Shown: piece after piece, positions 1 to 64,000 of the stretch
How positions within the stretch are numbered: the first letter of the stretch is position 1
Layout of the letters: each line of letters begins with the position of its first letter
NCBI GenBank assembly: GCA_020059745.1
Contig: JAGVBK010000004.1
Location: 26,932 to 90,931 of the forward strand
Length of the DNA: 64,000 bases
Source: Candidatus Shapirobacteria bacterium
GTDB lineage: Bacteria > Patescibacteriota > Microgenomatia > UM-FILTER-40-11
Direction of reading: 5' to 3'
Position numbers and translations under genes: made by a program
Notes under the pieces: generated by a model
The model's input: only the letters and a program-made list of their open reading frames with translations
What the model was told of the DNA's origin: nothing
Database searches by the model: none

Positions 1-1647
1 GGTCTCTGAAGTCTCCCTTTGCGGACCAAGGTAAACTGCTCCCAAGTCGCTCATGCCAAAATCAACTACCATAGCCCGGGCAATTTTTGTAGCCTGGGAA
101 ATGTCGTTGGCAGCCCCGGTAGTCATTTCGGAAAAGATAAGCTCTTCAGCCGCCCGGCCACCAAACATTACGGAAATTTGCTCCAAAAGCCTTGTTTTAG
201 TTTCTTGAAAACGATCTCTAACCGGCGGAATTAAAGTGTGACCAAGGCTAATACCGCGGGCAACAATGGAAATTCGATGAACCGGGTCTGCGTTTTTTGA
301 AAAAAAGCTGACTAAAGCATGGCCCGCTTCGTGATAGGCAGTCATTTTTTTGTCTTCCTCAGACTGAAGCCTTCTTTTTTCCGGACCAAGCTTAACCTTA
401 ATGGCTGCTTCTTCTAAGTCGTTGGTGTCAATTTCTTTTTTGCTTGTTCTGGCTGCCAAAATTGCCGCCTCATTAAGCATGTTTTCTAAATCAGCTCCGG
501 AAAAGCCGACTGTTCTTTTGGAAATTTTATCCCAGTTTACTTCTTTGACAAACTTCTTTCCGCGGGCATGAATTGCTAAAATTGCTTTTCTGCCTTCAAT
601 GTCAGGCACATCTAAGGTAACTCTCCTGTCAAACCTGCCCGGCCTTAAAAGAGCTGGATCAAGCAAGTCGCCGCGGTTAGTGGCAGCAATTACCATTACA
701 TTATCATTTGGAGTAAACCCGTCCATTTCCACCAAAATTTGGTTTAAAGTTTGCTCGCGCTCGTCATGACCGCCGTAAAGGCCAGAACCTCTTTGTCTGC
801 CAATAGCATCAATTTCGTCAATAAAAATTATGGCTGGGGCGGCTTTTTTGGCATTGTTAAAAAGATCCCTGACCCGGCTGGCACCAACACCAACAAGCAT
901 TTCCATAAACTCTGAGCCAGCCATGGAGAAAAAAGGCACTCCTGCTTCTCCGGCCACAGCCTTCGCAAGTAAAGTTTTTCCAACGCCGCTTGGCCCAACC
1001 AGCAAAACCCCCTTAGGTGTTCTTGCTCCTAAAAGGCGGTATTTTTGGGGGTGTTTTAAAAAATCAACCACTTCCTGCAGCTCTTCTTTGGCTTCATCTA
1101 CTCCGGCCACATCGGCAAAAGTAATCGCCTGTTTGCCTTTATTAAAAAGTTTTGCTTTTGACTGGCCAAAAGAAAAAATATTATCCTGAGCGCCCTTCGC
1201 CTGTCTGAAAATAAAAAGGAAAAAAGCACCCATTAAAAGAAGGGGCAACAGTGTTCCTAATATTCCTGAAATTACCTGGGCAAAAGACTGATCAATAATG
1301 TTTATGTTAACCGAGGTTGGGTCAATGTCTGCTGCCGAAAAAGTTTGCATCAGGCTTTCGTTGGCTTCTTTTCTGGTAATGAATCTTGACTCGTCTTTAT
1401 AGGTTAAAAGAAGCCTGTCACCGTCAACCGAGATCTCTTTCACCTTGTCTTCCCTCACGTCCGTTAAGGCCCTGGAAAGATCAATCTCTTCTGCTGCTAT
1501 TCCCGGTCTTAACAAAGAGGACAAAAAAGAAAGACCAAGCATAATGATTAAAAACCACACCAATAAATTTTTAGGCGAGAGATTAAAACGAAGCTCGATC
1601 TTTTTTTGTCTTTTTTTGTCTTGACTGCTCTTATTTACTTTTTCCAT
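1..1647 (-). CDS. ftsH: ATP-dependent zinc metalloprotease FtsH (C-terminus runs off the window start)
   Basis: Absent from the ORF track because it is open at position 1. Minus-strand translation from ATG 1647..1645 gives N-terminal TM segments. It also gives Walker [12 protein letters not shown] (revcomp of about 975-1010), [15 protein letters not shown], and zinc motif AYHEAGHA (revcomp of about 317-340). Plus-strand ORFs 19..234 and 830..1189 are antisense shadows. Confidence 0.93.
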
Positions 1648-1823
1648 TTAAATCTGAAAAAGAGGATTTTTACTTGCTTTTTCTGGCTAATTTTACCATC
1701 TTTTTAAGCGTTTCACAATAGCCTCAGATTAGCCTCGGAAATGCCTGGAAACTGCTCGCTTAAAGGACCCATTTTCTTTATCCTCTCCTTGCCATAACTC
1801 TTCAAGGCGTTACAGAAAAATAA

Positions 1824-1841
1824 CTCTTACTGTCTTCATAC
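1824..1841 (+). promoter_or_regulatory. direct heptamer pair CTCTTAC-tgtc-TTCATAC (weaker member of the recurrent TTCTTAC-N4-TTATTAC motif)
   Basis: Two 7-nt repeats in 11-bp register, 69 nt upstream of ATG 1911. Same architecture as sites at 42150, 44234, 46183, 48944, 50139, 52191, 53731 and 55421. Confidence 0.35.
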
Positions 1842-1910
1842 ACCGCTTTAATTAACCTTTTTTTGAAAAATTATAGTTTGACCCTGCATGAGGAAGGAGG
1901 TGAAAAGATA

Positions 1911-2528
1911 ATGATAAAAAAAAGGCTTCTGATAAGTCTGGTGGGGTTTGTCATGATTATTGCCGCTTTTCTCAGCCCAACCTTTGCCGCAACGCCAGTA
2001 CAAGCTCAAGACCTCACTTATGAGATTTTAAGAGGTATCCCTGTTTTACCTCATTGTCCAAAACCTGGAGGAGAGCTGATTGTAAGCCATGACGAAGGCT
2101 TTCACCAAATTCCCGGCAACGGACTCTTGGAAGGCTCGGACCAGGTTTTCCGGGTCGGAGACAGACTGTTCGTGCAGTGTTATTGTCCTCCCGAAGAATC
2201 GGGAATTACCACCGGGATTGAGGCTCAGTGGATTCATGAATCTTACCTGACCCCAGAACAAGAACAATTCGTGCAAGACCTTGGCTGGATAAGGATTGAA
2301 GACGGCACCCAATGGGGCCTTCCCGCCGGAGTTTATTTTGTCAACAACAGTTTCTTTAAGTGTAAGGAAGAAAAAGCTTGTCCAATTATTGACGACAAAA
2401 TTGTTGAAAAGAAAGAAGAGGTAAAGGAAAGAGTTGCAGAGAGAAAAGAGGAACTTAAAGAAAGACTGGCCGAGAGAAAAGAAGAGATTCAGGAAAGAAT
2501 AAATCAAAGACTAAGTTGGCAAATGTAA
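1911..2528 (+). CDS. hypothetical secreted protein with C-terminal Lys/Glu-rich coiled coil
   Basis: ORF track 1863..2528. Preferred start is ATG 1911, preceded by GGAGG at 1896-1900. It has a signal-peptide-like N-terminus (LLISLVGFVMIIAAFLSPTFA) and a KE-repeat tail (ERVAERKEELKERLAERKEEIQER). Confidence 0.6.
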   Translation: MIKKRLLISLVGFVMIIAAFLSPTFAATPVQAQDLTYEILRGIPVLPHCPKPGGELIVSHDEGFHQIPGNGLLEGSDQVFRVGDRLFVQCYCPPEESGITTGIEAQWIHESYLTPEQEQFVQDLGWIRIEDGTQWGLPAGVYFVNNSFFKCKEEKACPIIDDKIVEKKEEVKERVAERKEELKERLAERKEEIQERINQRLSWQM

Positions 2529-2536
2529 CTTAAGTC

Positions 2537-2580
2537 AAAAAATGTTAAAACCCCCTTCCCTGGGGGTTTTAACATTTTTG
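2537..2580. terminator. bidirectional rho-independent terminator
   Basis: A 17-bp perfect stem, aaaatgttaaaaccccc (2539-2555) with gggggttttaacatttt (2562-2578). An A-run precedes it and a T-run follows. It sits between the convergent CDS 1911..2528 (+) and tRNA-Trp (-). Confidence 0.8.
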
Positions 2581-2651
2581 CAGGGGCGGAGGGAATCGGA
2601 CCCCCGATAGGGGTTTTGGAGACCCCTGTTATACCACTTAACTACGCCCCT
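2581..2651 (-). tRNA. trnW: tRNA-Trp (anticodon CCA)
   Basis: Manual cloverleaf on the minus strand: AGGGGCG TA GTTA AGTGGTA TAAC A GGGGT CTCCAAA ACCCC TATC GGGGG TCCGATT CCCTC CGCCCCT G. All stems pair, discriminator is G, and CCA is not encoded. ORF 2535..2747 (-) overlapping it is spurious. Confidence 0.9.
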
Positions 2652-2792
2652 TAATAAAAAATCCGCCTTGCTGGCGGAAAACAAAAAAGAAGTCCCAGCC
2701 ATACTTCTTTCTATGATAATTTTAACTATTTCCCTTTCTAAAGTCAAATAGACAGTCTTGCTTTTTAGCCTTAAAAATTGTAAATTCTAGCC

Positions 2793-3089
2793 ATGGGTTT
2801 TATTAAAAGAACCGAAGATTTTGTTTGCGAAAATTGTGGCGCTTTGGTTAAAGGAAACGGCTTTACCAACCACTGCCCTAACTGCCTTTTTAGCAAGCAT
2901 GTAGACAAAGAAACTCCCGGAGACAGGAAATCTTCCTGTCTTGGTTTAATGGAACCTGTAGCAGTTGAAACCAAAGCCGGAAGCTTTAGTGTTGTTCACC
3001 GCTGCCTTAAATGCGGGAAAACCATTAAAAACAAAGCTGGTGATAAGGATAATTTTGAGGAACTTTTAAAACTCTCTCAAAAGGGTTGA
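2793..3089 (+). CDS. RNHCP domain-containing zinc-ribbon protein
   Basis: 98 aa with CENCG...TNHCPNC...CLKCG, the signature of the RNHCP family (two CxxC knuckles plus the NHCP motif). Confidence 0.75.
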   Translation: MGFIKRTEDFVCENCGALVKGNGFTNHCPNCLFSKHVDKETPGDRKSSCLGLMEPVAVETKAGSFSVVHRCLKCGKTIKNKAGDKDNFEELLKLSQKG

Positions 3090-3114
3090 CCTTGAAGCTA
3101 TTTAAAGCTATAAT
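3086..3114 (+). promoter_or_regulatory. sigma70-type promoter for the tRNA(CAT) genes
   Basis: TTGACC (3086-3091), a 17-nt spacer, then TATAAT (3109-3114). The tRNA 5' end at 3127 is 12 nt downstream of the -10. Confidence 0.5.
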
Positions 3115-3126
3115 ATAGTGTATACG

Positions 3127-3196
3127 CGCGGGGTAGTGTAAAGTCGCACGCGAGGCTCATAATCTCGCAGACCAGGCGCAATTCCTGGCCCCGCAA
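3127..3196 (+). tRNA. tRNA-Met (CAT), initiator-like (C1xA72 mismatch) with atypical D- and T-loops
   Basis: CGCGGGG TA GTGT AAAGTC GCAC G CGAGG CTCATAA TCTCG CAGA CCAGG CGCAATT CCTGG CCCCGCA A. The acceptor start CGCGGGG and the C1-A72 mismatch match bacterial initiators. The D-loop lacks GG, the T-loop lacks TTC, and the anticodon stem lacks three G-C pairs. Confidence 0.65.
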
Positions 3197-3260
3197 CAAA
3201 ATAAAGCTCCTTAAATTGTTTAGGGGCTTTTTTATTGATATAATCACCTTACTTTTTTAA

Positions 3261-3334
3261 GGCAAGGTAGCTCAGTCGGTCAGAGCGCGGCACTCATAAC
3301 GCCGAGGTCGAGGGTTCGATCCCCTCCCTTGCTA
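3261..3334 (+). tRNA. tRNA with CAT anticodon (elongator Met or lysidine-type Ile2; cannot be distinguished by eye)
   Basis: Canonical cloverleaf: GGCAAGG TA GCTC AGTCGGTCA GAGC G CGGCA CTCATAA CGCCG AGGTC GAGGG TTCGATC CCCTC CCTTGCT A. Confidence 0.9.
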
Positions 3335-3451
3335 CTAAAATCTTTTTAAAAAAGGGTGCATTTTTTTAGCTTCAAATTAGCCTCAAATTAATGATTGACT
3401 TTTCTTTACTTTTTTTTCTTAATTATTAATGTAAAATACTATTTTTTTTGC

Positions 3452-4489
3452 ATGGCTGACAGTAACGACGAAACACTAAAAGAAGACAGCAAGCCTCCCG
3501 GTTTGGACTTTATCTGCTCTTTTTTTAATGCCCAAACAATCGAACCTCTGGAAAGTAACCTCTTGCAAGTAAAAAGGCAAAATGTGGTGGTCAGGGTAGA
3601 AACTAACCTTGAAGTCTGCCGTCAACTTTTTGAAAAATTCAGCCCTAAAAAAACCCTTTTTGAGCTTTGGGGTTTTCGTTACGCTTTTTACCTTGGCTAC
3701 AAAAACCAGCCTGTTTTTCTTATCTTTGAAAAAGCCGGAGAGCCTTTAGGCTTACTTCCTTTGTGGTATGAGAAAGACAAAGACGAGCTTAGGTGGTTCG
3801 GCTCCTGGTGGCAAGAAGGTAACACTTTCTGGTTTAAGGATAAATCAATAATTCCCCTTGTTTTTTCCCTTTTTGAACAAAAAGTGCTTTTAAACGCTTT
3901 AAGCATGGGGGTGAAAACCGCCAGAAGGCTTGGCCTAACCAGCGATGACCCCAAGTTTTTGTTGTCCCTGGAGCAATACCCTTCTCTTGACTCCTTCCTT
4001 TGCCGATTTAACAGAAAAAAAAAGTACAATCTTAACCGCGACCGAAGAATTATCCTAAGCAAAAACCCTAAAACTATCTTTAACCGTTTCGAAGATATTG
4101 AGAGGCTTTTTGAACTGAGCATTAAAAGGTTTGAAAATAAAGACCTTTCTGCTTTTGTTCAAGAACAAAGAAAACAAACCTTTAGAGAGATTATAAGACA
4201 AAAAGGAGAATATGAAATTAGAACAGTTACCACGGAAATTAATAGTGAAGTTGTGGGGGTTGATTTAATTGCCCTTCACAGGGGCGTTTATTATGCCCTT
4301 AATGGCGCCTATGATATTGAAAAACATCCCGGCCTAGGAAACTACACTAACCTTCTTTTAATTCAGGATGCCATTGACCTAGGTATGAAAGCGGTTGATT
4401 TTCTCGAGGTGTCTTATGGTTGGAAGGAAGATTGGTTTAAGCCAATACCTCTTTTCCAGTTTAATAAAATTGAACCTAAAGCTTCTTAA
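3452..4489 (+). CDS. GNAT-fold acetyltransferase, FemAB/BioF2-like (Acetyltransf_6-type)
   Basis: ORF track 3395..4489. The first 19 codons are AT-rich junk, so ATG 3452 (MADSNDE) is preferred. The C-terminal half (EIRTVTTEINSEVVGVDLIALHRGVYYALNGAYD...VDFLEVSYGWKEDW) resembles the GNAT family involved in cellulose and peptidoglycan-bridge synthesis. Confidence 0.5.
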   Translation: MADSNDETLKEDSKPPGLDFICSFFNAQTIEPLESNLLQVKRQNVVVRVETNLEVCRQLFEKFSPKKTLFELWGFRYAFYLGYKNQPVFLIFEKAGEPLGLLPLWYEKDKDELRWFGSWWQEGNTFWFKDKSIIPLVFSLFEQKVLLNALSMGVKTARRLGLTSDDPKFLLSLEQYPSLDSFLCRFNRKKKYNLNRDRRIILSKNPKTIFNRFEDIERLFELSIKRFENKDLSAFVQEQRKQTFREIIRQKGEYEIRTVTTEINSEVVGVDLIALHRGVYYALNGAYDIEKHPGLGNYTNLLLIQDAIDLGMKAVDFLEVSYGWKEDWFKPIPLFQFNKIEPKAS

Positions 4490-4845
4490 AAACCAAAATA
4501 TGAAAGCCATTTTTGGAGATTCGAAGGCTCTTTTGGTGCTTCTTTGGGAATTTCCGTAATAATTGGGTCAAAAGTAATTTCGGCTGCACCACTAGCATCG
4601 CCCACTCCTAAAAGCTTTCTTGCCTCTTCGTCAAGAAATTTTGGACTTTGAACTTCTTGAAGCCTTACTTTTAAAGCTTTATTTTTTTCTTCCAGGCTTT
4701 CAAGCTCTTTTTCCTTATCAACAATTTTTTTAGATATTCTTAAGTAAACAAAAACATGTCTTAAACTGCCTATGGCCAGACTAACAGTTATGATAATTAA
4801 AAAAAGAGGGTATATTTTTTTTGCAAAGGAATTTGTTGACATCAA
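4486..4845 (-). CDS. septum formation initiator family protein (FtsB/DivIC-like)
   Basis: It has a single N-terminal TM and a coiled coil (KEKELESLEEKNKALKVRLQEV). These are followed by SPKFLDEEARKLLGVG, matching the DivIC/FtsB signature. Confidence 0.75.
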   Translation of the reverse strand: MMSTNSFAKKIYPLFLIIITVSLAIGSLRHVFVYLRISKKIVDKEKELESLEEKNKALKVRLQEVQSPKFLDEEARKLLGVGDASGAAEITFDPIITEIPKEAPKEPSNLQKWLSYFGF

Positions 4846-4876
4846 ACTTGTCTGATGATATTATGGGACAGTATAA

Positions 4877-5740
4877 ATGAACAATTCTATAACCATTAAA
4901 GATGCTTCGGAAAAATTTTCCGAATTTTTAAAAAACCAGAAAAGAGCTTCAGCTACAATATTAGCATACACCAATGATATTGCGCAGTTGGCGAAGTTTC
5001 TTGAAGGAAAAGGAGTAGCGGCAACCACAGCCGTTAATCAGCCATTGCTTGAAGAATTTAAAGAAAACCTAAATTCAAGAGGCTATACTGCCAAATCCGT
5101 TTCCAGAAAAATAAACTCCATAAAAACTTTTTTCCGCTTTCTTAAAACAGAAGGCTATATTGAAACTGACCCGGCTGTTTCCGTTGCCCACCCAAAATAC
5201 GAGGTAAAACCGCCAAGAGTCCTTTCAAAGCTAGAATACCGAGCTTTAAGAGATGCTTGCCGCGGAGATGCCAGAATTTCTGCCATTGTTGAGTTGATGC
5301 TTCAAACCGGAATCAGGATCGGTGAAGTGGCAAACCTGAATTTAGAAGACTACAAAGGAGACGAAATTGTAATTAAGCCCTACGAATCACACGAAGGCAG
5401 AACTATTCCTCTAAACAAAGCTGCCAAAGAAGCTTTAGAAAAATATTTAAAAGAAAGGCCGGAAGTCAAAGAAAATGCTATTTTTGTAACTAAAACTGGC
5501 AGACCTTTTCTTATAAGAAACATTCGCTCTTCTATTGAGCGCTATTTTGAGCTAGCGGGAATCAAGGACGCAAAAGTAAATGATTTAAGGCACACCTGGG
5601 TTTACCATCATTTAGCAGCCGGTACCCCCCTCATTACCATCTCCAAATTGGCAGGACACAAAAGACTTTCCACTACAGAAAAATACCTGAAACTTCTTGG
5701 CGAGAAAAAAGAAGGCGCCGTTAAACTTGAAGAACTATAA
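4877..5740 (+). CDS. tyrosine recombinase, XerC/XerD family
   Basis: N-terminal SAM-like domain, catalytic region TGIRIGEV (Arg), LRHTWVYHH (His-x-x-Arg region), and GHKRLSTTEKYLKL (Tyr nucleophile). Confidence 0.85.
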   Translation: MNNSITIKDASEKFSEFLKNQKRASATILAYTNDIAQLAKFLEGKGVAATTAVNQPLLEEFKENLNSRGYTAKSVSRKINSIKTFFRFLKTEGYIETDPAVSVAHPKYEVKPPRVLSKLEYRALRDACRGDARISAIVELMLQTGIRIGEVANLNLEDYKGDEIVIKPYESHEGRTIPLNKAAKEALEKYLKERPEVKENAIFVTKTGRPFLIRNIRSSIERYFELAGIKDAKVNDLRHTWVYHHLAAGTPLITISKLAGHKRLSTTEKYLKLLGEKKEGAVKLEEL

Positions 5741-5765
5741 ATTTTTCATCTTATCAAATTAGACC

Positions 5766-5778
5766 AATTTGTCTAATT
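5766..5778. repeat. left arm of inverted repeat flanking the four-helix-bundle pseudogene (AATTTGTCTAATT)
   Basis: The 13-nt aatttgtctaatt at 5766-5778 is the exact reverse complement of aattagacaaatt at 6337-6349. It is embedded in AATTAGNC short repeats. Confidence 0.6.
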
Positions 5779-6329
5779 AGACTAATTCGTTCTTCTTTAA
5801 GAATTCTCGTCTCTTTCTAAACAAATTCTCTCTAAATCCCCCCTCCTCTACAAACTTTTTCTCTTGAGCTCTAAGTAATTGATCCAAAAGAAAGGTTTCT
5901 TTATAAATCAGGCAAATCATTAGGTTTGCAAACCCTTCGGGCTTTTCCAAACTCAAATTTGCCCAATTAGACAAATTAGCCAAATTAGTCTCTTTATCAG
6001 TTGTCTCTCGGAAAGCTCTAATCTTCAAAACCCTCTACTATCATTCTTTGACCAAAGGGAAAGTTTTCTTCTCCTTAGAAAGTCCTTAAAATCTTCGAGA
6101 AGTTCACCATAACTGGCCCTCGCCACCCCGGTAAGTTTAATGTTCCCTCAAAACTTTTTTCAAGAGAACCTTCAACAATATTCTGTTTACCTGATCTTGA
6201 GGCCTGGATCATTTGTTCAACCGTCCTTTTTTCAGAATATTCAGGGAGAAATTTCTGACAGAAGAGGATTGTTCCGTCGTCAATCGTTACCGCCAGCCTA
6301 TAAACAAGTAAGCTTTCACACCCTCCCAT
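5777..6329 (-). pseudogene. four-helix-bundle protein with suffix domain (23S rRNA IVS-type), disrupted by two frame changes
   Basis: ORFs 6329..6075 (…RTVEQMIQASRSGKQNIVEGS…) and 6028..5777 (…LICLIYKETFLLDQLLRAQEKKFVEEGGFRENLFRKRRE) are the ends of one family member. The conserved middle, KLTGVARASYGELLEDFKDFLRRRKLSLW, is readable only in a third frame across 6135..6030. Confidence 0.7.
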
Positions 6330-6336
6330 GTTTCCA

Positions 6337-6349
6337 AATTAGACAAATT
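6337..6349. repeat. right arm of inverted repeat flanking the four-helix-bundle pseudogene
   Basis: See the left arm at 5766-5778. The surrounding sequence 6334-6369 carries three AATTAG(A/T)C units. Confidence 0.6.
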
Positions 6350-6369
6350 TTTCCAATTAGTCAAATTAG

Positions 6370-6410
6370 TGGACCAGCTTGGATTCGAACCAAGGACTTC
6401 CAACTTATAA
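6370..6410 (-). pseudogene. tRNA 3' half fragment W (from anticodon-loop TTATAA to discriminator)
   Basis: Minus strand: TTATAA GTTGG AAGTC CTTGG TTCGAAT CCAAG CTGGTCC A. The T-arm is perfect. The acceptor strand CTGGTCC is the exact complement of the 5' half at 6628-6634. No 5' partner exists for its anticodon stem. Confidence 0.7.
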
Positions 6411-6444
6411 TTTGCTTCGCAAAATATACTCTTTGGACCTTGTG

Positions 6445-6485
6445 TGGACGCGCCTGGAATCGGACCAGGGACCTGTTGTTTATAA
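6445..6485 (-). pseudogene. tRNA 3' half fragment Z (from anticodon-loop TTATAA to discriminator)
   Basis: Minus strand: TTATAA ACAAC AGGTC CCTGG TCCGATT CCAGG CGCGTCC A. ACAAC is the exact complement of the anticodon-stem strand GTTGT of the 5' half X. The acceptor strand pairs with X at only 5 of 7 positions. Confidence 0.7.
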
Positions 6486-6514
6486 CGCACAAAGCGCGGT
6501 ATACCGAATTTGGA

Positions 6515-6589
6515 TGGTGGAGCCAGATGGACTCGAACCATCGACGGCTACTTTATAAGAGTAGTGCTCTACCACTGAGCTATGGCTCC
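6515..6589 (-). tRNA. tRNA-Ile (anticodon TAT) with encoded CCA
   Basis: GGAGCCA TA GCTC AGTGGTA GAGC A CTACT CTTATAA AGTAG CCGTC GATGG TTCGAGT CCATC TGGCTCC A CCA. All four stems are perfect Watson-Crick, with anticodon positions 34-36 reading TAT. Confidence 0.88.
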
Positions 6590-6596
6590 AAATTCG

Positions 6597-6635
6597 TTAT
6601 AAGACAACCGCTCTAACCACTGAGTTACTGGTCCC
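6597..6635 (-). pseudogene. tRNA 5' half fragment X (acceptor to anticodon-loop TTATAA)
   Basis: Minus strand: G GGACCAG TA ACTC AGTGGTTA GAGC G GTTGT C TTATAA. This is followed by CGAATTT and then directly by the intact tRNA at 6589. The D-stem has an A10-C25 mismatch. Confidence 0.7.
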
Positions 6636-6639
6636 TACT

Positions 6640-7149
6640 TTAGCCCAAAAAGCTTGTATACTTACTTTCCCTATTATACCAAAACCCAGCCTTGTTTTGG
6701 GTTCTGAAACGGTCAGGGAAAATCGGTTTTAGCCAAGCAGAGTGGTGCTCTTTAGGTATTTGGTGAAAAGATAAAGATAAAGAGAGCTCTTCAAAACTGT
6801 CTGCCGGCATAACGGCAACTGACGGAACAGCTCTTTTTTCCTCTTCGTCTAAAAACTGCTGGTAGGTCGGGTCAACCGCAAAGACCTTATCCTTATAAGG
6901 CAGCCTCAAAAAAACATGTTCTTTGTAAAAGCCATTAGGATAAAAAAGCCTGGTATAAACCGGAGACAAAAGAGGAAAAGCTCTTCTTAGCTTTTGCCTC
7001 ATCGCCCATACTATGGAAAAACATTGCTCTGAATCAGGGCCGACTGGTTTTTGCAGTGTTTGAGAAACAAGAAAAAAAGCTTCTGAAGCCGCCTTGTTGA
7101 TGCTTGCACCAATTCCCGATTCATCGCTTTGGTTTACTCTTTCAAGCAT
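6640..7149 (-). CDS. hypothetical protein
   Basis: ORF track 6640..7197. An internal Met (MLERVNQ, 7149) avoids a 35-nt overlap with the upstream gene, so the start is uncertain. No recognisable motif. Confidence 0.5.
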   Translation of the reverse strand: MLERVNQSDESGIGASINKAASEAFFLVSQTLQKPVGPDSEQCFSIVWAMRQKLRRAFPLLSPVYTRLFYPNGFYKEHVFLRLPYKDKVFAVDPTYQQFLDEEEKRAVPSVAVMPADSFEELSLSLSFHQIPKEHHSAWLKPIFPDRFRTQNKAGFWYNRESKYTSFLG

Positions 7150-7162
7150 TAGAAAGATAATA

Positions 7163-9502
7163 TTATAACCTGGCTCTTTTGGCAATTTCCGCTTCAACCA
7201 AAGACCGTTCTTTACCGTACTTAAGCCGGGAAAGCTCTTTTATCTTTTCTGAAAGCTCAGGGCTCATTTCTTTCCAAATTGGTGGCATGTCGTCTTTCAT
7301 GCTAACTGAAAAAGAAGGTACAGGCTCGTTGTTAACAATGGTTTTTATGTAAGCATTAAAAGCCTCAATATTTAAAAGATCGCTTTCTGAAAATGTGGGC
7401 GAAAACTCATGCTGTAAATACTGGGCATCAGTTACTCCCACCCTAAAGGCAATTTTTGTTCCTACATTTCCGAAAACTGCATTTTTCACCTCTTCGTCCA
7501 TCTGGCCAATAAATTGGTTGGCCACACAAAGGCCAAGATGAAATTTCCTCGCTTCAGAAAGGATCTGGGCAAAATCAGGAGTGGCAAAGTTCTGAAACTC
7601 GTCCACATAAAGATAAAAGTCTTTTCTCTGAGCTTCAGGAATATTGGAACGGCTCATTGCAGCCATTAAAATTTTAGGAACAAGGATCAAGCCTAAAAAG
7701 CTCGAGTTTTCCTCGCCGATCTGGCCTTTGGCAAGATTAATGATAAGGATTTTCCCTTCATCCATTACCTTTCTAAAATCAAAAGCGCTTTTTGACTGGC
7801 CGATTATATTCCTTATCATTTTATTGGTGACAAAACGGCCGAATTTAGAAACAATGTAATCAAGGGTTTCTGATTTATGAAAATCAGAGGTTTGGGCAAT
7901 CTGGTCTGTCCAATACCTTCTTACCACCGGATCCTGAACCTTAGGAAGAAGTTCCTGAACATATCTTGGGTCAGTTAAACAGCGAACCACCTCAATAAAA
8001 GTGCTTCCCGGCTCAGACATTACCGTTAACATGGCGTTTCTAATTGCATGCTCAAACCTAGGACCGACAATTCCGGTCTTATAAGGGTCAAAGAGCTTAT
8101 ACATGAGGTTAATAATTGCCGTGGTAATGAAATGCTTTTGGTCCTCTGTCTCTGCCTCAAGCAGATTAAGGCCAATCGGCCGGTCAATATCAGCCGGAGA
8201 AAAGTAAATCACATCATCCGCCCTTTCCGGCGGAATAAGCTGCATTACCTGCTCAAAAGTATCATGAGGATCAATAAAACAAAAGCCCTTTCCGGCCTTA
8301 AGATCTTGGTGCATCATTTTTACCAAAAGCTGTGATTTGCCTGTGCCGGTAGCGCCAATAATATAAATATGGCGCATCCGGTCAGAGTCACCAATATGAA
8401 CCGGTTGCTCAGTACCCCTGAAAACGCTTTTGCCTAAATATATTCCCTGTTTGGGAATTTGCTGGGGAGCCGGCGCTCTTTTGGCATTAAGCCAAAAAAT
8501 ATGAGGTGTTTCCACAGTTTTATTGGGAAAGTGAAAAATAGTAGCCAGCTCTTCACTGCTTAAAACAATTTTGTTGCGGTTAAGATAAAAAAGAGGCTGG
8601 TAGCGGTAAATAAAATCAGTCATAAAAAGCTTGGGCAGTCTCACTTTATAGCTCTTAAAGCCATTTTGATCACCTGAAAGCTGTTCAAAAGCTGCTTTTA
8701 TATTTTGCAGATGGGCTTTGGCGGAAGCTAAGTCGGTAGAAGAGACAACAATTCTTATGTTTGTCTCAAAGTTGGGCTTTGAGCACTTGTTTTCGATTGC
8801 TTCCATTTGTTTGGGGTCAACTTTATAGCTTGCTTTTTCAGGATCGCTCTCGTCTTTTTTCACTTTTGAGATATATTTTCTGCCCGCAGAACGGTTGGTG
8901 TTTCCTGCCGGAGAAATAATCATCTGAATGGCTGCCCCTTCCCCTTCTTTCATTTTGGCCAAAGCCGAGGTAATTGAAGCAAGCGGATCAGTCGGCAAGT
9001 CTTTGTAGACTTTTATCGGCATATAGGAAGAAGACCTGAATTGAAGGTCGGTATAAGTTACTTTTCCTTTTTCAGAAAAAATGTTGTACTCGTTCACCTC
9101 TTTTATGTCTGCTCCGGGGTAGGTGCCGTGAATTTGTTTTTCCACCATATCCCTTAAATTTTTAGGCATGGAAACATAAAAGCGAATATCTTCAGGTAAA
9201 CCCACAATTTCAAAAGAAATGTGGTCCTGAAGTCTTAAAAAAGAAAGCTTCCCGCCTTTGTGGAGTGAAGAAAAAGAAGAAATCATCTGCTCGGCCGCGT
9301 CAATTTTTACTTCGTTGTCCCGGGGGACCGCTACTTGAAGAAGTACATACTCAAGCGATTTCTCTTCCCTTTTTCTGTTCCTGTACCAAATCACTAAAAC
9401 CTGGCCTAAAACCAAACCAAAAAGAGCTGTTAAAGTAGCTGCTAAAGCAGCGTTAATAAACAATCTTAAGTTGCCAATCAAGTCAATTAAATTAGAATTC
9501 AT
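7163..9502 (-). CDS. type IV secretion coupling-protein-like ATPase (VirD4/TraG/TraD family, membrane-anchored)
   Basis: 779 aa with an N-terminal TM, Walker A IIGATGTGKSQ and Walker B FYLYVDEFQNF. The segment ARKFHLGLCVANQFIGQ is typical of TraD/TraG-type DNA-transfer ATPases. Confidence 0.7.
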   Translation of the reverse strand: MNSNLIDLIGNLRLFINAALAATLTALFGLVLGQVLVIWYRNRKREEKSLEYVLLQVAVPRDNEVKIDAAEQMISSFSSLHKGGKLSFLRLQDHISFEIVGLPEDIRFYVSMPKNLRDMVEKQIHGTYPGADIKEVNEYNIFSEKGKVTYTDLQFRSSSYMPIKVYKDLPTDPLASITSALAKMKEGEGAAIQMIISPAGNTNRSAGRKYISKVKKDESDPEKASYKVDPKQMEAIENKCSKPNFETNIRIVVSSTDLASAKAHLQNIKAAFEQLSGDQNGFKSYKVRLPKLFMTDFIYRYQPLFYLNRNKIVLSSEELATIFHFPNKTVETPHIFWLNAKRAPAPQQIPKQGIYLGKSVFRGTEQPVHIGDSDRMRHIYIIGATGTGKSQLLVKMMHQDLKAGKGFCFIDPHDTFEQVMQLIPPERADDVIYFSPADIDRPIGLNLLEAETEDQKHFITTAIINLMYKLFDPYKTGIVGPRFEHAIRNAMLTVMSEPGSTFIEVVRCLTDPRYVQELLPKVQDPVVRRYWTDQIAQTSDFHKSETLDYIVSKFGRFVTNKMIRNIIGQSKSAFDFRKVMDEGKILIINLAKGQIGEENSSFLGLILVPKILMAAMSRSNIPEAQRKDFYLYVDEFQNFATPDFAQILSEARKFHLGLCVANQFIGQMDEEVKNAVFGNVGTKIAFRVGVTDAQYLQHEFSPTFSESDLLNIEAFNAYIKTIVNNEPVPSFSVSMKDDMPPIWKEMSPELSEKIKELSRLKYGKERSLVEAEIAKRARL

Positions 9503-9855
9503 TAGTTTTCTTCTTTCCTAAATTCCGCTCTTGTTCCAAATATTTTTATAACTCTTAAACACCATTCCGTAAGCCAACGGATTGATTCTGTCACTTTTTG
9601 AGTTAACCCCCTGGCATACTGAGTATGGCTGATTGGTAAGACAATGGTCGGATGCTGCGGTGCCGGAGGAGAAACCAAAGGTTGGTTATTATCATCCGTA
9701 ATTGGTTGAGAAAGATAAATTTCTTTTTCTACCTTTTTTATTGCCGGCTCAAGTTCCGGGCTTAACTCTGGTTCTTCTTCAATTTTTACCGGATAAGTTT
9801 CGCTTTCTTCTTTAAAAAGCTGGTTTAAAATTTCTTTCTCGGGCAGCTCAGGCAT
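9502..9855 (-). CDS. hypothetical acidic/proline-rich protein, translationally coupled to the coupling-protein-like ATPase
   Basis: 117-aa ORF whose stop overlaps the downstream ATG (shared position 9502). No recognisable domain. Confidence 0.5.
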   Translation of the reverse strand: MPELPEKEILNQLFKEESETYPVKIEEEPELSPELEPAIKKVEKEIYLSQPITDDNNQPLVSPPAPQHPTIVLPISHTQYARGLTQKVTESIRWLTEWCLRVIKIFGTRAEFRKEEN

Positions 9856-9898
9856 GGATACATTATACAGCCAAAGGAGACAGGAGAAAAGTTATTGT

Positions 9899-10618
9899 TT
9901 AATACACTCCTCTTAAAAACACCTTAGAAAAGTGTTTTTTAAAAACCCCCAGGAAGTTTTCCATTTCTTCTTTGGAGAAAGGTTTAATTTTTGTAAATTC
10001 AGGATCAAGACAACTGGTAGGACGAAACTGTTGAAGATACCAGCTAAAGTTATCTTCTTTAAAATTTCCGGCTGATTTTACCCATTTGGCCGTTTTTTCA
10101 AGACCTTCACGGTCGTGCAAAGTAGGAACAAGAGTAGAACGAAGTTCAAAAGGAAGGTTGCTTTGAAAAATCAAGGCCAGACTTTCTTTAACTGGTTCAA
10201 AGCCAAAGCTAACTCCAGTATACTTTCCATAATTTTCAAAATCTCCTTTAATGTCCATGCAAAGGTAATTAACCAGAGATCCTTTTATTAGTTCTTTAAG
10301 CATCTTGGGGTTAGTACCGTTGGTATGAACCATGGTTTGGTAGCCAATTTTTTTTAATTTTCCCAAAAACTCCGGTAAATCCTTTTGCAGGGTTGGCTCG
10401 CCACCGGTAATAACTACGGCATCTGCCCACTTTTTTCGTGCTTTTAAGTCTGAAATAATTTCTTCTTCCTCTTTTAAAACAGGCTTTGCTCTTTTTTCTA
10501 CCAGTTCAGGATTGTGGCAAAAAGGGCAACGAAAATTACAGCCAGAAGTAAAAATAACCGAGCTGACCAACCCCGGCCATTCAATAAGCGAAGTCTTAAG
10601 GTAACCAGCAATCTGCAT
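9899..10618 (-). CDS. nrdG: anaerobic ribonucleoside-triphosphate reductase activating protein (radical SAM)
   Basis: CNFRCPFCHN radical-SAM cluster motif and GGEPTLQ. It lies directly downstream of nrdD. Confidence 0.9.
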   Translation of the reverse strand: MQIAGYLKTSLIEWPGLVSSVIFTSGCNFRCPFCHNPELVEKRAKPVLKEEEEIISDLKARKKWADAVVITGGEPTLQKDLPEFLGKLKKIGYQTMVHTNGTNPKMLKELIKGSLVNYLCMDIKGDFENYGKYTGVSFGFEPVKESLALIFQSNLPFELRSTLVPTLHDREGLEKTAKWVKSAGNFKEDNFSWYLQQFRPTSCLDPEFTKIKPFSKEEMENFLGVFKKHFSKVFLRGVY

Positions 10619-10619
10619 T

Positions 10620-10754
10620 TTAAGATTTAAAGGTCTTCCTTATGGAGAATTCCGCCTGTTTGCCGTCATTCCACTGTGATACCGGCCTTAAATAGCCGAC
10701 AATTCTTGAAAAAACTTCGCAGGGTTGCCTTTTTAAAAAAATCTGTTTGGACAT
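10620..10754 (-). CDS. 44-aa ORF carrying the class III RNR glycyl-radical motif (detached NrdD C-terminus)
   Basis: Below the ORF-track size cutoff. ATG 10754..10752 is preceded by AAAGGAGGTGAGA. The translation is MSKQIFLKRQPCEVFSRIVGYLRPVSQWNDGKQAEFSIRKTFKS. It contains the conserved SR(I/V)xGY...W(N)xGKxxEFxxR glycyl-radical signature that is missing from the 690-aa NrdD ORF. Its stop is 1 nt before the nrdG ATG. Confidence 0.7.
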   Translation of the reverse strand: MSKQIFLKRQPCEVFSRIVGYLRPVSQWNDGKQAEFSIRKTFKS

Positions 10755-10765
10755 TCTCACCTCCT

Positions 10766-12838
10766 TTAGTTTTCAATAATAACTTCAAGTCCTTCTTTCT
10801 CAAACTTTTCTTTCTTTCTTTCAAGCTCTTCGTCGCACTTCGGGCAGAAAAAATGCTCTCCTGAAAGATATCCGTGAACCGGGCATATACTGAAGGTGGG
10901 GGTTAAAGTATAGTAAGGCAAATGAAACTTGTCGGCAATCTTTTTAACTAAGTTTTTCAAGGAATTAATGTCCGGCATACTTTCCCCTAAAAACCCGTGG
11001 AAAACCGTGCCGCCTGTATAAAGGCACTGCAGGTCATCCTGATGCTCTAGAGCTTCGAAAATATCGGAAGTGTAGTTAACCGGCAGCTGGGTTGAGTTGC
11101 TGTAAAAAGGCTCTGCTTTGCCTTCTTTAAAAGCACTATCATTAGCAAAAATTATGTCCTTAAAGCGCTTTCTGTCTTCTCGGGCAAAGCGGTAAGAAGT
11201 TCCTTCTGCCGGCGTGGCCTCAAGATTAAAAAGCTGGTTTGTTTCTTCCTGATATTTGCCCATTTTGTCGCGCATAAAGTTAAGTATCTCAAGAGCAAAT
11301 TTTCTAGCCTCAGGCGAATAAATCGGCTTGTTAAGGAAGTTAAGACAGGCTTCATTCATACCTAAAAGGCCAATGGTGTTAAAATGGTTTTTCCAATATT
11401 CGCCAAACCGTTCCTTTATACCTTCAAGGAAATACTTTGAATAAGGATAAAGTCCTTTTTCGGTAAAATCTTCAACTACCCTTCTTTTAATAACCAAACT
11501 TTCCTTTGCCAAATCCATTAAATTTCCAAGCCTTTCTTTAAAATCAGTTTTGTTTTCAGCTAAATAGCCGATCCTGGGAAGATTAATTGTCACTACCCCG
11601 ATACTGCCGGTTAAGGGATTGGCTCCAAAAAGACCGCCGCCTTTTTTTCTAAGCTCTCTGTTGTCAAGCCTCAGACGGCAGCACATGCTCCTTGCGTCTT
11701 CAGGCTTCATGTCAGAGTTTACAAAGTTTGAAAAATAGGGAATTCCGTATTTTCTTGTCGCCTCCCAGAGGTTTTCAAGATAAGGGTTTTCCCAATCGAA
11801 ATCCTTGGTAATATTTATGGTGGGAATCGGAAAAGAAAAAACTCTGCCTTGGGCATCGCCTTCAAGGTAAACTTCTCCTAAAGCTTTATTAAAAATATTT
11901 ATTTCCTCTTGAAACTCGCCGTATGTTTTGTTCTGCGGTTCCCCGCCGATTATAACCGGCTCTTTTTTCATCATGTCAGGAACTACCAAGTCAAGGGTAA
12001 TGTTTGAAAAGGGAGTCTGAAAACCAACCCGAGTGGGCACATTCATATTAAACATAAACTCCTGCAAAGCTTGTTTAACTTCTTTATATGAAAGCTTGTC
12101 ATAATAGATAAAAGGCGCAAGCAGGGTATCAAAACTGGAAACAGCCTGAGCTCCGGCTGTTTCTCCCTGAAGAGTGTAAATGAGGTTTGTCAACTGTCCT
12201 AAGGCTGTTCTTAGATGCTTGGGGGGCTTTGAATAAATTTTTCCCGGCACCCCGCCAAAACCTTTAACTAAAAACTCTCTTAAATCCCAACCACAGCAGT
12301 AAGCCGCCAAAATCGCCAAATCATGAATATGAAGGTCTCCGCCGACATGAGCTTCGCCAATTTCTCGAGGATATATTTGGTTTAACCAGAAATTTGAAGT
12401 AATTAAGCTGGAAACATGATTGTTAAGGCCTTGGAGAGAATAGGTCATGTTACTGTTTTCTTTTACCCGCCAGTCAAGCTTCTTAATATAGTTGTTAACC
12501 ATCTCGTCACTATCAACCAAGCTGTTTATGTCTCTTATTTTTCGGTGAAGCTCGCGGTAAAGAATGTAGGCCTTGGCTACCGCCACTTGCCGGTTTTTAA
12601 TGAGCACCTCTTCAACAATGTCCTGAATTTCCTCAACGCCGGGAACAGTATGGCCGTCAAAACGCTTTTCCAAAAGCTGAACAACCTGGTCTGTCATTGT
12701 TCCTGCTTTCTCTTTATTAGCCTCTCCGACTGCCCTCATTGCCTTTAAAACGGCAGCTAAAATCTTTTTTTCATTAAAAGAAACAATGCGGCCATCTCTT
12801 TTTTTTATTCTTTTAACGGTAAGTTCGTTTTCTTTCAT
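10766..12838 (-). CDS. nrdD: anaerobic ribonucleoside-triphosphate reductase, large fragment (ATP-cone, catalytic barrel and Zn-ribbon; lacks the glycyl-radical tail)
   Basis: N-terminal ATP-cone (VKRIKKRDGRIVSFNEKKI) and class III RNR core. The C-terminal TPTFSICPVHGYLSGEHFFCPKC zinc knuckles are followed by a stop before the RxxGY motif. Confidence 0.9.
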   Translation of the reverse strand: MKENELTVKRIKKRDGRIVSFNEKKILAAVLKAMRAVGEANKEKAGTMTDQVVQLLEKRFDGHTVPGVEEIQDIVEEVLIKNRQVAVAKAYILYRELHRKIRDINSLVDSDEMVNNYIKKLDWRVKENSNMTYSLQGLNNHVSSLITSNFWLNQIYPREIGEAHVGGDLHIHDLAILAAYCCGWDLREFLVKGFGGVPGKIYSKPPKHLRTALGQLTNLIYTLQGETAGAQAVSSFDTLLAPFIYYDKLSYKEVKQALQEFMFNMNVPTRVGFQTPFSNITLDLVVPDMMKKEPVIIGGEPQNKTYGEFQEEINIFNKALGEVYLEGDAQGRVFSFPIPTINITKDFDWENPYLENLWEATRKYGIPYFSNFVNSDMKPEDARSMCCRLRLDNRELRKKGGGLFGANPLTGSIGVVTINLPRIGYLAENKTDFKERLGNLMDLAKESLVIKRRVVEDFTEKGLYPYSKYFLEGIKERFGEYWKNHFNTIGLLGMNEACLNFLNKPIYSPEARKFALEILNFMRDKMGKYQEETNQLFNLEATPAEGTSYRFAREDRKRFKDIIFANDSAFKEGKAEPFYSNSTQLPVNYTSDIFEALEHQDDLQCLYTGGTVFHGFLGESMPDINSLKNLVKKIADKFHLPYYTLTPTFSICPVHGYLSGEHFFCPKCDEELERKKEKFEKEGLEVIIEN

Positions 12839-12865
12839 CTATACAGAAATAAAAAAATTAATAGA

Positions 12866-12897
12866 TAAAAAAGTAAAAACGAGCGAGGGTTTTTACT
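12866..12897 (-). terminator. hairpin plus T-run in the nrdD upstream region (terminator of the DUF5667 gene or a leader attenuator)
   Basis: Minus strand: AGTAAAAAC cctcgctc GTTTTTACT TTTTT, a 9-bp stem ending about 27 nt upstream of the nrdD ATG. Confidence 0.5.
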
Positions 12898-13094
12898 TAA
12901 AAGTGAAACCATTATCACCCAAGCGATAGAAGGCCTGTCAACCAGCAATTTTTATATCAAAATAGGTCAAGAGTGGTGAAACGCCTCGATTTTTTGGGAG
13001 AATTTTGGTAATCAGTGGAATTTTTTAAAAAAAAGGTTTAAAAAGATTGTGCTAATTATTTCTTCAATTTGTAAAAAGGATATGGAAGAGTGGT

Positions 13095-13715
13095 TTAAAT
13101 CCCGTTAAGTTTTGCCTTTACCGGAGACATATATTTAAGAAGGTCATCAACTGCTTCTTTGCCTGAAGAATCAACCCTTTCTTTAACTTCTTTTAAAACC
13201 TCCTCATGCTTTAAAGAAGCTTTCCTGAGCGTTTCCCTAAACTCAGCTGTCTCTATTCCTTGGGCTTTTGCTTTTTCCGTCTCAAGAATGGCTTTTTCAA
13301 AGTATCTTTCCGCCTTTACTAAAGTGGGAATTCCCATCTCAGGTTTTCCTCCTTCAACTAAAACTTTTCCTGCCCCCAATCTTTTATCAGAGTAAAGCAA
13401 GAACAAGCTCGCTCTGTCCAGAGTTTTCCTGACAAGCCAAATTTTAACCCTGTCTCTTATCATCTTAATTTTATAAAGAGGGTTATCGGGCAAAATCCCC
13501 GGATAGGCGAGGAAATAATCAGATTTTGGAACAGCCGTGGGGGTTGCTTCCGCCGAAGCGCTTGATTCTTCCGAAACAGTAAGTTTAAGAGAGGTTACGG
13601 CAAAACTGCTTGGAGCACTAATGGTGGCGTTTTTAACGGAAACAAAAAGAACGCTAAAAGCAAAGGTAAAAACCAAAACCAGGGTTAAGACTCTTTTCAG
13701 CATCGGTAAATGCAA
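13095..13715 (-). CDS. DUF5667-like secreted/membrane-anchored protein
   Basis: N-terminal TM or signal, the PGILPDNPLYKIKMIRDRVKIWL motif typical of DUF5667, and a helical C-terminus. Confidence 0.6.
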   Translation of the reverse strand: MHLPMLKRVLTLVLVFTFAFSVLFVSVKNATISAPSSFAVTSLKLTVSEESSASAEATPTAVPKSDYFLAYPGILPDNPLYKIKMIRDRVKIWLVRKTLDRASLFLLYSDKRLGAGKVLVEGGKPEMGIPTLVKAERYFEKAILETEKAKAQGIETAEFRETLRKASLKHEEVLKEVKERVDSSGKEAVDDLLKYMSPVKAKLNGI

Positions 13716-13748
13716 TTATACACCCAGGCAAGCGATTGTTGTCAAATA

Positions 13749-16217
13749 TCAGGAAACAACGAAGTTAATAAGCTTTCCGGGGACAAAAATTGTCTTTTTA
13801 AGTTCTTTGTCTTTAAGATATTTTTCCACTTTTTCGCTCTTTTTAGCCCTTTCTTCAACTTCATTCTTATTTTTAGCCAAAGAAAAATCAATTTCCAAAG
13901 TCTCTCTTAACTTACCGTTTATCTGCACAGCAATAACCACCCTCTCCTCTTCAATCAATTTTGGATCATGCTCCGGCCAAGAAGTAGCGTGAATTGAAAA
14001 AGCCTCTCCCAATCTTGACCAAAGCTCTTCGGCTAAAAAAGGAGCAAAGGGAGCCATAGTCTTTAAAAAAAGCAAGGAATCACTTCTTGAAAGGTTGCCT
14101 GATGCTTGCCAGCTGTTGGCAAATTCCATCATTGCCGCCACGGCCGTATTATATTTAAAGTTACCGATGTCTTCCCCTACCTTTTTAATTGTTTGGTGGA
14201 GTTTACGCTTAAGCTTTGCTTCAGTTTCCTTTTCAGAAACCTGGTTTAAAAATAGGTTCCATACTTTTTTTAAAAAGCGGTAAACTCCTTCCAGGCTTTC
14301 CTGACTCCAAACCATGGTTGCATCAAAAGGACCAATAAACATAAGGTAAACTCTCAAGGCATCAGCGCCAAAAGCTTCCCAAATTTCATCAGGGTTAACT
14401 ACATTACCTCTTGATTTACTCATTCTCTGGCCGTCTAGGCCCAAAATCACACCGTGCGAAACCCTTTTATAATATGGTTCTGGCTCTTCTTTGGGAACAA
14501 CACCAATATCCCACAAAAACTGGTAAATAAACCTTGAGTAAAGAAGATGTAAGGTATTGTGTTCGTCTCCGCCGATATAAATATCAACCGGCAGCCAATA
14601 CTTAAGCTTTTTTTGATCAGCCAGGCTTTGATTATTTTTTGGGTCAATGTATCTTAAAAAATACCAGTCACTTCCGGCCCAGTTAGGCATGGTGTCTGTT
14701 TCTCTTCTTGCCTTCCCCCGGCAAGAGGGGCATTTTGTCATTGTCCAATCTTTTATTGAAGCAAGCGGCGACTCGCCTGTTTTGGTTGGTTCATATTCCT
14801 CAACCGGAGGCAGTCTGACTGGTAAATCTTTTTCCTCCACTGGTTGCCAACCGCACTTCTCACAAAAAACCATGGGAATAGGCTCACCCCAATAGTGCTG
14901 TCTGGAAAAAATCCAGTCACGCAAATGATAAGTGGTTGCCTTTTTGCCAATTGATTTTTCTTCCAAATACTTTATCGCTAGTTTTATCGCCTCTGTTGGC
15001 GTAACTCCATTCCAAAGCTCGGAATTAACAGTCGTTCCCCGGTCAGTCTCGGTATAAGCTGATTTAGAAAAGTCCCAATCATTTTCAGGCGGTTCTATCA
15101 CCGGGATAACCGGAAGACCGTATTTTTGGGCAAAATCAAAGTCGCGCTCGTCATGCGCCGGCACGCCCATAATTGCACCTGTACCGTAAGAAGACAAAAC
15201 AAAATCGCCGACCCAAATCGGAATTTCTTTTCCATTGATGGGGTTTATGGCAAAGCTGCCGGTAAAACAGCCTGTTTTTTTCTTGGTGAGTTCAGTTCTT
15301 TCCAGCTCTGTCTTTTTCTGGGCCTGGTCAATGTATTCCTCTACCGCCCTTTTTTGCCCTGGCAAGGTTAGCTCGGAAAGAGAAGAAAGTTCTGGCGCTA
15401 AAACCATAAAAGTAGCACCGTAAAGTGTATCCGGCCGGGTGGTAAATACCCTTATTTTTAAATCTTTACCTTTAACCGGAAAATTAATGTGTGCGCCTTC
15501 TTTTTTACCAATCCAGTTAATCTGGGCTGCTTTTACCTTTTCCACAAAGTTAGTTTTTTCAAGGCCGTTTATCAACCGGTCCGCGTAATCTGTAATTTTA
15601 ACAATCCATTGCTCTAAGTTTTTCTTTGTTACTTCTGCCCCACATCTTTCGCACTTACCGTTAATAACTTCCTCATTAGCAAGACCAATTTTGCAGCTGG
15701 GGCACCAATTGATCGGCATTTGGGCTTTGTAGGCTAAACCTTTTTTAAAAAGCTCAATAAAAATCCACTGGGTCCATTTATAGTAGTCTGGGTCTGTGGT
15801 ATTAATTTCTCTTTCCCAATCAAAAGACAAACCCATTCTTTGCATCTGCTCTTTAAAGCGGGTTGTATTTTCCCTGGTAATTTCCTGAGGGCGGCGCTTT
15901 TCTTTAATGGCATAATTTTCTGTCGGCAGACCAAAAGCATCCCAACCCATAGGAAAAAGAACATTATAACCCTTCATCCTGAAAAAACGGGCTAAAACAT
16001 CTCCTCCGGTAAAAGCAAAGGCATGGCCAACATGAAGACCAAAACCGGAAGGATAAGGAAACTCAACCAAAACATACTTTTTTTGCCTTTTATCAAAATC
16101 AGAAGCTTTGTAGGTAGAAGCTTCCCGCCACTTTTCTATCCATTTGGGTTCAATCTCACGAGGATAATATCTTTCTTTTTTTTCTTCTGCCATTTTAGTT
16201 ATTAAGCTATTATACAA
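13749..16217 (-). CDS. leuS: leucine--tRNA ligase
   Basis: 822 aa. HVGH (HIGH) motif at PSGFGLHVGHAF, KMSKS motif (QRMSKSRGN), and the CP1 editing domain. Confidence 0.95.
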   Translation of the reverse strand: MYNSLITKMAEEKKERYYPREIEPKWIEKWREASTYKASDFDKRQKKYVLVEFPYPSGFGLHVGHAFAFTGGDVLARFFRMKGYNVLFPMGWDAFGLPTENYAIKEKRRPQEITRENTTRFKEQMQRMGLSFDWEREINTTDPDYYKWTQWIFIELFKKGLAYKAQMPINWCPSCKIGLANEEVINGKCERCGAEVTKKNLEQWIVKITDYADRLINGLEKTNFVEKVKAAQINWIGKKEGAHINFPVKGKDLKIRVFTTRPDTLYGATFMVLAPELSSLSELTLPGQKRAVEEYIDQAQKKTELERTELTKKKTGCFTGSFAINPINGKEIPIWVGDFVLSSYGTGAIMGVPAHDERDFDFAQKYGLPVIPVIEPPENDWDFSKSAYTETDRGTTVNSELWNGVTPTEAIKLAIKYLEEKSIGKKATTYHLRDWIFSRQHYWGEPIPMVFCEKCGWQPVEEKDLPVRLPPVEEYEPTKTGESPLASIKDWTMTKCPSCRGKARRETDTMPNWAGSDWYFLRYIDPKNNQSLADQKKLKYWLPVDIYIGGDEHNTLHLLYSRFIYQFLWDIGVVPKEEPEPYYKRVSHGVILGLDGQRMSKSRGNVVNPDEIWEAFGADALRVYLMFIGPFDATMVWSQESLEGVYRFLKKVWNLFLNQVSEKETEAKLKRKLHQTIKKVGEDIGNFKYNTAVAAMMEFANSWQASGNLSRSDSLLFLKTMAPFAPFLAEELWSRLGEAFSIHATSWPEHDPKLIEEERVVIAVQINGKLRETLEIDFSLAKNKNEVEERAKKSEKVEKYLKDKELKKTIFVPGKLINFVVS

Positions 16218-16238
16218 AAAAAGCCCCTCAGGGGCTTT
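16214..16238 (-). terminator. rho-independent terminator
   Basis: Minus strand: AAAGCCCCTGAGGGGCTTTTTTT. The stem GCCCCT/AGGGGC plus T-run lies downstream of the small ORF 16339..16479. Confidence 0.7.
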
Positions 16239-16338
16239 GTTTCTTCACTTTTCCAAAGCCCTTTTAAGGGTTCTTAGGGAAAAGTAAAAGGTCTTTTGTC
16301 ATTATGGTCATTTTAAAAAATTCCGCTTTCAAAGTCAA

Positions 16339-16479
16339 TTAGATTGCTGGCAAATTTCCGGTTGCCAAAAGAACGATAATTACGGCTGCTCCAATAAGGG
16401 AAAAACCGGCAAAGCCAACTGTAAACATTAGTACTGCCCAGAAGATATTTTTTATACATTTTTCCGTTTTTGCCGACAT
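16339..16479 (-). CDS. 46-aa small membrane protein (hypothetical)
   Basis: Below the ORF-track cutoff. Translation is MSAKTEKCIKNIFWAVLMFTVGFAGFSLIGAAVIIVLLATGNLPAI, with one clear TM helix. A terminator lies at 16214-16238. Confidence 0.35.
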   Translation of the reverse strand: MSAKTEKCIKNIFWAVLMFTVGFAGFSLIGAAVIIVLLATGNLPAI

Positions 16480-16549
16480 AGAGGTATTATATACCATTCC
16501 TTCAACTTAATTTTTTGAATAAAGAAAAGGGAAAAGGTATAATTTTTCC

Positions 16550-18775
16550 ATGCCCGCAAAAAGAAAAAAAGGACGAAGAACAAAAAGAAAAACCAAATCC
16601 TTGTCTTTTTTAAAATCAGTAAGAATAAAACGCGCTTTAATCTTTGGATTTATTTGCCTCATTTTAATTTACTTTTCCATCCTTAAAGACCTGCCTTCTC
16701 CGACAAAGCTTTCCTCTCCCGACAGCTTTCCTGTTTCCACTAAAATTTTTGACCGCAATGGCAAGCTTCTTTATGACATCTATGTGGAAAAGAACCGCAC
16801 CCCGATTACACTTACCGATCTTCCTGACTATGTAAAATATGCTACCATCGCCAGCGAAGACAAAAATTTTTACAAACATAAAGGTTTCGCTATTACCGGT
16901 ATTATCCGAGCCGGTTTTAACACTGTTTTCAGGCGCAAACTTCAGGGAGGTTCCACAATCAGCCAGCAGCTGGTTAAAAACACTCTTTTAACCCAGGAAA
17001 GAACCCTAAGAAGAAAAGTCCGCGAAGCTCTGCTTACCATTGCAGTTGAAATTATCTATCCTAAGGAAAAAATTCTTGAGATGTATCTAAATCAGATTCC
17101 TTATGGCGGCACTGCATACGGCATCGCCTCAGCCAGCCAAATGTATTTTGGGAAAACCCCGGAAGACCTGAGCCTGGCTGAAACAGCGCTTTTGGCAGGG
17201 CTGCCCGCCTCACCAACCCGCTATTCACCTTTTGGCGCCCAGCCAGAACTGGCAAAAAAAAGGCAGGAATATGTTTTAGACGAAATGGCTAAAAATAACT
17301 TCATTTCAGAAGAAGAAGCCGAAAAAGCCAAAGAAGAAGAGCTTGCCTACGCTGAACACGGCAAAGGCATAAAAGCACCTCATTTTGTGATGTATGTCAA
17401 AGATCTTTTAGTTGAAAAATACGGGCAGAAAATGGTTGATCAAGGAGGCTTAAGAGTCCACACTACTTTGGATCTTGAAATCCAAGAGCTTGCCCAGGAA
17501 GCAGTTGCCACTGAAGTGGCTAAACTTAAAAGAGAAAAAGTCTCAAACGGTGCCGCTTTGGTCACTAACCCCCAAACAGGAGAAATTTTGGCAATGGTTG
17601 GGTCAAAGGACTATTTTGCCAAAGACATTGACGGCAATTTTAATGTCACCACCGCCCTAAGGCAACCCGGTTCTTCCATAAAACCACTAAACTATGCCCT
17701 GGCAATTGAAAGAAAAATCATTACCCCGGCAACCGTGATTCTTGATATTCCTACTTGCTTTAAAAATACCGGCTCAAAAGCTTACTGCCCTGACAACTAT
17801 GACAATAGTTTCCATGGCGTTACCCAAATCCGCTTTGCCTTAGGAAATTCTTACAATATTCCTGCGGTCAAAGTTCTTGCCTTAAACGGACTTGAAAACT
17901 TCATTGCCAGCGCCTCAGCCATGGGCATTACTACTTTTAAGGAGCCGAAAGATTACGGCCTTTCTTTAACTTTAGGCGGAGGTGAGGTAAAGATGACAGA
18001 TTTAGCTTCAGCTTTTGGAGTTTTGGCCAATCAGGGAAAAAAGCAGCCTCTTTATGCAATTCAAAAAGTAGAAGATCACACCGAAAAGGTGCTTGAAGAA
18101 AAAAAAGCCGAAGAAGGAGAACAAATTCTTTCTCCGGAAACCGCCTACCTTATTTCCCACATTCTTTTAGACAATAATGCCAGGCAACCAATGTTTGGAG
18201 CTTCTTCATATCTAGTGGTAAGAAATCATCCTGAAGTTTCCGTAAAAACAGGGACTACTAATGACAAAAAAGACAACTGGACTATTGGCTATACCCCCTC
18301 GACCCTAGTGGCAGTTTGGGTCGGCAACAATAACAACTCTTCCATGAGCTATGTAGCCTCAGGTGTAACCGGCGCTTCCCCGATCTGGAACAAAATTACA
18401 AGAGCAGTATTGGAAATCAAAGACAAGGAAAACGGTAAAACCACTCAGGAATGGCCGGTTAAGCCAAATGGCATTATCGGCACCTCGATATGCAGTATAA
18501 GCGGCCTTCTTCCCGGCGACTCGGGCTGCACTACCAGATATGAATATTTTATTGAGGGTACAGTTCCCACTGAAACCGAGTCCTTAAGAAAGCAGATTTT
18601 AATTGACAAAACTAACGGCTCTCCTGTTCAGCCAGGGCAAAATATACCGCCGGAGAATATAGAACCCCAAGAGCATCCGGCAATTGTCGACCTTACTGGC
18701 TCAATTTTTTGCTTGGATTGCCCGATGGCCACCAGTTCAGCCTGGTTTGACGCCAAAAATCTAAAGCTTCCTTAA
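16550..18775 (+). CDS. penicillin-binding protein 1A (bifunctional glycosyltransferase/transpeptidase), paralog 1
   Basis: GT51 motifs (ASEDKNFYKHKGF, GGSTISQQLVKN, RKVREA). Transpeptidase motifs SSIKP (SxxK), SYN (SxN) and KTGTT. Confidence 0.92.
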   Translation: MPAKRKKGRRTKRKTKSLSFLKSVRIKRALIFGFICLILIYFSILKDLPSPTKLSSPDSFPVSTKIFDRNGKLLYDIYVEKNRTPITLTDLPDYVKYATIASEDKNFYKHKGFAITGIIRAGFNTVFRRKLQGGSTISQQLVKNTLLTQERTLRRKVREALLTIAVEIIYPKEKILEMYLNQIPYGGTAYGIASASQMYFGKTPEDLSLAETALLAGLPASPTRYSPFGAQPELAKKRQEYVLDEMAKNNFISEEEAEKAKEEELAYAEHGKGIKAPHFVMYVKDLLVEKYGQKMVDQGGLRVHTTLDLEIQELAQEAVATEVAKLKREKVSNGAALVTNPQTGEILAMVGSKDYFAKDIDGNFNVTTALRQPGSSIKPLNYALAIERKIITPATVILDIPTCFKNTGSKAYCPDNYDNSFHGVTQIRFALGNSYNIPAVKVLALNGLENFIASASAMGITTFKEPKDYGLSLTLGGGEVKMTDLASAFGVLANQGKKQPLYAIQKVEDHTEKVLEEKKAEEGEQILSPETAYLISHILLDNNARQPMFGASSYLVVRNHPEVSVKTGTTNDKKDNWTIGYTPSTLVAVWVGNNNNSSMSYVASGVTGASPIWNKITRAVLEIKDKENGKTTQEWPVKPNGIIGTSICSISGLLPGDSGCTTRYEYFIEGTVPTETESLRKQILIDKTNGSPVQPGQNIPPENIEPQEHPAIVDLTGSIFCLDCPMATSSAWFDAKNLKLP
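17541..17685 (+). repeat. near-identical 145-bp tract shared with the paralogous PBP1A gene (gene-conversion patch)
   Basis: 17541..17685 and 20170..20314 differ at 2 of 145 positions, while the flanking coding sequence is far more diverged. A second, roughly 88% identical patch lies at 18272-18400 and 20895-21023. Confidence 0.8.
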
Positions 18776-18836
18776 ATAATAAAAAGATCTATTTTGATAT
18801 CTTCTTTTTTCGGCCTTTAGCGTTTAAAATAAGGCT

Positions 18837-21242
18837 ATGACTGAGAGGACAGGCAAAGTCAGGCAGAGAAAAAAGGTTAAAAAGCTCTCTTCTGAGGGTA
18901 AAATTCTCTACCAAAAACCCTCAAAAAAACAGGTAATAATTACCACGCCGCTAAGACAAATCGGAAAACCTATATTTAGGGGTTTTCTTTTTTTAGGCTA
19001 CGGCTTTCTTTTACTTATCTCCTTTGTCAAAAAAACACTCGGCTTACTGTCGCAGATTAAAAATAATGTAGAGAAAATTTCTTTACCAAAACCAAACTTA
19101 CCTTCTTTTTCTTTTCCCAAAATAAATCTCCCCCGCCTTTTTCTGCCTAAAATCACTCTCCCAAGACTAACAATTTCTAAAAGCAAGGAAGAGAAGTCGG
19201 TAAAAAAAGAGGCTCTTCAAAAAATCAAAGCAAGCTTTGTGGTTAAGGTCACTTCTTTTACTCTCGGTTCTTTTTTTGCCATGTTTTTAATCTTTTACTT
19301 TTCTTTCGTGGTTTTAAAAGATCTTCCTTCGCCTGAAAAACTAGCCAAAAGAGACCAAAACATGACTACCAAGATTTTTGACCGCAACGGCAAGCTTCTT
19401 TATAAAATTTATCAGGAAAAAAATCGTACCCCTATTTCTTTACAAAAACTGCCAACCCACCTTATTCAGGCCACAATTTCCATTGAAGATAAGGATTTTT
19501 ATCATCACCAAGGACTTTCTTTCCGCGGCATTGTAAGAGCTGCTTACAAAAACATTTTTAAAGGAGGCAAAACCGGCGGCTCCACCATTACCCAGCAACT
19601 GATTAAAAACGCTCTCCTTTCTCCAGAAAAAACCTGGGAAAGAAAAATCAAAGAAGCGGTGCTTGCTTTGTTGGTGGAAAAGAAATACTCAAAAGACCAG
19701 ATTCTTGAGATGTATTTTAATGAGGTTGGTTACGGCGGTTCGGCTTACGGAATCGAGGAGGCTGCGCAAAAATACTTTAATAAGCACGCCAGTGAACTTA
19801 GCTTGGCTGAAGCAGCGCTCCTGGCAGGACTACCGGCTTCACCAACCCAGTTTTCCCCTTTAGGTAATAATCCTCATTTAGCCAAAGAAAGACAGGCTTT
19901 GGTGTTAAGAAGAATGGTCGAAGACGGATATATCACTGAAAAACAAAGAGAGGAAACGCTTAAGCAGGAAATAATCCTGGCCCCGCAGATAACTGAAATT
20001 TATGCTCCTCACTTTGTCATGTATGTTAAAGATTTTTTGATTGAAAAATACGGCGAAAAAATGGTCGAGCAGGGCGGGCTTGAGGTAAAAACCAGTTTAG
20101 ATCTTGACCTGCAGGAAAAAGTCCAGGAAATTGTGGCAGAGGAAATAAATAAATTAGGCCACTTTAACATCTCAAACGGTGCCGCTTTGGTCACTAACCC
20201 CCAAACAGGAGAAATTTTGGCCATGGTTGGGTCAAAAGACTATTTTGCCAAAGACATTGACGGCAATTTTAATGTCACCACCGCCCTAAGGCAACCCGGT
20301 TCTTCCATAAAACCGATTAATTATTCCATTGCTTTAGAAAACGGTTTCACTCCTGCAACCTTAATTGACGACACTCCTATTACCTATAAAATTCCCGGGC
20401 AGCCGCCTTATTCTCCAAAAAACTATGACAACCGCTTTCATGGTAAAGTTACTCTAAGAACCGCCTTAGGCTCTTCCTATAATGTCCCTGCTGTTAAAAT
20501 TCTGGCTTCTTTTGGAGTTAAAAGAATGGTGGAAAGAGGCAAAGAAATGGGAATTACCACCTGGGAAGACTCAAGCCGGTTCGGCCTTTCTTTAACTTTA
20601 GGTGGAGGCGAGGTAAAAATGACGGATTTAGCAGTTGCCTACGGCGTTTTTGCCAATAACGGCATCAGGGTGGATATTAACCCAGTGCTTGAAATTAAAA
20701 ACAGTGAAGGGAAAATTATTGAAAAAAATTATCAAGGTAAAGAGACTCCGGTTTTAAGCCCAAGCATTGCTTTTCTGATTAACGACATTCTTTCTGACAA
20801 CCAGGCCCGCTCCCCTGCTTTTGGCTTTAGCTCTGTTTTAAATATTCCCGACAGAAAAGTAGCAGTTAAAACCGGCACCACCCAAAACATGAGAGACAAC
20901 TGGACTATTGGCTATACCCCCTCAACCCTAGTGGCAGTCTGGGTTGGCAACAACGATAACTCTCCCATGAGCTATGTTGCCTCGGGCATAACCGGCGCTT
21001 CCCCGATTTGGAGAAAAATTACAGACACCTTACTTAGAAACAGGCCGGAAGAAGTCTTTATCAAACCCGAAGAAATTAAAGAAGTAGCCATCTGCCAATT
21101 AACCGGAACTCTTTTTTGTGAAGGCTGTCCCTCGCCTAAGAAAGAATATTTCGTTGCGGGTACCGAGCCTAAGTTTTCCTGCAATGAAGAAATTCTTAGA
21201 AACTCAACCGCTACCGCAGAAATAAACCTGCAGCGCCGTTAA
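18837..21242 (+). CDS. penicillin-binding protein 1A, paralog 2 (long N-terminal extension with LPK repeats)
   Basis: Same GT51 and transpeptidase motifs (SIEDKDFYHHQG, GGSTITQQLIKN, SSIKP, KTGTT). The N-terminal region carries the repeat LPKPNLPSFSFPKINLPRLFLPKITLPRL before the TM. Confidence 0.92.
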   Translation: MTERTGKVRQRKKVKKLSSEGKILYQKPSKKQVIITTPLRQIGKPIFRGFLFLGYGFLLLISFVKKTLGLLSQIKNNVEKISLPKPNLPSFSFPKINLPRLFLPKITLPRLTISKSKEEKSVKKEALQKIKASFVVKVTSFTLGSFFAMFLIFYFSFVVLKDLPSPEKLAKRDQNMTTKIFDRNGKLLYKIYQEKNRTPISLQKLPTHLIQATISIEDKDFYHHQGLSFRGIVRAAYKNIFKGGKTGGSTITQQLIKNALLSPEKTWERKIKEAVLALLVEKKYSKDQILEMYFNEVGYGGSAYGIEEAAQKYFNKHASELSLAEAALLAGLPASPTQFSPLGNNPHLAKERQALVLRRMVEDGYITEKQREETLKQEIILAPQITEIYAPHFVMYVKDFLIEKYGEKMVEQGGLEVKTSLDLDLQEKVQEIVAEEINKLGHFNISNGAALVTNPQTGEILAMVGSKDYFAKDIDGNFNVTTALRQPGSSIKPINYSIALENGFTPATLIDDTPITYKIPGQPPYSPKNYDNRFHGKVTLRTALGSSYNVPAVKILASFGVKRMVERGKEMGITTWEDSSRFGLSLTLGGGEVKMTDLAVAYGVFANNGIRVDINPVLEIKNSEGKIIEKNYQGKETPVLSPSIAFLINDILSDNQARSPAFGFSSVLNIPDRKVAVKTGTTQNMRDNWTIGYTPSTLVAVWVGNNDNSPMSYVASGITGASPIWRKITDTLLRNRPEEVFIKPEEIKEVAICQLTGTLFCEGCPSPKKEYFVAGTEPKFSCNEEILRNSTATAEINLQRR
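20170..20314 (+). repeat. partner of the 145-bp near-identical PBP1A tract
   Basis: See 17541..17685. Confidence 0.8.
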
Positions 21243-21243
21243 T

Positions 21244-22209
21244 TCACTGCGAAAGCTCGTAAATTTTGGCGGAAATTTCAGGAAGGGCTTTTTTTGCTTC
21301 TATCTCATTAACATCCTCTGAAAGAATCACCAAAATAAAGGGGTTATCGCTAAAAATAATTCCGGCATCAGATATCACCCTAAGTTCGGTGCCGATTTTG
21401 TGAGAAACCTTTATTCCTTCAGGAATTCCGGCAGGGATCCGGTCTTCCCAAATAGTATCTGTTAGAACAGATAATATTTCCTCCTTGCTTTTGTCAGTCA
21501 AAACCTTTCCCCGGTAAAGCCTTTCAAAAAAGAAGCCAATATCCTCAGGGGTTGTTTCGTTTTCTTTAAAAGAAGTGCTTCTCATTCCCAAAGCCTCAAT
21601 AGTTGCCTCTATTTTTTCTTTTCCTAAAAGCCTGGTAATAATGGTGTAGGCAGTATTGTCTGATTGTTTACCCATAAGTTCTGCCAATTCCCGATAGGTA
21701 ACTTGGTAACCGGTTGGTTTATTGCCAAGAGAGCCGGCCCCACCGGTTCTGTCGCTATCTTTTAAGCTATAAACTGTATCTAAATCCACCCTGCCGGCAT
21801 CTGCCTCACGATACAAAGTCAGCATAACCGGCAGTTTGATTAAGGAAGCGGCCGTAAAAACTTCCTTGCCGTTTATACTAAAAGATTCATTTGTTCCTAA
21901 GCTCTGAAAATAGACTCCGTAAACACCCCGTAAGGGAGAAAGCATTTCCTCAACGCTTTTTTTAAGACCGGAAAACTTGGGCGTTGGTGTTGCGGAAGGA
22001 AGTTGGTTAAATTGCTGGGAAACTACGGTAGCTGAACCCCCCATTTCTTTAAAAAACCTCGGTACTTCCCGATAGGCAATAGCAAGAACTGTCAAAAGAA
22101 CGGTTAAACCAAACAAAAAAAGAACGGTAAACCTTATTTTTTTCTTGTCTTCCGAAGATTTTTCCTGATGAAAATCTTTTAAGAGGCTGTTTTTGACTTT
22201 CTCGGCCAT
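21244..22209 (-). CDS. class A beta-lactamase-related serine hydrolase, membrane-anchored
   Basis: SLIK (SxxK), SDN and KIG (KTG-like) motifs in the correct order, with an N-terminal TM. Confidence 0.75.
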   Translation of the reverse strand: MAEKVKNSLLKDFHQEKSSEDKKKIRFTVLFLFGLTVLLTVLAIAYREVPRFFKEMGGSATVVSQQFNQLPSATPTPKFSGLKKSVEEMLSPLRGVYGVYFQSLGTNESFSINGKEVFTAASLIKLPVMLTLYREADAGRVDLDTVYSLKDSDRTGGAGSLGNKPTGYQVTYRELAELMGKQSDNTAYTIITRLLGKEKIEATIEALGMRSTSFKENETTPEDIGFFFERLYRGKVLTDKSKEEILSVLTDTIWEDRIPAGIPEGIKVSHKIGTELRVISDAGIIFSDNPFILVILSEDVNEIEAKKALPEISAKIYELSQ

Positions 22210-22239
22210 ATCAATATTGTCGCCGTTTTCGTTAAAAAA

Positions 22240-23217
22240 TCAATGATTAAATACTTTCTCTATTTGAAGCTCTCCTTTGGGCCAACGACTAAGTTCGCTT
22301 TCCAAAAGAATTCCTTTTTTGGCGCCAACCCGGCTTACCACACTAGTGGCGTTTGCAGAAGCAAGATGCAAACACTCTTCCGTGCTTTTTCCTTTTATGA
22401 ACCCGGTGACGAGCCCTGAACCAAAACTATCTCCGGCTCCTGTTGTTTCTTTTCTCGGCGATTTTTCGTAAATGCCGGCATGCCACCAGGTCGCTTTTTC
22501 TCTTTCCCAAACATAAGAACCTCTCCTGTCGTCGGTTACCACAATAAACTGGCAAGGCAGTTTTTGGGCCATTTCCAATAGTCCTTTTATTTCCTTAGGC
22601 TTGCCTTCGTTAAGTAATTCCTCCATTTCCTCTTTATTGACATTAAGCTGGGTAATATTGGGCAACAGGGAAAGGAGTGTTTCTTTTTGACTAAGTTCCC
22701 GGCTTCCCGGGTTCCAAGCAATTTTTGCCTGGGGAAAACGGGAAATTATTTCTTCTACAATTTCAAGGTTGCCTTCAAGCGAAGAAAGGTAAAACCACTT
22801 TGTTTCCAGTTTTTCCCAAGGAACATCTTTTTTCTCAAGTCTGGTTTTGCCTCGATAGATTAAAATGGTTCTGCCTCCGTCTTCGGCCCAAAGAACGGTT
22901 GAGTAATCGGTGTGGCTATTTTGGACATTAAGAAAAGAAGTTTCTACTCCTTCTTTCTTTAAATCAGCAGTAATTTTTTCTCCGGCAAAATCATCTCCTA
23001 TTTGCACAATTGAAGCCGCTTTAAGCCCCTGCCTGGCAAAGGTCACTGCCGAGTTGGTACCTCCACCGCCTGATTCGAAATATATTTCATTGACCTCTAT
23101 TTTTGCTCCATAGCGAACACATATGTCTTTTTCTCCGTTTTGGGTTTCCACATCCAAACCGGTTGACCTTAAAAAAACATCTAAAGTGGCTGTTCCAAAG
23201 GAAATCACATCAAACAT
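22240..23217 (-). CDS. PfkB-family carbohydrate kinase
   Basis: ORF track 22240..23259. ATG 23217 (MFDVISFGTATLDVF) avoids overlap with the upstream aldolase. It has the GG dipeptide region (ESGGGGTN) and the C-terminal TGAGDSFGSG motif. Confidence 0.85.
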   Translation of the reverse strand: MFDVISFGTATLDVFLRSTGLDVETQNGEKDICVRYGAKIEVNEIYFESGGGGTNSAVTFARQGLKAASIVQIGDDFAGEKITADLKKEGVETSFLNVQNSHTDYSTVLWAEDGGRTILIYRGKTRLEKKDVPWEKLETKWFYLSSLEGNLEIVEEIISRFPQAKIAWNPGSRELSQKETLLSLLPNITQLNVNKEEMEELLNEGKPKEIKGLLEMAQKLPCQFIVVTDDRRGSYVWEREKATWWHAGIYEKSPRKETTGAGDSFGSGLVTGFIKGKSTEECLHLASANATSVVSRVGAKKGILLESELSRWPKGELQIEKVFNH

Positions 23218-23974
23218 TTTTCTGTCCCCAAATAATTTCCGACAAGCTGCGGCTAACAAGCAACGGCTCCTTAGACTGCCAGATGTTTCTGCCTACGGCA
23301 AAACCAATTGCTCCGGCAGCCATAATTTCTTTGGCTTTAACCAAAAAGTCTTCTTCCGCCTCTTTAGAACCGCCCATGGCAACCACTTTTGTCTTTCCCG
23401 CACTTTCCACTACCCAGCGAAAGCTTTCAAGGCTGTCAGTATAACGGACCTTGACAATGTCTGCCCCAAGCTCCAAGCCTGCCCTTGCTGCATAGGCAAT
23501 CACCTTGGGGTCTGATTCACTGTTAACATTTCTTCCCCGGGGATACATCCAAGCAATAACAGGCAAGTCCCTGTCGTGAGCCTCTTCCTGGATTTTTCCG
23601 AATTCTGCAGTCATAAAAGATTCAAACTCAGAACCAAGATAAATGGTGTAGCCAACAGCCGAAGCGCCTAGGTCCAACGCTTCTTTTATCGAACAAATCT
23701 GCGGGGAATACGGATCTTCGTCTTTGACAAGATTTGTTTTGCCGTTAAGTTTTACAATTAAAGGAATCTTGTTTCTTTTTTTGTCGTAGTATTTTTCCGC
23801 CACCCCTTTTTGAAAAATTATCCCAGTAAAACAACCTTTTTCTGCAATCTCAAGAATTCTTGCCGGATTGACATTTGAGTCATTAAAATCAGTGGGGCCG
23901 TGCTCAATTCCCTGATCATAAGCCAGAAAAAGAGCCTTCCCCTGTCTGGTAATTTTTTCAAGATTTACTGTCAT
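23210..23974 (-). CDS. class I fructose-bisphosphate aldolase, archaeal/DhnA type (DeoC/LacD superfamily)
   Basis: 254 aa. AYDQGIEHGP, KLNGKTNL and VKVRYTD resemble the FbaB/DhnA family. Confidence 0.75.
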   Translation of the reverse strand: MTVNLEKITRQGKALFLAYDQGIEHGPTDFNDSNVNPARILEIAEKGCFTGIIFQKGVAEKYYDKKRNKIPLIVKLNGKTNLVKDEDPYSPQICSIKEALDLGASAVGYTIYLGSEFESFMTAEFGKIQEEAHDRDLPVIAWMYPRGRNVNSESDPKVIAYAARAGLELGADIVKVRYTDSLESFRWVVESAGKTKVVAMGGSKEAEEDFLVKAKEIMAAGAIGFAVGRNIWQSKEPLLVSRSLSEIIWGQKNV

Positions 23975-23975
23975 T

Positions 23976-24935
23976 CTAAAAAACCAAGTTTAAGGGTTTT
24001 CTGCCGTTTAAGGCTTCAACAATGTTTTTAGCTGCCATAATGGCCATCTCGTCTCTTACCGTGCGCACTGAAGAAGCAATATGGGGAGTTAAAACCACAT
24101 TCGGCAAACCACAAAGTTCCGGGTTAACCGCAGGCTCATATTCGTAAACATCAAGACCGGCGCCTTTGACATGGCCCGAGCGTAAGGCCTCAACCAAAGC
24201 CGCCTCGTCAACCACTTTTCCCCTGGCAGTATTAATAAGGTAAGCCCCTTTTTTCATCATTCTTAATCTTTCGGAATTAATTAAGTACTCGGTTTCTTTT
24301 GTTAAAGGCACATGCAAGCTGACAATATCAGCTTCCCGAAGCAAGTTCTCCAAAGTCATGTATTCAATTCCCAGGTTTTTTTCCGCTTCCAAATCCCGGC
24401 TTCTTTTGTTATAAATTACTCTTAAGCCAAAAGCGCGAGCCATTTTTGCCACTAAAGAGCCGATTTGCCCTAAGCCGATAATACCCAATGTTTTTCCTTC
24501 CAGGTTTTCACCTAAAAAAATCTCTGGCTTCCAACCTCCAAAATGGCCTTTGCGGTTAAACTCATCTCCTTCTACAATTCTTTTTAAAACCGTAAAAATT
24601 AAAGCGATTGTAAACTCCGCCACTGCCCGAGCGGAAAGATCGCTCGGAGTATTTGTAACCAAAATCCCTCGTTTTTTAGCAACTTCAATATCAATATTGT
24701 CAAAGCCAACGCCAAAATTGGCAATGATTTTGAGATTTTCACCAGCAGCTTCAATTACCCCCTCGGTAATACGGTCTAAAATAAGGCAGTAAAGGCCGTC
24801 AGCGCCTTTGACAAATTCTTTTAGCTCCTGTTCGGTAAAAAGCCTTTCAGTGGGATTGCCAATCACCTCAAAACCAGCGTCTTCTAAAACATCAATTCCC
24901 ACTCTTGGGATTTTGGTGGTAACAACTACTTTCAT
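23976..24935 (-). CDS. D-isomer-specific 2-hydroxyacid dehydrogenase (glyoxylate/hydroxypyruvate reductase or PGDH-like)
   Basis: NAD-binding GIIGLGQIGSLVA and the catalytic region TARGKVVDEAAL...LTPHIAS. Confidence 0.85.
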   Translation of the reverse strand: MKVVVTTKIPRVGIDVLEDAGFEVIGNPTERLFTEQELKEFVKGADGLYCLILDRITEGVIEAAGENLKIIANFGVGFDNIDIEVAKKRGILVTNTPSDLSARAVAEFTIALIFTVLKRIVEGDEFNRKGHFGGWKPEIFLGENLEGKTLGIIGLGQIGSLVAKMARAFGLRVIYNKRSRDLEAEKNLGIEYMTLENLLREADIVSLHVPLTKETEYLINSERLRMMKKGAYLINTARGKVVDEAALVEALRSGHVKGAGLDVYEYEPAVNPELCGLPNVVLTPHIASSVRTVRDEMAIMAAKNIVEALNGRKPLNLVF

Positions 24936-24947
24936 TCTCTTTTGATT

Positions 24948-25853
24948 TTAAAGACTTTTTGCTTCTCTGGCAATATCTTCAGAAGTCAGACCATATCTTT
25001 CAAGAAGTTCACTATAGCTTCTGGCCGACTGGCCAAAGCTGTCGGCAATACCCATCATTTTCAAAGGTACCGGATCTTGTGCCAAAGCTTCCGCTACTGC
25101 AGAACCCAACCCCCCAAAAATTGAATGCTCTTCTACGCTTAAAACTTTTCCAGTTTTTTTAGCTGAGTTTAGTATTGTTTCTCTGTCAAAAGGTTTTAGG
25201 GTGTGCAGGTTAATTACTTCAGCGTCAAGCTGTTCACCTACCTTAAGGCAGTTATAAACCAAAGAGCCGCAGCTTATTATTGTAAGCTTTTTTCCCTTTC
25301 TTAAAACTTCTGCCTTGCCAAAGGAAAATAAATCTTTTTCGTTTGTAAAAACCGGAGTTTCGGCCCGGGAAAGCCTAAGGTAAACCGGCCCCTCGATCTT
25401 GGCGGCGGCAAAAACTGCTTTTTTAACTTGGTTGGCATCTGCCGGGCAAATTATTTTCATTTCCGGCAAAGCCCGCATTAAGGCCAAATCACAAACACTC
25501 TGTGCCGTAGCGCCGTCGCCGTAGTTGCTCAAACCAGCATGAGAACCTACCAATTTAACGTTTGCTTTGTTCTGGCAAACTGATACCCTTATTTGATCAA
25601 AGCACCGGCCCGGTAAAAAAACTGCAAAAGAGGCAGCAAAAGGAATAAACCCCTCCAAGGCCAAACCCACCGACACACCGATTAAGTTTGCCTCAGCCAC
25701 GCCAACATTAAAAAATCTGTTTGTAAATTTTTCGCCAAAAGCTTCAAGCCTAACTGAAGAGCTTAAATCAGCAGTAAGGCCAAAAACTCTTTCGTTTTTT
25801 TCTGCCAGCTCCAGCATGGCTTCGCCAAAAGCATCTCTCATTGATTTTTCCAT
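24948..25853 (-). CDS. transketolase, C-terminal section
   Basis: Pyrimidine-binding and C-terminal domains (NVGVAEANLIGVSVGLA, SHAGLSNYGDGATAQ). It pairs with the N-terminal subunit directly upstream. Confidence 0.9.
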   Translation of the reverse strand: MEKSMRDAFGEAMLELAEKNERVFGLTADLSSSVRLEAFGEKFTNRFFNVGVAEANLIGVSVGLALEGFIPFAASFAVFLPGRCFDQIRVSVCQNKANVKLVGSHAGLSNYGDGATAQSVCDLALMRALPEMKIICPADANQVKKAVFAAAKIEGPVYLRLSRAETPVFTNEKDLFSFGKAEVLRKGKKLTIISCGSLVYNCLKVGEQLDAEVINLHTLKPFDRETILNSAKKTGKVLSVEEHSIFGGLGSAVAEALAQDPVPLKMMGIADSFGQSARSYSELLERYGLTSEDIAREAKSL

Positions 25854-25856
25854 TTT

Positions 25857-26684
25857 TTACCCCTTTACAAGCTCATTAAGAGCACGCTTGCATTCTTCCT
25901 CGCTTAGAGTGCAAGCGTGGTATTTTTCATTTCCTTCCATAAAAGAAACACCCTTCCCCCTTATCGTCCTGGCAATCACTACCCTTGGCTTGTTTCCTTT
26001 ATTGTTAAAGTTGCTAAGACTGGTGAGCAGCCTTCTGAAATCATGGCCGTCAGTTTGGTAAACATCCCAGCCTGAAGCATGGTATTTTTCCGCCAAAGGC
26101 TCAAGGTTTAAAACTTCAGTTGTCATGCCGCCAACCTGCATACAGTTTTGGTCAATAATTAAATTAAGGTTTCCTAAAGAGTGGTGGCCGGCAAACATAA
26201 CTGCCTCCCAATGAGAGCCTTCGTTTTGCTCTCCGTCAGAAGATAAAACAACAACTTTTTCTTTGGCTTTTTTGCTTTTTAGAGCCAAAGCCATACCTGC
26301 CCCCACAGAAAGACCTTGGCCCAAAGAACCGGTTGATGTTTCCACAAAATCAGCATGAACTTTTGAAGGATGCCCCTGAAGAGAGCTGTCCAGACTTCTT
26401 AGGTTTAAAAGCAAATCTTCGTTAAAAACTCCCATTTCTGCCAAAACAGCATAATAAGCAGGAGCAACATGGCCGTAGGAAAGAATAAAACGATCTCTTT
26501 TTTCAGCTTTTGGATTCCGGTGATCAAACTTTAAAATGTTACCAAAATAAAGGGAGACAAGAATATCGGTAGCAGAAAGACTTCCTCCCGGGTGGCCTGA
26601 ACCTGCAGCATGAATCATCTCAATTACATGTCTTCTTATCTTAAGGGCAGTTTTCTCAAGTTCAGGGAGAGTCAAAGGAACCAT
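25857..26684 (-). CDS. transketolase, N-terminal (TPP-binding) section
   Basis: GHPGGSLS and GSLGQGLSVGAGMA, plus the SDGEQNEGSHWEA TPP motif. Confidence 0.9.
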   Translation of the reverse strand: MVPLTLPELEKTALKIRRHVIEMIHAAGSGHPGGSLSATDILVSLYFGNILKFDHRNPKAEKRDRFILSYGHVAPAYYAVLAEMGVFNEDLLLNLRSLDSSLQGHPSKVHADFVETSTGSLGQGLSVGAGMALALKSKKAKEKVVVLSSDGEQNEGSHWEAVMFAGHHSLGNLNLIIDQNCMQVGGMTTEVLNLEPLAEKYHASGWDVYQTDGHDFRRLLTSLSNFNNKGNKPRVVIARTIRGKGVSFMEGNEKYHACTLSEEECKRALNELVKG

Positions 26685-26722
26685 TAGCTATATAATACCA
26701 CTTTTGAAGCTGGCTTAACAAC

Positions 26723-27262
26723 CTAAAGTTTCCGTATCTCGTCTAAAACTTCTTGAGGGGTGGTAACAATACGGTAAACTCTAATTTCCTCTGATCTTAT
26801 CAGCATATTCCGGCCAAAAGCCTCGAGGATATCGTGCCAAAAGCTGCCGAAAAGAATAAGCGGTTTATGGTGGCCAAAATAAAGCCTGGCTAACCCCCAG
26901 GCCATACCAAACTCGGAAATTGTTCCAGTGCCGCCATTAAAAAGAACATAAGCATCGCCCATTTCCAAAAGCTTAAGTGTTCTGCCGACATAATCATCAA
27001 GCATAATTTCTTGGTCCATGGGGTTAAGTGGATCTTTCCCTTCAAAATGAGTCATGTCTTTGGGGTTAAAGGTAATACCAATGCATTTTCCTTTACCGGC
27101 TTTAGCCCCTTCTGAGGCTGCCCGCATAATGCCTGGACCGCCTCCGTTTATAATCAGGTATCCATTTTGAGCCAAAAGCTTAGCTGTCTGAAAAGAAGCA
27201 TCATAGTCCAAAGAGCCAGGCTTAACTTCTGAAGAACCAAAAAAAGTTACATTTTTTATCAT
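26723..27262 (-). CDS. LOG/TIGR00725-family Rossmann-fold protein
   Basis: GGGPGIMRAASEGA and NGGTGTISE motifs. Confidence 0.75.
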   Translation of the reverse strand: MIKNVTFFGSSEVKPGSLDYDASFQTAKLLAQNGYLIINGGGPGIMRAASEGAKAGKGKCIGITFNPKDMTHFEGKDPLNPMDQEIMLDDYVGRTLKLLEMGDAYVLFNGGTGTISEFGMAWGLARLYFGHHKPLILFGSFWHDILEAFGRNMLIRSEEIRVYRIVTTPQEVLDEIRKL

Positions 27263-27283
27263 TTTAGTCTCTACAATTAAACT

Positions 27284-27943
27284 TTAAGCAATTAAGGCTG
27301 TCAAGTCGTTATATCTTTTAAGCACGCCCTCTTTATCCAAAAGACCGTTTTCCGGCTGCCAAAAACTGCTTCCGATATAAAAAATATCAACTCCGGCTTT
27401 TTTACAAGCCAGAATGTTTTGTTCCTGAATACCGCCGTCAACTCCAATCTCAACCAGATCTCCGACAATTGCTTTAACTGTTTCGATTTTTGAAAGCACC
27501 CTTTGATCAAACTGCTGCCCGCCAAAACCAGCCTTAACTCCTAAAAGCAAAACCATGTCAGAAAGATGATAAACTTCATCAGCAATTGACTCAACCGGAG
27601 TTTCAAGATCCAAAGCAATTCCCGCTTCCATTCCCGCTTCAACCGTCTGATTAATAAAAATAAGCGGGTCCCTCATCATTTCAACCTGACCGATCAGCCG
27701 GTCAGGCAATATTTCCAAAGCCCGATTTATCCACTCTTCAGGCTCCTTAACCATCAAATGAAGGTCAAGCTTGGGCCTAATTTCCAGATCCTTTAAGGAC
27801 TCAAGAGAAACTGTCTTATTATTACTAAACTTACCGTCAACAATGTCAATCTGCACCCGAGGGCTAACTTCCTTTAAAAGCTCTAGCTTCTGGGAAAGTT
27901 GGGAAAAATCAGAAGTTAAAATTGTGGGCACAATTTCTGCCAT
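27284..27943 (-). CDS. rpe: ribulose-phosphate 3-epimerase
   Basis: IVPTILTSDF, DLHLMV and GVDGGI motifs. Confidence 0.85.
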   Translation of the reverse strand: MAEIVPTILTSDFSQLSQKLELLKEVSPRVQIDIVDGKFSNNKTVSLESLKDLEIRPKLDLHLMVKEPEEWINRALEILPDRLIGQVEMMRDPLIFINQTVEAGMEAGIALDLETPVESIADEVYHLSDMVLLLGVKAGFGGQQFDQRVLSKIETVKAIVGDLVEIGVDGGIQEQNILACKKAGVDIFYIGSSFWQPENGLLDKEGVLKRYNDLTALIA

Positions 27944-27961
27944 TTATAAAAGAAATAAACT

Positions 27962-28990
27962 TTACTTTTTACAGATATGGACCGCCTCCTCAAGCAGCCG
28001 CCTGGCATAAGCCCATTCATTATCATACCAAGCACCGATTTGGATAAAATCATCAGCAACAACCGTCGTCATTCCCAAATCAACCACACAAGAAGCAGGA
28101 TTACCGATAATGTCACCGGAAACAAGCGGTTCTGAGGTGACTGCCAAAATTCCTTTCATTTTTTTCTCAGCTGCTCTGAGAAAAAGGCTATTTAACTCGT
28201 CAATCGTTGTTTTTTGGGAGATTCTAAAGTTTAAGTCTGAATAAGAACCACAGATAACCGGCACCCGGATCGCTGCACCTGCAAATTTACCTTTCAGATC
28301 AGGGAAAAGGGCCACCACTGATTCTGCTGCTCCGGTTTCCGTAGGAATAATGTTTTGCGCCGCTGCCCTGGCGCGATGCAGATCTTTGTGTGAACCGTCT
28401 ATCAGTTCTTGGTCTGAGGTATAGGCGTGAATAGTGGTTAAGGCCGCCTGCTCAATCCCATATTTTTCTTTAATAAGTTTCACAATCGGAGCCACACAAT
28501 TGGTGGTGCAGGAACCATTGGAAATCACCTTTTCTCCTTTATAGCGGTTTTCGTTTATTCCCATTACATAAAGCGGTACTTCACCGCCCTTTGGCGGAGC
28601 GGAAATAATCACTTTTCCGGCTCCTGCTTCCAGGTGTTTTTCCGCCTCACTTCCTTTTCGGAAAACACCGGTTGACTCAATCACCACATCCGGCTTATAG
28701 GCAAACCAGGGAATTTTTATCGGTTCTTTTTCTGCAAGTAAAGGGAAAAGCCTGCCGTCAATCAATAAAGAACCGGTTTCCCGCGAACCCTGAGCTTCGG
28801 CAACTTTTACTTCCTTGGGAAAAGCACGGTAAGTTGAATCATACTTTAGAAGCGTTGCCCAGCCTTCAGTCTCCATTGAACCGGAAGTATTTATTGCCAC
28901 CACTTCAATTTCATTCTGAAAATCAAGGATTGCTTGCCTGAAAACAATGCGACCAATTCTACCAAAACCATTAATTGCTAATTTAATCAT
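27962..28990 (-). CDS. gap: type I glyceraldehyde-3-phosphate dehydrogenase
   Basis: INGFGRIGR NAD motif and the active site SNGSCTTNC. Confidence 0.93.
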   Translation of the reverse strand: MIKLAINGFGRIGRIVFRQAILDFQNEIEVVAINTSGSMETEGWATLLKYDSTYRAFPKEVKVAEAQGSRETGSLLIDGRLFPLLAEKEPIKIPWFAYKPDVVIESTGVFRKGSEAEKHLEAGAGKVIISAPPKGGEVPLYVMGINENRYKGEKVISNGSCTTNCVAPIVKLIKEKYGIEQAALTTIHAYTSDQELIDGSHKDLHRARAAAQNIIPTETGAAESVVALFPDLKGKFAGAAIRVPVICGSYSDLNFRISQKTTIDELNSLFLRAAEKKMKGILAVTSEPLVSGDIIGNPASCVVDLGMTTVVADDFIQIGAWYDNEWAYARRLLEEAVHICKK

Positions 28991-30005
28991 TTTTCCCTCT
29001 TTTTAGAGCTTCAATTCCGGGAAGGGTGCCCTTAGCTAAAAACTCAAGACAGGCTCCTCCGGCAGTGCTTACATAATCCATCTTATTAAGAAGCTTAAAT
29101 TTGGTCAAGCTGGCAATTGTGTCTCCACCCCCAACAATTTTTAAAGCCAAAGAATCTGCCACTGCTTGGGCAACCTCTCTGGTCCCTTTCTCAGAACCCG
29201 GCTCTTCGTATTTTCCCATCGGTCCGTTAAAAACCAGGGTTTTTGCTTCTGAAATTATTTTTTTAAATTCTTCAATTGAGCTTTCGTCGATATCAGTGCC
29301 ATTTTTATTTAAAGAGGCCCAGATAATGTTTTCTTTGTCTTTTTCTTTTTGTAAAGGCAAAAGTCCGCCGACTAAAACCCAGTCAGCTTTTTGGGCAAAC
29401 TCATAAACATAAGACAGTTTTGTTTCCGGCTTAGCGCCGCCAATAATAAAAACCAGCGGCTTTTTGGGATTTTCTATTGTTTTTGAAAGGCTTGTCACTT
29501 CTTTTTCAAAATGAAAACCAGAAGCAGAGGGTAAAACCAAAGGCACACCCACAACCGAAGCATGCTTTCGGTGGCTAACTGCAAAAGCCTCATTAATATA
29601 AATTTCAGCAAGTGAGCTTAATTTCTCTGTAAACTCGGGACTATTTTCTTCTTCTCCTTTAAAAAATCTTAAGTTTTCCAAAAGAAGCAAATCCTCTCCT
29701 AAATCATAAAAAGAAAAAAACTTCATTTTTTTATATCCGGCAAGGCTTCTTTTCATCAGGCGGGAAATTTCTCTGGCCACAGGAAGCATTTTAAGTTCCT
29801 CTACTTCTTTGCCTTGCGGCCTGCCTAAATGACCGGCAAGAATTATAAAAGCTTTTTTTTCAAGCAAATATTCAACCGTGGGCAAACACTCTTTTATCCT
29901 TGAATTTTCCGCGACCTCTCCCTCTTTCAGGGGAACATCTAAATCACAGCGCACTAGCACTCTTTTTTCTTTAAAATCAAAATCTTTAAGCCCTGGAAGT
30001 TTCAT
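28983..30005 (-). CDS. pgk: phosphoglycerate kinase (short, 340 aa)
   Basis: RCDLDVP, GHLGRP, the SHRKHAS-type motif and a GGGDT-containing C-terminus. It overlaps gap by 8 nt. Confidence 0.88.
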   Translation of the reverse strand: MKLPGLKDFDFKEKRVLVRCDLDVPLKEGEVAENSRIKECLPTVEYLLEKKAFIILAGHLGRPQGKEVEELKMLPVAREISRLMKRSLAGYKKMKFFSFYDLGEDLLLLENLRFFKGEEENSPEFTEKLSSLAEIYINEAFAVSHRKHASVVGVPLVLPSASGFHFEKEVTSLSKTIENPKKPLVFIIGGAKPETKLSYVYEFAQKADWVLVGGLLPLQKEKDKENIIWASLNKNGTDIDESSIEEFKKIISEAKTLVFNGPMGKYEEPGSEKGTREVAQAVADSLALKIVGGGDTIASLTKFKLLNKMDYVSTAGGACLEFLAKGTLPGIEALKRGKND

Positions 30006-30008
30006 TTT

Positions 30009-30452
30009 CTATTTTTGGTTTTTTTCAATTTCCTTAATTTTTTCCACTCTTCTTTGATATTTGTCACTTCCGGAAAACTGGGTTTCCAAAAACATCTGAA
30101 TTATTCCCAGGGTCTCTGTTTCAGAAAGAAAATCCGCAGGGATTGCCAGACAATTTATATCATCATCCCTTTTAGCCACTCTTATTTGCTGCTGAGAAAA
30201 GCCAAGACCGCAGCGAATACCGGAAAATTTATTGGCAACAATGTCTACTCCCACTCCTGAACCGCAAAAGAGAATGCCAAAGTCGCCTTTGCCTAATTTT
30301 TTAGCCACTTCAACGGCAAAGTCGGGGTAATCATCTTCGGGAGAAAGATGATCGCTGCCTAAATCCTCATACTGGTAACCTGAAGATTCAAGCCATTTTT
30401 TTACCTTTTCTTTAAGCTCAAAGCCCCGATGGTCCGCACCAAGATAAATCAT
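30009..30452 (-). CDS. rpiB: ribose-5-phosphate isomerase B
   Basis: LGADHRGFELKE and CGSGVG motifs. Confidence 0.88.
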   Translation of the reverse strand: MIYLGADHRGFELKEKVKKWLESSGYQYEDLGSDHLSPEDDYPDFAVEVAKKLGKGDFGILFCGSGVGVDIVANKFSGIRCGLGFSQQQIRVAKRDDDINCLAIPADFLSETETLGIIQMFLETQFSGSDKYQRRVEKIKEIEKNQK

Positions 30453-31117
30453 TAGTTTTCCTCAGACAAAGCGCTTAGTAACTCTCTTAATTTTTGTTCT
30501 TGGTTTTCTGCCAAAACCACAGCTGAAGAAATTAATACTCCCCTCGCCCCCAATTCTTTGGCCTTTACCAAATCTTCCTTCTTGTTGATTCCAGCGCCCA
30601 CAATTAAAGGAATTTCCCCGCAAATTTTTACTGCCTTGGCAACTGATTTGGGACTTACCTCTGTGATTGAGGTGGCAGTACCAATAAATTCGCTTATCTC
30701 ATAACCCAAAAAATCCGGTTTAAACTTAACCAGCCTTTTAAGCTGGCCTAATGTTTTAACGCAAACCATTGTTTTCAAACCATTTTGTCTGGCTTTAGAA
30801 ACCAAGTGCTTAACTGTTCCCGGAGGCAAAGGATGCTCGCTGTGGTTTAAAAGAGCGCCTTCTCCACCTGATTCTTTTACCGCCTCAGGCGTAATCCAGC
30901 CGGTAAATTTTCCGGGCAAAACATCGTCAAAATGCTGGACCCAAACCGGTTTTTTGATTTGGCTGGTAACCCGGTAAAGGTCAAGAGCCTGAACCACAGG
31001 AATAACGGAAAAGCCTTCTTCAGAAAATTTAAGGCAAATTTTGGCCAAGTTAAGGCTGTTTTCTCCGCTTGCTTCTTTGTAGGTTTTGAAGTTAACAAAA
31101 ACGCTAAAGTCTGACAC
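30452..31117 (-). CDS. tpiA: triose-phosphate isomerase, short archaeal-type (221 aa)
   Basis: The length and the LLNHSEH motif match archaeal TIM rather than the roughly 250-aa bacterial form. It has a 1-nt overlap with rpiB. Confidence 0.75.
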   Translation of the reverse strand: MSDFSVFVNFKTYKEASGENSLNLAKICLKFSEEGFSVIPVVQALDLYRVTSQIKKPVWVQHFDDVLPGKFTGWITPEAVKESGGEGALLNHSEHPLPPGTVKHLVSKARQNGLKTMVCVKTLGQLKRLVKFKPDFLGYEISEFIGTATSITEVSPKSVAKAVKICGEIPLIVGAGINKKEDLVKAKELGARGVLISSAVVLAENQEQKLRELLSALSEEN

Positions 31118-31121
31118 TAAC

Positions 31122-31652
31122 CTATTTTAACTCAAAATCAGCCAATTTGGTATAGACCGGGCCTTGGGCCGTTAGCACACTTTGGTAAAGGGATAAAACC
31201 CTTACCTCAAAATCAAGCTTAAGATCTAAAAAGGGTGGTTTGTTTACCCCCTTTTTAAAGCGATATAAAGTGACATGAGGCGTAAATTCAATCTTCTCCC
31301 TAAGTAAAAACCCGTTTTTTAAAAAACTATCAACCAATTTTTTATAAAGTCTAAAAAGCTTTTCTTTTTCACCGCCAACTTCAACCCAAACACCTTCAGG
31401 CTTGCTTTTCTTGCCAAAAAGACTGACTTTCCCAAGACTTAGCTTTATTTTTCCGGAAATTAAGTTTTCTTTAATAATTTTTTTAATCTTTTTAAGGTCA
31501 AAAGCATCAATTTCACCTATGAAAAGAAGGGTTAGGTGCAGGTTTTGTTTCTCAACCAACTTGGCACTTGCCCCTTTTGAGATTTCTTCAGAAAGAAAGT
31601 GAAGCCTCTCTTTAAGTTCCTCCGGTAAAAAGATAGCCACAAAAACTCTCAT
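31122..31652 (-). CDS. thpR: RNA 2',3'-cyclic phosphodiesterase (ThpR/LigT, 2H family)
   Basis: Two HxTx motifs: HLTLLFIGE and HVTLYRF. Confidence 0.85.
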   Translation of the reverse strand: MRVFVAIFLPEELKERLHFLSEEISKGASAKLVEKQNLHLTLLFIGEIDAFDLKKIKKIIKENLISGKIKLSLGKVSLFGKKSKPEGVWVEVGGEKEKLFRLYKKLVDSFLKNGFLLREKIEFTPHVTLYRFKKGVNKPPFLDLKLDFEVRVLSLYQSVLTAQGPVYTKLADFELK

Positions 31653-31672
31653 GCCTAGATTATAATACGGTT

Positions 31673-32617
31673 ATGGAAAACAAAAGAAAACTTCTTCTGA
31701 TTGTCCTTGTTCTTTCTTTGTTTACCTTGCTTTTCTTTAGGCTTTTTTTCCCAAAACCAGCTGTGTCTCCTTTAAAAAAAGAATCAGGCGAAAAAGAATA
31801 TTTTCCTTCCTTGCCTCCCCAAAGAACAATTGTTTTAAGAGCGGTTGGCGATGTCATGCTCGGCAGAATGGTAAATGTCAAAATGCTTGAAAATAATGAT
31901 TTTAAATACCCTTTCCTAAAAACAGCAGAACTTCTTTCCACAGCTGACCTCACTTTCGGCAACCTTGAATCCCCAATTATTGATAACTGCAAAACCACAA
32001 AAACTGGCATGGTTTTTTGCGGAAGAAAAGAATCAATAGAAGGCCTGTTTTTTGCCGGTTTTGATATTGTTAGTATCGCCAATAATCATATTCTTAATCA
32101 GGGGCGCGAAGGAAGAAAACAAACCATAAAGCTGCTTTCTGAAAAAAATATTCTTGCCTCAGATTCTGAAAATCTGGCAATTGTTAATGTAAACGGCGTT
32201 TCTTTTGGTTTTCTATCGTTTGATTTAACTGTTACAAACAACCCTGAACCTCTGGTTAAAAAAGTAAAAGAAAGTGTTTCAAAAGCAGACTTGGTGATCG
32301 TCTCCCTTCACTGGGGCGCGGAATACTTAAAAGAACCATTCCCTTGGCAAAAAGAGCTGGGAAGAAAACTAATTGATGAGGGTGTAAAAGTCGTTATCGG
32401 CCACCACCCCCATGTTACCCAACCAACTGAAGAATACAAAGACGGTCTTATTTTTTATTCTTTAGGCAACTTTGTTTTTGACCAGATGTGGAGCGAGGAG
32501 ACTAAAAAAGGCCAGATTGCCGAGATTTTCTTTGAAGAAAAACAAATTAAAAGCTACAAAACCATCCCTATTTACATTACCGACTACTGCCAACCTGTAT
32601 TAGGAAGTAGTAGGTAG
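31673..32617 (+). CDS. CapA-family metallophosphatase (poly-gamma-glutamate capsule synthesis-like)
   Basis: AVGDVMLGR, NLESP, ANNH, HWGAEY and GHHPH motifs. The last five codons and the stop lie inside the left inverted repeat of the adjacent cassette. Confidence 0.85.
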   Translation: MENKRKLLLIVLVLSLFTLLFFRLFFPKPAVSPLKKESGEKEYFPSLPPQRTIVLRAVGDVMLGRMVNVKMLENNDFKYPFLKTAELLSTADLTFGNLESPIIDNCKTTKTGMVFCGRKESIEGLFFAGFDIVSIANNHILNQGREGRKQTIKLLSEKNILASDSENLAIVNVNGVSFGFLSFDLTVTNNPEPLVKKVKESVSKADLVIVSLHWGAEYLKEPFPWQKELGRKLIDEGVKVVIGHHPHVTQPTEEYKDGLIFYSLGNFVFDQMWSEETKKGQIAEIFFEEKQIKSYKTIPIYITDYCQPVLGSSR

Positions 32618-32986
32618 GTTGTAGTTAGTAGTAAATTGATTAATTAATTTATTAAGCATTTTCATGACTTCTTCTAATAAACTATCCACTTTCTCATAAT
32701 TCAAATTTTTTCCAAAAGATAGCTCTTTTAAAATTTCTATCTGAGTCTCAAGCTCTGCTCCAGACCCAAAAGCAATTCTTAGAAATTGACAATAATCCTT
32801 CTTGCTCCCGCGCCTACTTCCCTCAGCTATATTTGAAGGAATAGAAACAGAGCATCTTCTCATTTGAGAAACAAGACCATAAATTTCCGATTTGGGAAAA
32901 TTTTCTGTCAACTCGAAAATAGCAATAGCCAACTTCTTGGCTTTCTGCCAAACTATCAAATCTTTATAATTGCTTACTTTGTTCAT
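32600..32986 (-). CDS. four-helix-bundle protein (23S rRNA intervening-sequence protein family)
   Basis: YKDLIVWQKAKKLAIAIFELTENFPKSEIYGLVSQMRRCSVSIPSNIAEGSRRGSKKDYCQFLRIAFGSGAELETQ is the family signature. Confidence 0.9.
   Translation of the reverse strand: MNKVSNYKDLIVWQKAKKLAIAIFELTENFPKSEIYGLVSQMRRCSVSIPSNIAEGSRRGSKKDYCQFLRIAFGSGAELETQIEILKELSFGKNLNYEKVDSLLEEVMKMLNKLINQFTTNYNLPTTS
32603..32633. repeat. left imperfect terminal inverted repeat of the four-helix-bundle cassette
   Basis: ggaagtagtaggtaggttgtagttagtagta aligns with the reverse complement of 32994-33033. They share the core GTAGGTTGTAGT and match at about 28 of 32 positions. Confidence 0.65.
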
Positions 32987-32993
32987 TTTGAAC

Positions 32994-33033
32994 TACTCCT
33001 ACCCACTACAACCTACTTACTACTCCCTACTCC
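32994..33033. repeat. right imperfect terminal inverted repeat of the four-helix-bundle cassette
   Basis: tactcctacccactacaacctacttactactccctactcc. It overlaps the stop codon of the ZIP transporter gene. Confidence 0.65.
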
Positions 33034-33749
33034 AAAAACATCCCTGCTATAAAAGGAAAAAGAACCCCAAAAAATGTTAGAACTATATTCAAAACCTTGC
33101 TTTTTTTGTGAATTTCCGGGATCAGGTCTGAAGCAGCGACATATAAAAAACTGCCCGCAGCAACGGCTAAAAGAAGCCCAACCACCTCTCCATTAACTTC
33201 TCTTAAAGCAAAAGAAGAAATAACCGCACCAAAGGGTGTGGCCAAGGCAACGGCCGAAGAATACTTGATTGCTTTGTTAACCGAGTATTTGCCATAAAGC
33301 ATAACTGCCATTGAGGAAATCCCCTCCGGAAACTCATGAAGTAAAACCGCCAAGGTAGAAAGAATCCCCAAACTAAAAGATGCTTCAAAACCAGCTCCAA
33401 TCACAGCGCCGTCAATTAAGGAGTGTACCAAAAGCCCGACCCAGGAAACTAAAGTAAAGGTTTCATGGGCTTCACAGTTTTCCTTTTCTTTGCAGACATG
33501 AAGAGATAAAGAATGCTCCAAAATATAAAAAAGTAAAAAAGAAAACAATACCACCGTAAGCGCTCCTGGATAAAGCTCCAAAGACTCGGGCAGTAAGTGA
33601 AGAAAGGAAAAAGAAAGTAACACCCCAGCGGAAAAAGAAATAAGGTAAATCAGGTTTTTTTGCGCCCAATCTGCTTTTTTAGCCATCAGGTAAACACCCA
33701 AAAAAGTGGCCAGACCAGCCAACATGCTAAAAAGAAAGGTGTTGAGCAT
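33027..33749 (-). CDS. ZIP-family divalent metal transporter (ZupT-like)
   Basis: Eight predicted TM helices and the HEFPEG motif. Confidence 0.85.
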   Translation of the reverse strand: MLNTFLFSMLAGLATFLGVYLMAKKADWAQKNLIYLISFSAGVLLSFSFLHLLPESLELYPGALTVVLFSFLLFYILEHSLSLHVCKEKENCEAHETFTLVSWVGLLVHSLIDGAVIGAGFEASFSLGILSTLAVLLHEFPEGISSMAVMLYGKYSVNKAIKYSSAVALATPFGAVISSFALREVNGEVVGLLLAVAAGSFLYVAASDLIPEIHKKSKVLNIVLTFFGVLFPFIAGMFLE

Positions 33750-33750
33750 A

Positions 33751-34458
33751 CTATTTATTATAGAGGATTCCCCAAAGGTCGTGCCGGCCCAGAAAGCTTT
33801 CTCTTTTAGTAAAAGGTTCTTTTACCCACTGTCCGCTTGGCTTAAGCAGCTCTTTTGTCCAAATCACGCAAGGCTGGATTATTTCCACCAAGCTAAAGCC
33901 TTTATGTTCAATGGCTTTGGCAATTATTTCTGTGGTTTTATTAAGATCAGAAACTGGCGTTCTTGCCAAAAAAGAGCCTCCGGAAACAACCGCCAAGTCA
34001 ATAGCAGAAAGCGGCTCAAAAGGGTTACCCTGCAATGTAGTTCTGGTTTTTAGCCCCTTGGGGGTGGCAGATGAAGCCTGGCCGGTAGTTAAGGCAAAAA
34101 CATAGTTGTTGTTTACCAGGACCGTAATATCGTCATTCCTTTGGGAGGCATGAACAAGGTGGTTTCCGCCTTCACTCACAATCCCACCATCCCCCCCCTG
34201 CGCAATCACAGTTAGTTTTGGGTTTGCCGTTTTTACGCCTACGGCAACAGGGATAGAACGACCGTGCAAAGTAGCAAAACCACAGAGATTAATGAAATTA
34301 ACCATGTTTGCCGAGCAACCAATATCATAGGTAATCACCACATCTTTAGGAGCCAAATTATTTTTAATAATGGCTTTCTTAACAGCAGTCAAAAAACTAT
34401 ATCCTCCGCAGCCCGGGCACCAGGTGGGAAGATTTGGGGTGCTTAAATCTGTGTTCAT
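33751..34458 (-). CDS. 2-oxoacid:ferredoxin oxidoreductase, beta (TPP-binding) subunit
   Basis: WCPGCG, and GGDGG followed by the NNxxFALTTGQ TPP motif. Confidence 0.88.
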   Translation of the reverse strand: MNTDLSTPNLPTWCPGCGGYSFLTAVKKAIIKNNLAPKDVVITYDIGCSANMVNFINLCGFATLHGRSIPVAVGVKTANPKLTVIAQGGDGGIVSEGGNHLVHASQRNDDITVLVNNNYVFALTTGQASSATPKGLKTRTTLQGNPFEPLSAIDLAVVSGGSFLARTPVSDLNKTTEIIAKAIEHKGFSLVEIIQPCVIWTKELLKPSGQWVKEPFTKRESFLGRHDLWGILYNK

Positions 34459-36071
34459 CGTTCTGCCTTTCTAAGCCTTTCTCTTATCTCGTGGTAAAAA
34501 AGGGGTCGGCCGTCATCTTTAAGAATTTTTTCCGTTTTAAGCTCGGTTTCTTTTTCAAGCAGGGAAGCAAGCTGCCCGGAGAAGTTACCTTCAATAACAA
34601 TAACCTTTTCAGCTTCTTTTAAAATGGTTTTTACCTCTTTCGGAAACGGCCATGGCCGCCAGAAATGAAGGTAGCCTAATTGAGGAAAATCATCAATAAG
34701 GTCAAGTAAAATTTCTTTGGTTGAACCCCAACCGACAAGAAAGGTTTTTGCTCCTTTTTTTCCGAAAATTTCAAATCCGCCTTTAAGGCTTTCTAGCTTT
34801 TTTGCCCTTTTTTCCATCATCTTTTGTCTATTTTGACTGTCATCATCAGAAAACCCATACTCGTTATGTTCATAGGAGTTGGTAATAAAAGCGGTTTGGC
34901 CGGGAAAAGCTCTTTTGGAAATACCATCTAACGAAAACTCGTATCTTTTGTAGCCATCAAGTTCTTTTCCTTCGGCTAATTTTCCCCTGTCAATTTTTAC
35001 TTTTATTTTTCCCAAAACATCTTTTAAAATGCTTAACCTGTTTTCCGCCAAGTATTTATCGGTCATTAAAATCACCGGAACTTGATAGCGCTCGGCTAAA
35101 TTAAAAGCCTCCAGGCCCAAACGATAAAGCTCCTCGGCGTCTCCTGGGGTTAAAACAATCCTGGGAAACTCGCCATGACCGGCATTAATAGCAAAATTAA
35201 GGTCAGCCTGAGAGGAAAAAGTAGCCATCCCCGTAGAAGGGCCTGTTCTTTGACCAAGCACTAAAACCAGCGGAATTTCCGCCATTCCAGCCAGCCCCAA
35301 ACCTTCAACCATTAAGCTGAACCCACCGCCCGAAGTGGCAACCATGCTTCTTTTACCAGCATAAGAAGCACCAATCGCAGCCATTATCCCGGCAATTTCA
35401 TCCTCAGGTCTAAAAAGCTTAATTTCCCTGTCAGAAAGCAGAGTTAAAATTGAGTTTATTGGTGTCATCGGGTAAATGGAAGCAAAGCGGCAATCTGCAT
35501 TTAAAATTGCTTTTGTCAGAATTTCGTTTCCGGAATAGTTTTCAATTTCTTTTTTTGTTTTTGGGGTCTCAATTTTAAAGCTTTCTTTCTGGTTTAAACC
35601 AAAGCCCTGAAAAACTGCCTTAAGATTAAGGTCAAGTACCTTTGGTTTGTCTTCAAAATCTTTGTTGACTTGTTCTTCAAGGATTTCTCTTTTAAACCCC
35701 AAAACACTCCATAAAAAGCCCAAGCCCGCAGTATTGATAACCAAAGGGTTACCGATTTCCTCGGCAATCTTTTCAAGGCCAATTTCCGAAGATTCAAAAC
35801 CTAAGCCGTTTTCTTTTAATTCCCCTTTATGCTCTTCAAAGTTTTTTTTACCAAAAGCAAGAAGAATATCAATTTTTTCCCGAGGCGTTAAAAAAGGCTT
35901 TTGAGAAAAAATGATTTGTATGTGGTTGTCTCCTCCTCTGATTCGGGAAGGGTACTCAGGATAAACCAAAGTAAAAAAACCAAGCCGGTTTAAGGCTTTG
36001 CTTAAAGTCTCTCCAGCTTGCATAACTCCTGCTCCCGCCGGACCTGATATTTTTAAAGCATATCTTTCCAT
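34455..36071 (-). CDS. 2-oxoacid:ferredoxin oxidoreductase, fused gamma-alpha subunit
   Basis: N-terminal POR gamma-like domain (ISGPAGAGVMQAG) fused to the alpha domain (YPMTPINS). It has a 4-nt overlap with the beta subunit. Confidence 0.85.
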   Translation of the reverse strand: MERYALKISGPAGAGVMQAGETLSKALNRLGFFTLVYPEYPSRIRGGDNHIQIIFSQKPFLTPREKIDILLAFGKKNFEEHKGELKENGLGFESSEIGLEKIAEEIGNPLVINTAGLGFLWSVLGFKREILEEQVNKDFEDKPKVLDLNLKAVFQGFGLNQKESFKIETPKTKKEIENYSGNEILTKAILNADCRFASIYPMTPINSILTLLSDREIKLFRPEDEIAGIMAAIGASYAGKRSMVATSGGGFSLMVEGLGLAGMAEIPLVLVLGQRTGPSTGMATFSSQADLNFAINAGHGEFPRIVLTPGDAEELYRLGLEAFNLAERYQVPVILMTDKYLAENRLSILKDVLGKIKVKIDRGKLAEGKELDGYKRYEFSLDGISKRAFPGQTAFITNSYEHNEYGFSDDDSQNRQKMMEKRAKKLESLKGGFEIFGKKGAKTFLVGWGSTKEILLDLIDDFPQLGYLHFWRPWPFPKEVKTILKEAEKVIVIEGNFSGQLASLLEKETELKTEKILKDDGRPLFYHEIRERLRKAER

Positions 36072-36079
36072 TTTTTGGA

Positions 36080-36475
36080 TTATTTCTTTCTTCTAAAATC
36101 TTCAATCGCTTTTTTGACCGCATCGGCAGCCAGAACAGAGCAGTGCATCTTTGCTTTTGGCAACCCGCCTAAAGCTTCAGCAATGGCTTTATTAGTTAAG
36201 GCAAGTGCCTGGGAAAGAGGTTTACCTTTAATAAGTTCTGTTGCTATCGAACTGGTAGCAATTGCCGCTCCGCAGCCAAGTGTCTGAAACTTAACATCCT
36301 TAATTATTTCTTCACCGTTCTTTTCCTCGACCTTAATAAAAAGCCTCATAATGTCTCCGCACACTCTGTTGCCAACTGTCCCCACACCATCGGGGTTTTT
36401 TATTTCCCCTAGATTTCTTGGATTCTGAAAGTGATCAAGGACTTTTTCTGAATATAAATTACTTAAATCTGACAT
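36080..36475 (-). CDS. nifU: Fe-S cluster assembly scaffold, NifU/IscU N-terminal type
   Basis: Three conserved Cys contexts: NRVCGD, LGCGAAIA and KMHCSVLA. Confidence 0.9.
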   Translation of the reverse strand: MSDLSNLYSEKVLDHFQNPRNLGEIKNPDGVGTVGNRVCGDIMRLFIKVEEKNGEEIIKDVKFQTLGCGAAIATSSIATELIKGKPLSQALALTNKAIAEALGGLPKAKMHCSVLAADAVKKAIEDFRRKK

Positions 36476-36496
36476 AAAATAGCTCTAAATATTAAA

Positions 36497-37672
36497 TCAT
36501 AACTTTGGCGTCATTTTCCTTATATCCTCAATTACCCGGGGAAGCTTTTCCAAAACATAGTCAATATCTTCTTTAGTGGTTTCTCTTCCCAAGGAAAACC
36601 TAACTGAACCATGAGCTTCTTCCGGAGGTATTCCCATTGCCAAAAGAACATGGGAAGGCTTAAGCTCTCCCGAAGTACAGGCCGAACCCGAAGAAGCAGC
36701 AATTCCTTCTTTGTCCAGTCTTAATAAAACCGCCTCGCCTTCAACATCTCTAAAACTGAAAGAGGCAAGGCCCGGAAGCCTTCTTTCCGCATCTCCAGTT
36801 AAAAATACTCCCGGAATTTTTTCCAATACCCCCTTAATAAGCCGATCTCTTAAAACCGTTACTCTATTTTTGTTTTCTTCTTTTTCTTTTGAAGCAAGCT
36901 CAAAAGCTTTTGCTGCTCCCACAATTAAAGGCACTGCTTCCGTACCCGGACATAAACCAAATTCCTGGTGGCCACCAAAGTAAAGCGGGCTTAAGCTGAC
37001 ATCTTTTTTAACATACAAAACACCAACCCCTTTTGGCCCGCCAAACTTGTGCGGACCTAAGCTTAACAAATCCACTTTCAGCCTTTTAACATCAAGAGGT
37101 AAATATTCAAAAAATGCAGCGGCGTCGGTATGGAAATAAACCCGCCAGTCTTTTTTGCCTTTATTAAAGGCATTTATTATTTCTCCGATTTCTTCGACCG
37201 GCTCAATGGTCCCCACCTCGTTGTTGGCAGACATAACGGAAACCAAAAGGGTTTTTGTTCTTAAGGCCTCTTCTAAAGCTTTAAGGTTAACCTGTCCTTC
37301 CTGGTTAACCGGAAGATAGGAAACTCGGTAACCTCTTTTTTCTAGAGTAATGAAAGTGTCTAAAACCGCATGATGCTCAATTTCGGAGGTTATAAGCTGG
37401 CCAACTTTTTCAGGAAACCTGCCGGTTAAGCCCAATATTGCCAGATTATCGCTTTCAGTAATTGAGCCGGTAAAAACAATCTCTTCCGTCTCGGCATTAA
37501 GAATAGAGGCGATTTTTTCTCTCGCTTCTTCAACCGCAATTCTTGCTTCCTTGCCAAAAGAATGAAGGCTTGAGGCATTGCCAAACTTTTCCCCCCAGTA
37601 AGGCCTCATTGCCTCAACAACTTCAGGCCTTACTGGAGTCGTTGCCGCGTAATCAAGGTATACCTTATCCAC
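36497..37672 (-). CDS. nifS: cysteine desulfurase NifS/IscS
   Basis: PLP-lysine context SLGPHKFGGPKGVG and the active-site loop SSGSACTS. Confidence 0.92.
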   Translation of the reverse strand: MDKVYLDYAATTPVRPEVVEAMRPYWGEKFGNASSLHSFGKEARIAVEEAREKIASILNAETEEIVFTGSITESDNLAILGLTGRFPEKVGQLITSEIEHHAVLDTFITLEKRGYRVSYLPVNQEGQVNLKALEEALRTKTLLVSVMSANNEVGTIEPVEEIGEIINAFNKGKKDWRVYFHTDAAAFFEYLPLDVKRLKVDLLSLGPHKFGGPKGVGVLYVKKDVSLSPLYFGGHQEFGLCPGTEAVPLIVGAAKAFELASKEKEENKNRVTVLRDRLIKGVLEKIPGVFLTGDAERRLPGLASFSFRDVEGEAVLLRLDKEGIAASSGSACTSGELKPSHVLLAMGIPPEEAHGSVRFSLGRETTKEDIDYVLEKLPRVIEDIRKMTPKL

Positions 37673-37677
37673 CTGTC

Positions 37678-37944
37678 CTATGCTCCAAAACAGCTCCCCC
37701 CCTCAGGGCAAAGCAGTTTAACACGATAATAAACTTCCCGACCTTCTTTTCTGCTGGCCAGCAATCCTTCTCCCTTCATCTCCTTGAGATGATAGGAAAC
37801 TGTTGGCTGTTTTAACTTCATTATTCTGGTAATATCAGCCACTGTTTTTTCGCCGTGGGTATAAAGGTACTCATAGATCTTCCTCCGCGAAGGGTCCGAC
37901 ATCTGGGGAATTGCAAACGGGCAATGAACATCAATATTAGTCAT
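37678..37944 (-). CDS. ArsR/SmtB-family transcriptional regulator
   Basis: 88-aa winged HTH (RRKIYEYLYTHGEKTVADITRIMKLKQPTVSYHLKEM). It is the first gene of the nifS-nifU operon. Confidence 0.8.
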   Translation of the reverse strand: MTNIDVHCPFAIPQMSDPSRRKIYEYLYTHGEKTVADITRIMKLKQPTVSYHLKEMKGEGLLASRKEGREVYYRVKLLCPEGGSCFGA

Positions 37945-38017
37945 ATTTATAGATGATAATCTATACTTTAATTGCCTGTCAAGAGGGAATTTAACTATTT
38001 TTGCTAGAATATGCTAA

Positions 38018-38791
38018 ATGAGCACACAAATCTCAGTAATCATTCCTGCTTACAATGAAGAAAAAAATATCAAAAAATGTCTTCAGTCATTAAAAGCCCA
38101 AACATTCCCTGAAAATAATTTTGAGATTATTTTGATTGACAACAACTGCCAGGATAAAACAGTGGAAATTGCTTCATCGTTTAAGGTAAGGGTAATTAAA
38201 GAGAAAAAACAAGGCATAACTTACGCCCGGATTAAAGGTATCAACAATAGTCTTGCGCCGATTGTCGCTTTCCTTGACGCCGACAGCTCGGTTAACCCTA
38301 ATTGGCTTGATTTTATATACCAAACATTAAGCAAAACCCCGAAGCTGGTCGGCATTGGTTTTGAAGGCAATCTTGAACCTAAAAACAGACTGGTCAAAAT
38401 TGCGGAAAGTTTTCTTCACTGGTTTTATTTTATCAATCCAGTTATGCCCGGGTATTGTTTTTCCTTTAAAAAAGAAGTTTATTTCGCCTGCGGCGGGTTT
38501 AAGCCTGAAGTAAAATTCGGAGAAGATGTTTTTATTTCAAAAAAACTTAAAAGATTCGGCAAAATTATGGTTAAACCCGGTTTTGTAACCACTTCGTCGC
38601 GGCGTTACCTTAATTTCCTCTCTTTAATAAACTATGCTTACAAAACCATTATCTCTTTTATTGCCATTACTCTTTTTGATAAGTCACCGGTAGAACTGAA
38701 AGCTTTTTCCAAAGAAAAATTCCAATTAAACCTTCTTAAAAACAAGAATTTCCCTGGAAACAGTTTGACCGGGCCTGAAGAAAATAACTGA
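38018..38791 (+). CDS. family 2 glycosyltransferase
   Basis: VIIPAYNEE and FLDADS (the DxD-type motif). Confidence 0.85.
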   Translation: MSTQISVIIPAYNEEKNIKKCLQSLKAQTFPENNFEIILIDNNCQDKTVEIASSFKVRVIKEKKQGITYARIKGINNSLAPIVAFLDADSSVNPNWLDFIYQTLSKTPKLVGIGFEGNLEPKNRLVKIAESFLHWFYFINPVMPGYCFSFKKEVYFACGGFKPEVKFGEDVFISKKLKRFGKIMVKPGFVTTSSRRYLNFLSLINYAYKTIISFIAITLFDKSPVELKAFSKEKFQLNLLKNKNFPGNSLTGPEENN

Positions 38792-40006
38792 ATATCTTTG
38801 GGTTAGGTTAAGATTCAGCTTTTCCCAGCCTTCTGGTTTTTTAAAAAGATAATCTATTTTTTCAAAACCCATTTTTTTAAGTTCGTCCATTATTCCCAAG
38901 CTAAAAAATTCACTTTTAAAACGAAAAACAGGAAAGATAATGACAACACCCCCCCCATCTTTAAGGATTTTTCTAAACTCTAAAAATGCTTTAAGATAAA
39001 GCTCCTCAAGCTTTTTTATTTCTTTCTTTACTTTTCCCAAGTCAAAAGATCTTGCCATAGGCGAGCCTAAATAGGGCTCGGTAACAATTGCGCTTACGGT
39101 TTTGAAGTTTACTTTTGAAGAGATTTTAGTAACATCAGCTTGAAAAAGCTCAATCTTAAAGTCTTTTTTATTAAGATTAAACCTGCTAAAAAGCCACTCC
39201 AGGTTAAGCTTGGTATCGTTTATTGATTTTGCGCTTGAATCAGAACCAATCAAATTTTTATAGCCTAAAAGAGAAAGTTCCTGAAGCATGGTGCCGCTGC
39301 CGCAAAAGGGGTCCAGAAAAAGTTCTTTTTTTTCTTTGCCCGCCAGGTTAATCATCATTTTAGCAAGCTTTGGCGGAACCATTCCCGCCTTAGGATCTCT
39401 TGCCGGCCGACCGTAATCTCTTAAGCTATAGCTTTCATAATCCTGAACTATCTCTGTTTTACCAAGGTAAACACCTTCTTTGGCAGAAAACAAAACCATC
39501 TCAAAGCCTTCAGAAAGAAGATTGTGTTCTTTTACGGCCACGCTCGAAAACTCTCTTTCTTTGCGGGAAAGATAATTTATATTTATGCCTTCTTCCTCAA
39601 AAAGCGACTTTATCTTTCTTAAACTGGAAGGAACTTGATAAAAAATTTCATTAAGCCTCTTAAACCCGCCCCCTGCGCCGTAAACACTAATACCAAAACG
39701 GTAACTTTCTTTTTTTTGAGGAAGGAAAAATTCTTGAAATTCTTTGCTCTTAACTTCGGCAATAATTTCCTCAACACTTTGCTTTAAGGAAAAAATTCTG
39801 CCAGCCTTAACCACGCTTCCCAATTCTGCCATTAGAAAATTAATCTTAAAACTATCTTTGGTTTCAATTAGAAGCACTTCTTCTGAGGCAGCTAAAATCA
39901 AGAAATCATGTCCTTCTCTGGTAAGGGTATTAACCACATCAATTTTGCATAGCGTGTGGTTGGTTCCTAAAACAAAGAAATATATATTTTTTTCCATCAC
40001 GCTCAT
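38726..40006 (-). CDS. putative RNA (or DNA) methyltransferase, UPF0020/Trm11-like class I SAM enzyme
   Basis: Motif I DPFCGSGTMLQE and motif IV-like VTEPYLG, with an N-terminal non-catalytic domain. It overlaps the 3' end of the convergent GT2 gene by 66 nt. Confidence 0.6.
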   Translation of the reverse strand: MSVMEKNIYFFVLGTNHTLCKIDVVNTLTREGHDFLILAASEEVLLIETKDSFKINFLMAELGSVVKAGRIFSLKQSVEEIIAEVKSKEFQEFFLPQKKESYRFGISVYGAGGGFKRLNEIFYQVPSSLRKIKSLFEEEGININYLSRKEREFSSVAVKEHNLLSEGFEMVLFSAKEGVYLGKTEIVQDYESYSLRDYGRPARDPKAGMVPPKLAKMMINLAGKEKKELFLDPFCGSGTMLQELSLLGYKNLIGSDSSAKSINDTKLNLEWLFSRFNLNKKDFKIELFQADVTKISSKVNFKTVSAIVTEPYLGSPMARSFDLGKVKKEIKKLEELYLKAFLEFRKILKDGGGVVIIFPVFRFKSEFFSLGIMDELKKMGFEKIDYLFKKPEGWEKLNLNLTQRYSVIFFRPGQTVSREILVFKKV

Positions 40007-40022
40007 TTTCCCTCAAACCAGA

Positions 40023-41276
40023 CTAATTAGCAAATCTGTATGCTTTATCTCCTAAAAATCCATTTACTTCGCTTTTAATCATCTTCCCTTTTAAAAGCAC
40101 GGCCGGGTAAACCGTTAGTTCTCCAAATTCCTTATTAACCTTATCCATAGCCCAGGTCAATTTCTCTTTCTTTTGTTCTTCCGGAAAAAGGCTTAAAGTA
40201 AGAATCTTTTTATCGGCAAGAAGCCCCATCCAAACCCCCAAAAACCTGACTGAGCCCGGCCATTTCATTTTCAAAAAAAGCTCCCAAACAATCTCAAAAA
40301 GGTCACTTCCTTTATCAAGAAAGTACCTAACTGTTTTGTGTCTCCCGTCTCCTGTCCTTTCTCCGTTGGCAAGCTCGCCCCTAACGCTCAAACCCACCAT
40401 TCGGCCTGCCATTTTCATTTCTCTTGCTTTAAAAGCAGCTTCCTCGCAAAGATTCCTAAGAGTTGCTTTAATAAGATCAACTTCTTTTGTGTTTTCATAA
40501 AGAGTAAAGGTCCGGGAAACTGATTTTGCCTTGGAAATCTCACCCACCCTGGTAAGAAAAGAGTCATCCTCACCACAAGAAAGCTTTTTAAGCTCCTTGG
40601 CCCAAAAGGGGCCAACTCCTATTTTTAAATTCTCGATAGGAATTTCTCTTAGACTTTTAAAATTGGTTATTCCCATACTAAAAAGCTTTTTTTCCAAACG
40701 ATGGCCCAAACCACAAACATCGGAAAGTTTGGCTTTAAACAAAACCTTGTCTCGATTTTCAGGAGTGATTGCAAAAACCCCATTTGGCTTATTTATAGGC
40801 GAAGCTAGTTTTGCCAATAATCGGTTATAAGAAATGCCAATAGAACAAGTAATGTGTTCACCAACTTCTCTTTTTAAGTCTTCTTTTATTTTCTGACAAA
40901 TACCCGAAACTCCACTAAAAAAAGCTTGCGTTTGGGTAACATTCAAAAAAAGCTCGTCAATGGAAAAGACTTCTAAATCCGGAGAGTAACGGGAACAAAT
41001 CTCAATAAATCTTTTGGTTACTGAATAGTATTTATCAAAATCCGAAGGAACCAAAGCAATTCCTGGGCAAATTTTTTTAGCCTCATAAGAAGAAGTCCCT
41101 GTTTTTATGCCAATTTTTTTAGCTTCTTTAGAAGCAGCAATAATACAGCTCCTGCCCTCGCCTTTAATTATTCCCACTGGCCTACCTGCCAAGGCTGGGT
41201 TAGCCTGCTGTTCAACAGAGGCAAAAAAAGAATCCATGTCCAGATGCAAAATAATTGGCATAAACTTAAAACTCAA
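40023..41276 (-). CDS. dinB: DNA polymerase IV (Y-family)
   Basis: ILHLDMDSFFASVEQ and SIDELFLNV catalytic motifs, plus a little-finger domain. Confidence 0.92.
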   Translation of the reverse strand: MSFKFMPIILHLDMDSFFASVEQQANPALAGRPVGIIKGEGRSCIIAASKEAKKIGIKTGTSSYEAKKICPGIALVPSDFDKYYSVTKRFIEICSRYSPDLEVFSIDELFLNVTQTQAFFSGVSGICQKIKEDLKREVGEHITCSIGISYNRLLAKLASPINKPNGVFAITPENRDKVLFKAKLSDVCGLGHRLEKKLFSMGITNFKSLREIPIENLKIGVGPFWAKELKKLSCGEDDSFLTRVGEISKAKSVSRTFTLYENTKEVDLIKATLRNLCEEAAFKAREMKMAGRMVGLSVRGELANGERTGDGRHKTVRYFLDKGSDLFEIVWELFLKMKWPGSVRFLGVWMGLLADKKILTLSLFPEEQKKEKLTWAMDKVNKEFGELTVYPAVLLKGKMIKSEVNGFLGDKAYRFAN

Positions 41277-41379
41277 AATTCTAAACTCTAAATAATTTCA
41301 AAAATCAAATTTTAAATGTCAAAATTTTTGATTTTAAACATTTGAGTTTATTTAGGGTTTTGTGTTTGGTGTTTAGTGT

Positions 41380-41619
41380 TTAAAATATCTTCGTTATTTC
41401 CCAAGAAAATTTCTGTTGATTAAAAGCAAGCTCAAATACCGCATTTCCAGTATCAACTGAAAAGTAAGTAATTTTATCGCTGCCAATGTTTTTGGAGTAA
41501 ATAAAAACAGTTTGAAGAATTTTATAGTTCCGGTTGCGCCAGGAAAAAACAAAGGGTTTAATTCTTCCGTTTTCAAAGAGACAAACTACCCTGACTTTTT
41601 CGTTGATCTTTGTATCCAT
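41380..41619 (-). CDS. hypothetical 79-aa protein upstream of dinB
   Basis: Intact ORF in the same direction as dinB and the desulforedoxin gene. No motif recognised. Confidence 0.5.
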   Translation of the reverse strand: MDTKINEKVRVVCLFENGRIKPFVFSWRNRNYKILQTVFIYSKNIGSDKITYFSVDTGNAVFELAFNQQKFSWEITKIF

Positions 41620-41661
41620 AGACCAACTTTAACCGAAGAAAACCCGAAAAGTCAAGTACTT

Positions 41662-41823
41662 TTAAACCGGAATTTCGTCGTCAACCGGCTTTTGTTCAGT
41701 AGCGCCAAAAAGACTCATTTCCTGACCGCAACAAAATAAACTTCCTCTGCCAACTTTTATGACCTTTACCTCATTGCCGCAAACGTTGCAGCGGTAATGC
41801 TCACCAACGGTCTTAACTGCCAT
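41662..41823 (-). CDS. desulforedoxin-type rubredoxin-like protein (53 aa)
   Basis: Below the ORF-track cutoff. GGAGG lies 5 nt upstream of ATG 41823. MAVKTVGEHYRCNVCGNEVKVIKVGRGSLFCCGQEM matches the desulforedoxin CxxC...CC pattern. Confidence 0.8.
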   Translation of the reverse strand: MAVKTVGEHYRCNVCGNEVKVIKVGRGSLFCCGQEMSLFGATEQKPVDDEIPV

Positions 41824-41865
41824 AAACACCTCCTTTAAAGGATTGTAACCAAAAGGATAGCTCTA

Positions 41866-41898
41866 GTCAAAAAAACAGGTAGCCTTAAGGCTACCTGT
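41866..41898 (-). terminator. rho-independent terminator after the KGG gene
   Basis: Perfect 24-nt palindrome acaggtagccttaaggctacctgt (41875-41898), followed on the minus strand by TTTTTTT. Confidence 0.8.
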
Positions 41899-41919
41899 TA
41901 AAGGAGACAGCAACTTTTT

Positions 41920-42066
41920 TTATTTGTTTTTATTATTGTTGTATTTTCTGCTTCTGGCCAGTCCGCCTTTTCGGCCTGCTTCAGCATGAGCTTTTGGGTT
42001 GCCAAACCAACCTCTGCCCCGGGGTGTTTGATTATCCATCATTTGCACATCGTCTTTATCTGCCAT
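41920..42066 (-). CDS. KGG-motif small stress protein (YciG/GsiB-like, 48 aa)
   Basis: Below the ORF-track cutoff. The RBS AAGGGGGGTGAT precedes ATG 42066. The translation is MADKDDVQMMDNQTPRGRGWFGNPKAHAEAGRKGGLARSRKYNNNKNK. Confidence 0.7.
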   Translation of the reverse strand: MADKDDVQMMDNQTPRGRGWFGNPKAHAEAGRKGGLARSRKYNNNKNK

Positions 42067-42139
42067 TTTTATCACCCCCCTTCAAAAATAGATTTTTCAT
42101 TACTAAGCAAAATCTTATTGTGCTTGATTAAGTTAATTG

Positions 42140-42167
42140 CTAAGGATCAGTAAGAGTTTTGTAAGAA
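42140..42167 (-). promoter_or_regulatory. three direct heptamers (TTCTTAC aaaa CTCTTAC tga TCCTTAG on the minus strand), arranged like a Pho box
   Basis: GTAAGAG at 42150-56 and GTAAGAA at 42161-67 are 11 bp apart, and CTAAGGA at 42140-46 is 10 bp further. The site is 83 nt upstream of the KGG gene ATG (42066). It abuts a TTGAAA-17nt-TACGAT promoter (42171-42199) for the response-regulator gene. Confidence 0.5.
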
Positions 42168-42232
42168 AGATTGAAATCGCCTCAAAAATAGCGTACGATA
42201 GCCATGATTAAAAAAATGGAGGGGTAAAAAAA

Positions 42233-42904
42233 ATGGTAAGAAATATACTGGTAATTGAAGACGAAAAAGATCTAAATCGCTACATAAAAGAGCTTCTTAC
42301 CGACAACGGCTATTCGGTCCAGGCAGCCACAAAAGGAACAGAGGCTTTGGAAATCATTAAAAAAACCGAGCCTGATTTAATTATTCTTGACCTAGGTCTT
42401 CCTGATATTGACGGCGAAAACATCTGCCGGCAAATTAAAAAAGAGCACCCTGATCTTCCCATCATTATTCTGACTGCCAAGGACGGAGTTTCCAACATTG
42501 TTCACGGCCTTGATATTGGCGCTGACGATTACATGACCAAACCATTTGACGGCGATGAGCTTTTAGCCCGGATTAAAGCAAGGCTAAGAAAAGTGCCAGG
42601 CTCAGCCGAAAGACTCAAAATTGCTGATCTTGAACTTAACCCCACTAATCACGAAGTTAAAAGAGGCAATAAAATTCTCAGGCTTACACCCCAAGAGTTT
42701 AAATTGCTTCATTATTTAATGGTTAACAAGGGGAGGATTTTAACCAGGGACATGATCTTAAGCCGACTTTGGGATTCTTCTCCCGACATTGAAACCAGGG
42801 TAGTTGATGTTTACATCGGTTACTTAAGAAAGAAAATTGATGTTGATTTTGATAAAAAGCTGCTTTATTCTGTCCGTGGTTTTGGTTATATGATTAAAGA
42901 ATAA
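42233..42904 (+). CDS. OmpR/PhoB-family response regulator (receiver plus winged-helix)
   Basis: Receiver motifs (ILVIEDE, DLIILDLGLPDIDG, LTAKD) and a C-terminal trans_reg_C domain (LTPQEFKLLHYLM...VDVYIGYLRKKI...RGFGY). Confidence 0.92.
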   Translation: MVRNILVIEDEKDLNRYIKELLTDNGYSVQAATKGTEALEIIKKTEPDLIILDLGLPDIDGENICRQIKKEHPDLPIIILTAKDGVSNIVHGLDIGADDYMTKPFDGDELLARIKARLRKVPGSAERLKIADLELNPTNHEVKRGNKILRLTPQEFKLLHYLMVNKGRILTRDMILSRLWDSSPDIETRVVDVYIGYLRKKIDVDFDKKLLYSVRGFGYMIKE

Positions 42905-44157
42905 AGCTCGTCTTTTTTCCTTTCTTTAATCTTAAGCGGCAGAGTTACCCTAAAGATAGAACCTTTGCCCAAAGTGCTCTCAACTTCAATTTTCCCCCGG
43001 TAATAGCGCAGAATTCTTTCCGTAATATAAAGGCCCAAACCTACTCCTGAAGAAGATTTTTTCCCTGAAACTGAGCGGTAAAAGGGCTGGAATACTTTTG
43101 TTTTATCCTCTTTGCTTATGCCAACTCCAAAGTCCTGAACCTCAATCTGAAGACTGCTTTCATCCGAAGAGAGTCTGACAACAACTTTATCAGCTTCCGG
43201 CGAATATTTAACCGCGTTTGAAAGAAGATTATTTATAGCCTGAGTTATTCTGGTTTTATCAGCAAAAATCTTTTTTTGAGTTTGTCCCTCAAGAACAATT
43301 TCATGCCGATGCTCGTCAATGAGACTAGCCTGAAAATCCCTTACAAGTTCTTTTACCAAGCGATCAAAACTAAAAAGCTCGTCGCTAAATTCCATTTTTC
43401 CGGCTCTTAGCCTGGAAAGATCGGTAATGTCGTTTATTATCTTTGTTAAGTGGTTGACTTTTTTGTCAATTTTTTTTAGATAAGAGACTGTCTCGACATC
43501 ACCCCTTTTTTCTAGTTTCTTAATTAAAAGCTGAGAAAAGCCTTTAATCGTGGCCAGTGGATTTTTAAGCTCATGCCCTAAAAAAATGTCTTTTTCCTTT
43601 TCTCTTTCTTTCCTCTCAGAAATATCAACAACATAGCTTATGCCCCTGTAATCCTCTGCTTCAATAAAAGCGCCACCGACTAAAACCGGAACGGTTTGAC
43701 CGTCTTTCCCAAGAAGCTCTTTTTCATAAGGTTTGCAGGAACCGCTTTTTGCCATTTGTCTATAGGCTCTCTCGTCCGCTTCCCAAAATTCAGGCGGAGT
43801 CAGCTCTTTTAAGCTAAACCTTTCTTTAAGAACTTCTTGCCTTTGGTAGCCAAGAATGTTTAAAAAAGCATCATTAAAATCAACAATTTCTTGCTTTTCG
43901 TTCCATAAAACAAGACCGATCATGTTTGACTCGGCAATCACTTTGAATTTTGCCTCACTTTGAGCCAGTCTTTCTTTTAGATAATTTCTCTCTGCAAATT
44001 CTTCTTTTAGAGTTATCTCCTCAACCGTTTTTTCTTTCACAGGCAGTGAAGTGTCAGAAGAAACATATTCTCTTTGGGCAGGTATATTTCTTTTCATTCC
44101 AATTTTCTTTCTAACTAAGCTGATTTTATCATCATTGCAACTTGTAAAAGAAATCAC
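42886..44157 (-). CDS. PAS-domain sensor histidine kinase (cytoplasmic)
   Basis: PAS region, H-box FLGHELKNPLATI, N-box LLSNAVKYS and G-boxes DFGVGI/GLGLYI. It is convergent with the response regulator and overlaps it by 19 nt. Confidence 0.9.
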   Translation of the reverse strand: MISFTSCNDDKISLVRKKIGMKRNIPAQREYVSSDTSLPVKEKTVEEITLKEEFAERNYLKERLAQSEAKFKVIAESNMIGLVLWNEKQEIVDFNDAFLNILGYQRQEVLKERFSLKELTPPEFWEADERAYRQMAKSGSCKPYEKELLGKDGQTVPVLVGGAFIEAEDYRGISYVVDISERKEREKEKDIFLGHELKNPLATIKGFSQLLIKKLEKRGDVETVSYLKKIDKKVNHLTKIINDITDLSRLRAGKMEFSDELFSFDRLVKELVRDFQASLIDEHRHEIVLEGQTQKKIFADKTRITQAINNLLSNAVKYSPEADKVVVRLSSDESSLQIEVQDFGVGISKEDKTKVFQPFYRSVSGKKSSSGVGLGLYITERILRYYRGKIEVESTLGKGSIFRVTLPLKIKERKKDELYSLII

Positions 44158-44233
44158 AGCTTAGCCGTTAAAAAATGAAGTTTCTTTCTGCCTCATTGTC
44201 TTTTTAAGGAATTAAAATTAAGTCGCAGAAAGG

Positions 44234-44251
44234 TAATAATTAGGTAAGAAA
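44234..44251 (-). promoter_or_regulatory. direct heptamer pair TTCTTAC-ctaa-TTATTAC (minus strand)
   Basis: GTAATAA at 44234-40 and GTAAGAA at 44245-51 are in 11-bp register, 76 nt upstream of the kinase ATG (44157). Confidence 0.5.
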
Positions 44252-44252
44252 C

Positions 44253-45059
44253 CTATTTTTCTTTTTTGAGAGATGAAAAAATACCAGTTTTTTTTATTGC
44301 CATATCTAAGCTTTTCTCAAGTTCGCTTTCAATTTCTTGCTCGGGAGTTGGGGCCGGTAGCTCACCCTTAGGCGGAGGCAGACGATCCTGGACCTTCTCC
44401 TCAATCAGGTTTAAAAGATCATCAGTATATGTGTCTTCGTAAAGCTCCGGCCTGAAGGGAATAGTTAAGCTGTCAACCAAACGAAGAGCAGTATCAAGTT
44501 CTTTTAGGGTAATTTCCTCTGACTTGGGAAGATTAAGTTCTTTTTGTTTTTTTATCTCCCAATCAAAACGCATTTGGTTAAGAAAAATTACGTTATCTTC
44601 AGCCTTAAGGATTCCCAGATGCTCTCTTGTTCTTATTACAAATTTGACAACACCAACCTTTTCCGAACGCTTAAGCGCTTCCCTTAAAAGGGCATATGAT
44701 TTTCTGCTCCCCTCCTCAGGTTCCAAAAAATAAGGCTTTTCCAAATACTTGGGATTAATTTCCTCTTCCTTGACAAAGTTCATCACCTCAATAGCTCTTG
44801 TCCGGTAAACATTGGCCCTTTCTAAGTCGTCATCCGTAACAGTCACATATTTTCCTTCTTTATACTCATACCCTCTTACAATATCGCTAAAAGCAACCTC
44901 CTCCCCTGTTTTGGCGCAAACGCGCACATATTGAATCGGACATAAATCTTTTTTTCTTAAAAAGAAAAATCTAAGTTTTTTTTGGTCCGTGGCATTATAA
45001 ATCTTAACCGGTATTCTCACCAAGCCAAAATCAATAAAACCGATTTTGATAGGCTTCAT
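44253..45059 (-). CDS. ku: Ku protein (non-homologous end joining)
   Basis: ORF track 44253..45098, with ATG 45059 preferred. FGLVRIPVKIYNAT and the following beta-barrel core match bacterial Ku. Confidence 0.88.
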   Translation of the reverse strand: MKPIKIGFIDFGLVRIPVKIYNATDQKKLRFFFLRKKDLCPIQYVRVCAKTGEEVAFSDIVRGYEYKEGKYVTVTDDDLERANVYRTRAIEVMNFVKEEEINPKYLEKPYFLEPEEGSRKSYALLREALKRSEKVGVVKFVIRTREHLGILKAEDNVIFLNQMRFDWEIKKQKELNLPKSEEITLKELDTALRLVDSLTIPFRPELYEDTYTDDLLNLIEEKVQDRLPPPKGELPAPTPEQEIESELEKSLDMAIKKTGIFSSLKKEK

Positions 45060-45165
45060 AAAAAAAACCTTATCTTTTAGGCTTAAACCCCAAGTCAAAA
45101 CCTGGTAATAAGAAGGAAAGATTTTACTATTGCATTTAAAAGAAAGTTAAGGTTAAATCTCAATT

Positions 45166-45639
45166 ATGCCTTTAATCGGGTTTTTTGACCAAAAAGACCA
45201 AAAAGAAGTAAATGGATTTATTGACGAAATTTTTTCGGAAATGGGTTGGAAAAAAGATTTTCTTTACGGAACAGAAGACATTGCCTCCTTTTTTAGCGGA
45301 AAAAGGGACGCTTTTTTTGTGGTAAAGGAAAATAACCAAATCACTGGAACCCTGGGCCTCAAAGAACTTGAAAACGGTAAAGGACTTTTAAAAAGGTTTT
45401 ATCTTGACAAAAATTGCCGGGGCCGGGGCGTTGCCCAAGATTTGCTAAAAAAAGCAGTTGAGTTTGCCCGAGAAAAAAGCTATGAAACTCTGGTTTTAGA
45501 CACCCAAGCCGATAACCTAAGGGCCCAAAGATTTTATGAAAAAAGCGGTTTTGTTCCTTTTAACCCTGAACCCAACCAAAAATGGCCTGAGTCGCTTCAT
45601 CCTGATATTTTTGTCTACAGAATGCTTAAACTGTCCTAA
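45166..45639 (+). CDS. GNAT-family N-acetyltransferase
   Basis: Acetyl-CoA motif A: RGRGVAQDLLKKAVEFAREK...RFYEKSGF. Confidence 0.85.
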   Translation: MPLIGFFDQKDQKEVNGFIDEIFSEMGWKKDFLYGTEDIASFFSGKRDAFFVVKENNQITGTLGLKELENGKGLLKRFYLDKNCRGRGVAQDLLKKAVEFAREKSYETLVLDTQADNLRAQRFYEKSGFVPFNPEPNQKWPESLHPDIFVYRMLKLS

Positions 45640-45655
45640 TTTACTAATTTGTTAC
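45638..45655 (+). promoter_or_regulatory. direct heptamer pair AATTTAC-taat-TTGTTAC (weaker motif member)
   Basis: 11-bp register, 38 nt upstream of the BON gene start at 45694. Confidence 0.35.
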
Positions 45656-45693
45656 AGATTTCATAACTAATCTTTGGAAGTTAAGCTTAGGCT

Positions 45694-46041
45694 TTGGCTA
45701 TGGCTGGTTTTAAATGGGGAAACTGGAATTATCCCCCCTGGGGCAGGGGTGTTTACACGCTTCCTTACCGGGCTTATCAGGAGGGCTCTTGTGCAGATTA
45801 TCAAGCTCTTGACCTGCGCTTAATGACAGACGAGGACTTAAGAGAAAATGTTATTTGGGCAATTTATGCCAATCCGGAAATTCCCAAAGAAGAAAAAGAC
45901 AAGATTGAAGTTAAAGCAAAAAATAAAACAGTGGTTCTTTCAGGAAAAGTCAAAAACCGCAAAAATAAAATCAGGGCATTTGTCTCGGCTCTGCAAACAC
46001 CCGGAGCAAGAAGTGTTAAAAACAACATCAAAGTAGCTTAA
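45694..46041 (+). CDS. BON-domain protein (OsmY-like)
   Basis: C-terminal BON pattern IEVKAKNKTVVLSGKVKNRKNKIRAFVSALQTPGARSVKNNIKV. Confidence 0.75.
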   Translation: MAMAGFKWGNWNYPPWGRGVYTLPYRAYQEGSCADYQALDLRLMTDEDLRENVIWAIYANPEIPKEEKDKIEVKAKNKTVVLSGKVKNRKNKIRAFVSALQTPGARSVKNNIKVA

Positions 46042-46137
46042 GATTAGTCCTTTTCCCATTCTCCAGTCGGGGTCTTTGTACTGATCCCAGGCACTATTAA
46101 AGGCCTCACGGTAAATGTCTTTTGCCTGCTCAGGCAA
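45940..46137 (-). pseudogene. ChaB-like fragment (N-terminal half only)
   Basis: DLPEQAKDIYREAFNSAWDQYKD matches the ChaB signature (LPxxAQxIYxEAFNSAWxxY). The conserved AHKVAWAAVK half is missing, and the ORF tail runs antisense into the BON gene. Confidence 0.4.
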
Positions 46138-46182
46138 GTCAGTTTTATTTAGATTAAAAATAAGTTATAAAAAAATAAGGGC

Positions 46183-46200
46183 TTCTTACTTTTTTATTAC
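46183..46200 (+). promoter_or_regulatory. direct heptamer pair TTCTTAC-tttt-TTATTAC (consensus copy)
   Basis: 11-bp register, 59 nt upstream of ATG 46260 of the Gly/Tyr-rich BON protein. Confidence 0.5.
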
Positions 46201-46259
46201 CACCTTATTTTCCCCGGTTAAACATAAAAAAATATCGTTAAAAAAAGGAGGTGATAAAT

Positions 46260-46730
46260 ATGTTTCCATACGGATACGGCTATGGCGGTTATGGAGGTTA
46301 TGGCGCCCCTTACGGCGGATACGGCTATGGCGGTTATGGAGGTTATGGCGCCCCTTACGGCGGTTATGGTTACGGCGGTTATGGACCTGGTTATTGGGGA
46401 TACGGGCCCGACTGGGACTATACAGACTATTATGACTACAACAGAAACCTTGTTCTTGACGATAATGAAATTGAAGATCTGGTAAGTGACAATATCGCCT
46501 CTGACCCCTATATTCCCCAAAGGGATGTTAACAGTATTGAGGTAAAAGTAGAAGATGGCGTAGTTCACCTTTCGGGAACTGTACGCAATCGAAGAAGCAA
46601 GCCTCTTGCTTACGCTGATGCTTTTTGGAGCCGGGGGGTGGTTGATGTGCAAAGCAATATCAAGGTTGAAGAAAGAAGCCGGGAAAGAGAGGAAAGAGGA
46701 AGAAAGAAAGAAAAAGAAGAAAGACAATAA
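46260..46730 (+). CDS. Gly/Tyr-repeat BON-domain protein
   Basis: ORF track 46251..46730. ATG 46260 is preceded by AAAGGAGGTGA. It has an N-terminal (GYGYGGYGGYGAPYG)n low-complexity region. This is followed by the BON domain (IEVKVEDGVVHLSGTVRNRRSKPLAYADAFWSRGVVDVQSNIKV) and a KE-rich tail. Confidence 0.85.
   Translation: MFPYGYGYGGYGGYGAPYGGYGYGGYGGYGAPYGGYGYGGYGPGYWGYGPDWDYTDYYDYNRNLVLDDNEIEDLVSDNIASDPYIPQRDVNSIEVKVEDGVVHLSGTVRNRRSKPLAYADAFWSRGVVDVQSNIKVEERSREREERGRKKEKEERQ
46271..46384 (+). repeat. 45-bp tandem repeat (two perfect copies plus a partial third)
   Basis: 46271..46315 and 46316..46360 are identical (cggatacggctatggcggttatggaggttatggcgccccttacgg), followed by a degenerate partial copy. 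Each copy encodes the 15-aa GY unit. Confidence 0.9.
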
Positions 46731-46736
46731 CCAAAG

Positions 46737-48275
46737 ATGAAGGCAGATCAACCGAAAAAAGAAAGCAGCTTGCCGGGAAAACCAAGCTCTTTTTGGCTGG
46801 AAACAGCCCCAGATAAACAGTTCCCAAAAGCTAAGGGCTATTTTTCTTTGGATGTTGCCGTTATTGGCGGTGGTATTGTGGGAATAACTACAGCCTACCT
46901 TCTTGGCAAAGCCGGATTAAAGGTAGCGGTTTTGGAAAAAGATAAAATTCTTCATGGCGTTACCGGCCATACCACCGCCAAGCTTACTTCCCAGCACGGA
47001 CTTATCTATCGCCATTTGATTAACAATTTTGGCCGGGAAAAAGCACAAACTTACGCAGAGGCCAACCAAAAAGCCATAGAAAAAGTGTTCGAAATCGCTG
47101 AAAAAGAAAAAATTGAATGTGATCTTAAAAGGGCCCTTGCTTATACTTACACAGAAGAAGAAAACGACAGAAAGGAAGCTTTAGAAGAAATAAAAGCCTG
47201 CCAAAGCTTAGGCTTGCCGGCAAAACTTAAAGAAGAAATTTCTTTACCTTTTAAGACCAAAGGCGCAGCCTGTTTTGAAAATCAAGCCATTTTTCATCCC
47301 TTAAAATTCCTTTACTCTTTGGCAGAAATTGTTTCAAAAAACGGCGGCTTAATTTTTGAAAATTCAAAAGTCATTAAGGTTAATGAAGGCAAAGAATGTC
47401 TTATTAAAACAGAAGAGGCAGAAATTAAAGCCAAAAAGGCAATTTTAGCCACCAACTTTCCCATTTACGATCAATGCTATTTTTTTGCCAGAATGTGGCC
47501 AAAACGCTCTTACGCTTTGGCGGTCAAGCTTAGAGAGAAGCTTCCTGAGGATTATTTTATTAGCTCAAGAAAAAAATTCCACTCCATCCGCCCGCATTTT
47601 TACGATAAAGGCTCAATTCTTATTATCGGCGGTGAGCCACACCGCACTGGACAGGGAAACGATACGGTCAAGCTCTATAAAAACCTTATTGAATTTGCCC
47701 AAAAAAATTTTGAAGTTGATTCTGTTTTATACCGCTGGTCAACTCATGACCAAATGCCGGCAGACAATGTCCCTTTTATTGGCAGAAGCTCCTTAAGGTC
47801 AAAAAACATCTTTGTTGCCACTGGTTTTAAAGGCTGGGGGATGTCTCACGGCATTGTGGCAGCCATGCTTTTTTTAGATTTAGTCAATGAGCAGAAAAAC
47901 CCCTGGGGTGAGCTCTATGATCCCTGTCGGTTTGAAGGAAAAGCGTCCGTAAAGACAATCATTGATCAAGGTATTACTGTTGCCAAAGAATATTTAGGGA
48001 ACCGTTTTCCCGGAAGAAAGCAGCAATCTCCCAGAGAATTAAAAAAGAAAGAAGCCGCAATAGGAGAAGAAAACAGCCAAAAAATTGCAATTTATAAAGA
48101 CGGTGAGGGGAAAAGCCATAAGGTCTCGGCTGTCTGTACTCACATGGGTTGCACTGTTTCCTGGAATAATGCTGAAAAAAGCTGGGACTGTCCTTGTCAT
48201 GGCTCAAGGTTTAACCATAAAGGTGAAGTTATTCATGCACCTGCAGTTAAAAATCTAAAAAAAATAAAGACTTAA
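46737..48275 (+). CDS. FAD-dependent oxidoreductase fused to a C-terminal Rieske [2Fe-2S] domain
   Basis: Dinucleotide fold VAVIGGGIVGITTAY and the Rieske motifs CTHMGC...CPCHGS. Confidence 0.88.
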   Translation: MKADQPKKESSLPGKPSSFWLETAPDKQFPKAKGYFSLDVAVIGGGIVGITTAYLLGKAGLKVAVLEKDKILHGVTGHTTAKLTSQHGLIYRHLINNFGREKAQTYAEANQKAIEKVFEIAEKEKIECDLKRALAYTYTEEENDRKEALEEIKACQSLGLPAKLKEEISLPFKTKGAACFENQAIFHPLKFLYSLAEIVSKNGGLIFENSKVIKVNEGKECLIKTEEAEIKAKKAILATNFPIYDQCYFFARMWPKRSYALAVKLREKLPEDYFISSRKKFHSIRPHFYDKGSILIIGGEPHRTGQGNDTVKLYKNLIEFAQKNFEVDSVLYRWSTHDQMPADNVPFIGRSSLRSKNIFVATGFKGWGMSHGIVAAMLFLDLVNEQKNPWGELYDPCRFEGKASVKTIIDQGITVAKEYLGNRFPGRKQQSPRELKKKEAAIGEENSQKIAIYKDGEGKSHKVSAVCTHMGCTVSWNNAEKSWDCPCHGSRFNHKGEVIHAPAVKNLKKIKT

Positions 48276-48901
48276 ATACTCTGGATTATTTCAATGGTAT
48301 TTAAAATCTCTTCAACCTGAAAAAAGCTCTCACTTTCAGAAGAAGTAATAATGCCTGAAATCTCATAAATTTTACCGTTTTTAATAGTGGTCAGATTAAT
48401 ACCCTGGCTTTCGTTTCCTTTGGTTAGAGTCTTTTTAAAAACAACTCCGTTTATAACTACATTCTCACATTTTTCAAAAGAGCCTTCACAATCTAAATGA
48501 TTTTTTAAGGATTGCTTTATTCCCTCGGTTACAATATTAAAATTAATAACTACCGCATCTGCCGGCAAAATAAAAGCACTTTTTTGCTCCTGATAGTCAA
48601 AATTTGCCAGAGCCCAAGACTCAACAGGAACCCGAAAACTGCTTTGTGCTTTTGGAGAAACTTCAACAACTTTCCATTCCGGGGGGTAGCTGAATTTAAA
48701 AGAATTGTCCTTACTTAAAAAAGCCTTCCACCCCTTTTCGTCTAAATCCTCAATTCCCCCCTGGTCTTGCCAAGAGTAAATTTCCTCCTTAAATGTAAAA
48801 ATCTCCTCAAAAAAGCGGTCGGAAAACAAAAAATCAAAAGACAATAAAAAGACAATAAAAAAAGAAAGAAACAAAAAAATTACGAGGGCTACTTTCATCA
48901 A
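48272..48901 (-). CDS. hypothetical membrane-anchored/secreted protein
   Basis: N-terminal TM (VALVIFLFLSFFIVFLLSF) and a beta-rich remainder. No motif recognised. Confidence 0.55.
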   Translation of the reverse strand: MMKVALVIFLFLSFFIVFLLSFDFLFSDRFFEEIFTFKEEIYSWQDQGGIEDLDEKGWKAFLSKDNSFKFSYPPEWKVVEVSPKAQSSFRVPVESWALANFDYQEQKSAFILPADAVVINFNIVTEGIKQSLKNHLDCEGSFEKCENVVINGVVFKKTLTKGNESQGINLTTIKNGKIYEISGIITSSESESFFQVEEILNTIEIIQSI

Positions 48902-48943
48902 GCTAACTTAGCGTTTGGGGTTGATAAAGGGATAAAAGCCGAG

Positions 48944-48961
48944 CAAGAGATTAGTAAGAAA
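48944..48961 (-). promoter_or_regulatory. direct heptamer pair TTCTTAC-taat-CTCTTGC (minus strand)
   Basis: GCAAGAG at 48944-50 and GTAAGAA at 48955-61 are in 11-bp register, 42 nt upstream of ATG 48901. Confidence 0.4.
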
Positions 48962-49012
48962 CATTGAAAAAGCCAAAGTTTCCCAATAGAATAAATATAC
49001 TGTAAAAAATAT

Positions 49013-49558
49013 ATGTCTTTTACCAACATTGACACCGGCAATAGGAGTCCTGAAATTATAAATGTGGTGGTGGAAATCCCCAAAGGCTCTCACAACAAAT
49101 ATGAATATGACGAAAAAACCGACGAAATCAGGCTGGACCGCGTTCTTTATTCTGCTGTTTTTTATCCCTCCGACTATGGCTTTGTTCCCCATACCCGCTC
49201 TGAAGACGGTGACCAGCTTGATGTGATGGTGATCATCTCTGAGCCTCTTTTTCCGGGTTGTGTTTTGCCGGTAAGGCCAATTGGCGTTTTAAGCATGGAA
49301 GATGAAGAAGGCAATGACGACAAGGTGATTGCCGTGGCCTTAAAAGATCCCAGGCTTAAGCAAGTTAATTCAATAAACGACCTTGACAGTCATTACAAAA
49401 AAGAGATCCAGAACTTTTTTGAAATGTACAAAAACCTGGAAAAAAAACCAGTTAAAGTTCACCGCTGGCTTGGCAAAGAAGAAGCTTTTAGGATAATAAA
49501 TAAAGCCAAGGAAAGATACGAAAAAGAAATAAAGAAAGAGCCTGAAAAAAAAGATTAG
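49013..49558 (+). CDS. ppa: inorganic pyrophosphatase (family I)
   Basis: EIPKGSHNKYEYD and DGDQLDVMV motifs. Confidence 0.92.
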   Translation: MSFTNIDTGNRSPEIINVVVEIPKGSHNKYEYDEKTDEIRLDRVLYSAVFYPSDYGFVPHTRSEDGDQLDVMVIISEPLFPGCVLPVRPIGVLSMEDEEGNDDKVIAVALKDPRLKQVNSINDLDSHYKKEIQNFFEMYKNLEKKPVKVHRWLGKEEAFRIINKAKERYEKEIKKEPEKKD

Positions 49559-49559
49559 T

Positions 49560-49823
49560 TTATTTTTTGCTATTTTTCTTCTCGATAAAGGAAAGCAGTC
49601 TGCCGTTATCAATATCCCAACGGTTAAGCCAGAAAATATATAAAATTTCCAAAATCCCTAAAGTGTTAAAAACCAAAATAACAATAAACCAAAGAAGGTG
49701 TCTTTTACCGGCTGCCTTCCAAAGAGCCCAACCTTTCCAGAAAAGAGCCCATAAAAGAAAGAAAGTCTTTACTCCCGGGTCTGACAAGAAATTCACTACC
49801 TGACTCTCAAAATTGTTCATCAA
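49560..49823 (-). CDS. DUF5652-family membrane protein
   Basis: KGWALWKAAGKRHLLWFIVILVFNTLGILEILYIF matches the family pattern. Confidence 0.7.
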   Translation of the reverse strand: MMNNFESQVVNFLSDPGVKTFFLLWALFWKGWALWKAAGKRHLLWFIVILVFNTLGILEILYIFWLNRWDIDNGRLLSFIEKKNSKK

Positions 49824-49835
49824 ACCAGTATAACA

Positions 49836-50063
49836 TTAAAGCTTTCGCCGGCAAAAGACCGGAGACACAAAAGCAAGGTACAACCCAGCCAGTCCGACCA
49901 GCACATATATTGTCCGCGTGATTGAACTCATCACTCCGAAAAGAGCAGATACAAGATTATAATTAAAAAGGCCAACAGCTGCCCAATTAAGAGCTCCTAC
50001 AATCACTAAAATCAAGGATATCCAGTCAAGCACATTAAGCCTTCCGACATTATTTACATCCAC
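49836..50063 (-). CDS. DUF378-family small membrane protein
   Basis: LDWISLILVIVGALNWAAVGLFNYNLV, with two TM helices. Confidence 0.75.
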   Translation of the reverse strand: MDVNNVGRLNVLDWISLILVIVGALNWAAVGLFNYNLVSALFGVMSSITRTIYVLVGLAGLYLAFVSPVFCRRKL

Positions 50064-50138
50064 TTTGACTCACCTCCCTCATCTTAAGATAACTTTTTTA
50101 AATCTATATTCGGGTTATGAGAAAAAAATAAAAAACAG

Positions 50139-50156
50139 GTAATAAAGAGGTAAGCG
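50139..50156 (-). promoter_or_regulatory. direct heptamer pair CGCTTAC-ctct-TTATTAC (minus strand)
   Basis: GTAATAA at 50139-45 and GTAAGCG at 50150-56 are in 11-bp register, 75 nt upstream of the DUF378 ATG (50063). Confidence 0.45.
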
Positions 50157-50160
50157 CTTC

Positions 50161-51663
50161 CTAAGGAAAATTTAAGAAAACCTCTTTGAGTGTTTGCTTC
50201 TCTAGGTTAAACACTCTTATCAAGTGATTATTGGTATCTGAAATATAAAGGTTGTCTTTTGAAAAATAAACATCATTAGGTTCAAAAAGAGGTAAAACTT
50301 CACAAGACCTGTCGTTTATGGTGCAAAACCGGGGAGAATCCTCTCTTTTAATAAGGGAAGTCACTTTTCTTTCCCGAAGACTAAGATTCCTAATGGCATG
50401 ATTATAGGTGTCGGCTACAAACACCTCTCCTTCCTTAGCAAAAATCCCTAAGGGGTGCTGAAATTCCGCCTCGCCGAAAGAGCCATCTTTAAAACCAAAT
50501 TCGAACAAACCTTTGCCAACAAGGGTTTTTACCTCACCCTCTCTAAGGTCAATGTACCTGATGGCAGAAACCTCGCTGTCGGCAAAATATATTCTTTCTT
50601 TATAAATGCTTATTCCGCTGGGCTGAGCCATCTGGCTTGCAAGAAGACTTGCATCAACAATATTTTCAAGACCGCTTCCGGCAAAAACCCTAATCAGGTT
50701 TTCCGCAATATTAAGGCTAAAAATCTGATGGCTTCCGGCCATAGCTATATAAAGATAGCCTTCGGCATAATCAAGGTCCCAAGGCGAATTTAAACTAATC
50801 TCTAAAGATTTACTTTCACCCGAAGGAGCTACCCCTTGTCTGCCGTTTCCCGCCACCGTCTCCACCTCTTTTTTTCTTAAATCAACCCTTCTTAAAAGGT
50901 GGTTTTCCGTATCACAAATATAAAGAAAATCGCCTACCAAGCAAAGCCCTTGTGGCTGGTTAAAAGAAGCGTTTTCAAGAGAGCCGTCTCTATCTCCTTT
51001 TTTTCCTGAGCCAATAATCTCGGTCACTTTCACCTGGTCAGGAGAAAGAAATCGGCTTTCTATTATCCGGTGATGATTTGAATCAGAAATATAAAGATAT
51101 TCTCCCCGGGAATCCAGTGTAATTTTTGAAGGAAATGAAAGCGTGCTTTTTAAGACTGGCGTTTTTTTAATAAATTGAGGCGGAGCTTTTGCCAAAATCC
51201 CTCGATTTTTTCCTTCCTTAAGCAAACCTTCAACTGTTTTATCAAGCTGCAAACGCCAACCTTCTCCAGCCACCTGGCCCCTGATTGCTCCCTCTCCGTC
51301 AAGTAAAACAAAAGTGGGCCAAGCCCGCACAGTGTAGGCCTCCCAAAGCTCCCGGTTATTATCAAGAACAACCGGATGCTCAATTCCGTAGCGGGCAACG
51401 GCAGAGACAACATTTTCCTTCTTTTTTTCATTGGCAAACTTTGGCGAGTGAACACCAATAACTAAAAAGGGCTCATTTTTATACTTGTCCTCTAGATACT
51501 TAAGATCAGGAAGAATGTGAATACAGTTTATGCAACAGTAAGTCCAAAAATCGAGCAGAACTACATATCCTTTTAAATCTTTTAGGCTTAAGTCTTTTGA
51601 AGTGTTTAACCAAGTAGCTTCCTTAGGTAAATCCGGAGCATAGAGATTGTAAGCTTCAACCAT
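50161..51663 (-). CDS. thioredoxin-like (redoxin) domain fused to an NHL-repeat beta-propeller
   Basis: N-terminal FWTYCCINCIH (CxxC) redoxin fold and C-terminal repeated NHL units (YISDSNHHRI, YICDTENHLLRRV, VADTYNHAIR, YISDTNNHLIR). Confidence 0.85.
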   Translation of the reverse strand: MVEAYNLYAPDLPKEATWLNTSKDLSLKDLKGYVVLLDFWTYCCINCIHILPDLKYLEDKYKNEPFLVIGVHSPKFANEKKKENVVSAVARYGIEHPVVLDNNRELWEAYTVRAWPTFVLLDGEGAIRGQVAGEGWRLQLDKTVEGLLKEGKNRGILAKAPPQFIKKTPVLKSTLSFPSKITLDSRGEYLYISDSNHHRIIESRFLSPDQVKVTEIIGSGKKGDRDGSLENASFNQPQGLCLVGDFLYICDTENHLLRRVDLRKKEVETVAGNGRQGVAPSGESKSLEISLNSPWDLDYAEGYLYIAMAGSHQIFSLNIAENLIRVFAGSGLENIVDASLLASQMAQPSGISIYKERIYFADSEVSAIRYIDLREGEVKTLVGKGLFEFGFKDGSFGEAEFQHPLGIFAKEGEVFVADTYNHAIRNLSLRERKVTSLIKREDSPRFCTINDRSCEVLPLFEPNDVYFSKDNLYISDTNNHLIRVFNLEKQTLKEVFLNFP

Positions 51664-51671
51664 AGCGGTAG

Positions 51672-52148
51672 CTAAAGATTAAAACGGTCAAGTTCAGGCC
51701 AATAAACATCACCTGCCACTCCTAAAAGAGAGGCGCATTTTTTCAGGCAATCACTCGCGGCCGATTTAAGATCATCGGCAATACTGATAAGCTCACCGTT
51801 TCGGGTGTATTTTATGTCAGAACCGCCATACTGCGCCTTAACAATGGTATGGTCTTTTATCCTCACGGTTAGCTCTCCCCTAACCCAGACCTGTTTTTTC
51901 CCTACCTCCTGATCTAAAATCCGAAAATCCCAATCCCAACCAAAAGCCTGATTTAAAAGATTGACTACATACCCGATTTCCACATAGTCAAGCTCTTTGC
52001 CGCCCGGACCTGGTCTTTTTTTTATAAACTGCTTGGGTGTCTTTTGGGTAATAAAACTGCGCTGGGCCTGGTTTAGATTTTGCGGCAACTGGTTAAGTTT
52101 AAGGTCTTTTTCATTATTCTCTTCCATACGGTAAATATGAATTTTCAT
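51672..52148 (-). CDS. Rad52/Rad22-family single-strand annealing protein
   Basis: KRPGPGGKELDYVEIGYVVNLLNQAFGWDW and DDLKSAASDCLKKCASLLGVAGDVY align with the Rad52 N-terminal signatures ([26 protein letters not shown] and EAVTDGLKRALRSFGNALG). Confidence 0.75.
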   Translation of the reverse strand: MKIHIYRMEENNEKDLKLNQLPQNLNQAQRSFITQKTPKQFIKKRPGPGGKELDYVEIGYVVNLLNQAFGWDWDFRILDQEVGKKQVWVRGELTVRIKDHTIVKAQYGGSDIKYTRNGELISIADDLKSAASDCLKKCASLLGVAGDVYWPELDRFNL

Positions 52149-52171
52149 AATAAAAGAACCCTTAAAGCAAG

Positions 52172-52208
52172 GTAAGACCTTGGTAATAGATTCTTACTTT
52201 TGTCTTAC
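52172..52208. promoter_or_regulatory. four heptamers in two opposed pairs: GTAAGAC-cttg-GTAATAG and TTCTTAC-tttt-GTCTTAC
   Basis: 52172-78/52183-89 (facing the rad52-like gene) and 52191-97/52202-08 (facing the aldo/keto reductase, 44 nt before GTG 52253). Each pair is in 11-bp register. AAGGTAAGAC and GTCTTACCTT also form a 10-bp inverted repeat. Confidence 0.5.
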
Positions 52209-52252
52209 CTTCTTTAAACAAAGGGTTTGGTTTTGGCTTTTAAGATAAAAGG

Positions 52253-53023
52253 GTGGTATTTTTTGAGTTTAAAGACGGCAGTAAAGTTCCGGCATTAGGC
52301 TTGGGAACCTGGAACCTAACCGGAGAAAACGGTAAAAGAGCAGTCGCCAAAGCGTTGGAAATCGGCTACCGCCATTTTGACACCGCAGAAGCTTACGGCA
52401 ATCACCGTATTGTCGGCGAGGCAATCGCGGAAAGCGGGATAGAAAGAAAAGAAATATTTATTACCTCAAAAGTACCGTCAAGAAGTCTTTTAAAAGAGGC
52501 GGTTATTGAAAGCGGTAAAAGAGCTTTGGACGAACTTAAAACAGATTACCTTGACCTTTTTCTAATCCACTGGCCAAACCCTTCAGTTCCGATAAAAGAA
52601 ACACTTTCCGGTTTTAGTGAGCTTAAAGAAAAAGAATTAATTCGTTCAATCGGAGTTTCCAATTTCGGCATCGAAGAGCTTAAAGAAGCTTTAAAAGAAG
52701 GAGTGAAAATTGTAAATAACCAAGTGGAGCTTCATCCCTCTTTTAACCAAAGCAGGTTGAAGAGCTATTGTGCTGAAGAAAAAATTATAATCACCGCCTA
52801 CTCGCCTTTTGCCCAGGGAAAGGACCTCAAGCTCAAAGAAATAAATAAGCTTTCAGAAAAATACAACCATCCGGCTTCACAAATTATTATTAATTGGATT
52901 ATCCAAAAAGAAATGATTGCCATCCCAAAATCAGGAAACGAGGAACATCTTAGAGAAAATTTCAATGCCTTAGAGTGGAAACTGGCAAAAGAAGATATTG
53001 ATTTGATTGATAAAATTAGTTAA
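52253..53023 (+). CDS. aldo/keto reductase (2,5-diketo-D-gluconate reductase-like)
   Basis: GLGTW, HFDTAEAYGN and LIHWP motifs. GTG start. Confidence 0.88.
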   Translation: MVFFEFKDGSKVPALGLGTWNLTGENGKRAVAKALEIGYRHFDTAEAYGNHRIVGEAIAESGIERKEIFITSKVPSRSLLKEAVIESGKRALDELKTDYLDLFLIHWPNPSVPIKETLSGFSELKEKELIRSIGVSNFGIEELKEALKEGVKIVNNQVELHPSFNQSRLKSYCAEEKIIITAYSPFAQGKDLKLKEINKLSEKYNHPASQIIINWIIQKEMIAIPKSGNEEHLRENFNALEWKLAKEDIDLIDKIS

Positions 53024-53091
53024 ATTATAAAAACTCCCCTTGTTGTTTAAGTTTTGTTTGGTATAATTATCGACTTAACCGGAGTCAAAAA

Positions 53092-53727
53092 ATGATTCAA
53101 AAAATTAAAAGATGGTACAAAGAACTTCCCGATAATAAGCGCTACTTTGAACTTTTAAGCGCAGTGCTCTCTATTCCTGTTTTAGTTACGGTGATTCTTT
53201 TAAATGTTAACAATCTCGAAAACATGAGAAGCAGGTCAGTGGAAAAAGAAGCGGCCGGAAAAGCTCCGGAACCCACTGTCATTGAAAGAATTATTGAAAA
53301 AGAGGTTTCTCCCACCATTGAGCCGTCTCCTTCCCCAACCCCACCCGCTACTACCCCACAAGAATGCATTAAAGAAATCGGGCCGGTGGAAATAATCACT
53401 CCTTCTGAAAACGAAGTCATTGCCAAAGACCCAATTTGCATTGAAATCTCGCGCTCAAACAAGTATTGTTCTGTAGTCTGGTCCTATAGAATTAACGGAG
53501 GGTCTTGGTCTGATTTTACCGATAAGTCTATTTGCATCTACAGTCTTTCCCCTGGAGAAAAAAAGCTTGAGCTGAGAGTCAAAAGTTTAGTTTCAAACGA
53601 GCAAGTCTTACTTGAAAGAAACTTTACTATTAAAAGTGAGGAAATTCCTACCCCCGGACCAACCATTGAACCCGTTTCTGTGGAACCAAACAAAGAAAAC
53701 GACCCGAACAAAGTCTCGGAACTATAA
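53092..53727 (+). CDS. hypothetical membrane-anchored protein with a Pro-rich linker
   Basis: A TM (LLSAVLSIPVLVTVILL), a PSPSPTPPATTP linker and a beta-rich C-terminal domain. Confidence 0.55.
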   Translation: MIQKIKRWYKELPDNKRYFELLSAVLSIPVLVTVILLNVNNLENMRSRSVEKEAAGKAPEPTVIERIIEKEVSPTIEPSPSPTPPATTPQECIKEIGPVEIITPSENEVIAKDPICIEISRSNKYCSVVWSYRINGGSWSDFTDKSICIYSLSPGEKKLELRVKSLVSNEQVLLERNFTIKSEEIPTPGPTIEPVSVEPNKENDPNKVSEL

Positions 53728-53730
53728 TTC

Positions 53731-53748
53731 CTCTTACAAATTCCCTAC
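53731..53748 (+). promoter_or_regulatory. direct heptamer pair CTCTTAC-aaat-TCCCTAC
   Basis: 11-bp register, 78 nt upstream of ATG 53827 of the GlsB/YeaQ-family gene. Confidence 0.45.
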
Positions 53749-53826
53749 AAGTTATTAAAAAAAGCTTTAAGTATGCCGGTTAAGCTAGCTATAGATTGTT
53801 TTGAGAGCTCAAAGGAGGTGAAGATA

Positions 53827-54075
53827 ATGAATTTACTTTTGTGGATACTGCTCGGCCTTATTGCAGGCTGGCTGGCCTCAGTTATTGTCAGAACCAACCG
53901 CACCCAAGGACCGCTTATGGATATTATCCTGGGGGTTTTAGGCGCTTTAGTAGGAGGCTTTATTATGAGCTTGCTTGGTTTTGGCGGCATTACGGGATTT
54001 AATATCTATAGCATTATTGTGGCTACCCTGGGTGCTATTCTTCTTATTGTCTTGCGCCGGGCTTTATTAAGATAA
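53827..54075 (+). CDS. GlsB/YeaQ/YmgE-family stress-response membrane protein
   Basis: ORF track 53773..54075. ATG 53827 is preceded by AAGGAGGTGA. LLWILLGLIAGWLASVIV...ILGVLGALVGGF matches the family. Confidence 0.82.
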   Translation: MNLLLWILLGLIAGWLASVIVRTNRTQGPLMDIILGVLGALVGGFIMSLLGFGGITGFNIYSIIVATLGAILLIVLRRALLR

Positions 54076-54116
54076 AGGTTGTCCTAAAAAGGAGGTTGTG
54101 ATAAGGTAAAGTACTA

Positions 54117-55232
54117 ATGAAGTATCGGAGTTTTGGCAAGCTTGAGTATCAGCCTTCAGCTTTGGGGTTTGGAGCAATGAGGCTCCCTGTCTTAGGAGAC
54201 CCCCCAAGAATTGACGAAGAAAAAGCAATTAAAATGATTCACCGGTCAATTGAGGGCGGTGTCAATTATATTGACACCGCTTTTCCTTATCATAAAGGAG
54301 AAAGTGAAATCCTGGTCGGGAAAGCGCTTAAAGGCCAATACCGAAAAAGGGTAAAACTCGCCACCAAACTTCCCTCCTGGCTAGTAGAGGACAAAGCAGA
54401 CTTTGACAAGTTTTTAAACAAACAGCTTGAAAAATTGCAAACCGACCACATCGACTTTTACTTATTGCACAGCCTAGACAAAGAAAAATGGCAAAACCTT
54501 AATCGGCTTTCAGTCTTTTCTTGGGCGGAAAAAGCTGAAAAAGACGGAAGAATCGGTCATCTTGGCTTTTCCTTTCATGACCAGTATGAGGTTTTCAAAG
54601 AGATTGTTGACGGTTATGACAAGTGGACCTTTTGCCAAATTCAACTAAACTACATGGATGAAGATTTTCAAGCAGGGAAAAGGGGGCTAAAATATGCCTC
54701 CCAGAAAGGATTGGCCGTAGTGGTCATGGAGCCTTTAAAAGGAGGCAGGCTTGCCAACCCGCCAGAAGCTGTTAAGAACATCTTTGAAAGCGCCGGAAAG
54801 AAAACCCCGGTTGACTGGGCTTTGGGGTGGGTTTGGAGTCATCCAGAGGTTTCTTTGCTCTTAAGCGGCATGAGCAGCTTAGACCAAGTTGAAGAAAATC
54901 TTGCCATCGCTGACCGCTCGGCTGCCAACAGTCTTACGGAAAGAGACCTTAAAATAATCAAAAAAGCAAAGGAAAAATATCTTTCTTTCAAGCCTGTTCC
55001 CTGCACCGGATGTGAATACTGTCTTCCCTGCCCGCAAGCAATTAATATTCCCAAAATCTTTGAGATTTACAACGATGCAGTCATGTATGGCAATTTAAAG
55101 CAGGCAAAGGAACAATACCAAAGACTTAATGGCGTGGAAAATTGCTTAAAGTGCTTTCGCTGCGAAAAGCTCTGTCCTCAGGGTATAAAAATTACGGAGC
55201 AATTAAAAAAAGCCCAGGAGCTCTTGGCCTAA
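54117..55232 (+). CDS. aldo/keto reductase with a C-terminal 4Fe-4S-binding extension
   Basis: AKR core (GFGAMRLP, YIDTAFPYH, DFYLLH) and the C-terminal Cys clusters CTGCEYCLPCP and CLKCFRCEKLCP. Confidence 0.85.
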   Translation: MKYRSFGKLEYQPSALGFGAMRLPVLGDPPRIDEEKAIKMIHRSIEGGVNYIDTAFPYHKGESEILVGKALKGQYRKRVKLATKLPSWLVEDKADFDKFLNKQLEKLQTDHIDFYLLHSLDKEKWQNLNRLSVFSWAEKAEKDGRIGHLGFSFHDQYEVFKEIVDGYDKWTFCQIQLNYMDEDFQAGKRGLKYASQKGLAVVVMEPLKGGRLANPPEAVKNIFESAGKKTPVDWALGWVWSHPEVSLLLSGMSSLDQVEENLAIADRSAANSLTERDLKIIKKAKEKYLSFKPVPCTGCEYCLPCPQAINIPKIFEIYNDAVMYGNLKQAKEQYQRLNGVENCLKCFRCEKLCPQGIKITEQLKKAQELLA

Positions 55233-55369
55233 AAGCCGAGTATCCCCAACCTTGAAAGTGCAGCCCCAATCAGTCCAGCCACTAACCCGCACCAAAAAGG
55301 CAAAAGATTTAAAGAAGAAAAACCTTCTTTGTCAAAATCACAGCAAATCTTTAATTTTAGCTTTTTCAT
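55229..55369 (-). CDS. 46-aa hydrophobic ORF (tentative)
   Basis: Below the ORF-track cutoff, with translation MKKLKLKICCDFDKEGFSSLNLLPFWCGLVAGLIGAALSRLGILGF. Support comes from an upstream TTGACA (55414..55409) and the heptamer triple at 55421-55452. The RBS is weak. Confidence 0.3.
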   Translation of the reverse strand: MKKLKLKICCDFDKEGFSSLNLLPFWCGLVAGLIGAALSRLGILGF

Positions 55370-55420
55370 TTTTCTAAAGTAGCCCACCCTAACATCGGGT
55401 TAAAAAAATGTCAACAGGAA

Positions 55421-55452
55421 GTAAGGATTTTGTAAGAAAAAAATTGTAAGAG
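55421..55452 (-). promoter_or_regulatory. three direct heptamers (CTCTTAC aattttt TTCTTAC aaaa TCCTTAC on the minus strand)
   Basis: GTAAGGA at 55421-27 and GTAAGAA at 55432-38 are 11 bp apart, with GTAAGAG at 55446-52. It shares the 12-mer TTTTGTAAGAAA with the 42157-42168 site. Confidence 0.45.
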
Positions 55453-55497
55453 TTTTTTCTATGTTTACCTCTTTTTATTAGAGTTTTAGGAGAAATG

Positions 55498-55740
55498 TCA
55501 AGCTTTTTCTCTAATTAACTGAAAAAAGTTTTCAAAATAACGAGGAAAGACTTCTCCTGAGTAATACATTTTTCGGGAAAAGCTTAAGAGCTTTTCCACT
55601 AAATTTTTTTCCGTTCCCCTTGATTGGTACCACTTTTGCCTAAGATTGCTTTCAAGTGATTCCCAGTTGCTTTCTTTGGTAGTGTTCCAGATTTCATAGA
55701 CAAACTCTCGCGAAGCATTCATCCCAATCCCCTTATCCAC
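55498..55740 (-). CDS. hypothetical 80-aa protein
   Basis: Intact ORF overlapping the upstream gene by 22 nt. No motif recognised. Confidence 0.45.
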   Translation of the reverse strand: MDKGIGMNASREFVYEIWNTTKESNWESLESNLRQKWYQSRGTEKNLVEKLLSFSRKMYYSGEVFPRYFENFFQLIREKA

Positions 55741-56321
55741 AAACTTTGGTGGAAATCCAAAACGCAGTTCCAGCCTTTAAAGGAGAGATATTTTTTGGAA
55801 AGCGCTGTTTTTCCGCCGTTAGGATACCAGTTGTCATCAAGAAGAATTATTCCCTTAGGAGAGGTTTTGGGAAAAGCAAGCAAAAGTTCCTTAAGGTTAT
55901 GCTCCTGGGCTAAAGAAGCATCACCTTCCGGGATAGGGCCAAAGCTGTTAAGAAAAAGAAGATCGATTTTTTTGTCAAACTTCTCAATAAAACCTAAAGG
56001 GTCTTCACAGATATAAGTGATGTTTTCCGCATATTTCTTTGTTTCTGTTTTGGCCGTTTCAATAACCTCTTCGTTACTGTCGCAGGTCCAGAGGTGACCT
56101 CCATACCTTGATACAAATTCGCCAAAAACAATGGTTGAATTACCCTCCTTCCACCTATGACCCAAACTTCGGAGCGTCCCTGTTTTCACAATTGTTCGGC
56201 CGTCATTTTGTAAAAAAAGGTTTAAGGCGGCTTTAATAGTGGGAAACCTGCTTCCCAGCTTTTGCTCGTATTTTTTAAAAGGCCCGTTCCAATAAAGAAA
56301 TTCCCTTTCTTGTTCTTCCAT
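55719..56321 (-). CDS. putative class I SAM-dependent methyltransferase (Methyltransf_24-like)
   Basis: TIVKTGTLRSLG (a glycine-rich motif I variant) and an acidic loop, DLLFLNS...ILLDD. The assignment is tentative. Confidence 0.5.
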   Translation of the reverse strand: MEEQEREFLYWNGPFKKYEQKLGSRFPTIKAALNLFLQNDGRTIVKTGTLRSLGHRWKEGNSTIVFGEFVSRYGGHLWTCDSNEEVIETAKTETKKYAENITYICEDPLGFIEKFDKKIDLLFLNSFGPIPEGDASLAQEHNLKELLLAFPKTSPKGIILLDDNWYPNGGKTALSKKYLSFKGWNCVLDFHQSLWIRGLG

Positions 56322-56375
56322 GCCAAAAAACTAACAAAAAAGGTTATTAAAAATGACAATAACTTGTAAGGAAAA

Positions 56376-56990
56376 CTAAAGAAGATCCCAACCTCTTTTT
56401 AACCTGAAAAGTGCCCGATTGTATTCCGGACTTAAAACAAAATAGCCGTCACTGCTTAAAAGAGCAATTCCGTTCCCCAAAAAAGACCGGGCCATAAAAC
56501 CTTCAGGAGAGCGGTTAACTAAAATTAAGTTTTTACCTATTAAAAAGCCCCCCCTGCCCTGACTCTGGCAAGAAAGAGAATCAACTTTAGCCAGAAAAAA
56601 GCTGGTTTCATCAAAATAGGCTAAAGATAAATGTCCGGAACGCCTTAAACCTTCAATTCCTGAACCTTGCTGGTTTAGATAATCATGAACCTTGGCGTTT
56701 TGATTAAAGGAGTTAATCTTTCCCCACTGCACCGTTACTCCTTCCTCGGAGATGAAATAGTAAGCGGAAACACCCCTTTCCAAACAGAGCTTACCGGTTT
56801 TTTTAGGAGAGTTGTTGTCAAGATGAAAGACCAAAGACTGCCTTTCTGCTGGTTCCAAAGAGAGCCTGCTTAGAACTTTAACCAAGCTGAGGCCTTTTAC
56901 TGTAGGTAACATTCTGCCTTCAATCATTTTTGTACCCACAGAACTTCCGCAATTATTCCAAAACTCAAAATAAATTTCTTTTTCTTTCAT
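56376..56990 (-). CDS. hypothetical protein
   Basis: ORF track 56376..57068. The first 26 codons cross the terminator hairpin, so ATG 56990 (MKEKEIYFEFW) is preferred. Confidence 0.5.
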   Translation of the reverse strand: MKEKEIYFEFWNNCGSSVGTKMIEGRMLPTVKGLSLVKVLSRLSLEPAERQSLVFHLDNNSPKKTGKLCLERGVSAYYFISEEGVTVQWGKINSFNQNAKVHDYLNQQGSGIEGLRRSGHLSLAYFDETSFFLAKVDSLSCQSQGRGGFLIGKNLILVNRSPEGFMARSFLGNGIALLSSDGYFVLSPEYNRALFRLKRGWDLL

Positions 56991-56995
56991 ATTAA

Positions 56996-57025
56996 CGAAA
57001 AAGCCCCGACTTTTTAGCCGGGGCT
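56996..57025 (-). terminator. rho-independent terminator after the DUF134 gene
   Basis: Minus strand: AGCCCCG gctaaaaagt CGGGGCT TTTT. Confidence 0.6.
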
Positions 57026-57145
57026 CTTGGTTTCTTTTAAAAGACCTTATACCATAACCCCTTCCCATTTAAGGGAAATAAGGTTAAGGAGCAAAACTTT
57101 TGTAAACATAGAAGCAATTATATAAAAAAAGCAGAACAGTGGCAA

Positions 57146-57427
57146 TTAAGAAGACTCTTCAATTCTGATCGCCATCCCGTTAACAATGGCTTTGGCTACT
57201 TTGGAATGAGCGCTATCAATCAATCTGGCAAAAGTAGGCTGAGAAATTTTCATCATTCCCGCGGCTTTTGTCTGTTCATTTTCCTCAACATCATAAAGAC
57301 GCAAAGCCTCAAGCTCGTCAGGCTGAAGAACAACCTCATCAAGCAGCCTTAAAGGAATTCCCTGAGGCTTAAAATAATAAACATCAGGTTTAAATCTGAT
57401 GAGCCTTTTAACTCTTGGTCTTGGCAT
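57146..57427 (-). CDS. DUF134 (UPF0251) putative DNA-binding protein
   Basis: MPRPRVKRLIRFKPDVYYFKPQG...DELEALRLYDVEENEQTKAAGMMKISQPTFARLI matches the DUF134 pattern, with a sigma-70 region-4-like HTH. Confidence 0.85.
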   Translation of the reverse strand: MPRPRVKRLIRFKPDVYYFKPQGIPLRLLDEVVLQPDELEALRLYDVEENEQTKAAGMMKISQPTFARLIDSAHSKVAKAIVNGMAIRIEESS

Positions 57428-57479
57428 AGCTAATTATAGCAATTAAGGCAAACGGCCCTTATCTTAGGGCCGTTTACTT

Positions 57480-57725
57480 TTATTTGCCCGTCTCTCCTTC
57501 TTCGCTTTTAACATCCTCAAGCTCTTCTTCTAAAGCTTGGCGGTATTCGGAGAGAGCTTTTTTTTGCTCTTCCCTGGTTTGTGGCCAACTCCAGCCAAAG
57601 TATCTGCCCAAACCGCGACCTGCACCAAATCTTCTTCTCCATCCGAGGCCTAAACCGCATGGTCCAAAACCTCTTCCTGTACCTGGTCCTCTTCCAAGAG
57701 GGCCGGATCCGTCAAATCCTGGCAT
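57480..57725 (-). CDS. DUF5320-family Gly/Arg-rich protein
   Basis: MPGFDGSGPLGRGPGTGRGFGPCG... followed by a C-terminal coiled coil, which is the family signature. Confidence 0.8.
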   Translation of the reverse strand: MPGFDGSGPLGRGPGTGRGFGPCGLGLGWRRRFGAGRGLGRYFGWSWPQTREEQKKALSEYRQALEEELEDVKSEEGETGK

Positions 57726-57748
57726 TTTTATTCACCTCCTTAGGAATA

Positions 57749-57772
57749 TATTATGAATATATATTCATAATA
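57749..57772. promoter_or_regulatory. 24-bp perfect palindrome TATTATGAATATATATTCATAATA (candidate operator)
   Basis: Verified base by base around the centre between 57760 and 57761. It overlaps the -10 element and the predicted transcription start of the DUF5320-DUF134 operon. Confidence 0.6.
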
Positions 57773-57795
57773 CACCCACAGAAATTGATTGTCAA
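57767..57795 (-). promoter_or_regulatory. sigma70-type promoter of the DUF5320-DUF134 operon
   Basis: Minus strand: TTGACA (57795..57790), a 17-nt spacer, then TATTAT (57772..57767). The RBS AGGAGGTGA precedes ATG 57725. Confidence 0.6.
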
Positions 57796-57806
57796 GCTTT
57801 TTTGTT

Positions 57807-58418
57807 TTAAAACAAACGGAAAAGCCAACCAAAAATTCCGGGGTTATCTTCCTCAAAACTGATTCTTTCTTGCAAGGAAGTATTTTCTTGAACCAGTGCT
57901 TTAACCATTTCCTCAACCGTGCTAATTTCAGTCTGATTAACAAGTTTACTCTTCAGCTCTTCAAGCTTTGTTATTCTAACTTGGTTTTGCTCAACTTCCT
58001 GTCTAATATTTCTAATTGCCTTAAAATCAGGACCAATAACAGACCTTAACCAGCCTGGCCGTGTATCCAGCTTTCCTATGTGTTCCCGGATTTCCTCTTG
58101 GGCTTGGTTTTGAGAACGAGCTATTTCACTTACCTCCTCTCCTATCCCACCTTTCGGCGTGCCAGAGGCTAGTATTTCTTGCACTTTTTGGGAAACAATA
58201 TTCATATGTTCTTTTTCAACTCTGCTGTCCAAAAGTCCTTCTTCGTCTTGGGTTCTTACTTGGTTTTGCTCTTCATTTCTAACCTGAGCTCCTGTTACCA
58301 TCGGAGAAATCCTCAGCCTTTGCTGTTCTTGGGTCCTTGCCTCAGTTTGGGCAAGAGCAGTCCTTGCTAAAGTCAAGGAAAAGGCAAAAAGACTGACAAA
58401 CAAAAAAATTTTTCTCAT
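57807..58418 (-). CDS. secreted Gln/Glu-rich coiled-coil protein (hypothetical)
   Basis: Signal peptide MRKIFLFVSLFAFSLTLARTALA, followed by a helical QE-rich sequence. Confidence 0.6.
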   Translation of the reverse strand: MRKIFLFVSLFAFSLTLARTALAQTEARTQEQQRLRISPMVTGAQVRNEEQNQVRTQDEEGLLDSRVEKEHMNIVSQKVQEILASGTPKGGIGEEVSEIARSQNQAQEEIREHIGKLDTRPGWLRSVIGPDFKAIRNIRQEVEQNQVRITKLEELKSKLVNQTEISTVEEMVKALVQENTSLQERISFEEDNPGIFGWLFRLF

Positions 58419-58540
58419 CCTTCACCCCCTTTCTTAAAGCAATCCATTGCTTGAAAAATTTTAAAAATCTGGTAAATAGTATAGCATACACACCAAAGGC
58501 CTGGTTAAATAAAGTCATGCTATAATTCGTAAGAAATCTT

Positions 58541-60040
58541 ATGAAACCTGCCCAAATTAAGCAAAAATTATTAAAAAAACTTCCATCCGCATTGCCTCCG
58601 ATGATTGTGATCCTTCTGCTTTTTGCAGCTCGAAGTTACAGCTATCTTCTTTTCCATACTACTGTTGAAGCTTTCAGTTTTGTAATCGCCATATGCCTTT
58701 TTTTGTTTGCCTGGAATACCAGAAAAATTGTCAAAAATCATTTCTTTTTGTTTTTAGGTATTGTCTTTTTATATGTCGGGTTACTAGACTTCGTTCATTC
58801 TCTTTCTTACAAGGGAATGAACATATTCCAGGGGTTTGATGCCAATCTGCCTACTCAGCTTTGGGTAGCCGGAAGGTACATCCTTTCTGTCTCCTTTTTA
58901 ATTTCCCCTGTTTTTATTGAAAAGAAATTAAATTATAAATCAGCCTTTATTGCGTATACTACGGTAACCGTTTTAATCTTAATATCCATCTTTAAATGGA
59001 AGATTTTTCCTGATGCCTATATCGAAGGAGTCGGATTAACTGTATTTAAAAGAATAAGCGAGTTTGTGTTTTCCCTTGTATTCCTAGGAGCCATTTTAAA
59101 GTTAAATCGCAAAAGGGGAAATTTTGACCCAAAAACCTTCAGGCTACTTACTTATTCCTTGACCCTAAATATAATTGCCGGCCTGCTCTTCACTCTTTAC
59201 TTTGATGTTTATGACATCTTTAACATGCTTGGCCACACAATCAGGATGGGGGCTTATTATCTTGTTTATAAAGCCACCATTGAAATTGGTTTAACCCGTC
59301 CTTATAATCTTCTCTTTTTAGAACTGGAAAATTTAAACAAACGCAAGGATGAGTTTATCAACATCGCCGGCCATGAACTAAAAACACCGGTCACCAGTAT
59401 TAAGCTTTACTCACAACTGCTCGGAAAGGAGCTTTCTCGGGATTCGCAAAAAGTTTCCTTTGCCAATAAAATCGACTATCAGGCCGACAGAATGACCAGC
59501 CTCATAAATGAAATTCTTGACATAAGCAGGATAGAAAAAGGCAATCTCTCTCTTGAAAAAAGAGTGTTTGATATTAACGAATTGGCAAAATTGACTATTG
59601 ACGACATTAGACAAAACAACCCAAAACACAAGTTAATCTTCAAAGGCGGACGGCGAATTGAAATTAATGCCGACATCTTAAGAGTTAGTCAGGTGCTGAC
59701 AAATCTTATTAATAATGCCATAAAATATTCACCAGAAGGAAAAAGAGTTATTGTTGGCCTGCAGAAAAACGGGAAAGAAGTGGTAGCAAGTGTCAAAGAC
59801 TTTGGTGTTGGCATTCCTAAAACAGAACAAGAAAAGATATTTGATAAATTTTACAGGATAGAAAAAGAACAAAAAAACTCCAGCGGATTCGGCTTGGGGC
59901 TTTATATTGTGAAAGAGATAATTGAAGGCCACGGAGGCAAAATTTGGGTTGAAAGCAAAGAAGGAAAAGGCTCCACATTTTACTTCACCCTGCCCCTAAG
60001 CCCTTCTTCCTCTAAAACAAAGCCTTTTGAATTTCCATAA
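58541..60040 (+). CDS. membrane sensor histidine kinase (orphan; multi-TM N-terminal sensor domain)
   Basis: About seven N-terminal TM helices, H-box IAGHELKTPVTSI, N-box LINNAIKYS and G-boxes DFGVGI/GFGLGLYI. Confidence 0.9.
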   Translation: MKPAQIKQKLLKKLPSALPPMIVILLLFAARSYSYLLFHTTVEAFSFVIAICLFLFAWNTRKIVKNHFFLFLGIVFLYVGLLDFVHSLSYKGMNIFQGFDANLPTQLWVAGRYILSVSFLISPVFIEKKLNYKSAFIAYTTVTVLILISIFKWKIFPDAYIEGVGLTVFKRISEFVFSLVFLGAILKLNRKRGNFDPKTFRLLTYSLTLNIIAGLLFTLYFDVYDIFNMLGHTIRMGAYYLVYKATIEIGLTRPYNLLFLELENLNKRKDEFINIAGHELKTPVTSIKLYSQLLGKELSRDSQKVSFANKIDYQADRMTSLINEILDISRIEKGNLSLEKRVFDINELAKLTIDDIRQNNPKHKLIFKGGRRIEINADILRVSQVLTNLINNAIKYSPEGKRVIVGLQKNGKEVVASVKDFGVGIPKTEQEKIFDKFYRIEKEQKNSSGFGLGLYIVKEIIEGHGGKIWVESKEGKGSTFYFTLPLSPSSSKTKPFEFP

Positions 60041-60582
60041 GCAATAAAGCCGTTAAAATCAAGAATCGTCCCTTCTGTTTTTGAAGAATTAAAGTTTACT
60101 GCCGAAATTTCAGCTCCGGTAAAATTAGTATTTTTAAGATTGCAATTTTCAAAAACCGCACCTTTAAGGTTAGCATTCAAAAAACTTACTCCGGACAAAT
60201 CACAAGCAAAAAAGACAGAGTTTTCAAGCTCGGTTTTTTCAAAAACATTTCCCTTTAAGTCAAGCTTTTCTTTAATAAAACTGCTTCCTTCTTTAAGTTT
60301 CTGGAAAGTGCAGTTTATCATGATTGCTTTTGAAAAGTCGCAGCTTTCAAAACTTGTCTCGGAAAAATCAAGGTTACTTAACTTGCTTTCGGGAAAAAAA
60401 CAGCCAAAAAAGCTGGTCAGCTCAAAAAAGCAGCCGGAGAAATCACATAAGCTAAACTCGCAATTCTTAAAAGAAGTAAATTTAAGCTTGGCTCCGCCAA
60501 ATCGGCAGCTTAAAAAAGTATCTTTCTCAAAATCCTGTCCCTTTATCTCCTTTCCGGAAAAGACCTTGTTTTTATAAACCAC
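59980..60582 (-). CDS. pentapeptide-repeat protein
   Basis: Runs of A(D/N)LxX-type pentapeptides (FSGCFFELTSFFGCFFPESKLSNLDFSETSFESCDFSKA...). It overlaps the kinase 3' end by 61 nt. Confidence 0.8.
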   Translation of the reverse strand: MVYKNKVFSGKEIKGQDFEKDTFLSCRFGGAKLKFTSFKNCEFSLCDFSGCFFELTSFFGCFFPESKLSNLDFSETSFESCDFSKAIMINCTFQKLKEGSSFIKEKLDLKGNVFEKTELENSVFFACDLSGVSFLNANLKGAVFENCNLKNTNFTGAEISAVNFNSSKTEGTILDFNGFIAYGNSKGFVLEEEGLRGRVK

Positions 60583-60613
60583 CTTTTAATTTTATCATTA
60601 GACACCAAGAGAC

Positions 60614-61093
60614 TTAAGCTCTTGAAGTTTGTTTTTTAATTTTTTCAGCCCATTCTAAAGCTCTCTTAAGTTCTCCTTCTTCCAAAGGCCCTTCTTTGTC
60701 TCTAACCGCAAATCCCTCTGGCTCTAAAATTAAACTTCCTCCTTTTAATTTAAGAATTTTGGCAATGCGGGAAGCTGCATAACCAAGTACTTGTACTAAA
60801 AGCTTAAGGCCAAAGCCTTTGTCCTTAGCTAAAATTCTGGTATCAAAGGCGGTTACTTTAACTCCAGAAAGCGCATTCGGCTCAAGACCGCCTAAAAATT
60901 TCGCTACCGCCGGCGTTGGTCTTCCTCCATGGGTTGGCGAGCCAACAATAAAAAGGTCAAGAGCTTTTAAATCTTGCTTTTTGAGCTCTTTTATTTGAAG
61001 AAGCTTAACTTGGTTGGAAAAAGCTTCAGCTATGGCCCGGGCAACTTTTTCCGTGTTTCCGTAAACAGAATCATAAGCTATTAAAATGTTCAT
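60614..61093 (-). CDS. flavodoxin-family protein
   Basis: MNILIAYDSVYGNTEKVA FMN-phosphate loop and GSPTHGG. Confidence 0.82.
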   Translation of the reverse strand: MNILIAYDSVYGNTEKVARAIAEAFSNQVKLLQIKELKKQDLKALDLFIVGSPTHGGRPTPAVAKFLGGLEPNALSGVKVTAFDTRILAKDKGFGLKLLVQVLGYAASRIAKILKLKGGSLILEPEGFAVRDKEGPLEEGELKRALEWAEKIKKQTSRA

Positions 61094-61178
61094 AGTTTAA
61101 ATCTATCCTAAAAAGAGTCTTTGCTCAAGCAAAAAAAACAGCAGCTTCAAATAAAATAAATTAAAGTATAATTAAAAG

Positions 61179-63155
61179 GTGAGGAAGTTATGGCCAATTT
61201 TACTGATAACGACAATTTTTTTCGTTCTCTTTCAATCCCGCTATATTTTTTTCTTTAAGTATGAACCTGAATATTACGAAGGTTTGTATTACCATTCCCA
61301 ATGGATATACCCAAGTAGCACTCGCGGGATTTCCGATGGGGAGCTTTACAAATTTGTAGGTTACCAGCTAGCAAACGGTGAAAACCCTTTTAATATAAAC
61401 TTCGAAATTCCACCTTTGGGTAAGTACTTATATGGTTTGGCAGAAAAGTATCTTGGCAACCCATATTGGGTTAGCGTTCTTCTTTTTCTCTTATCTACCG
61501 CAGTTATGTTTTTTTTAACGAAAGATTTGCTAAAAAACGAGTCCCTTTCTTTTTTGGCTGCCCTTCTTTTTACCACTACCCCTTTTGTCGCCACCCAGGT
61601 TTCTGAAACAATGCTTGATTTACCTTTGATGTTTTTTTACTTAGTTCAGGTTTTTTGTTTTACAAAATACCTAAAAAAACAAAACCTTAAGCATCTTATT
61701 CTTGCCGGGATATTTCTGGGACTCGCAACCGGAACAAAACCAGGCGTTTTTACTCCGGTAGTAGCTCTATTCGGGTTTTTAATGATTGGTTTTCTAAGCC
61801 GGAAAGCTATTCATCTTTTTACCTACCCGATTTCAATTTTTTCAGGTTATATTTTGGCTTTTTTTTGTTATTTTATAAAACACCCTAACCCGATTCCTTG
61901 GCTTAAACTTCACCAAAAATCACTGGAATTTTATCTTTTGCCTGAAAACGCTATTGACCACCTTCATGTTTGGAAAAGTGTTTTTCTGAACCGATATCAA
62001 GGGTGGTGGTGGAACGACAGGGGCACTGTCGGCGGTGCTTCCCCCGTTCTGCCTCTTGGTGTTTTAGCGCTTTTTCCTGTCTTTTATCTGGCAATTAAAA
62101 ATAAGAATTTTCCGATTCTTTACCTATCGGCAATAAGCTTAATTTTTTTGATTGTTAACACTTTTATTCCCTTTTTTCCCCGCTATTTAATGACAATTGT
62201 TCCTTTACTTATAATCCTCACTGTTTTTTTATTTAAGAAATTGCCCTGGCTTTTGGCATTTTTTGTCCTTGTCAACCTGCCCTTTTTAGTCTCAATTTTT
62301 TCACCCTGGCCTAACGGCGATGCTTTTGCCCTTGCCAGGTTTTTTTCCACCCGGGCCAACCATGAGCTTTACCGAAGCTTGACACCTGGACAAAGAAACC
62401 AAATTCCAGAAACTGATTTTATTGAATTAAATGAATCCTTTTTAGAAGGCTTGGGGGTAAGAAAAATAAACGCTGAAGTTGTTGATATTTCAAGGTCGGG
62501 AAATAAAGCAGAAGTGAAATACCAAATCAGCCTTGAAACAAAGTATGGATGGGTAGAACACAAACCAACCCTTAACTTTATTAAAAAGAAAAACCAGTGG
62601 CGGGCAGAATGGCAGTGGAGCTTTTTATGGCCCGGGTTTGGTCCTGGAAGTAATTTAACCATTAAAGAAGGCTCAATTCCACTCGCAAAGATTGAAACAA
62701 CCAAAGGGCAAACTTTGGCGATAAAAAATCCCGGAAAGCTGGTTTATGTCTTTCCAAGGGTGATGTTCGACTGGAACAAACACCTAAAGCTGCTTTCAAA
62801 TATTACCGGTGAAACCGAAAAGGAAGTTAATGAAAGAGCCAGAAGAGCGGTCCCTGATCACAGAGTAAGATACATAGGTTACCTTAACCCTGCTTTTGAC
62901 AAGGAAGGAATTGAAAAAGCTTACCAAGTTCCTGGAGTTGAATTAAAAGAAACAAGCTACCTTACAGTTTTAAAAGAGCCAGAATTAACTGCAAAGCTTA
63001 TTGGAAAATTACAAAAAGAAAAGCCTGAGCTTTTTTATGTAAGAGCTGAAGCATTTGTTGAAAATTCCCAAGGACAAAAATACCCAATTTTGTTTAAAGG
63101 CGTAGAGCAAAAAGAAACAATAATAAAAGTGGCACCAGACTACCAGCCGCTTTAA
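61179..63155 (+). CDS. GT-C fold (PMT/ArnT-like, GT39-type) membrane glycosyltransferase fused to an NTF2-like/PBP-dimerisation-like extracytoplasmic domain
   Basis: The N-terminal roughly 390 aa have more than 10 TM helices typical of PMT_2/ArnT-like enzymes. The C-terminal part (AEVKYQISLETKYGWVEHKPTLNFIKKKNQWRAEWQWSFLWPGF, then EGSIPLAKIETTKGQTLA) resembles the MecA_N/PBP2 N-terminal modules. No transpeptidase domain is present. Confidence 0.6.
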   Translation: MRKLWPILLITTIFFVLFQSRYIFFFKYEPEYYEGLYYHSQWIYPSSTRGISDGELYKFVGYQLANGENPFNINFEIPPLGKYLYGLAEKYLGNPYWVSVLLFLLSTAVMFFLTKDLLKNESLSFLAALLFTTTPFVATQVSETMLDLPLMFFYLVQVFCFTKYLKKQNLKHLILAGIFLGLATGTKPGVFTPVVALFGFLMIGFLSRKAIHLFTYPISIFSGYILAFFCYFIKHPNPIPWLKLHQKSLEFYLLPENAIDHLHVWKSVFLNRYQGWWWNDRGTVGGASPVLPLGVLALFPVFYLAIKNKNFPILYLSAISLIFLIVNTFIPFFPRYLMTIVPLLIILTVFLFKKLPWLLAFFVLVNLPFLVSIFSPWPNGDAFALARFFSTRANHELYRSLTPGQRNQIPETDFIELNESFLEGLGVRKINAEVVDISRSGNKAEVKYQISLETKYGWVEHKPTLNFIKKKNQWRAEWQWSFLWPGFGPGSNLTIKEGSIPLAKIETTKGQTLAIKNPGKLVYVFPRVMFDWNKHLKLLSNITGETEKEVNERARRAVPDHRVRYIGYLNPAFDKEGIEKAYQVPGVELKETSYLTVLKEPELTAKLIGKLQKEKPELFYVRAEAFVENSQGQKYPILFKGVEQKETIIKVAPDYQPL

Positions 63156-63170
63156 GCTTTTAACCTCTTT

Positions 63171-63509
63171 TTAATTTCTTGCGGCTTCACAGTTTTCTTT
63201 TGTTCCTGGAACCTGACTGTGAAATTTTACAATTGCCTCGCAAGGATAATCCTCACACTGACTGCAGCTTGTTAAGTTTTTTTCTTTGGCACAAAGCCTG
63301 TATGAACACTTAAAGCAGTGCTCATACCAAGGGCCTTCAGAATTACACCCCAAGCAATTTAAGTCTTCGGGGTTAATACCGGGGTGGCTATACTCTTTTT
63401 CCCATTTTCTTGCAGTTTTTTCCCTAAGAGAGTCGTCATCCTTAACCGTTGCTTGATAACAGTCACATTTTGAGCAGTCTAAACCGCAAACGCCAATATT
63501 TTTATTCAT
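63171..63509 (-). CDS. DUF3795-family Cys-rich protein
   Basis: ORF track 63171..63611, with ATG 63509 (MNKNIGVCGLDCSKCDCY) preferred. Further CxxC pairs are CLGC, CFKC and CSQCEDYPC. Confidence 0.75.
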   Translation of the reverse strand: MNKNIGVCGLDCSKCDCYQATVKDDDSLREKTARKWEKEYSHPGINPEDLNCLGCNSEGPWYEHCFKCSYRLCAKEKNLTSCSQCEDYPCEAIVKFHSQVPGTKENCEAARN

Positions 63510-63591
63510 ATTACTATTATAAACATTAATTTCGTTAATATGCTTTATATTTTTAAAAAGTTTTATAATAATAGAAATGAAAGGAGGAAAA

Positions 63592-63762
63592 ATGAAAAAA
63601 GCTTCCGGCACAGGCGCGGTTTACGGCCTGGGTTTTTTTGGCGCCTTGGTTTACTTTCTCCAACAGGCAACTTCATTTTGGGAGGGAGTACTTGGTGTCT
63701 TAAAAGCAATTTTTTGGCCAGGATTTTTAGTTTATGAGCTTCTCAGTTTTCTGGGAGTATAG
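63592..63762 (+). CDS. small two-TM membrane protein (hypothetical)
   Basis: ORF track 63577..63762. ATG 63592 is preceded by AAAGGAGG. Translation begins MKKASGTGAVYGLGFFGALVYFLQQATSFWEGVLGVLKAIFWPGFLVYELL. Confidence 0.6.
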   Translation: MKKASGTGAVYGLGFFGALVYFLQQATSFWEGVLGVLKAIFWPGFLVYELLSFLGV

Positions 63763-63783
63763 AAGTAGCCCTAAAATTAGATT

Positions 63784-63990
63784 TTAAAAAGACAAATAGC
63801 GTGCAATACCCGTTAGTGCGATTGCAGCAGCAACTCTTTTTAAAAATATTCTTCGCGACAGCTCTTTCGGCGACATCAGCCTTAAGGCTAATTTTTTTGA
63901 TTCACTTGATGATAACCCTGGAAAAATAATTTGATCAGCTAAATCCCAGGCCTGAGCCCCAAGAACAGCAAATCCTAGCCCTTTACTCAT
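63784..63990 (-). CDS. hypothetical 68-aa ORF ending in a twin-arginine-signal-like segment (possible gene remnant)
   Basis: The C-terminal 30 aa, MSPKELSRRIFLKRVAAAIALTGIARYLSF, match the SRRxFLK Tat motif plus an h-region. A stop follows immediately, so there is no mature domain. Confidence 0.3.
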   Translation of the reverse strand: MSKGLGFAVLGAQAWDLADQIIFPGLSSSESKKLALRLMSPKELSRRIFLKRVAAAIALTGIARYLSF

Positions 63991-64000
63991 TTGATTAGGA

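Follow-up and report, generated by a model that had tools for sequence, protein, structure and literature searches.

The anticodon stem-loop of tRNA genes is a classic integrase target (review: PMC4383910). In the Islander-type arrangement, with its attL/attR fragments, a genomic island or prophage has been inserted by an integrase into a tRNA gene, in many cases at the anticodon loop; tRNA function is restored by the insert, and a displaced fragment of the old gene stays alongside. Group I introns are found at position 35/36 of tRNA anticodon loops in Patescibacteria (PMC13011429). In the archaeal intron-containing, split and tri-split tRNA genes the break lies in or close to the anticodon loop and a leader-trailer helix unites the pieces, and the Caldiarchaeum model has a tRNA gene disrupted by a mobile element (PMC3293823); in these systems a 5' fragment lies beside a second gene copy. 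MITEs and other non-autonomous transposons are short and non-coding, carry inverted repeats as well as a subterminal hairpin, and insert repeatedly into their own kind. The tRNA locus presented here, and the family of nested tRNA genes ("nests") to which it belongs, shares these features with the systems in question, and with the group I introns it shares the host group, the loop, the 35/36 position and the gene orientation. Nevertheless the architecture fits no known intron or mobile-element family. In a literature search of partial coverage, tRNA genes of Patescibacteria were nowhere described as nested or split.

The window, i.e., the whole stretch of 64,000 nucleotides that was analysed, comes from the chromosome of a Microgenomates (CPR) bacterium. 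The minus strand carries, in this order, a DUF8128/DUF87 ATPase, a 169-aa ORF, the tRNA locus and a frameshifted four-helix-bundle gene. The locus was described in an earlier note as a scrambled tRNA locus, and its elements were all found on the minus strand at the coordinates claimed there, apart from one base: the 5' half X is real, but the G at 6635 is an extra base and X runs from 6634 to 6597. X (GGACCAGTAACTCAGTGGTTAGAGCGGTTGTCTTATAA) is laid out as GGACCAG TA ACTC AGTGGTTA GAGC G GTTGT CTTATAA. It is followed by the 7-nt cassette leader L, CGAATTT (6590..6596), which pairs with 6505-6511, and by the innermost tRNA-Ile(UAU) gene (6515..6589), which is intact, has an encoded CCA and is the sole complete gene for this tRNA within the window (ARAGORN; Rfam RF00005, 73.5 bits). 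Spacer 1 (6486..6514, 29 nt) is the trailer R of this cassette and consists, in this order, of TCC, AAATTCG (the complement of L), GTATAC and the hairpin CGCGC-TTT-GTGCG, abutting the next TTATAA. The 3' half Z (6445..6485) starts at this loop sequence, has the acceptor strand CGCGTCC and belongs to a middle tRNA-Ile. Spacer 2 (6411..6444, 34 nt) is the trailer of the middle cassette and is homologous to the trailers of two related loci (L208 and L214); its hairpin TTTGC-GAA-GCAAA is intact and its leader-complement has degenerated to AAAGAG (AAATTCA in the relatives). The 3' half W (6370..6410) starts again at TTATAA, has the acceptor strand CTGGTCC and belongs to the outermost, resident tRNA-Ile.

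The halves are found with a profile HMM for tRNA-Ile (nhmmer, about 1 Mb searched) at E = 4e-6 for X, 7.8e-6 for Z and 2.8e-6 for W, and thus are not chance matches, whereas ARAGORN and Rfam call the intact gene only. A repeat search reports the 3' half as a 42-nt repeat in three copies spaced 73-75 nt. An identical core, TTATAA, stands at both junctions: X closes with it, Z and W open with it, and each spacer ends with a 5-bp hairpin immediately before it. The inverted repeat which was said to bracket the intact tRNA is present, but it is 15 nt long (14/15 complementary; TATAACGAATTTGGA / TCCAAATTCGGTATA) and not 10 nt; at this length it takes in TATAA of the left junction, and it covers target bases as well as 3 nt of the cargo tRNA. 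Elsewhere in the 64-kb window there are no further tRNA halves delimited by TATAA, or by TTATAA as the earlier note had envisaged, and no second match to the cassette flanks.

The nest as a whole has a single promoter-like element, an extended -10 element, TGGTATAAT (6673..6681, minus strand), 38 nt upstream of X, read from the sequence; the leader of the innermost tRNA is just 7 nt. In the relatives (L010, L018, L184, L204, L205, L207, L208, L210, L211, L213 and L214) a TGnTAnAAT motif precedes the single tRNA gene or the outermost 5' half by 12-40 nt, and we infer that TGGTATAAT acts as the promoter. The window thus has what the nests have in common, namely flanking halves, a leader/trailer complement with a hairpin, and a promoter element for the outermost gene only.

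The pairing of the halves holds as claimed before. X and Z pair at 5/5 positions of the anticodon stem (GTTGT/ACAAC) but only at 5/7 of the acceptor stem, and X and W pair at 7/7 positions of the acceptor stem (GGACCAG/CTGGTCC). Joining X to Z would give a tRNA with two acceptor mismatches, and joining X to W a tRNA without an anticodon stem. The explanation came from a comparison with close relatives, i.e., loci with 77-86% ATPase identity. (The closest ATPase, P0029, has 94% identity; its contig ends short of the tRNA locus.) The earlier note had called for such a comparison, which turned up both empty sites and a full nest.

The empty sites are L204, L205 and L207. Each has one uninterrupted tRNA-Ile(UAU) gene behind the same promoter motif, with the acceptor stem GGACCAG/CTGGTCC, which is the 5' strand of X together with the 3' strand of W. 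These single genes are mosaic, with one acceptor stem and differing cores. The full nest is seen in L208 and L209, which have three levels in the order 5' half, 5' half, intact tRNA, 3' half, 3' half. In L208 the outer 5' half (GGACCAGTAACTCAGCGGTTAGAGTGCCAACCTTATAA) is followed by TGAATTT, and the middle 5' half (GGACGCGTAGCTCAGTGGTTAGAGCGGTTGTCTTATAA) by AAATAAAT and then the intact tRNA. On the 3' side come 39 nt, a Z-like 3' half (40/41), 35 nt, and a 3' half which is identical to W (41/41). Both of the outer levels pair perfectly, 7/7 in the acceptor stem and 5/5 in the anticodon stem; the acceptor strand of the middle 5' half, GGACGCG, pairs 7/7 with its 3' partner. The T-arm and acceptor of W are also identical to those of the intact genes of L204 and L214. 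If the halves were joined, the exon-exon junction would read GTGCCAACCTTATAAGTTGGAAGTCC in the outermost tRNA of L208 and GCGGTTGTCTTATAAACAACAGGTCC in the Z-type tRNA.

Bases 1-15 of X (6620..6634, minus strand; GGACCAGTAACTCAG), which comprise the acceptor 5' strand and the start of the D-arm of the outermost tRNA-Ile and have W as partner, are identical to bases 1-15 of the outer 5' half of L208. Bases 16-38 (6597..6619, minus strand; TGGTTAGAGCGGTTGTCTTATAA), with the remaining D-arm, the anticodon-stem 5' strand and the loop of the middle tRNA-Ile, have Z as partner and are identical to the same bases of the middle 5' half of L208 and of the outer 5' half of L206. X is therefore a deletion chimera of the two 5' halves. 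The fusion is a 45-nt deletion with the crossover in the CTCAG shared by the two D-arms; the leader belonging to spacer 2 was lost in the same deletion. The chimeric nature of X explains why its acceptor strand fits W and its anticodon-stem strand fits Z, and because of it a working split tRNA, which had been left open as a possibility, is unlikely in the window.

What the locus probably represents, in our view, is a three-level nest of tRNA-Ile(UAU) genes that has partly collapsed. Its history, as the comparison with the relatives shows, has three steps. A resident gene (GGACCAG/CTGGTCC) was broken in its anticodon loop by a promoter-less cassette bringing a second tRNA-Ile with the acceptor GGACGCG/CGCGTCC. 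This second gene was in turn broken at the same loop position by a cassette of like design carrying the present intact gene. Finally, the 45-nt deletion between the tandem 5' halves fused both into X. The earlier suggestion of a tRNA gene interrupted by another tRNA gene, with TTATAA at both junctions, thus proved right, and the event happened twice and is recurrent.

The window comes from a metagenome assembly, and the tRNA genes of co-occurring strains are similar. It could be imagined, then, that strain variants of one tRNA gene had been stitched together by the assembler, or that a local tandem duplication had decayed. This is extremely improbable. The same nest types occur in independent assemblies (L214-L217 from four samples; L208 and L209; the window and L001). 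No identical run between the halves exceeds 8 nt, which is not enough to deceive an assembler or to make it collapse them. A tandem duplication would give the order 5'-3'-5'-3' and not the observed 5'-5'-tRNA-3'-3', and the flanks of the cassettes are structurally conserved.

The collapsed nest in the window is not an isolated case. At least about 30 further nests of tRNA-Ile and tRNA-Val genes were found in Microgenomates and Paceibacterota. Clear nests or leftover halves are present at the syntenic locus in the genomes L010, L013, L017, L018 and L055, and in the close clade in L184, L206, L208 and L214-L217, the last being four independent assemblies of identical sequence. A pattern scan of metagenome contigs added at least about two dozen, among them nests of tRNA-Val(UAC/CAC) and nests with three levels. 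The Paceibacterota nests L135 and L143 lie after ftsH, and L218 is the matching empty site. Erosion is seen as well: partner halves have been lost in L017 and L184, halves are chimeric in L018 and L143 as in the window, and the orphan 5' half of L184 is pristine though it has no partner. Between L125 and L189 the divergence grows from the inner to the outer shells. One candidate was discarded, since the distal "3' half" of L032 is a weak match (E = 0.08) which appears to belong to another RNA. Throughout, ARAGORN and Rfam call the inner gene and miss the outer halves.

The nests follow a common plan. The cassette has no promoter and consists of a short leader (7-35 nt), a tRNA, and a trailer that is complementary to the leader and closes with a hairpin; the inserts are about 110-190 nt. 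The cassette interrupts the anticodon loop of a tRNA whose amino acid, and usually also anticodon, is that of the inserted tRNA, and in all nests the inner tRNA is oriented like the outer one. The terminal hairpin is imperfect and adjoins the outer 3' half. The longest run of perfect leader-trailer complementarity has a median of 8 nt in the nests vs. 5 in single tRNA genes (Mann-Whitney p = 3e-10), and the helix covaries, being CGAATTT/AAATTCG in the window and TGAATTT/AAATTCA in L208 and L214. The hairpin keeps its place and differs in sequence between the spacers of L208, L214 and the window. That the inserted unit is discrete, with its borders in the anticodon loop, follows from L143 and L168: between the left and the right loop junction their cassettes have about 96% identity, whereas the outer tRNAs are not the same and the flanking genes have only about 77%. 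One family of flanks can carry varied tRNAs (GGACCAG-type in L214, GGACGCG-type in L208 and the window, GGAGCCA-type in the window), and two tRNA types nest in either order (L010 vs. the window). The number of loop bases repeated at both junctions varies from 0 to 6 between nest families, being 0-5 in families other than that of the window, and this does not fit one transposase with a fixed stagger or one tyrosine-recombinase core.

The palindromic junctions and a nearby recombinase led the earlier note to think of a tyrosine integrase. Both of the neighbours it named are there: a Xer-like tyrosine recombinase gene (4877..5740, plus strand) and the decayed four-helix-bundle gene (5777..6329, minus strand; 23S-IVS protein/Avd-like by Pfam and NCBIfam matches), the latter split into the ORFs 6329-6075 and 6028-5777 in different reading frames. 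Its homologues are intact in L018, L206 and L213, and the gene is a variable cargo of the intergenic hot spot, outside the nest. The halves could accordingly be att-site debris left by repeated integration and loss of elements through the adjacent recombinase with a crossover in the anticodon loop, a stem-loop that integrases classically target; TTATAA at both junctions and a distance of 630 bp to the recombinase gene would agree with this. The order ATPase, tRNA-Ile(UAU), Xer-like gene is, however, kept in dozens of relatives. The gene stands in the same position beside the uninterrupted tRNA-Ile of L204, L205, L207, L210, L211 and L213, and also beside uninterrupted tRNA-Ile genes in dozens of more distant relatives, and there is no integrase near the Paceibacterota nests located after ftsH. 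A recombinase which flanks the empty sites and is absent at other nests gives no support to the link with an integrase. An exact look-up of the recombinase matched only contigs identical to the window.

The fragments themselves also speak against att-site debris. The 3' half of the intact gene shares 27/41 bases with Z and 28/41 with W (counted by hand), so Z and W are not att-type duplicates of it; they belong to different tRNAs, whose own 5' partners are present in L208. Between the restored gene and the displaced fragments there are spacers of 29 and 34 nt with a conserved architecture, which are not remnants of an integrated element with an integrase. Moreover, 5' halves occur too, and the insert is a whole tRNA and not an attP copy of part of the target. 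The empty sites largely refute debris of this kind, and we regard it as very unlikely, though not quite to the degree of an artefact. The nests differ from the Islander-type arrangement in the same respects: the insert of about 110-190 nt holds a whole tRNA and no integrase, both a 5' and a 3' half are left, the nesting is recursive, and the nearby recombinase is present whether the site is occupied or empty.

For the partly collapsed nest we propose a site-specific, homing-like DNA insertion at the anticodon-loop sequence, which would be tolerated only if the insert, oriented like the gene it interrupts, supplies a tRNA as replacement. Since every insertion would restore the target, nests would build up; they would then erode by deletion and gene conversion. 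In the window a single transcript would start from the resident extended -10 element (6681-6673), and ordinary 5' and 3' end processing would free only the innermost tRNA, X ending up in the leader and Z and W in the trailer of the transcript. Homing, as known from the group I introns, would explain the spread of the nests, and the mobilising mechanism may prove to be a variant of it.

No nuclease, transposase or recombinase linked to the nests was found, and this, together with the variable junction repeats, counts against the collapsed-nest explanation. Several candidate agents were rejected. GIY-YIG genes adjoin tRNA genes in several CPR loci and one lies inside the leader of the L143 nest, but a GIY-YIG homing nuclease is absent from the window and from most nests. 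Cutting of the IS200/IS605 type or of the PsiI type (TTA^TAA) does not fit the junction anatomy of several families, and no such enzyme was found. A phage or viral origin of the cassettes was dropped as well, since viral contigs had no nest of the CPR type; they gave only an unrelated 5' half with an intron-containing tRNA, plus one chance match. The comparison with MITEs has its limits too: a nest has a functional tRNA as cargo and one specific loop of one gene as target, its duplication varies in length, and there are no dispersed copies in the 64-kb window.

A further difficulty for the collapsed nest is that the outer halves are far better conserved than expected of debris. The halves of the window and L208 are identical at 119/120 positions. 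For comparison, the 4-fold sites of the adjacent ATPase gene are 46% identical, the outside flanks about 40%, the spacer between Z and W 25/33 and the intact inner tRNAs 64/72. Such near invariance between genomes with saturated synonymous sites fits either continued function or lateral spread with co-conversion. It might thus be that the nests function as RNA, the cassette being a tRNA-containing intervening sequence from which one transcript gives two or three tRNA-Ile(UAU) species. The inner tRNA would be cut out, and the outer halves would be trimmed and ligated in the anticodon loop by protein enzymes, independently of group I/II ribozymes and of the archaeal bulge-helix-bulge route. The window would then be a recent loss-of-function derivative. 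Other observations point the same way. In 12/13 nests of relatives the outer halves, when joined in silico, are canonical tRNA-Ile by ARAGORN, and one of these, the outer tRNA of L151, becomes canonical once three insertions (D-loop, anticodon loop and T-loop) are removed, those in the D- and T-loop being hairpins. Where L206 differs from L208, and L125 from L189, in the acceptor stem, the changes are compensatory. These joined tRNAs and compensatory changes in the outer stems likewise sit badly with mere collapse. MFE folds give nested cloverleaves linked by a long helix, the duplicated UUAUAA copies can pair with each other, and the insertion position, 35/36, is that of the group I introns of Patescibacteria (PMC13011429).

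In spite of this, function as RNA is unlikely in our judgement, although clearly less so than the att-site debris discussed above. Nothing in the nests matches a ribozyme or intron model: in Rfam searches (E up to 10 for the window and up to 1 for L208 and L143) tRNA alone reached the gathering score, and the sub-threshold matches are to unrelated families, none of them an intron or a ribozyme. Inspection of the folds gave no bulge-helix-bulge motif, with its 4-bp helix between two 3-nt bulges, at the exon-intron boundaries; the folds show either a continuous helix or a three-way junction in which the anticodon stem, the leader-trailer helix and the hairpin meet. Bacteria are not known to have a tRNA splicing enzyme, which also weighs against function as RNA, nor is a splicing endonuclease known. 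The tRNA-Val nests cannot yield a 7-nt anticodon loop by one excision. In some nests the partner is wholly missing (L017, L184) or the halves are chimeric (the window, L018, L143), and the orphan 5' half of L184 has stayed pristine without any partner to be joined to. Selection to retain the outer tRNA should be weak, since a second tRNA of identical anticodon is redundant. The flank helices show no sense-strand G-U bias; as sense and antisense folding energies do not differ over 21 flank pairs (p = 0.41), the folding test cannot separate constraint at the RNA level from constraint at the DNA level. In the window itself both outer genes were broken by the deletion that made X.

The same features set the nests apart from the systems with spliced or split tRNAs. 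Compared with the group I introns they have no group I core (Rfam), the insert is too short and contains a complete tRNA, and canonical splicing is impossible in the window. Compared with the archaeal split tRNAs they are bacterial and without a bulge-helix-bulge, and the pieces lie in cis and nested. The Caldiarchaeum insert is a 1.8-kb element with a recombinase, unlike the cassettes of the nests.

Nests escape current annotation, since ARAGORN and Rfam recognise the inner gene alone, and such nests may be common in CPR genomes. What they present is an essential single-copy tRNA gene which is broken at its anticodon loop and replaced from within, with gene conversion and deletion later giving rise to mosaic tRNAs; the nests are relevant to an old problem, the origin of split and intron-containing tRNA genes. 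As every insertion recreates its own target the system behaves like a selfish element, one that requires neither self-splicing nor a promoter of its own. If the outer shells should turn out to be functional, they would be the first bacterial tRNA intervening sequence outside the group I/II introns, and would point to a novel RNA cutting-and-joining activity in organisms with minimal genomes.

The interval between the ATPase gene (DUF8128/DUF87) and the Xer-like recombinase gene, at 5777-7197 in the window, is a hot spot where small genes vary, and the same holds for the comparison loci L184, L206, L207, L208, L213 and L018. The genes found here include a 169-aa ORFan and four-helix-bundle (Avd-like) genes, which are either frameshifted or intact; the hot-spot ORFans of 295 aa and 434 aa gave no match to any family. 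The tRNA-Ile gene or nest is opposite in orientation to the ATPase gene in the relatives L206 (6769-6982), L020, L036, L042, L027, L033, L055, L063 and L069, and this reversal suggests that inversions have occurred at the locus. The anticodon-loop core, TTATAA, is palindromic.

The cassette of the L214 nest carries three copies of its leader at 5476-5509, TGAATTT AATAATTATAA TGAATTT AATAA TGAATTT, and the same is seen in L215-L217. The triplicated leader contains an additional TTATAA-TGAATTT junction, and the triplication may be the footprint of repeated insertion or of slippage. The outer tRNAs of other nests (L134/L151, L130, L168, L094 and L109) have single or double GC-rich hairpins inserted in the D-loop and/or the T-loop, for example TCACCCGCCGGGTGA-CCACCCGTAGGGTGG; when these hairpins are deleted in silico a perfect tRNA is regained.

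In several CPR loci small GIY-YIG nuclease genes (~85 aa) adjoin tRNA or tmRNA genes: L143 (6514-6768), L008 (8521-8715), L032 (11353-11550), L039 (2789-2998), L041 (13434-13628), L042 (5222-5415), L140 (568-762) and L065 (5592-5816). The one in L143 resembles a separate mobile insert: where the outer tRNA has its 5' end, the gene is bordered by inverted repeats of 20 bp and by a direct repeat of 7 bp (GGGCACA).

A recurrent arrangement which differs from the CPR-type nest has a 5' tRNA half (GCCGCAT…CTTATGA) immediately upstream of an intron-containing tRNA, with only one 3' acceptor strand, able to pair with either 5' strand. It is found on the viral contigs L237, L238, L258, L260, L265, L272, L276 and L284, some of which are giant-virus MAGs, and in L116 and L165.

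The window's nrdD gene (12838-10766, minus strand) codes for a 690-aa product, and the glycyl-radical motif (…SRIVGYLRP…) is found on a separate 44-aa ORF immediately 3' of it (10620-10754, minus strand). The same split was called in L203, L205, L210, L211, L213 and L214. With the motif on an ORF of its own, the anaerobic ribonucleotide reductase is therefore made up of two products, of 690 aa and 44 aa.

Follow-up and report, generated by a model that had tools for sequence, protein, structure and literature searches.

A conserved split class III ribonucleotide reductase with its predicted glycyl-radical peptide encoded between nrdD and nrdG

The nrdD-nrdG locus

[quoted passage not shown] The 690-residue NrdD ends in ...CPKCDEELERKKEKFEKEGLEVIIEN-TAA, with the stop 22 residues past a predicted Zn ribbon, and is followed by a Shine-Dalgarno sequence (10765..10760), the spacer TGAGA (10759..10755), and the ATG of the small ORF (10754..10752). 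The small ORF translates as MSKQIFLKRQPCEVFSRIVGYLRPVSQWNDGKQAEFSIRKTFKS, and only 1 nt (10619) separates its stop codon (10622..10620) from the ATG of nrdG (10618..10616). The statements of the original prediction on the sequence, including the A4 run near the end of nrdD, held when re-read. The gap ahead of the small ORF had been put at 14 nt; it is 11 nt from the nrdD stop codon to the ATG, and 14 nt only when the stop codon is counted. A scan of the region for promoters and terminators returned sites in numbers equal to chance expectation.

Table 1. Features of the nrdD-nrdG locus in the 64-kb window
Feature	Position	Strand	Description	Evidence
nrdD core gene	10766..12838	-	690 aa + TAA; class III ribonucleotide reductase catalytic subunit without glycyl-radical segment	ORF list, Pfam, NCBIfam
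ATP-cone domain	12542..12811	-	residues 10-99; allosteric activity site	Pfam PF03477, E 2.4e-22
Finger-loop motif SMCCRLRL	11666..11689	-	residues 384-391; predicted radical-receiving cysteines	translation, alignments
Zn-ribbon CPVH-x9-CPKC	10835..10885	-	C652, H655, C665, C668; kept on large subunit	translation
Tail DEELERKKEKFEKEGLEVIIEN	10769..10834	-	22 residues past Zn ribbon; pattern conserved in the window's clade	
Promoter-like TTGAGA-16-TATTAT	10776..10803	-	inside nrdD 3' end	10/12 match; weak evidence
A4 run within GAAAAC	10770..10773	-	suspected homopolymer site	same run in independent assembly L081
Shine-Dalgarno AGGAGG	10760..10765	-	5 nt ahead of small-ORF ATG	sequence
Small ORF	10620..10754	-	44 aa + TAA; stand-alone glycyl-radical peptide of NrdD	Pfam, relatives, invariant residues, dN/dS
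RIVGY motif	10692..10706	-	Gly20 codon 10697..10695, predicted radical site	profile alignment to 4COI
nrdG	9899..10618	-	radical-SAM activase, 239 aa	TIGR02495 NrdG2, E 1.4e-57

The large ORF is recognisable as NrdD. It matched positions 1-532 of the 562 in the Pfam NRDD profile (E 6.5e-180), scored 1029 bits against NCBIfam NF006126 (cut-off 548), and aligned by sequence with residues 101-610 of Thermotoga maritima NrdD; a Foldseek search with an AF2 model returned class III RNRs for all of the best matches. Within the finger loop, S384, M385, C386, C387 and R388 were invariant in alignments A2 and A3, and the motif is of the same type as the SCCR of T. maritima NrdD (PMC4493059). The predicted Zn-ribbon residues C652, H655, C665 and C668 were invariant in 64 sequences, and the Zn site of the T. 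maritima enzyme is likewise Cys/His/Cys/Cys (PMC4493059). The core also retains the NSN flap. As the original prediction had stated, R..GY is absent from all 690 residues, and the radical loop that other family members carry on the same polypeptide is missing from the large ORF. By sequence, the system would thus fit the class III RNR family only as a two-chain variant. The 22 residues beyond the Zn ribbon follow a pattern that the tails of homologues P0121-P0164 have in common (CDEE..EK..LEKEG..V.IE), and AF2 placed a helix there with moderate to low confidence; this tail may be a docking element.

The segment missing from the large ORF is found in the small one. Positions 531-562 of the NRDD profile matched the small ORF (E 6.6e-10, above the gathering score), so that the profile is split cleanly between the two ORFs, in line with the earlier identification of the 44-aa product as the C-terminal radical segment of NrdD. 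In a profile alignment the peptide paired with residues 616-646 of the T. maritima structure 4COI, including Gly621, the radical site of that enzyme (PMC4493059) and the equivalent of Gly20 of the peptide. The motif R[IVLT][VTSC]GY occurs only once in the six frames of the window, at 10706. Pfam and NCBIfam matches of the peptide and of its 59-115-aa relatives were to NrdD models only, with no PFL-type Gly_radical domain among them. The NrdG encoded downstream scored 194 bits against TIGR02495 (cut-off 131) and carries a cluster motif of the CxxxCxxC type, CNFRCPFC, at 10540..10517.

Conservation of the split across genomes

Since the small ORF has 220 database relatives and a profile search gave 4913 matches, its signal lies far beyond chance. 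The best 120 of the 220 peptide matches were all free-standing proteins of 41-75 aa, and all but four of these (116/120) begin with methionine. Among 145 newly returned proteins (cluster representatives at 50% identity), 132 were stand-alone and carried the motif, and 10 more were stand-alone and carried a variant of it. Sixteen residues were invariant across bacterial and archaeal peptides. The dN/dS ratio was ~0.02-0.12 where computable (dN 0.06-0.3, with dS saturated), and on both counts the peptide is under strong purifying selection.

The large subunit gave a matching picture. Among the 120 NrdD homologues closest to it (64-83% identity), about 96 terminate past CPxCDEE and a variable tail and have no RxxGY, and about 24 are fused. 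Besides the window and its duplicate assembly, we identified 15 further split loci, in which the peptide ATG lies -29 to +187 nt from the nrdD stop; split loci come from Patescibacteria, DPANN archaea and one Hippea metagenome-assembled genome (MAG). By genome, the spacers measured 11, 72, 117, 113, 14, 65, 59, 187, 144, -29 and 0 nt, with 27, 33 and 44 nt in close relatives, 37 nt in an Aenigmarchaeota locus and 123 nt in the Hippea MAG, and all three frame offsets (0, 1 and 2) between nrdD and the peptide ORF were represented. In every locus examined, nrdG follows the peptide gene. AGGAGG or GGAGG stands 4-6 nt upstream of the peptide ATG in the window and in loci L001, L082, L084 and L086, a signal conserved in the window's clade, and a recognisable Shine-Dalgarno sequence is missing ahead of the peptide gene in several group-B split loci. 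The original prediction had looked to relatives for a contiguous nrdD, or for a split shared by none of them, as evidence against it; the ~96 homologues and 15 loci point the opposite way.

These comparisons bear directly on whether the split is an artefact. The original prediction had warned that a homopolymer or assembly error, or a very recent frameshift, might have broken a contiguous nrdD of ~738 codons with five As at 10770-10773, and one extra A there does fuse the frames, into ...VIIEKLKEVRMSKQ.... However, an independent Logan assembly (SRR22315504, L081) was 99.94% identical over 1600 nt without gaps and has the same A4 run and the same GAAAAC-TAA junction, and nrdD stops at this point in the ~96 close homologues too. 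The peptide ORF is equipped with a conserved AGGAGG and an ATG of its own. In naturally fused relatives only 3 residues stand between CPxC and CEV, and neither the 22-residue tail nor the 11-residue leader is present. Variation in spacer length from -29 to +187 nt, together with three frame offsets, is beyond any single-base error, and we regard an artefact or fresh mutation as extremely improbable.

A second way to preserve a single polypeptide would be programmed ribosomal frameshifting or other recoding across the two ORFs, which in the window lie a short distance apart in different frames, with an A-rich run nearby. Against this, split loci share no slippery site and differ from genome to genome in frame offset, spacers of up to 187 nt contain in-frame stops, the nrdD and peptide genes overlap in one locus (L065), and in another (L073) a TGA is followed at once by ATG. 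Moreover, the N-termini of the peptides vary in length and nearly always start with methionine, and an Rfam search of 9500-13200 for introns or recoding elements returned nothing meaningful. Joining of the two ORFs by recoding is accordingly very improbable. We also considered and rejected a split intein or other trans-splicing: the tail is 22 aa, the leader is 11 aa, and neither gave an intein domain match. Inteins do occur in the nrdD of relatives, elsewhere in the gene and not at the nrdD/peptide junction.

Because the genome is seen here only as 64 kb, the core could in principle be a decaying remnant and the small ORF a leftover, with a complete RNR at work elsewhere in the genome. The retention of the ATP-cone, NSN flap, MCCR finger loop and Zn ribbon argues against decay, as do the 64-83% identity to more than 90 equally truncated homologues, the constraint on the peptide, and the kept operon order with nrdG; we give the remnant explanation hardly any weight. 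The sequence comparisons point instead to a conserved and apparently undescribed nrdD-peptide-nrdG design, and not to a sequencing error.

In one split clade the Zn ribbon is followed by a conserved CDEE-IGY, the IGY of which MAFFT aligned with the VGY of the radical motif. This CDEE-IGY might be a remnant of that motif.

A proposed two-chain enzyme and its known counterparts

The most likely reading of the locus, and one that we hold to be quite probable, is a heteromeric class III RNR in which a separately translated radical loop would be activated by NrdG and inserted non-covalently into the core. The post-Zn-ribbon stop and the free-standing ORF are both conserved, which supports the small, separate radical-bearing subunit that had been suggested for the window. 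In such an enzyme the 690-aa core would provide the ATP-cone, the Zn ribbon, and a barrel of ten strands whose finger loop holds the Cys-Cys pair; the 44-aa product would supply the buried loop that bears the radical glycine (Gly20 in RIVGY). Gene structure and conservation suggest that the peptide would be translated alone as part of an nrdD-peptide-nrdG operon, with an AGGAGG and an ATG of its own. NrdG would then take a hydrogen atom from Gly20, with the peptide either still free or already attached to the core via the Zn-ribbon region, and the loop would come to lie in the barrel beside the finger-loop cysteines, held there non-covalently, as the C-terminal loop does in the T. maritima and T4 enzymes. 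That the peptide is made separately, activated in trans and docked on the core is our inference from homology and from the structure of the genes.

Oxygen destroys glycyl-radical enzymes through cleavage at the radical glycine, and a cell with the two-chain enzyme would therefore replace just the 44-residue peptide rather than a 734-residue enzyme. We put forward this saving as a possible benefit of the split; as an explanation it is an adaptive story.

A point in favour of the two-chain reading is that the glycyl-radical domain of Prevotella copri NrdD moves as a rigid body and exits the barrel (PMC11226230). When the core and peptide were concatenated and modelled by AF2 with a 37-row alignment, residues 691-734 had pLDDT values below 50. 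Adding free-peptide rows gave a mean pLDDT of 80, with 53-73 for the peptide and a poor Zn ribbon, in an input in which MAFFT had set the peptide leader opposite the Zn ribbon of the fused rows. Neither model positioned the peptide confidently.

The window system resembles the canonical NrdD/NrdG systems (phage T4, Escherichia coli, T. maritima 4COI/4U3E and P. copri 8P23) in its ATP-cone, barrel, finger-loop cysteines, Zn ribbon between the last barrel strand and the radical loop, RxxGY, and adjacent radical-SAM activase. It differs in that the radical loop is the covalent C-terminus of characterised NrdDs, whereas in the window it is a separate 44-aa product. In how it may work, the peptide parallels the E. 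coli protein GrcA/YfiD and the T4 phage protein Y06I, which are likewise small, free-standing and composed of the radical module only; GrcA/YfiD is activated by the cognate activase and supplies a radical loop to a large barrel, and a phage version exists (PMC13450708). However, GrcA is homologous to the C-terminus of pyruvate formate-lyase (PFL) whereas the window peptide matches only NRDD, and GrcA serves as a backup to an intact enzyme once oxygen has cleaved it, whereas the window core is without a radical domain. The peptide would therefore be an obligate subunit, not a spare. The analogy to GrcA drawn in the original prediction is apt for how the peptide may work but needs refining with respect to the spare role.

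Two other kinds of broken RNR gene invite comparison. In the split class II RNR NrdJa/NrdJb a C-terminal accessory region is likewise encoded by a second, adjacent gene (PMC9669993). That enzyme belongs to another RNR class and uses an adenosylcobalamin radical, in contrast to the glycyl radical predicted here, and its second chain has IscU-like and Zn-finger domains for re-reduction and lacks a radical site. In Aeromonas phage Aeh1, nrdA is split by the homing endonuclease mobE. The 'Jug' jumbo gut phages have nrdD in four pieces, of which the last, a 91-aa fragment, showed no RNA splicing to the piece before it (PMC12880540). Like the window genes, the Jug and Aeh1 genes are broken and apparently still functional. 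Their breaks, though, have been put down to introns, inteins or homing endonucleases within single phage lineages and their fragments are not interpreted as an autonomous radical subunit, whereas the split in the window is free of any intervening mobile element and is shared by different cellular phyla.

A June 2026 review lists glycyl-radical spare parts only for PFL (GrcA), and in the literature available without subscription we found no account of a split NrdD or of an NrdD spare part. Pipelines and RNR surveys that require the C-terminal glycine motif would score split NrdDs as defective or truncated. With the loci described here, the spare-part question can be put to a direct test for the enzyme that supplies anaerobes with DNA precursors, and the split would give a natural 44-residue NrdG substrate, of use in work on the access of activases to a buried glycine. 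The split may also help to account for the ability of ultra-small symbionts, bacterial and archaeal, to cope with life at oxic-anoxic interfaces.

Spare-type and phage-borne copies of the radical module

The radical module also occurs apart from split nrdD genes. Loci L074-L076, L249 and L250 encode a full-length NrdD together with a separate 92-aa Zn-ribbon/glycyl-radical protein, and in these loci 24 residues are identical between the radical segments in cis and in trans. On this evidence, the 92-aa protein beside an intact NrdD would be a true spare part in Paceibacteria-type genomes and a closer functional analogue of GrcA than the window peptide. The source of one 92-aa copy names its organism Minisyncoccus archaeiphilus. 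In viruses, neither an nrdD core nor nrdG lay within 10 kb of the peptide gene in 69 of 80 IMG/VR contigs (by both tblastn and HMM searches), and the neighbours of these orphan genes included terminase, portal, major head and tape-measure genes. Both the spare and the orphan loci fit an autonomous, exchangeable radical cofactor.

These loci bear on a further explanation, namely that the split is real and yet a neutral gene fission that brings no consumable-part benefit, the peptide being permanently bound and the enzyme behaving like a fused NrdD. In a neighbour-joining tree, from which we claim no direction or number of origins, the split and fused forms were interleaved with at least five state changes and very short internal branches; this suggests that the two forms interconvert easily, as neutral fission would have it. 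Split genes are common in DPANN archaea (PMC3655853), and a fission tolerated through tight binding of the loop would leave the same sequence picture as a consumable part. A free form without a function of its own is, however, hard to reconcile with a module that is also duplicated as a spare beside intact NrdD and carried as an orphan gene by phages, and GrcA/YfiD and T4 Y06I offer a precedent, in the case of PFL, for a free radical module that works (PMC13450708). On balance we think purely neutral fission unlikely, though well ahead of the artefact, recoding and remnant explanations.

Beyond the two-chain enzyme of the window, we tentatively propose, at somewhat less than even confidence, that NrdD-type glycyl-radical peptides are widespread exchangeable and consumable cofactors with three roles. 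They would serve as an obligate subunit in the window and in many Patescibacteria and DPANN archaea, as a GrcA-like spare beside intact NrdD in Paceibacteria-type genomes, and as an auxiliary gene, carried alone, with which tailed phages re-arm or boost the host enzyme during infection. If true, this would extend spare-part systems for glycyl-radical enzymes beyond PFL for the first time.

The orphan phage copies suggest an undescribed phage auxiliary gene. Among known phages in GenBank a match was present in only two records, the ANMV-1 virus and an unannotated gut phage. In two phage loci, HNH endonuclease genes lie directly upstream of the radical-peptide gene.

Division of NrdD between two genes

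The gene layout of the original prediction, with nrdD split from a 44-codon ORF that precedes nrdG and no R..GY motif in the core, was confirmed on the minus-strand sequence and with Pfam and NCBIfam models. A motif search of the translation found no R..GY anywhere in the 690-aa NrdD, and the small ORF carries the sole glycyl-radical-type motif of the 64-kb window in any frame. The Pfam NRDD model is shared out between the two products (positions 1-532 to the large ORF, 531-562 to the small one); NCBIfam concurs, and the downstream gene is an NrdG of the NrdG2 type. By sequence comparison, the large ORF aligned with Thermotoga maritima NrdD over residues 101-610, and the peptide profile aligned with residues 616-646, which include the radical glycine, Gly621 (PMC4493059). 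Because the alignments end at 610 and begin at 616, the break lies between the Zn ribbon, which is kept on the large chain, and the buried radical loop. [quoted passage not shown]

Coordinates of the nrd genes in the window and of related loci (L numbers, retrieved genomic loci of relatives and viral contigs)
Feature	Location	Strand	Details
nrdD core	window 12838-10766	minus	690 aa, C-terminus ...ICPVHGYLSGEHFFCPKCDEELERKKEKFEKEGLEVIIEN, stop TAA
AGGAGG	window 10765-10760	minus	between nrdD and small ORF, then spacer TGAGA
small ORF	window, ATG at 10754, stop 10622-10620	minus	44 codons, product MSKQIFLKRQPCEVFSRIVGYLRPVSQWNDGKQAEFSIRKTFKS
nrdG	window, ATG at 10618	minus	1 nt past small-ORF stop
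NrdD + 92-94-aa protein + nrdG	L074:2009-4440
NrdD + 92-94-aa protein + nrdG	L075:2003-4421
NrdD + 92-94-aa protein + nrdG	L076:2003-4418
NrdD + 92-94-aa protein + nrdG	L249:1870-4279
NrdD + 92-94-aa protein + nrdG	L250:1867-4279
peptide-encoding IMG/VR contigs	L170-L247
orphan peptide gene	L194:10001-10108		between terminase 8348-9679 and portal 10128-11609

A promoter-like TTGAGA-16-TATTAT (10776-10803, minus strand, 10/12 match) lies within the nrdD 3' end, just 5' of the peptide gene; it could be a source of extra peptide and nrdG transcripts, although such sites occur in the region at a chance number. The nrd genes are flanked by minus-strand ORFs of 779 aa (7163-9502) and 206 aa (13095-13715) and by a leucyl-tRNA-synthetase-like ORF (13749-16217); in a relative (L084), genes at corresponding positions have faint TrwB/TraG-like matches and a DUF5667 match. 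The exact peptide is found in NCBI as Candidatus Microgenomates bacterium C4578_03490.

Conservation of the split

The split had been proposed with the caveat that it might reflect a homopolymer error in the A4 run at 10770-10773, a reading refuted by four lines of evidence: an independent assembly, homologues, free-standing peptides and variable junctions. The same 44-aa gene is present in an independent assembly from another sequencing run (99.94% identity over 1600 nt, 0 gaps), with GAAAAC-TAA identical. The sibling comparison originally suggested showed that about 96 of the 120 closest NrdD homologues (64-83% identity) likewise stop without the motif, ending in CPxCDEE and a variable tail; about 24 are conventionally fused (...CPxCGKxCEVWSRIVGYLRPV...) and mostly labelled Gottesmanbacteria. 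The best 120 peptide relatives are all free-standing (41-75 aa), 116 with a Met start. Searched with a peptide profile, 1.84 billion cluster representatives gave 4913 matches; among the top 150, 145 were newly returned, comprising 132 free-standing with the motif, 10 free-standing but with a variant of it and three that looked fused or fragmentary.

Junctions were analyzed jointly in 11 split loci, the window and ten GTDB species genomes. Spacers from the nrdD stop to the peptide ATG were 11, 72, 117, 113, 14, 65, 59, 187, 144, -29 (where the genes overlap) and 0 nt; frame offsets of 0, 1 and 2 occurred, and nrdG came next in 11/11. Spacers of 27, 33 and 44 nt were found in close syntenic relatives of the window, 37 nt in an Aenigmarchaeota genome and 123 nt in a Hippea MAG. 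The variable spacers and frame offsets rule out both a single-base error and a programmed frameshift, and Rfam found no structured RNA element in the nrd region. In the window's clade, each of the five loci examined has AGGAGG or GGAGG 4-6 nt 5' of the ATG. The two genes are distinct and conserved, each with its own start signal, and their order with nrdG is fixed (nrdD-peptide-nrdG). Bacterial and archaeal peptides share 16 invariant residues, and non-synonymous divergence is 0.06-0.3, with synonymous sites saturated; judged from these comparisons, the peptide gene is under purifying selection.

Comparative genomics thus supports the proposed separate-subunit interpretation, with a radical module predicted to dock to the core. 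AlphaFold2, run on core and peptide concatenated, recovered the class III fold and placed the peptide without confidence. According to the literature, the radical loop sits buried in the barrel and must exit to meet the activase (PMC4493059), and in P. copri NrdD the entire glycyl-radical domain moves as a rigid body and can be missing from cryo-EM maps (PMC11226230). In the window, NrdG would install the radical on Gly20 of the peptide, free or core-bound, and the loop would be held non-covalently in the barrel, adjoining Cys386/387. A 22-residue core tail, whose pattern is conserved in the window's clade, may help hold the peptide. After O2 damage, the 44-residue peptide alone would be remade.

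The system would work like other class III RNRs, differing in its radical loop on a second chain. The GrcA/YfiD analogy of the original prediction holds in that the peptide is likewise a free radical module; however, it is not homologous to GrcA/YfiD, and it appears obligatory in the window whereas GrcA/YfiD is a spare. Class II NrdJa/NrdJb is a known split RNR (PMC9669993). Some phage RNR genes, Jug-phage nrdD included, are fragmented by introns and endonucleases; for the last Jug-phage nrdD fragment (91 aa), no RNA splicing to the piece before it was seen (PMC12880540). A June 2026 review knows spare parts for formate lyases only and calls other glycyl-radical enzymes an open question (PMC13450708). 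In the literature outside subscription journals, no separate radical subunit of NrdD and no NrdD spare part was found described; the two-gene NrdD is apparently an undescribed form of a known enzyme system.

Distribution and evolution of the split

Split loci carry bacterial labels (Microgenomates, Woesebacteria, Uhrbacteria, Falkowbacteria, other Patescibacteria) and archaeal ones (Woesearchaeota, Micrarchaeota, Nanobdellota, Aenigmarchaeota). The two-gene arrangement occurs in several Patescibacteria and DPANN lineages and is linked to a spare-part form and phage orphan copies. One split locus lies outside the candidate phyla, that of the Hippea sp. MAG (L038:60-1319), where the core tail (...CPICKEEKLEEIES...) is followed after the 123-nt gap by a 59-aa peptide whose leader looks helical and then by nrdG, overlapping at ATGA. 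A neighbour-joining tree of 179 cores cut at the Zn ribbon requires at least five split/fused changes; because its internal branches are short, we conclude no direction of change.

Several close nrdD relatives (1009-1352 aa; L082:1-3473 and the homologous proteins P0140, P0147, P0154, P0156, P0162, P0164 and P0196) have intein insertions in the core (Intein_splicing and LAGLIDADG matches), with the separate radical-peptide gene still downstream. In L062 a 44-nt direct repeat (3852-3895 and 4004-4047, 43/44 identical, 152 nt apart) has its first copy across the nrdD stop codon and its second across the peptide ORF start, and resembles the trace left by insertion into an earlier, overlapping peptide gene. 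In one split clade (P0173-P0240 C-termini), a conserved CDEE-[IM]-G-Y starts the core tail directly past the Zn ribbon and is aligned by MAFFT (alignment A4) with the radical motif's VGY; it could be what remains of a cis radical loop since lost, coincidence being equally possible. Free peptides P0327, P0341 and P0381 have G-F (RVVGF) instead of G-Y after the radical glycine, and P0241 (66 aa) has the whole radical segment tandemly duplicated.

Spare and orphan copies

A complete fused NrdD (708-711 aa) is present in three Paceibacterota/Minisyncoccales species genomes (L074-L076) and in L249 and L250. A separate gene 1-17 nt downstream encodes a 92-94-aa protein, a Zn-ribbon-like part with a second radical motif, and then comes nrdG. 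In L249 a stretch of 24 residues is the same in the cis and trans radical segments. Database relatives of this small-protein family number 857; the best 120 range from 74 to 110 aa, and one relative is source-named Minisyncoccus archaeiphilus MNSN_06970. The family matches the NRDD model only, at positions 510-562, and neither it nor the 44-aa peptide has a dedicated Pfam or NCBIfam model. By its gene content, this is a GrcA-like spare-part arrangement proper for class III RNR.

The nrdD core and nrdG were both absent within 10 kb in 69 of 80 peptide-encoding IMG/VR contigs, by tblastn and HMM alike. Orphan peptide genes sit beside genuine structural genes of tailed phages (terminase, portal, major head, tape measure) and may be phage auxiliary genes that re-arm a host enzyme. 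The ANMV-1 archaeal virus (KP703175.1, L248:3686-4120) encodes a 144-aa protein, AJP62049.1, annotated 'anaerobic ribonucleoside triphosphate reductase', with only a Cys-rich Zn-ribbon part and the radical motif; P0281, P0318 and proteins in L102 and L108 are similar, at 99-125 aa. In two phage loci (L091/L171, where the ORF ends at the peptide, and L179:9260-9943), ORFs resembling HNH homing endonucleases lie directly 5' of the radical-peptide gene, a hint that the split may have arisen, or been mobilised, through endonuclease insertion. The HNH-like ORF of L091 shares a stop-to-stop frame with the radical peptide.

Follow-up and report, generated by a model that had tools for sequence, protein, structure and literature searches.

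A four-helix-bundle gene cassette with tandem-heptamer arms, probably inserted into the overlapping 3′ ends of convergent capA and ZIP genes

Between the convergent genes capA and ZIP of a 64-kb window (the whole 64,000-nucleotide stretch of DNA that we analysed) lies a 437-bp cassette (32597-33033) that consists of a four-helix-bundle gene and two complementary arms. We consider it likely that this is an intervening-sequence (IVS)-type cassette that entered the two host genes where their 3′ ends overlap. It is best read as a formerly mobile element in a protein-coding context, with a mechanism of movement that we infer, and at the capA–ZIP site it is old and has probably stopped moving. The repeat arrays of the arms take the place of the native tails of both genes and present a TAG in every frame on both incoming strands, so that both host proteins stay almost full length. 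In the mechanism we propose, the cassette would be the final cistron transcribed from the ZIP operon, and its arms would pair in the ZIP-operon RNA to give a helix of ~33 bp enclosing the cassette. By analogy with 23S IVSs, RNase III would cut this helix and free the cassette RNA from the host transcript, and such a release would make the insertion nearly harmless anywhere, whether in an rRNA helix or between the genes of an operon.

The capA (PGA_cap) gene occupies 31673..32617 on the plus strand and the ZIP metal transporter gene 33027..33749 on the minus strand, with the cassette wedged at their 3′ ends. ZIP is the final host gene of a long minus-strand operon; the cassette gene (32600..32986, minus strand, 128 aa) comes next in the same orientation, and no promoter-like site separates the two. 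The GC content of the cassette is 34.1% versus 40.0% for the window. A preliminary description of this DNA had the gene bracketed by imperfect inverted repeats that share a core and are built from TAG and GTAG words, and each of these features was recovered. The two 36-nt arms (32596-32631 and 32999-33034) are 83% complementary across a 367-nt spacer and constitute the longest inverted repeat in the window among those with arms at most 800 nt apart. The core word GTAGGTTGTAGT has exactly two occurrences (0 mismatches), one per arm and in opposite orientations; allowing 1 mismatch gives 3 matches versus a chance expectation of 0.13. Dense GTAG/CTAC stretches are, within the window, unique to the cassette arms. 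No direct repeat of the kind left by target-site duplication flanks the arms. Rfam searches returned no match in the cassette region, either at the gathering threshold or at E ≤ 10, and for the 64-kb window as a whole Rfam reported only 4 tRNAs and no rRNA. None of the PADLOC anti-phage defence models matched, and a search for RNase III signatures in the window gave no hit, which says little because the window covers only part of the genome.

The make-up of the repeats can be described more precisely: each arm is an array of tandem heptamers rather than an inverted repeat of the generic kind. The upstream arm in the cassette sense (32993..33033, minus strand) comprises six heptamers (6.0 copies with a period of 7 by TRF) that read GGAGTAG GGAGTAG TAAGTAG GTTGTAG TGGGTAG GAGTAG, that is, six NNNNTAG units 5′ of the ATG, with CTA starts on the plus strand at 32993, 32999, 33006, 33013, 33020 and 33027. 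The array ends 6 nt before the ATG, and its last unit contains a Shine-Dalgarno-like GGAG (32999-32996) located 9 nt from the start codon. The downstream arm (32597..32633, minus strand), which is the reverse complement of the upstream arm, comprises five heptamer units; these follow the pattern CTANNNN in the cassette sense and read TAGGAAG TAGTAGG TAGGTTG TAGTTAG TAGTA on the plus strand, with TAG starts at 32601, 32608, 32615, 32622 and 32629. As had been proposed for the left and right repeats, respectively, the arms supply the capA terminal codons together with its stop, and the ZIP stop. The capA stop is the TAG at 32615-32617, within the downstream arm, which encodes GSSR plus the stop (32603-32617), and reading in capA frames 1, 2 and 0 ends at the plus-strand TAGs that start at 32601, 32608 and 32615, respectively. 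The ZIP stop is the first TAG of the upstream arm (33029-33027, the complement of 33027-33029), whose first three TAGs end reading in ZIP frames 0, 1 and 2; the final ZIP codon (GAG) is probably supplied by the first heptamer.

When folded computationally, as the preliminary description had suggested, a 456-nt transcript is predicted to form a 33-bp terminal stem. The predicted fold energy is -141.6 kcal/mol (z = -8.0) for the minus (sense) strand and -102.2 kcal/mol (z = -5.9) for the plus strand, and the arm duplex itself is predicted to comprise 33 pairs at -47.1 kcal/mol. This stem-plus-ORF architecture, which had been likened to that of rRNA IVSs, closely parallels the helix-45 IVS in the 23S rRNA of Coxiella burnetii, which is 428 nt long with a 28-bp stem (PMC4990558), compared with 437 nt and a predicted stem of ~33 bp for the cassette; Leptospira provides further rRNA IVSs of this type (PMC4990558). 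The cassette shares with 23S IVSs carrying an S23p ORF a PF05635 protein, a GC content that is low relative to the host and a patchy distribution (PMC4990558). In both it and the Coxiella IVS, tandem heptamers immediately precede the ATG; in Coxiella, 3-4 copies of GACAGAT, in a strain-variable number, lie directly 5′ of the S23p start codon (PMC4990558). The Coxiella stem is cut by RNase III, with the cut at the first repeat (PMC4990558), whereas for the cassette such cutting is a prediction by analogy. Unlike the IVSs, the cassette lies outside any rRNA helix, between protein-coding capA and ZIP, and unlike those of Coxiella its arms have a TAG in each frame and provide the stops of its neighbours. 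The analogy is also incomplete in that the Coxiella S23p ORF is decaying and its protein apparently not made, while the cassette protein is conserved.

The 128-aa protein matches PF05635 (1.8e-39, 134.6 bits against a cutoff of 33.8) and TIGR02436 (128.4 bits, cutoff 24). An AF2 model (pLDDT 89.3) contains helices at residues 7-27, 32-58, 62-88 and 98-123 and has the four-helix-bundle fold of Xcc0516 (2GSC) and BT_0352 (2RLD), two solved relatives with 5 chains each; Foldseek aligned the model to 2GSC with a TM of 0.83 and 41-44% identity, and a profile search against 2GSC gave 1.6e-30. The downstream arm encodes the C-terminal ~10 residues (TTNYNLPTTS), of which the final six are predicted to be disordered. 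An alignment of 29 family sequences contains 34 invariant columns and the conserved motifs SIPSNIAEG and ELETQ, and the dN/dS of 0.06-0.08 points to strong purifying selection on the protein. An exact-sequence lookup of the protein retrieved no record, and no homologue was present among 50,697 phage records.

That the cassette inserted at or into the 3′ ends of both genes, as first proposed from the window sequence, is supported by relatives with and without it. A metagenome scan with a single ZIP protein query found no relatives, while an alignment query did. The preliminary description had suggested looking for empty capA–ZIP junctions, and these were found in the closest relatives, L083/L084 (GCA_018830165.1) and L086, where the two genes overlap by 12 and 9 nt, respectively, and in four further metagenome loci (L103, L104, L107 and L125) with a 12-nt overlap. 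L083/L084 and L086 keep the TIM-capA/ZIP-TPP_enzyme_C-POR synteny. Genes at empty sites have native ends in place of repeat-derived ones: capA ends in CQPTIASGELP or CQPGLAD, versus CQPVLGSSR in the window, and ZIP ends in MFLR in an empty site, versus MFLE in the window. Since the 12-nt overlap is common to five loci (L084, L103, L104, L107 and L125) it is probably ancestral, and since the closest relatives lack the cassette and have overlapping gene ends, the comparison indicates that the insertion is derived.

Occupied sites are found in relatives that are more distant. The empty-site loci L084 and L086 share with the window 82% identity in ZIP, 75-77% in capA and 70-72% in TIM; the corresponding values for L087-L091, which carry orthologous cassettes at the same site with the same borders as in the window, are 62-64%, ~60% and 52-58%. 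The dS between the window cassette and these orthologues has reached saturation and so gives no indication that the cassette moved recently. The arm units have changed, being GAATTAG/CTTGTAG in L087-L091 versus GGAGTAG/GTTGTAG in the window, yet each downstream arm matches its own upstream arm, indicating that complementarity is retained while the unit sequence changes. Together with the IVS-like stem-plus-ORF architecture, the empty sites and the orthologous copies favour the earlier suggestion of a mobile or formerly mobile IVS-like element in its second form. The patchy distribution could also reflect recombination or loss, not transposition.

A profile search identified 30,625 PF05635 family cluster representatives at 50% identity, and we surveyed the surroundings of 77 family loci from many phyla, none of them in rRNA; eight conserved rRNA motifs had no match in any locus retrieved. 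The same arm design recurs around the family in many phyla, and the cassette almost always points the same way as the host gene upstream of it (64/71 loci, ~90%). TAGs are spaced by 7 nt in 103 cases and by 8 nt in 31, making a period of 7 dominant, and number 3.56 per locus upstream versus 0.82 downstream. An upstream TAG in all three frames is present in 52% of the loci on the sense strand versus 6% on the antisense strand, and TAG is the stop codon of 37 of the 64 upstream neighbours and of 18 of the 28 convergent ones. Arms are predicted to pair better with their own partners (-43.3 kcal/mol) than with the arms of different cassettes (-28.3 kcal/mol; p = 5e-15). The neighbouring genes fall into 126 Pfam families with no recurring partner.

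The strongest alternative, which we regard as possible if unlikely, is that the arrays serve mainly to bind the ring-shaped protein that the cassette itself encodes, giving an autoregulatory RNP in which a homopentamer would read about five UAG-N4 units. In this it would resemble HutP, a reader of UAG-N4 triplets, and TRAP, a reader of (G/U)AG repeats. In both arms, periodic-TAG runs are most often 5 units long (17 and 19 loci), with 4 units next; 2GSC and 2RLD have five chains each, and DGR Avd forms pentamers in the RNA-protein complex 8UB7. The fixed orientation of the TAGs relative to the ORF, which a plain stem would not need, and the strong conservation of the protein also fit this alternative. 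Against it, many arrays in other phyla contain no TAG at all (for example GGGGTTC, CAGTGGA, GGCAATG and CAGGAGT), and arm units differ among the cassettes of one genome while the conserved residues of the protein are constant. Under such protein binding the stem would play a secondary part or be in competition with the protein, and this is compatible with the insertion of an IVS-type cassette.

It is distinctly unlikely, in our view, that the arms act on DNA, as terminal inverted repeats or as a hairpin or cruciform for a trans-acting recombinase, so that the cassette would be MITE-like with cargo and the RNA stem a by-product. The complementarity is strand-symmetric: across the 77 loci the stronger predicted duplex is the sense one in 42 and the antisense one in 35, with 42 versus 50 wobble-type mismatches. 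There is thus no strand bias towards G-U pairs, and complementarity could equally be maintained at the DNA level. The presence/absence polymorphism with sharp borders at the site and the small palindromes present in empty junctions are further points in favour of action on DNA. However, the arms are cassette-specific even inside one genome, unlike ends recognised by a transposase, there is no target-site duplication, and no recombinase is consistently near the survey cassettes. Moreover, the ~90% orientation bias with host transcription and the fixed TAG orientation suggest a constraint at the transcript level.

Less probable again is that the cassette gene is a normal host gene, inherited vertically and equipped with a regulatory hairpin, its patchiness being the result of repeated loss. 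The orthologous cassettes at the same site in distant relatives, the saturated dS and the purifying selection on the protein are as this would predict. However, the genomes with an empty site are closer to the window organism than the occupied ones, the 12-nt overlap common to five loci is probably ancestral, and loss would have to rebuild the native tails of both genes; in addition, the family is found between unrelated genes in those 126 contexts and also in rRNA insertions of CPR bacteria (PMC11270868).

The cassette protein has the four-helix-bundle fold of the DGR protein Avd (bAvd; 4DWL, 8UB7; TM 0.7-0.8), which binds nucleic acid as part of an RNP and whose related solved structures are pentameric, but its identity to Avd is ~12-13%, versus 41-44% to Xcc0516, and the conserved motifs SIPSNIAEG and ELETQ go with the closer Xcc0516 match. 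That the gene belongs to a diversity-generating retroelement as its Avd accessory gene is very improbable and was rejected, because the similarity to bAvd is weak (PF22296, 29.2 bits), the NCBIfam Avd equivalog (DivGenRetAVD) is matched at 27.4 bits against a cutoff of 80, and there is no TR or VR near the cassette and no reverse transcriptase within ~6-8 kb on either side. The scan for the latter covered ORFs of at least 120 aa in 27962-41276, except 34455-36071 and a shadow ORF at 31660-32082, and all were housekeeping genes; the cassette's neighbours are GAPDH, PGK, RpiB, TIM, LigT, CapA, ZIP, OFOR, NifU and NifS, and ORF 34455-36071 is POR by synteny with L084. Three other candidates were also rejected: an integron cassette (no attC site, target-site duplication or conserved ends), a MITE or TIR transposon (arms that differ between cassettes, no target-site duplication) and a simple terminator for the two convergent genes (a complete conserved ORF is enclosed by the stem).

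Several known repeat systems resemble the cassette in part. Correia/NEMIS-type MITEs of Neisseria are small operon inserts whose inverted ends form mRNA hairpins cut by RNase III; in contrast to the cassette they carry no ORF, share conserved terminal repeats among all copies and make target-site duplications. The STRR heptamers of cyanobacteria are intergenic direct repeats. The TAACTGA heptamers of Beggiatoaceae are likewise intergenic direct repeats (PMC4679880). As in the cassette, the heptamers of both groups abut start codons and provide stops in each of the three frames; they extend into the 3′ end of the upstream gene, and the gene that follows usually lacks a preceding SD. Unlike the cassette arms, these arrays are direct only, with one sequence per genome, and are not arranged as complementary pairs on either side of a conserved ORF.

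Geobacter metallireducens has paired tandem octa-, nona- and heptanucleotide sites annotated as 'global regulator binding sites' (PMC2700814). Like the cassette arms, these arrays form pairs on opposite strands at a variable distance between operon genes (PMC2700814), and one of their heptamer consensus sequences, MTYCTGA, resembles the arms of a Nostoc punctiforme cassette (L097). By analogy, the Geobacter paired sites may be linked to PF05635 cassettes. The Geobacter paper treats them as sites for an IHF/HU-type protein and draws no link to PF05635 or IVSs, and some pairs, unlike the cassette, are only ~100 nt apart and ORF-less (PMC2700814). We searched the literature outside subscription journals for accounts of repeats that flank PF05635 genes and found only the Coxiella heptamers and the Geobacter paired sites; the arm design seems barely described.

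The PF05635 "four helix bundle / S23 / IVS protein" family has very many members, and its presence in rRNA genes, cas loci, BREX and housekeeping operons is unexplained. Its cis architecture, as we describe it here, comprises co-varying, complementary tandem-heptamer arms that supply stops and abut their neighbours, and the observation ties the long-standing puzzle of rRNA IVSs to a much wider element. We offer as a rather doubtful generalisation that PF05635 cassettes make up a single, very large and unrecognised class of self-contained elements acting at the RNA level, with rRNA IVSs as the special case that landed in rRNA, in which heptamer arms make the insert 'transparent' to the host and an Avd-like pentamer binds about five UAG-N4 units of its own RNA. 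If this were true, the arms would stop incoming ribosomes in all three frames and let RNase III excise the cassette from the transcript, and the fold would join the upstream stop to the downstream start, allowing coupled re-initiation on a gene without its own Shine-Dalgarno sequence; the pentamer could be an ancestor or cousin of the DGR Avd-RNA complex. Apart from this generalisation, the cis architecture itself offers a possible explanation of the heptameric or paired intergenic repeats of Geobacter, cyanobacteria (STRR) and Coxiella. It also breaks the function of the family down into testable questions, namely RNase III processing, translational coupling by way of the stem and recognition of UAG repeats by the pentamer, and gene callers and annotators should expect array-derived tails and TAG stops in host genes beside cassettes.

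The preliminary description had also proposed a search for other copies. The 64-kb window contains no second intact cassette; besides the orthologous cassettes of L087-L091, a decayed second four-helix-bundle gene with TAG-word arrays is present in the window at 5757-6370.

The best matches of its proteins assign the window to a Candidatus Microgenomates (CPR/Patescibacteria) contig. The cassette (34.1% GC versus 40.0% for the window) lies between the convergent genes capA (31673-32617, plus strand; best Pfam match PGA_cap, 1.1e-59) and a ZIP transporter gene (33027-33749, minus strand; best Pfam match Zip, 6e-33). It carries a minus-strand gene for a 128-aa four-helix-bundle (4HB) protein (32600-32986; PF05635, 1.8e-39; TIGR02436, 1.3e-37). 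An inverted-repeat search placed its 36-nt arms at 32596-32631 and 32999-33034, with 83% complementarity; for arms within 800 nt of each other, this is the longest inverted repeat of the whole 64 kb. Both arms contain the 12-mer GTAGGTTGTAGT, which occurs exactly once per arm and has three matches in the window versus 0.13 expected when one mismatch is allowed, and no GTAG/CTAC-dense stretch was found elsewhere in the 64-kb window outside the arms. In the predicted fold of the 456-nt cassette RNA the arms form the terminal helix (minus, sense strand: -141.6 kcal/mol, z = -8.0; plus strand: z = -5.9), in agreement with the long stem proposed in the preliminary description, and the duplex of the arms alone is predicted to comprise 33 pairs (-47.1 kcal/mol). 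That description had also placed the stop codons of both capA and the ZIP gene within the arms, and all its statements on these gene ends proved correct.

In sense (minus-strand) orientation, the upstream arm consists of GGAGTAG, GGAGTAG, TAAGTAG, GTTGTAG, TGGGTAG and GAGTAG, after which come TTCAAA and the ATG. TRF reported 6.0 copies of period 7 at 32993-33033; the CTA-type array of the downstream arm is complementary to the upstream one. Since seven is not a multiple of three, the TAGs step through successive reading frames: those at 33027, 33020 and 33013 close ZIP frames 0, 1 and 2, and those at 32601, 32608 and 32615 on the other strand close capA frames 1, 2 and 0. Both genes end within the arms because the heptamer TAGs close all frames.

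It had been suggested that the cassette inserted at the 3′ ends of both genes, and empty junctions were indeed recovered: the nearest capA homologues have the same synteny (TIM, LigT or RpiB, capA; ZIP, TPP_enzyme_C, POR) without the cassette. The overlap between the two genes at these empty sites is 12 nt (loci L083/L084) or 9 nt (L086), and the gene tails differ from the array-derived ones. Up to the stop codon, capA and ZIP end in CQPVLGSSR and MFLE in the window, in CQPTIASGELP and MFLR in L086, and in CQPGLAD and ...RLIG in L084. A metagenome survey of ZIP relatives added about 10 further syntenic loci, none with the 4HB gene; the overlap is 12 nt in four and 36 nt in one, and three hold unrelated small inserts. 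The proteins most similar to that of the cassette (74-81% identity; L087-L091) are all encoded at the ZIP-to-capA position with identical borders, and their flanking genes are further from those of the window (ZIP 62-64%, capA ~60%, TIM 52-58% identity) than are those of the empty L084 and L086 (82%, 75-77% and 70-72%, respectively). Since occupied loci are more distant than empty ones, the distribution of the cassette is patchy and the capA/ZIP overlap is likely the ancestral state of the site. As judged by this comparison of loci, the cassette is a derived insertion; its arms took the place of the native gene tails and provide both stop codons. Such a pattern would arise from two insertions at this site or from transfer of the cassette between lineages, repeated exact loss being the less parsimonious explanation. 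Overall, the proposed interpretation as an IVS-like, putatively mobile or formerly mobile element is supported.

The ZIP/capA junction receives inserts recurrently: in other relatives, different ones occupy it instead of the 4HB cassette. These include ~260-310-nt inserts with a small membrane-protein ORF (L100, 2520-2833; L102, 2520-2779) and a 713-nt insert (L105, 2406-3120) whose start appears promoter-like by eye.

In the orthologous cassettes the upstream units are GAATTAG and CTTGTAG and the downstream units CTACAAG and CTAATTC; the window has GGAGTAG and GTTGTAG upstream. In every one of them the downstream arm is still complementary to its own upstream arm, and unit number varies among close relatives. 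Across these cassettes, the arms co-vary. Between the window cassette and its orthologues dS is saturated and dN/dS is 0.06-0.08; the insertion is therefore an old one, and the protein is functional and conserved.

To assess generality, we scanned genomes with a family alignment and found 80 loci, 77 of which retained the complete ORF and flanks long enough for analysis; they are from Patescibacteria, Bacteroidota, Acidobacteriota, Planctomycetota, Firmicutes, Proteobacteria and others; none lies within an rRNA gene. Nearly all have tandem repeats of 7-9 nt on the upstream side, mirrored by the reverse complement on the downstream side. Periodicity is strong in 55-57% of arms versus 3.6% of control positions, with period 7 dominant: successive TAGs upstream lie 7 nt apart in 103 cases and 8 nt apart in 31, and successive CTAs downstream do so in 95 and 42 cases, respectively. 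The repeat units are cassette-specific, even for two cassettes 3 kb apart in one genome, and the two arms of a cassette pair better (mean -43.3 kcal/mol) than arms of different cassettes (-28.3 kcal/mol, p = 5e-15). TAG keeps one orientation with respect to the ORF (upstream 3.56 and downstream 0.82 per locus), and on the sense strand it closes all three frames in 52% of upstream arms, versus 6% on the antisense strand. The commonest word, TTAG (T at position -1 in 48% of units), provides a stop codon on both strands, and TAG is the stop of 37/64 upstream and 18/28 convergent neighbours.

Neighbours are co-directional at 64/71 loci upstream and 58/68 downstream, indicating from gene order that the cassette runs in the direction of host transcription. 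They span 126 and 95 Pfam families, among which no recurrent RT or nuclease was seen; recurrent sites include T4SS-pilin/PrgI (7 CPR loci), sdhA/sdhB (4 Flavobacteriia), GroES/GroEL and PglZ/BrxL. In 22 of 28 loci, no more than 12 nt (median 4 nt) separate the last CTA unit from the start of the following host gene. An SD-like motif precedes that gene in just one of these 22 (within L001-L065), which suggests that its translation is either coupled across the stem or nearly leaderless once the RNA is cleaved. This generality of design lifts the cassette above a single-locus curiosity.

Two loci, L002 and L007 (each ~2935-2995), have a conserved stretch, AAAAATCAACATAGCGCCAA, between the upstream array and the ATG, preceded in L002 by a TTGACA hexamer; the region looks promoter-like by eye, and some cassettes may have their own promoter. 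Heptamer arms of the same type occur on cyanobacterial plasmids. On an Anabaena sp. 90 plasmid (L098, cas6-4HB-cas4) the arms are nested, with outer GGTGACA/TGTCACC heptamers and inner GGGAAGAGG/CCTCTTCCC. The Pseudanabaena galeata plasmid locus (L095, cas6-4HB-cas4; ~1085-1200 and ~1565-1680) is an exception in that both its arrays run the same way, as direct instead of inverted repeats, with CTAAAAG (~14 copies) upstream and a long CCAAAAG run downstream. Nostoc sp. PCC 7120 plasmids alpha and gamma (L092, L093) encode an identical 4HB protein (WP_010994075.1) adjoining transposase genes. The two plasmids share 91-94% identity in the DNA around it, and the sole heptamer array kept is the downstream one (CTCTGCC).

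Since no promoter-like site was found between ZIP and the cassette gene, the two are probably co-transcribed. The arms would then pair into an RNA helix of ~33 bp, which RNase III might cut by analogy with rRNA IVSs; in co-directional contexts the helix would place the upstream stop codon beside the downstream start codon. Arm complementarity may be selected in the RNA or maintained in the DNA; comparing sense with antisense duplexes and counting G-U mismatches revealed no bias.

The finding is real, and the most fitting class for the element is that of an IVS-like cassette located outside rRNA. The Coxiella 23S IVS (428 nt) has a 28-bp terminal stem, an S23p (PF05635) ORF and three to four tandem heptamers (GACAGAT; number strain-variable) abutting the S23p ATG, and is cut by RNase III at the first repeat (PMC4990558). 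The window cassette resembles it in size, terminal stem, PF05635 ORF and heptamers before the ATG but differs in location, and RNase III would presumably cut it as well. In CPR bacteria PF05635 ORFs also occur within 16S and 23S insertions (PMC11270868), and the family has been noted within cas loci (PMC3936711). Paired tandem octa-/heptanucleotide sites on opposite strands were annotated as regulator sites in Geobacter metallireducens (PMC2700814), and Beggiatoaceae have heptamer repeats with stops in all three frames (PMC4679880). We found no paper linking flanking complementary arrays to the PF05635 family as a whole; our literature coverage was partial, and an earlier description may exist.

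AlphaFold modelled the cassette protein as a confident four-helix bundle (pLDDT 89.3) with predicted disorder in its six C-terminal residues, which belong to the arm-encoded tail of ~10 residues. The best structural match is Xcc0516 (2GSC; TM 0.83, 41-44% identity), with BT_0352 (2RLD) also matching; Avd, the accessory protein of diversity-generating retroelements, ranks after both (12-13% identity). Identity as Avd was rejected, given a score below the equivalog cutoff and no RT within ~6-8 kb on either side. PADLOC models gave no match, and no homologue was present in 50,697 phage records. The family numbers 30,625 representatives at 50% identity. In the long representatives P0277 (628 aa), P0345 (502 aa), and P0332, P0335 and P0351 (420-434 aa), the 4HB forms the N-terminal ~120 residues; such proteins may be fusions produced by read-through into the host gene that follows, or errors of gene calling.

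The window contains a second, decayed 4HB-family gene (5757-6370, minus strand) split over three frames, between a XerC-like recombinase gene (4877-5740, plus strand) and a tRNA (6518-6589, minus strand). Its ORF 6329-6075 matches TIGR02436/PF05635 weakly, and ORF 6028-5777 matches the '4helix_suffix' domain TIGR04258 (1.2e-16). Arrays of 9-nt TAG words (CAAATTAGN) at 5757-5787, 5954-5988 and 6331-6370 flank and interrupt it, and the arms 5757-5787 and 5956-5986 are 81% complementary. Heptamer arrays AAACTCA (x4.4, 41262-41292) and TTTAGTG (x4.6, 41351-41382), separated by an ORF-less gap of ~60 nt, overlap and sit just upstream of the start of an ImpB/DinB-type gene (40023-41276, minus strand). 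Their fold is only weakly better than shuffles (z = -2.1); the pair may be an ORF-less relative of the cassette arms, or nothing. Finally, TRF detected a 45-nt tandem repeat at 46271-46385 (2.6 copies, 94% matches), within which are 9-nt and 15-nt sub-repeats with consensus units CGGTTATGG and TTACGGCGGTTATGG.
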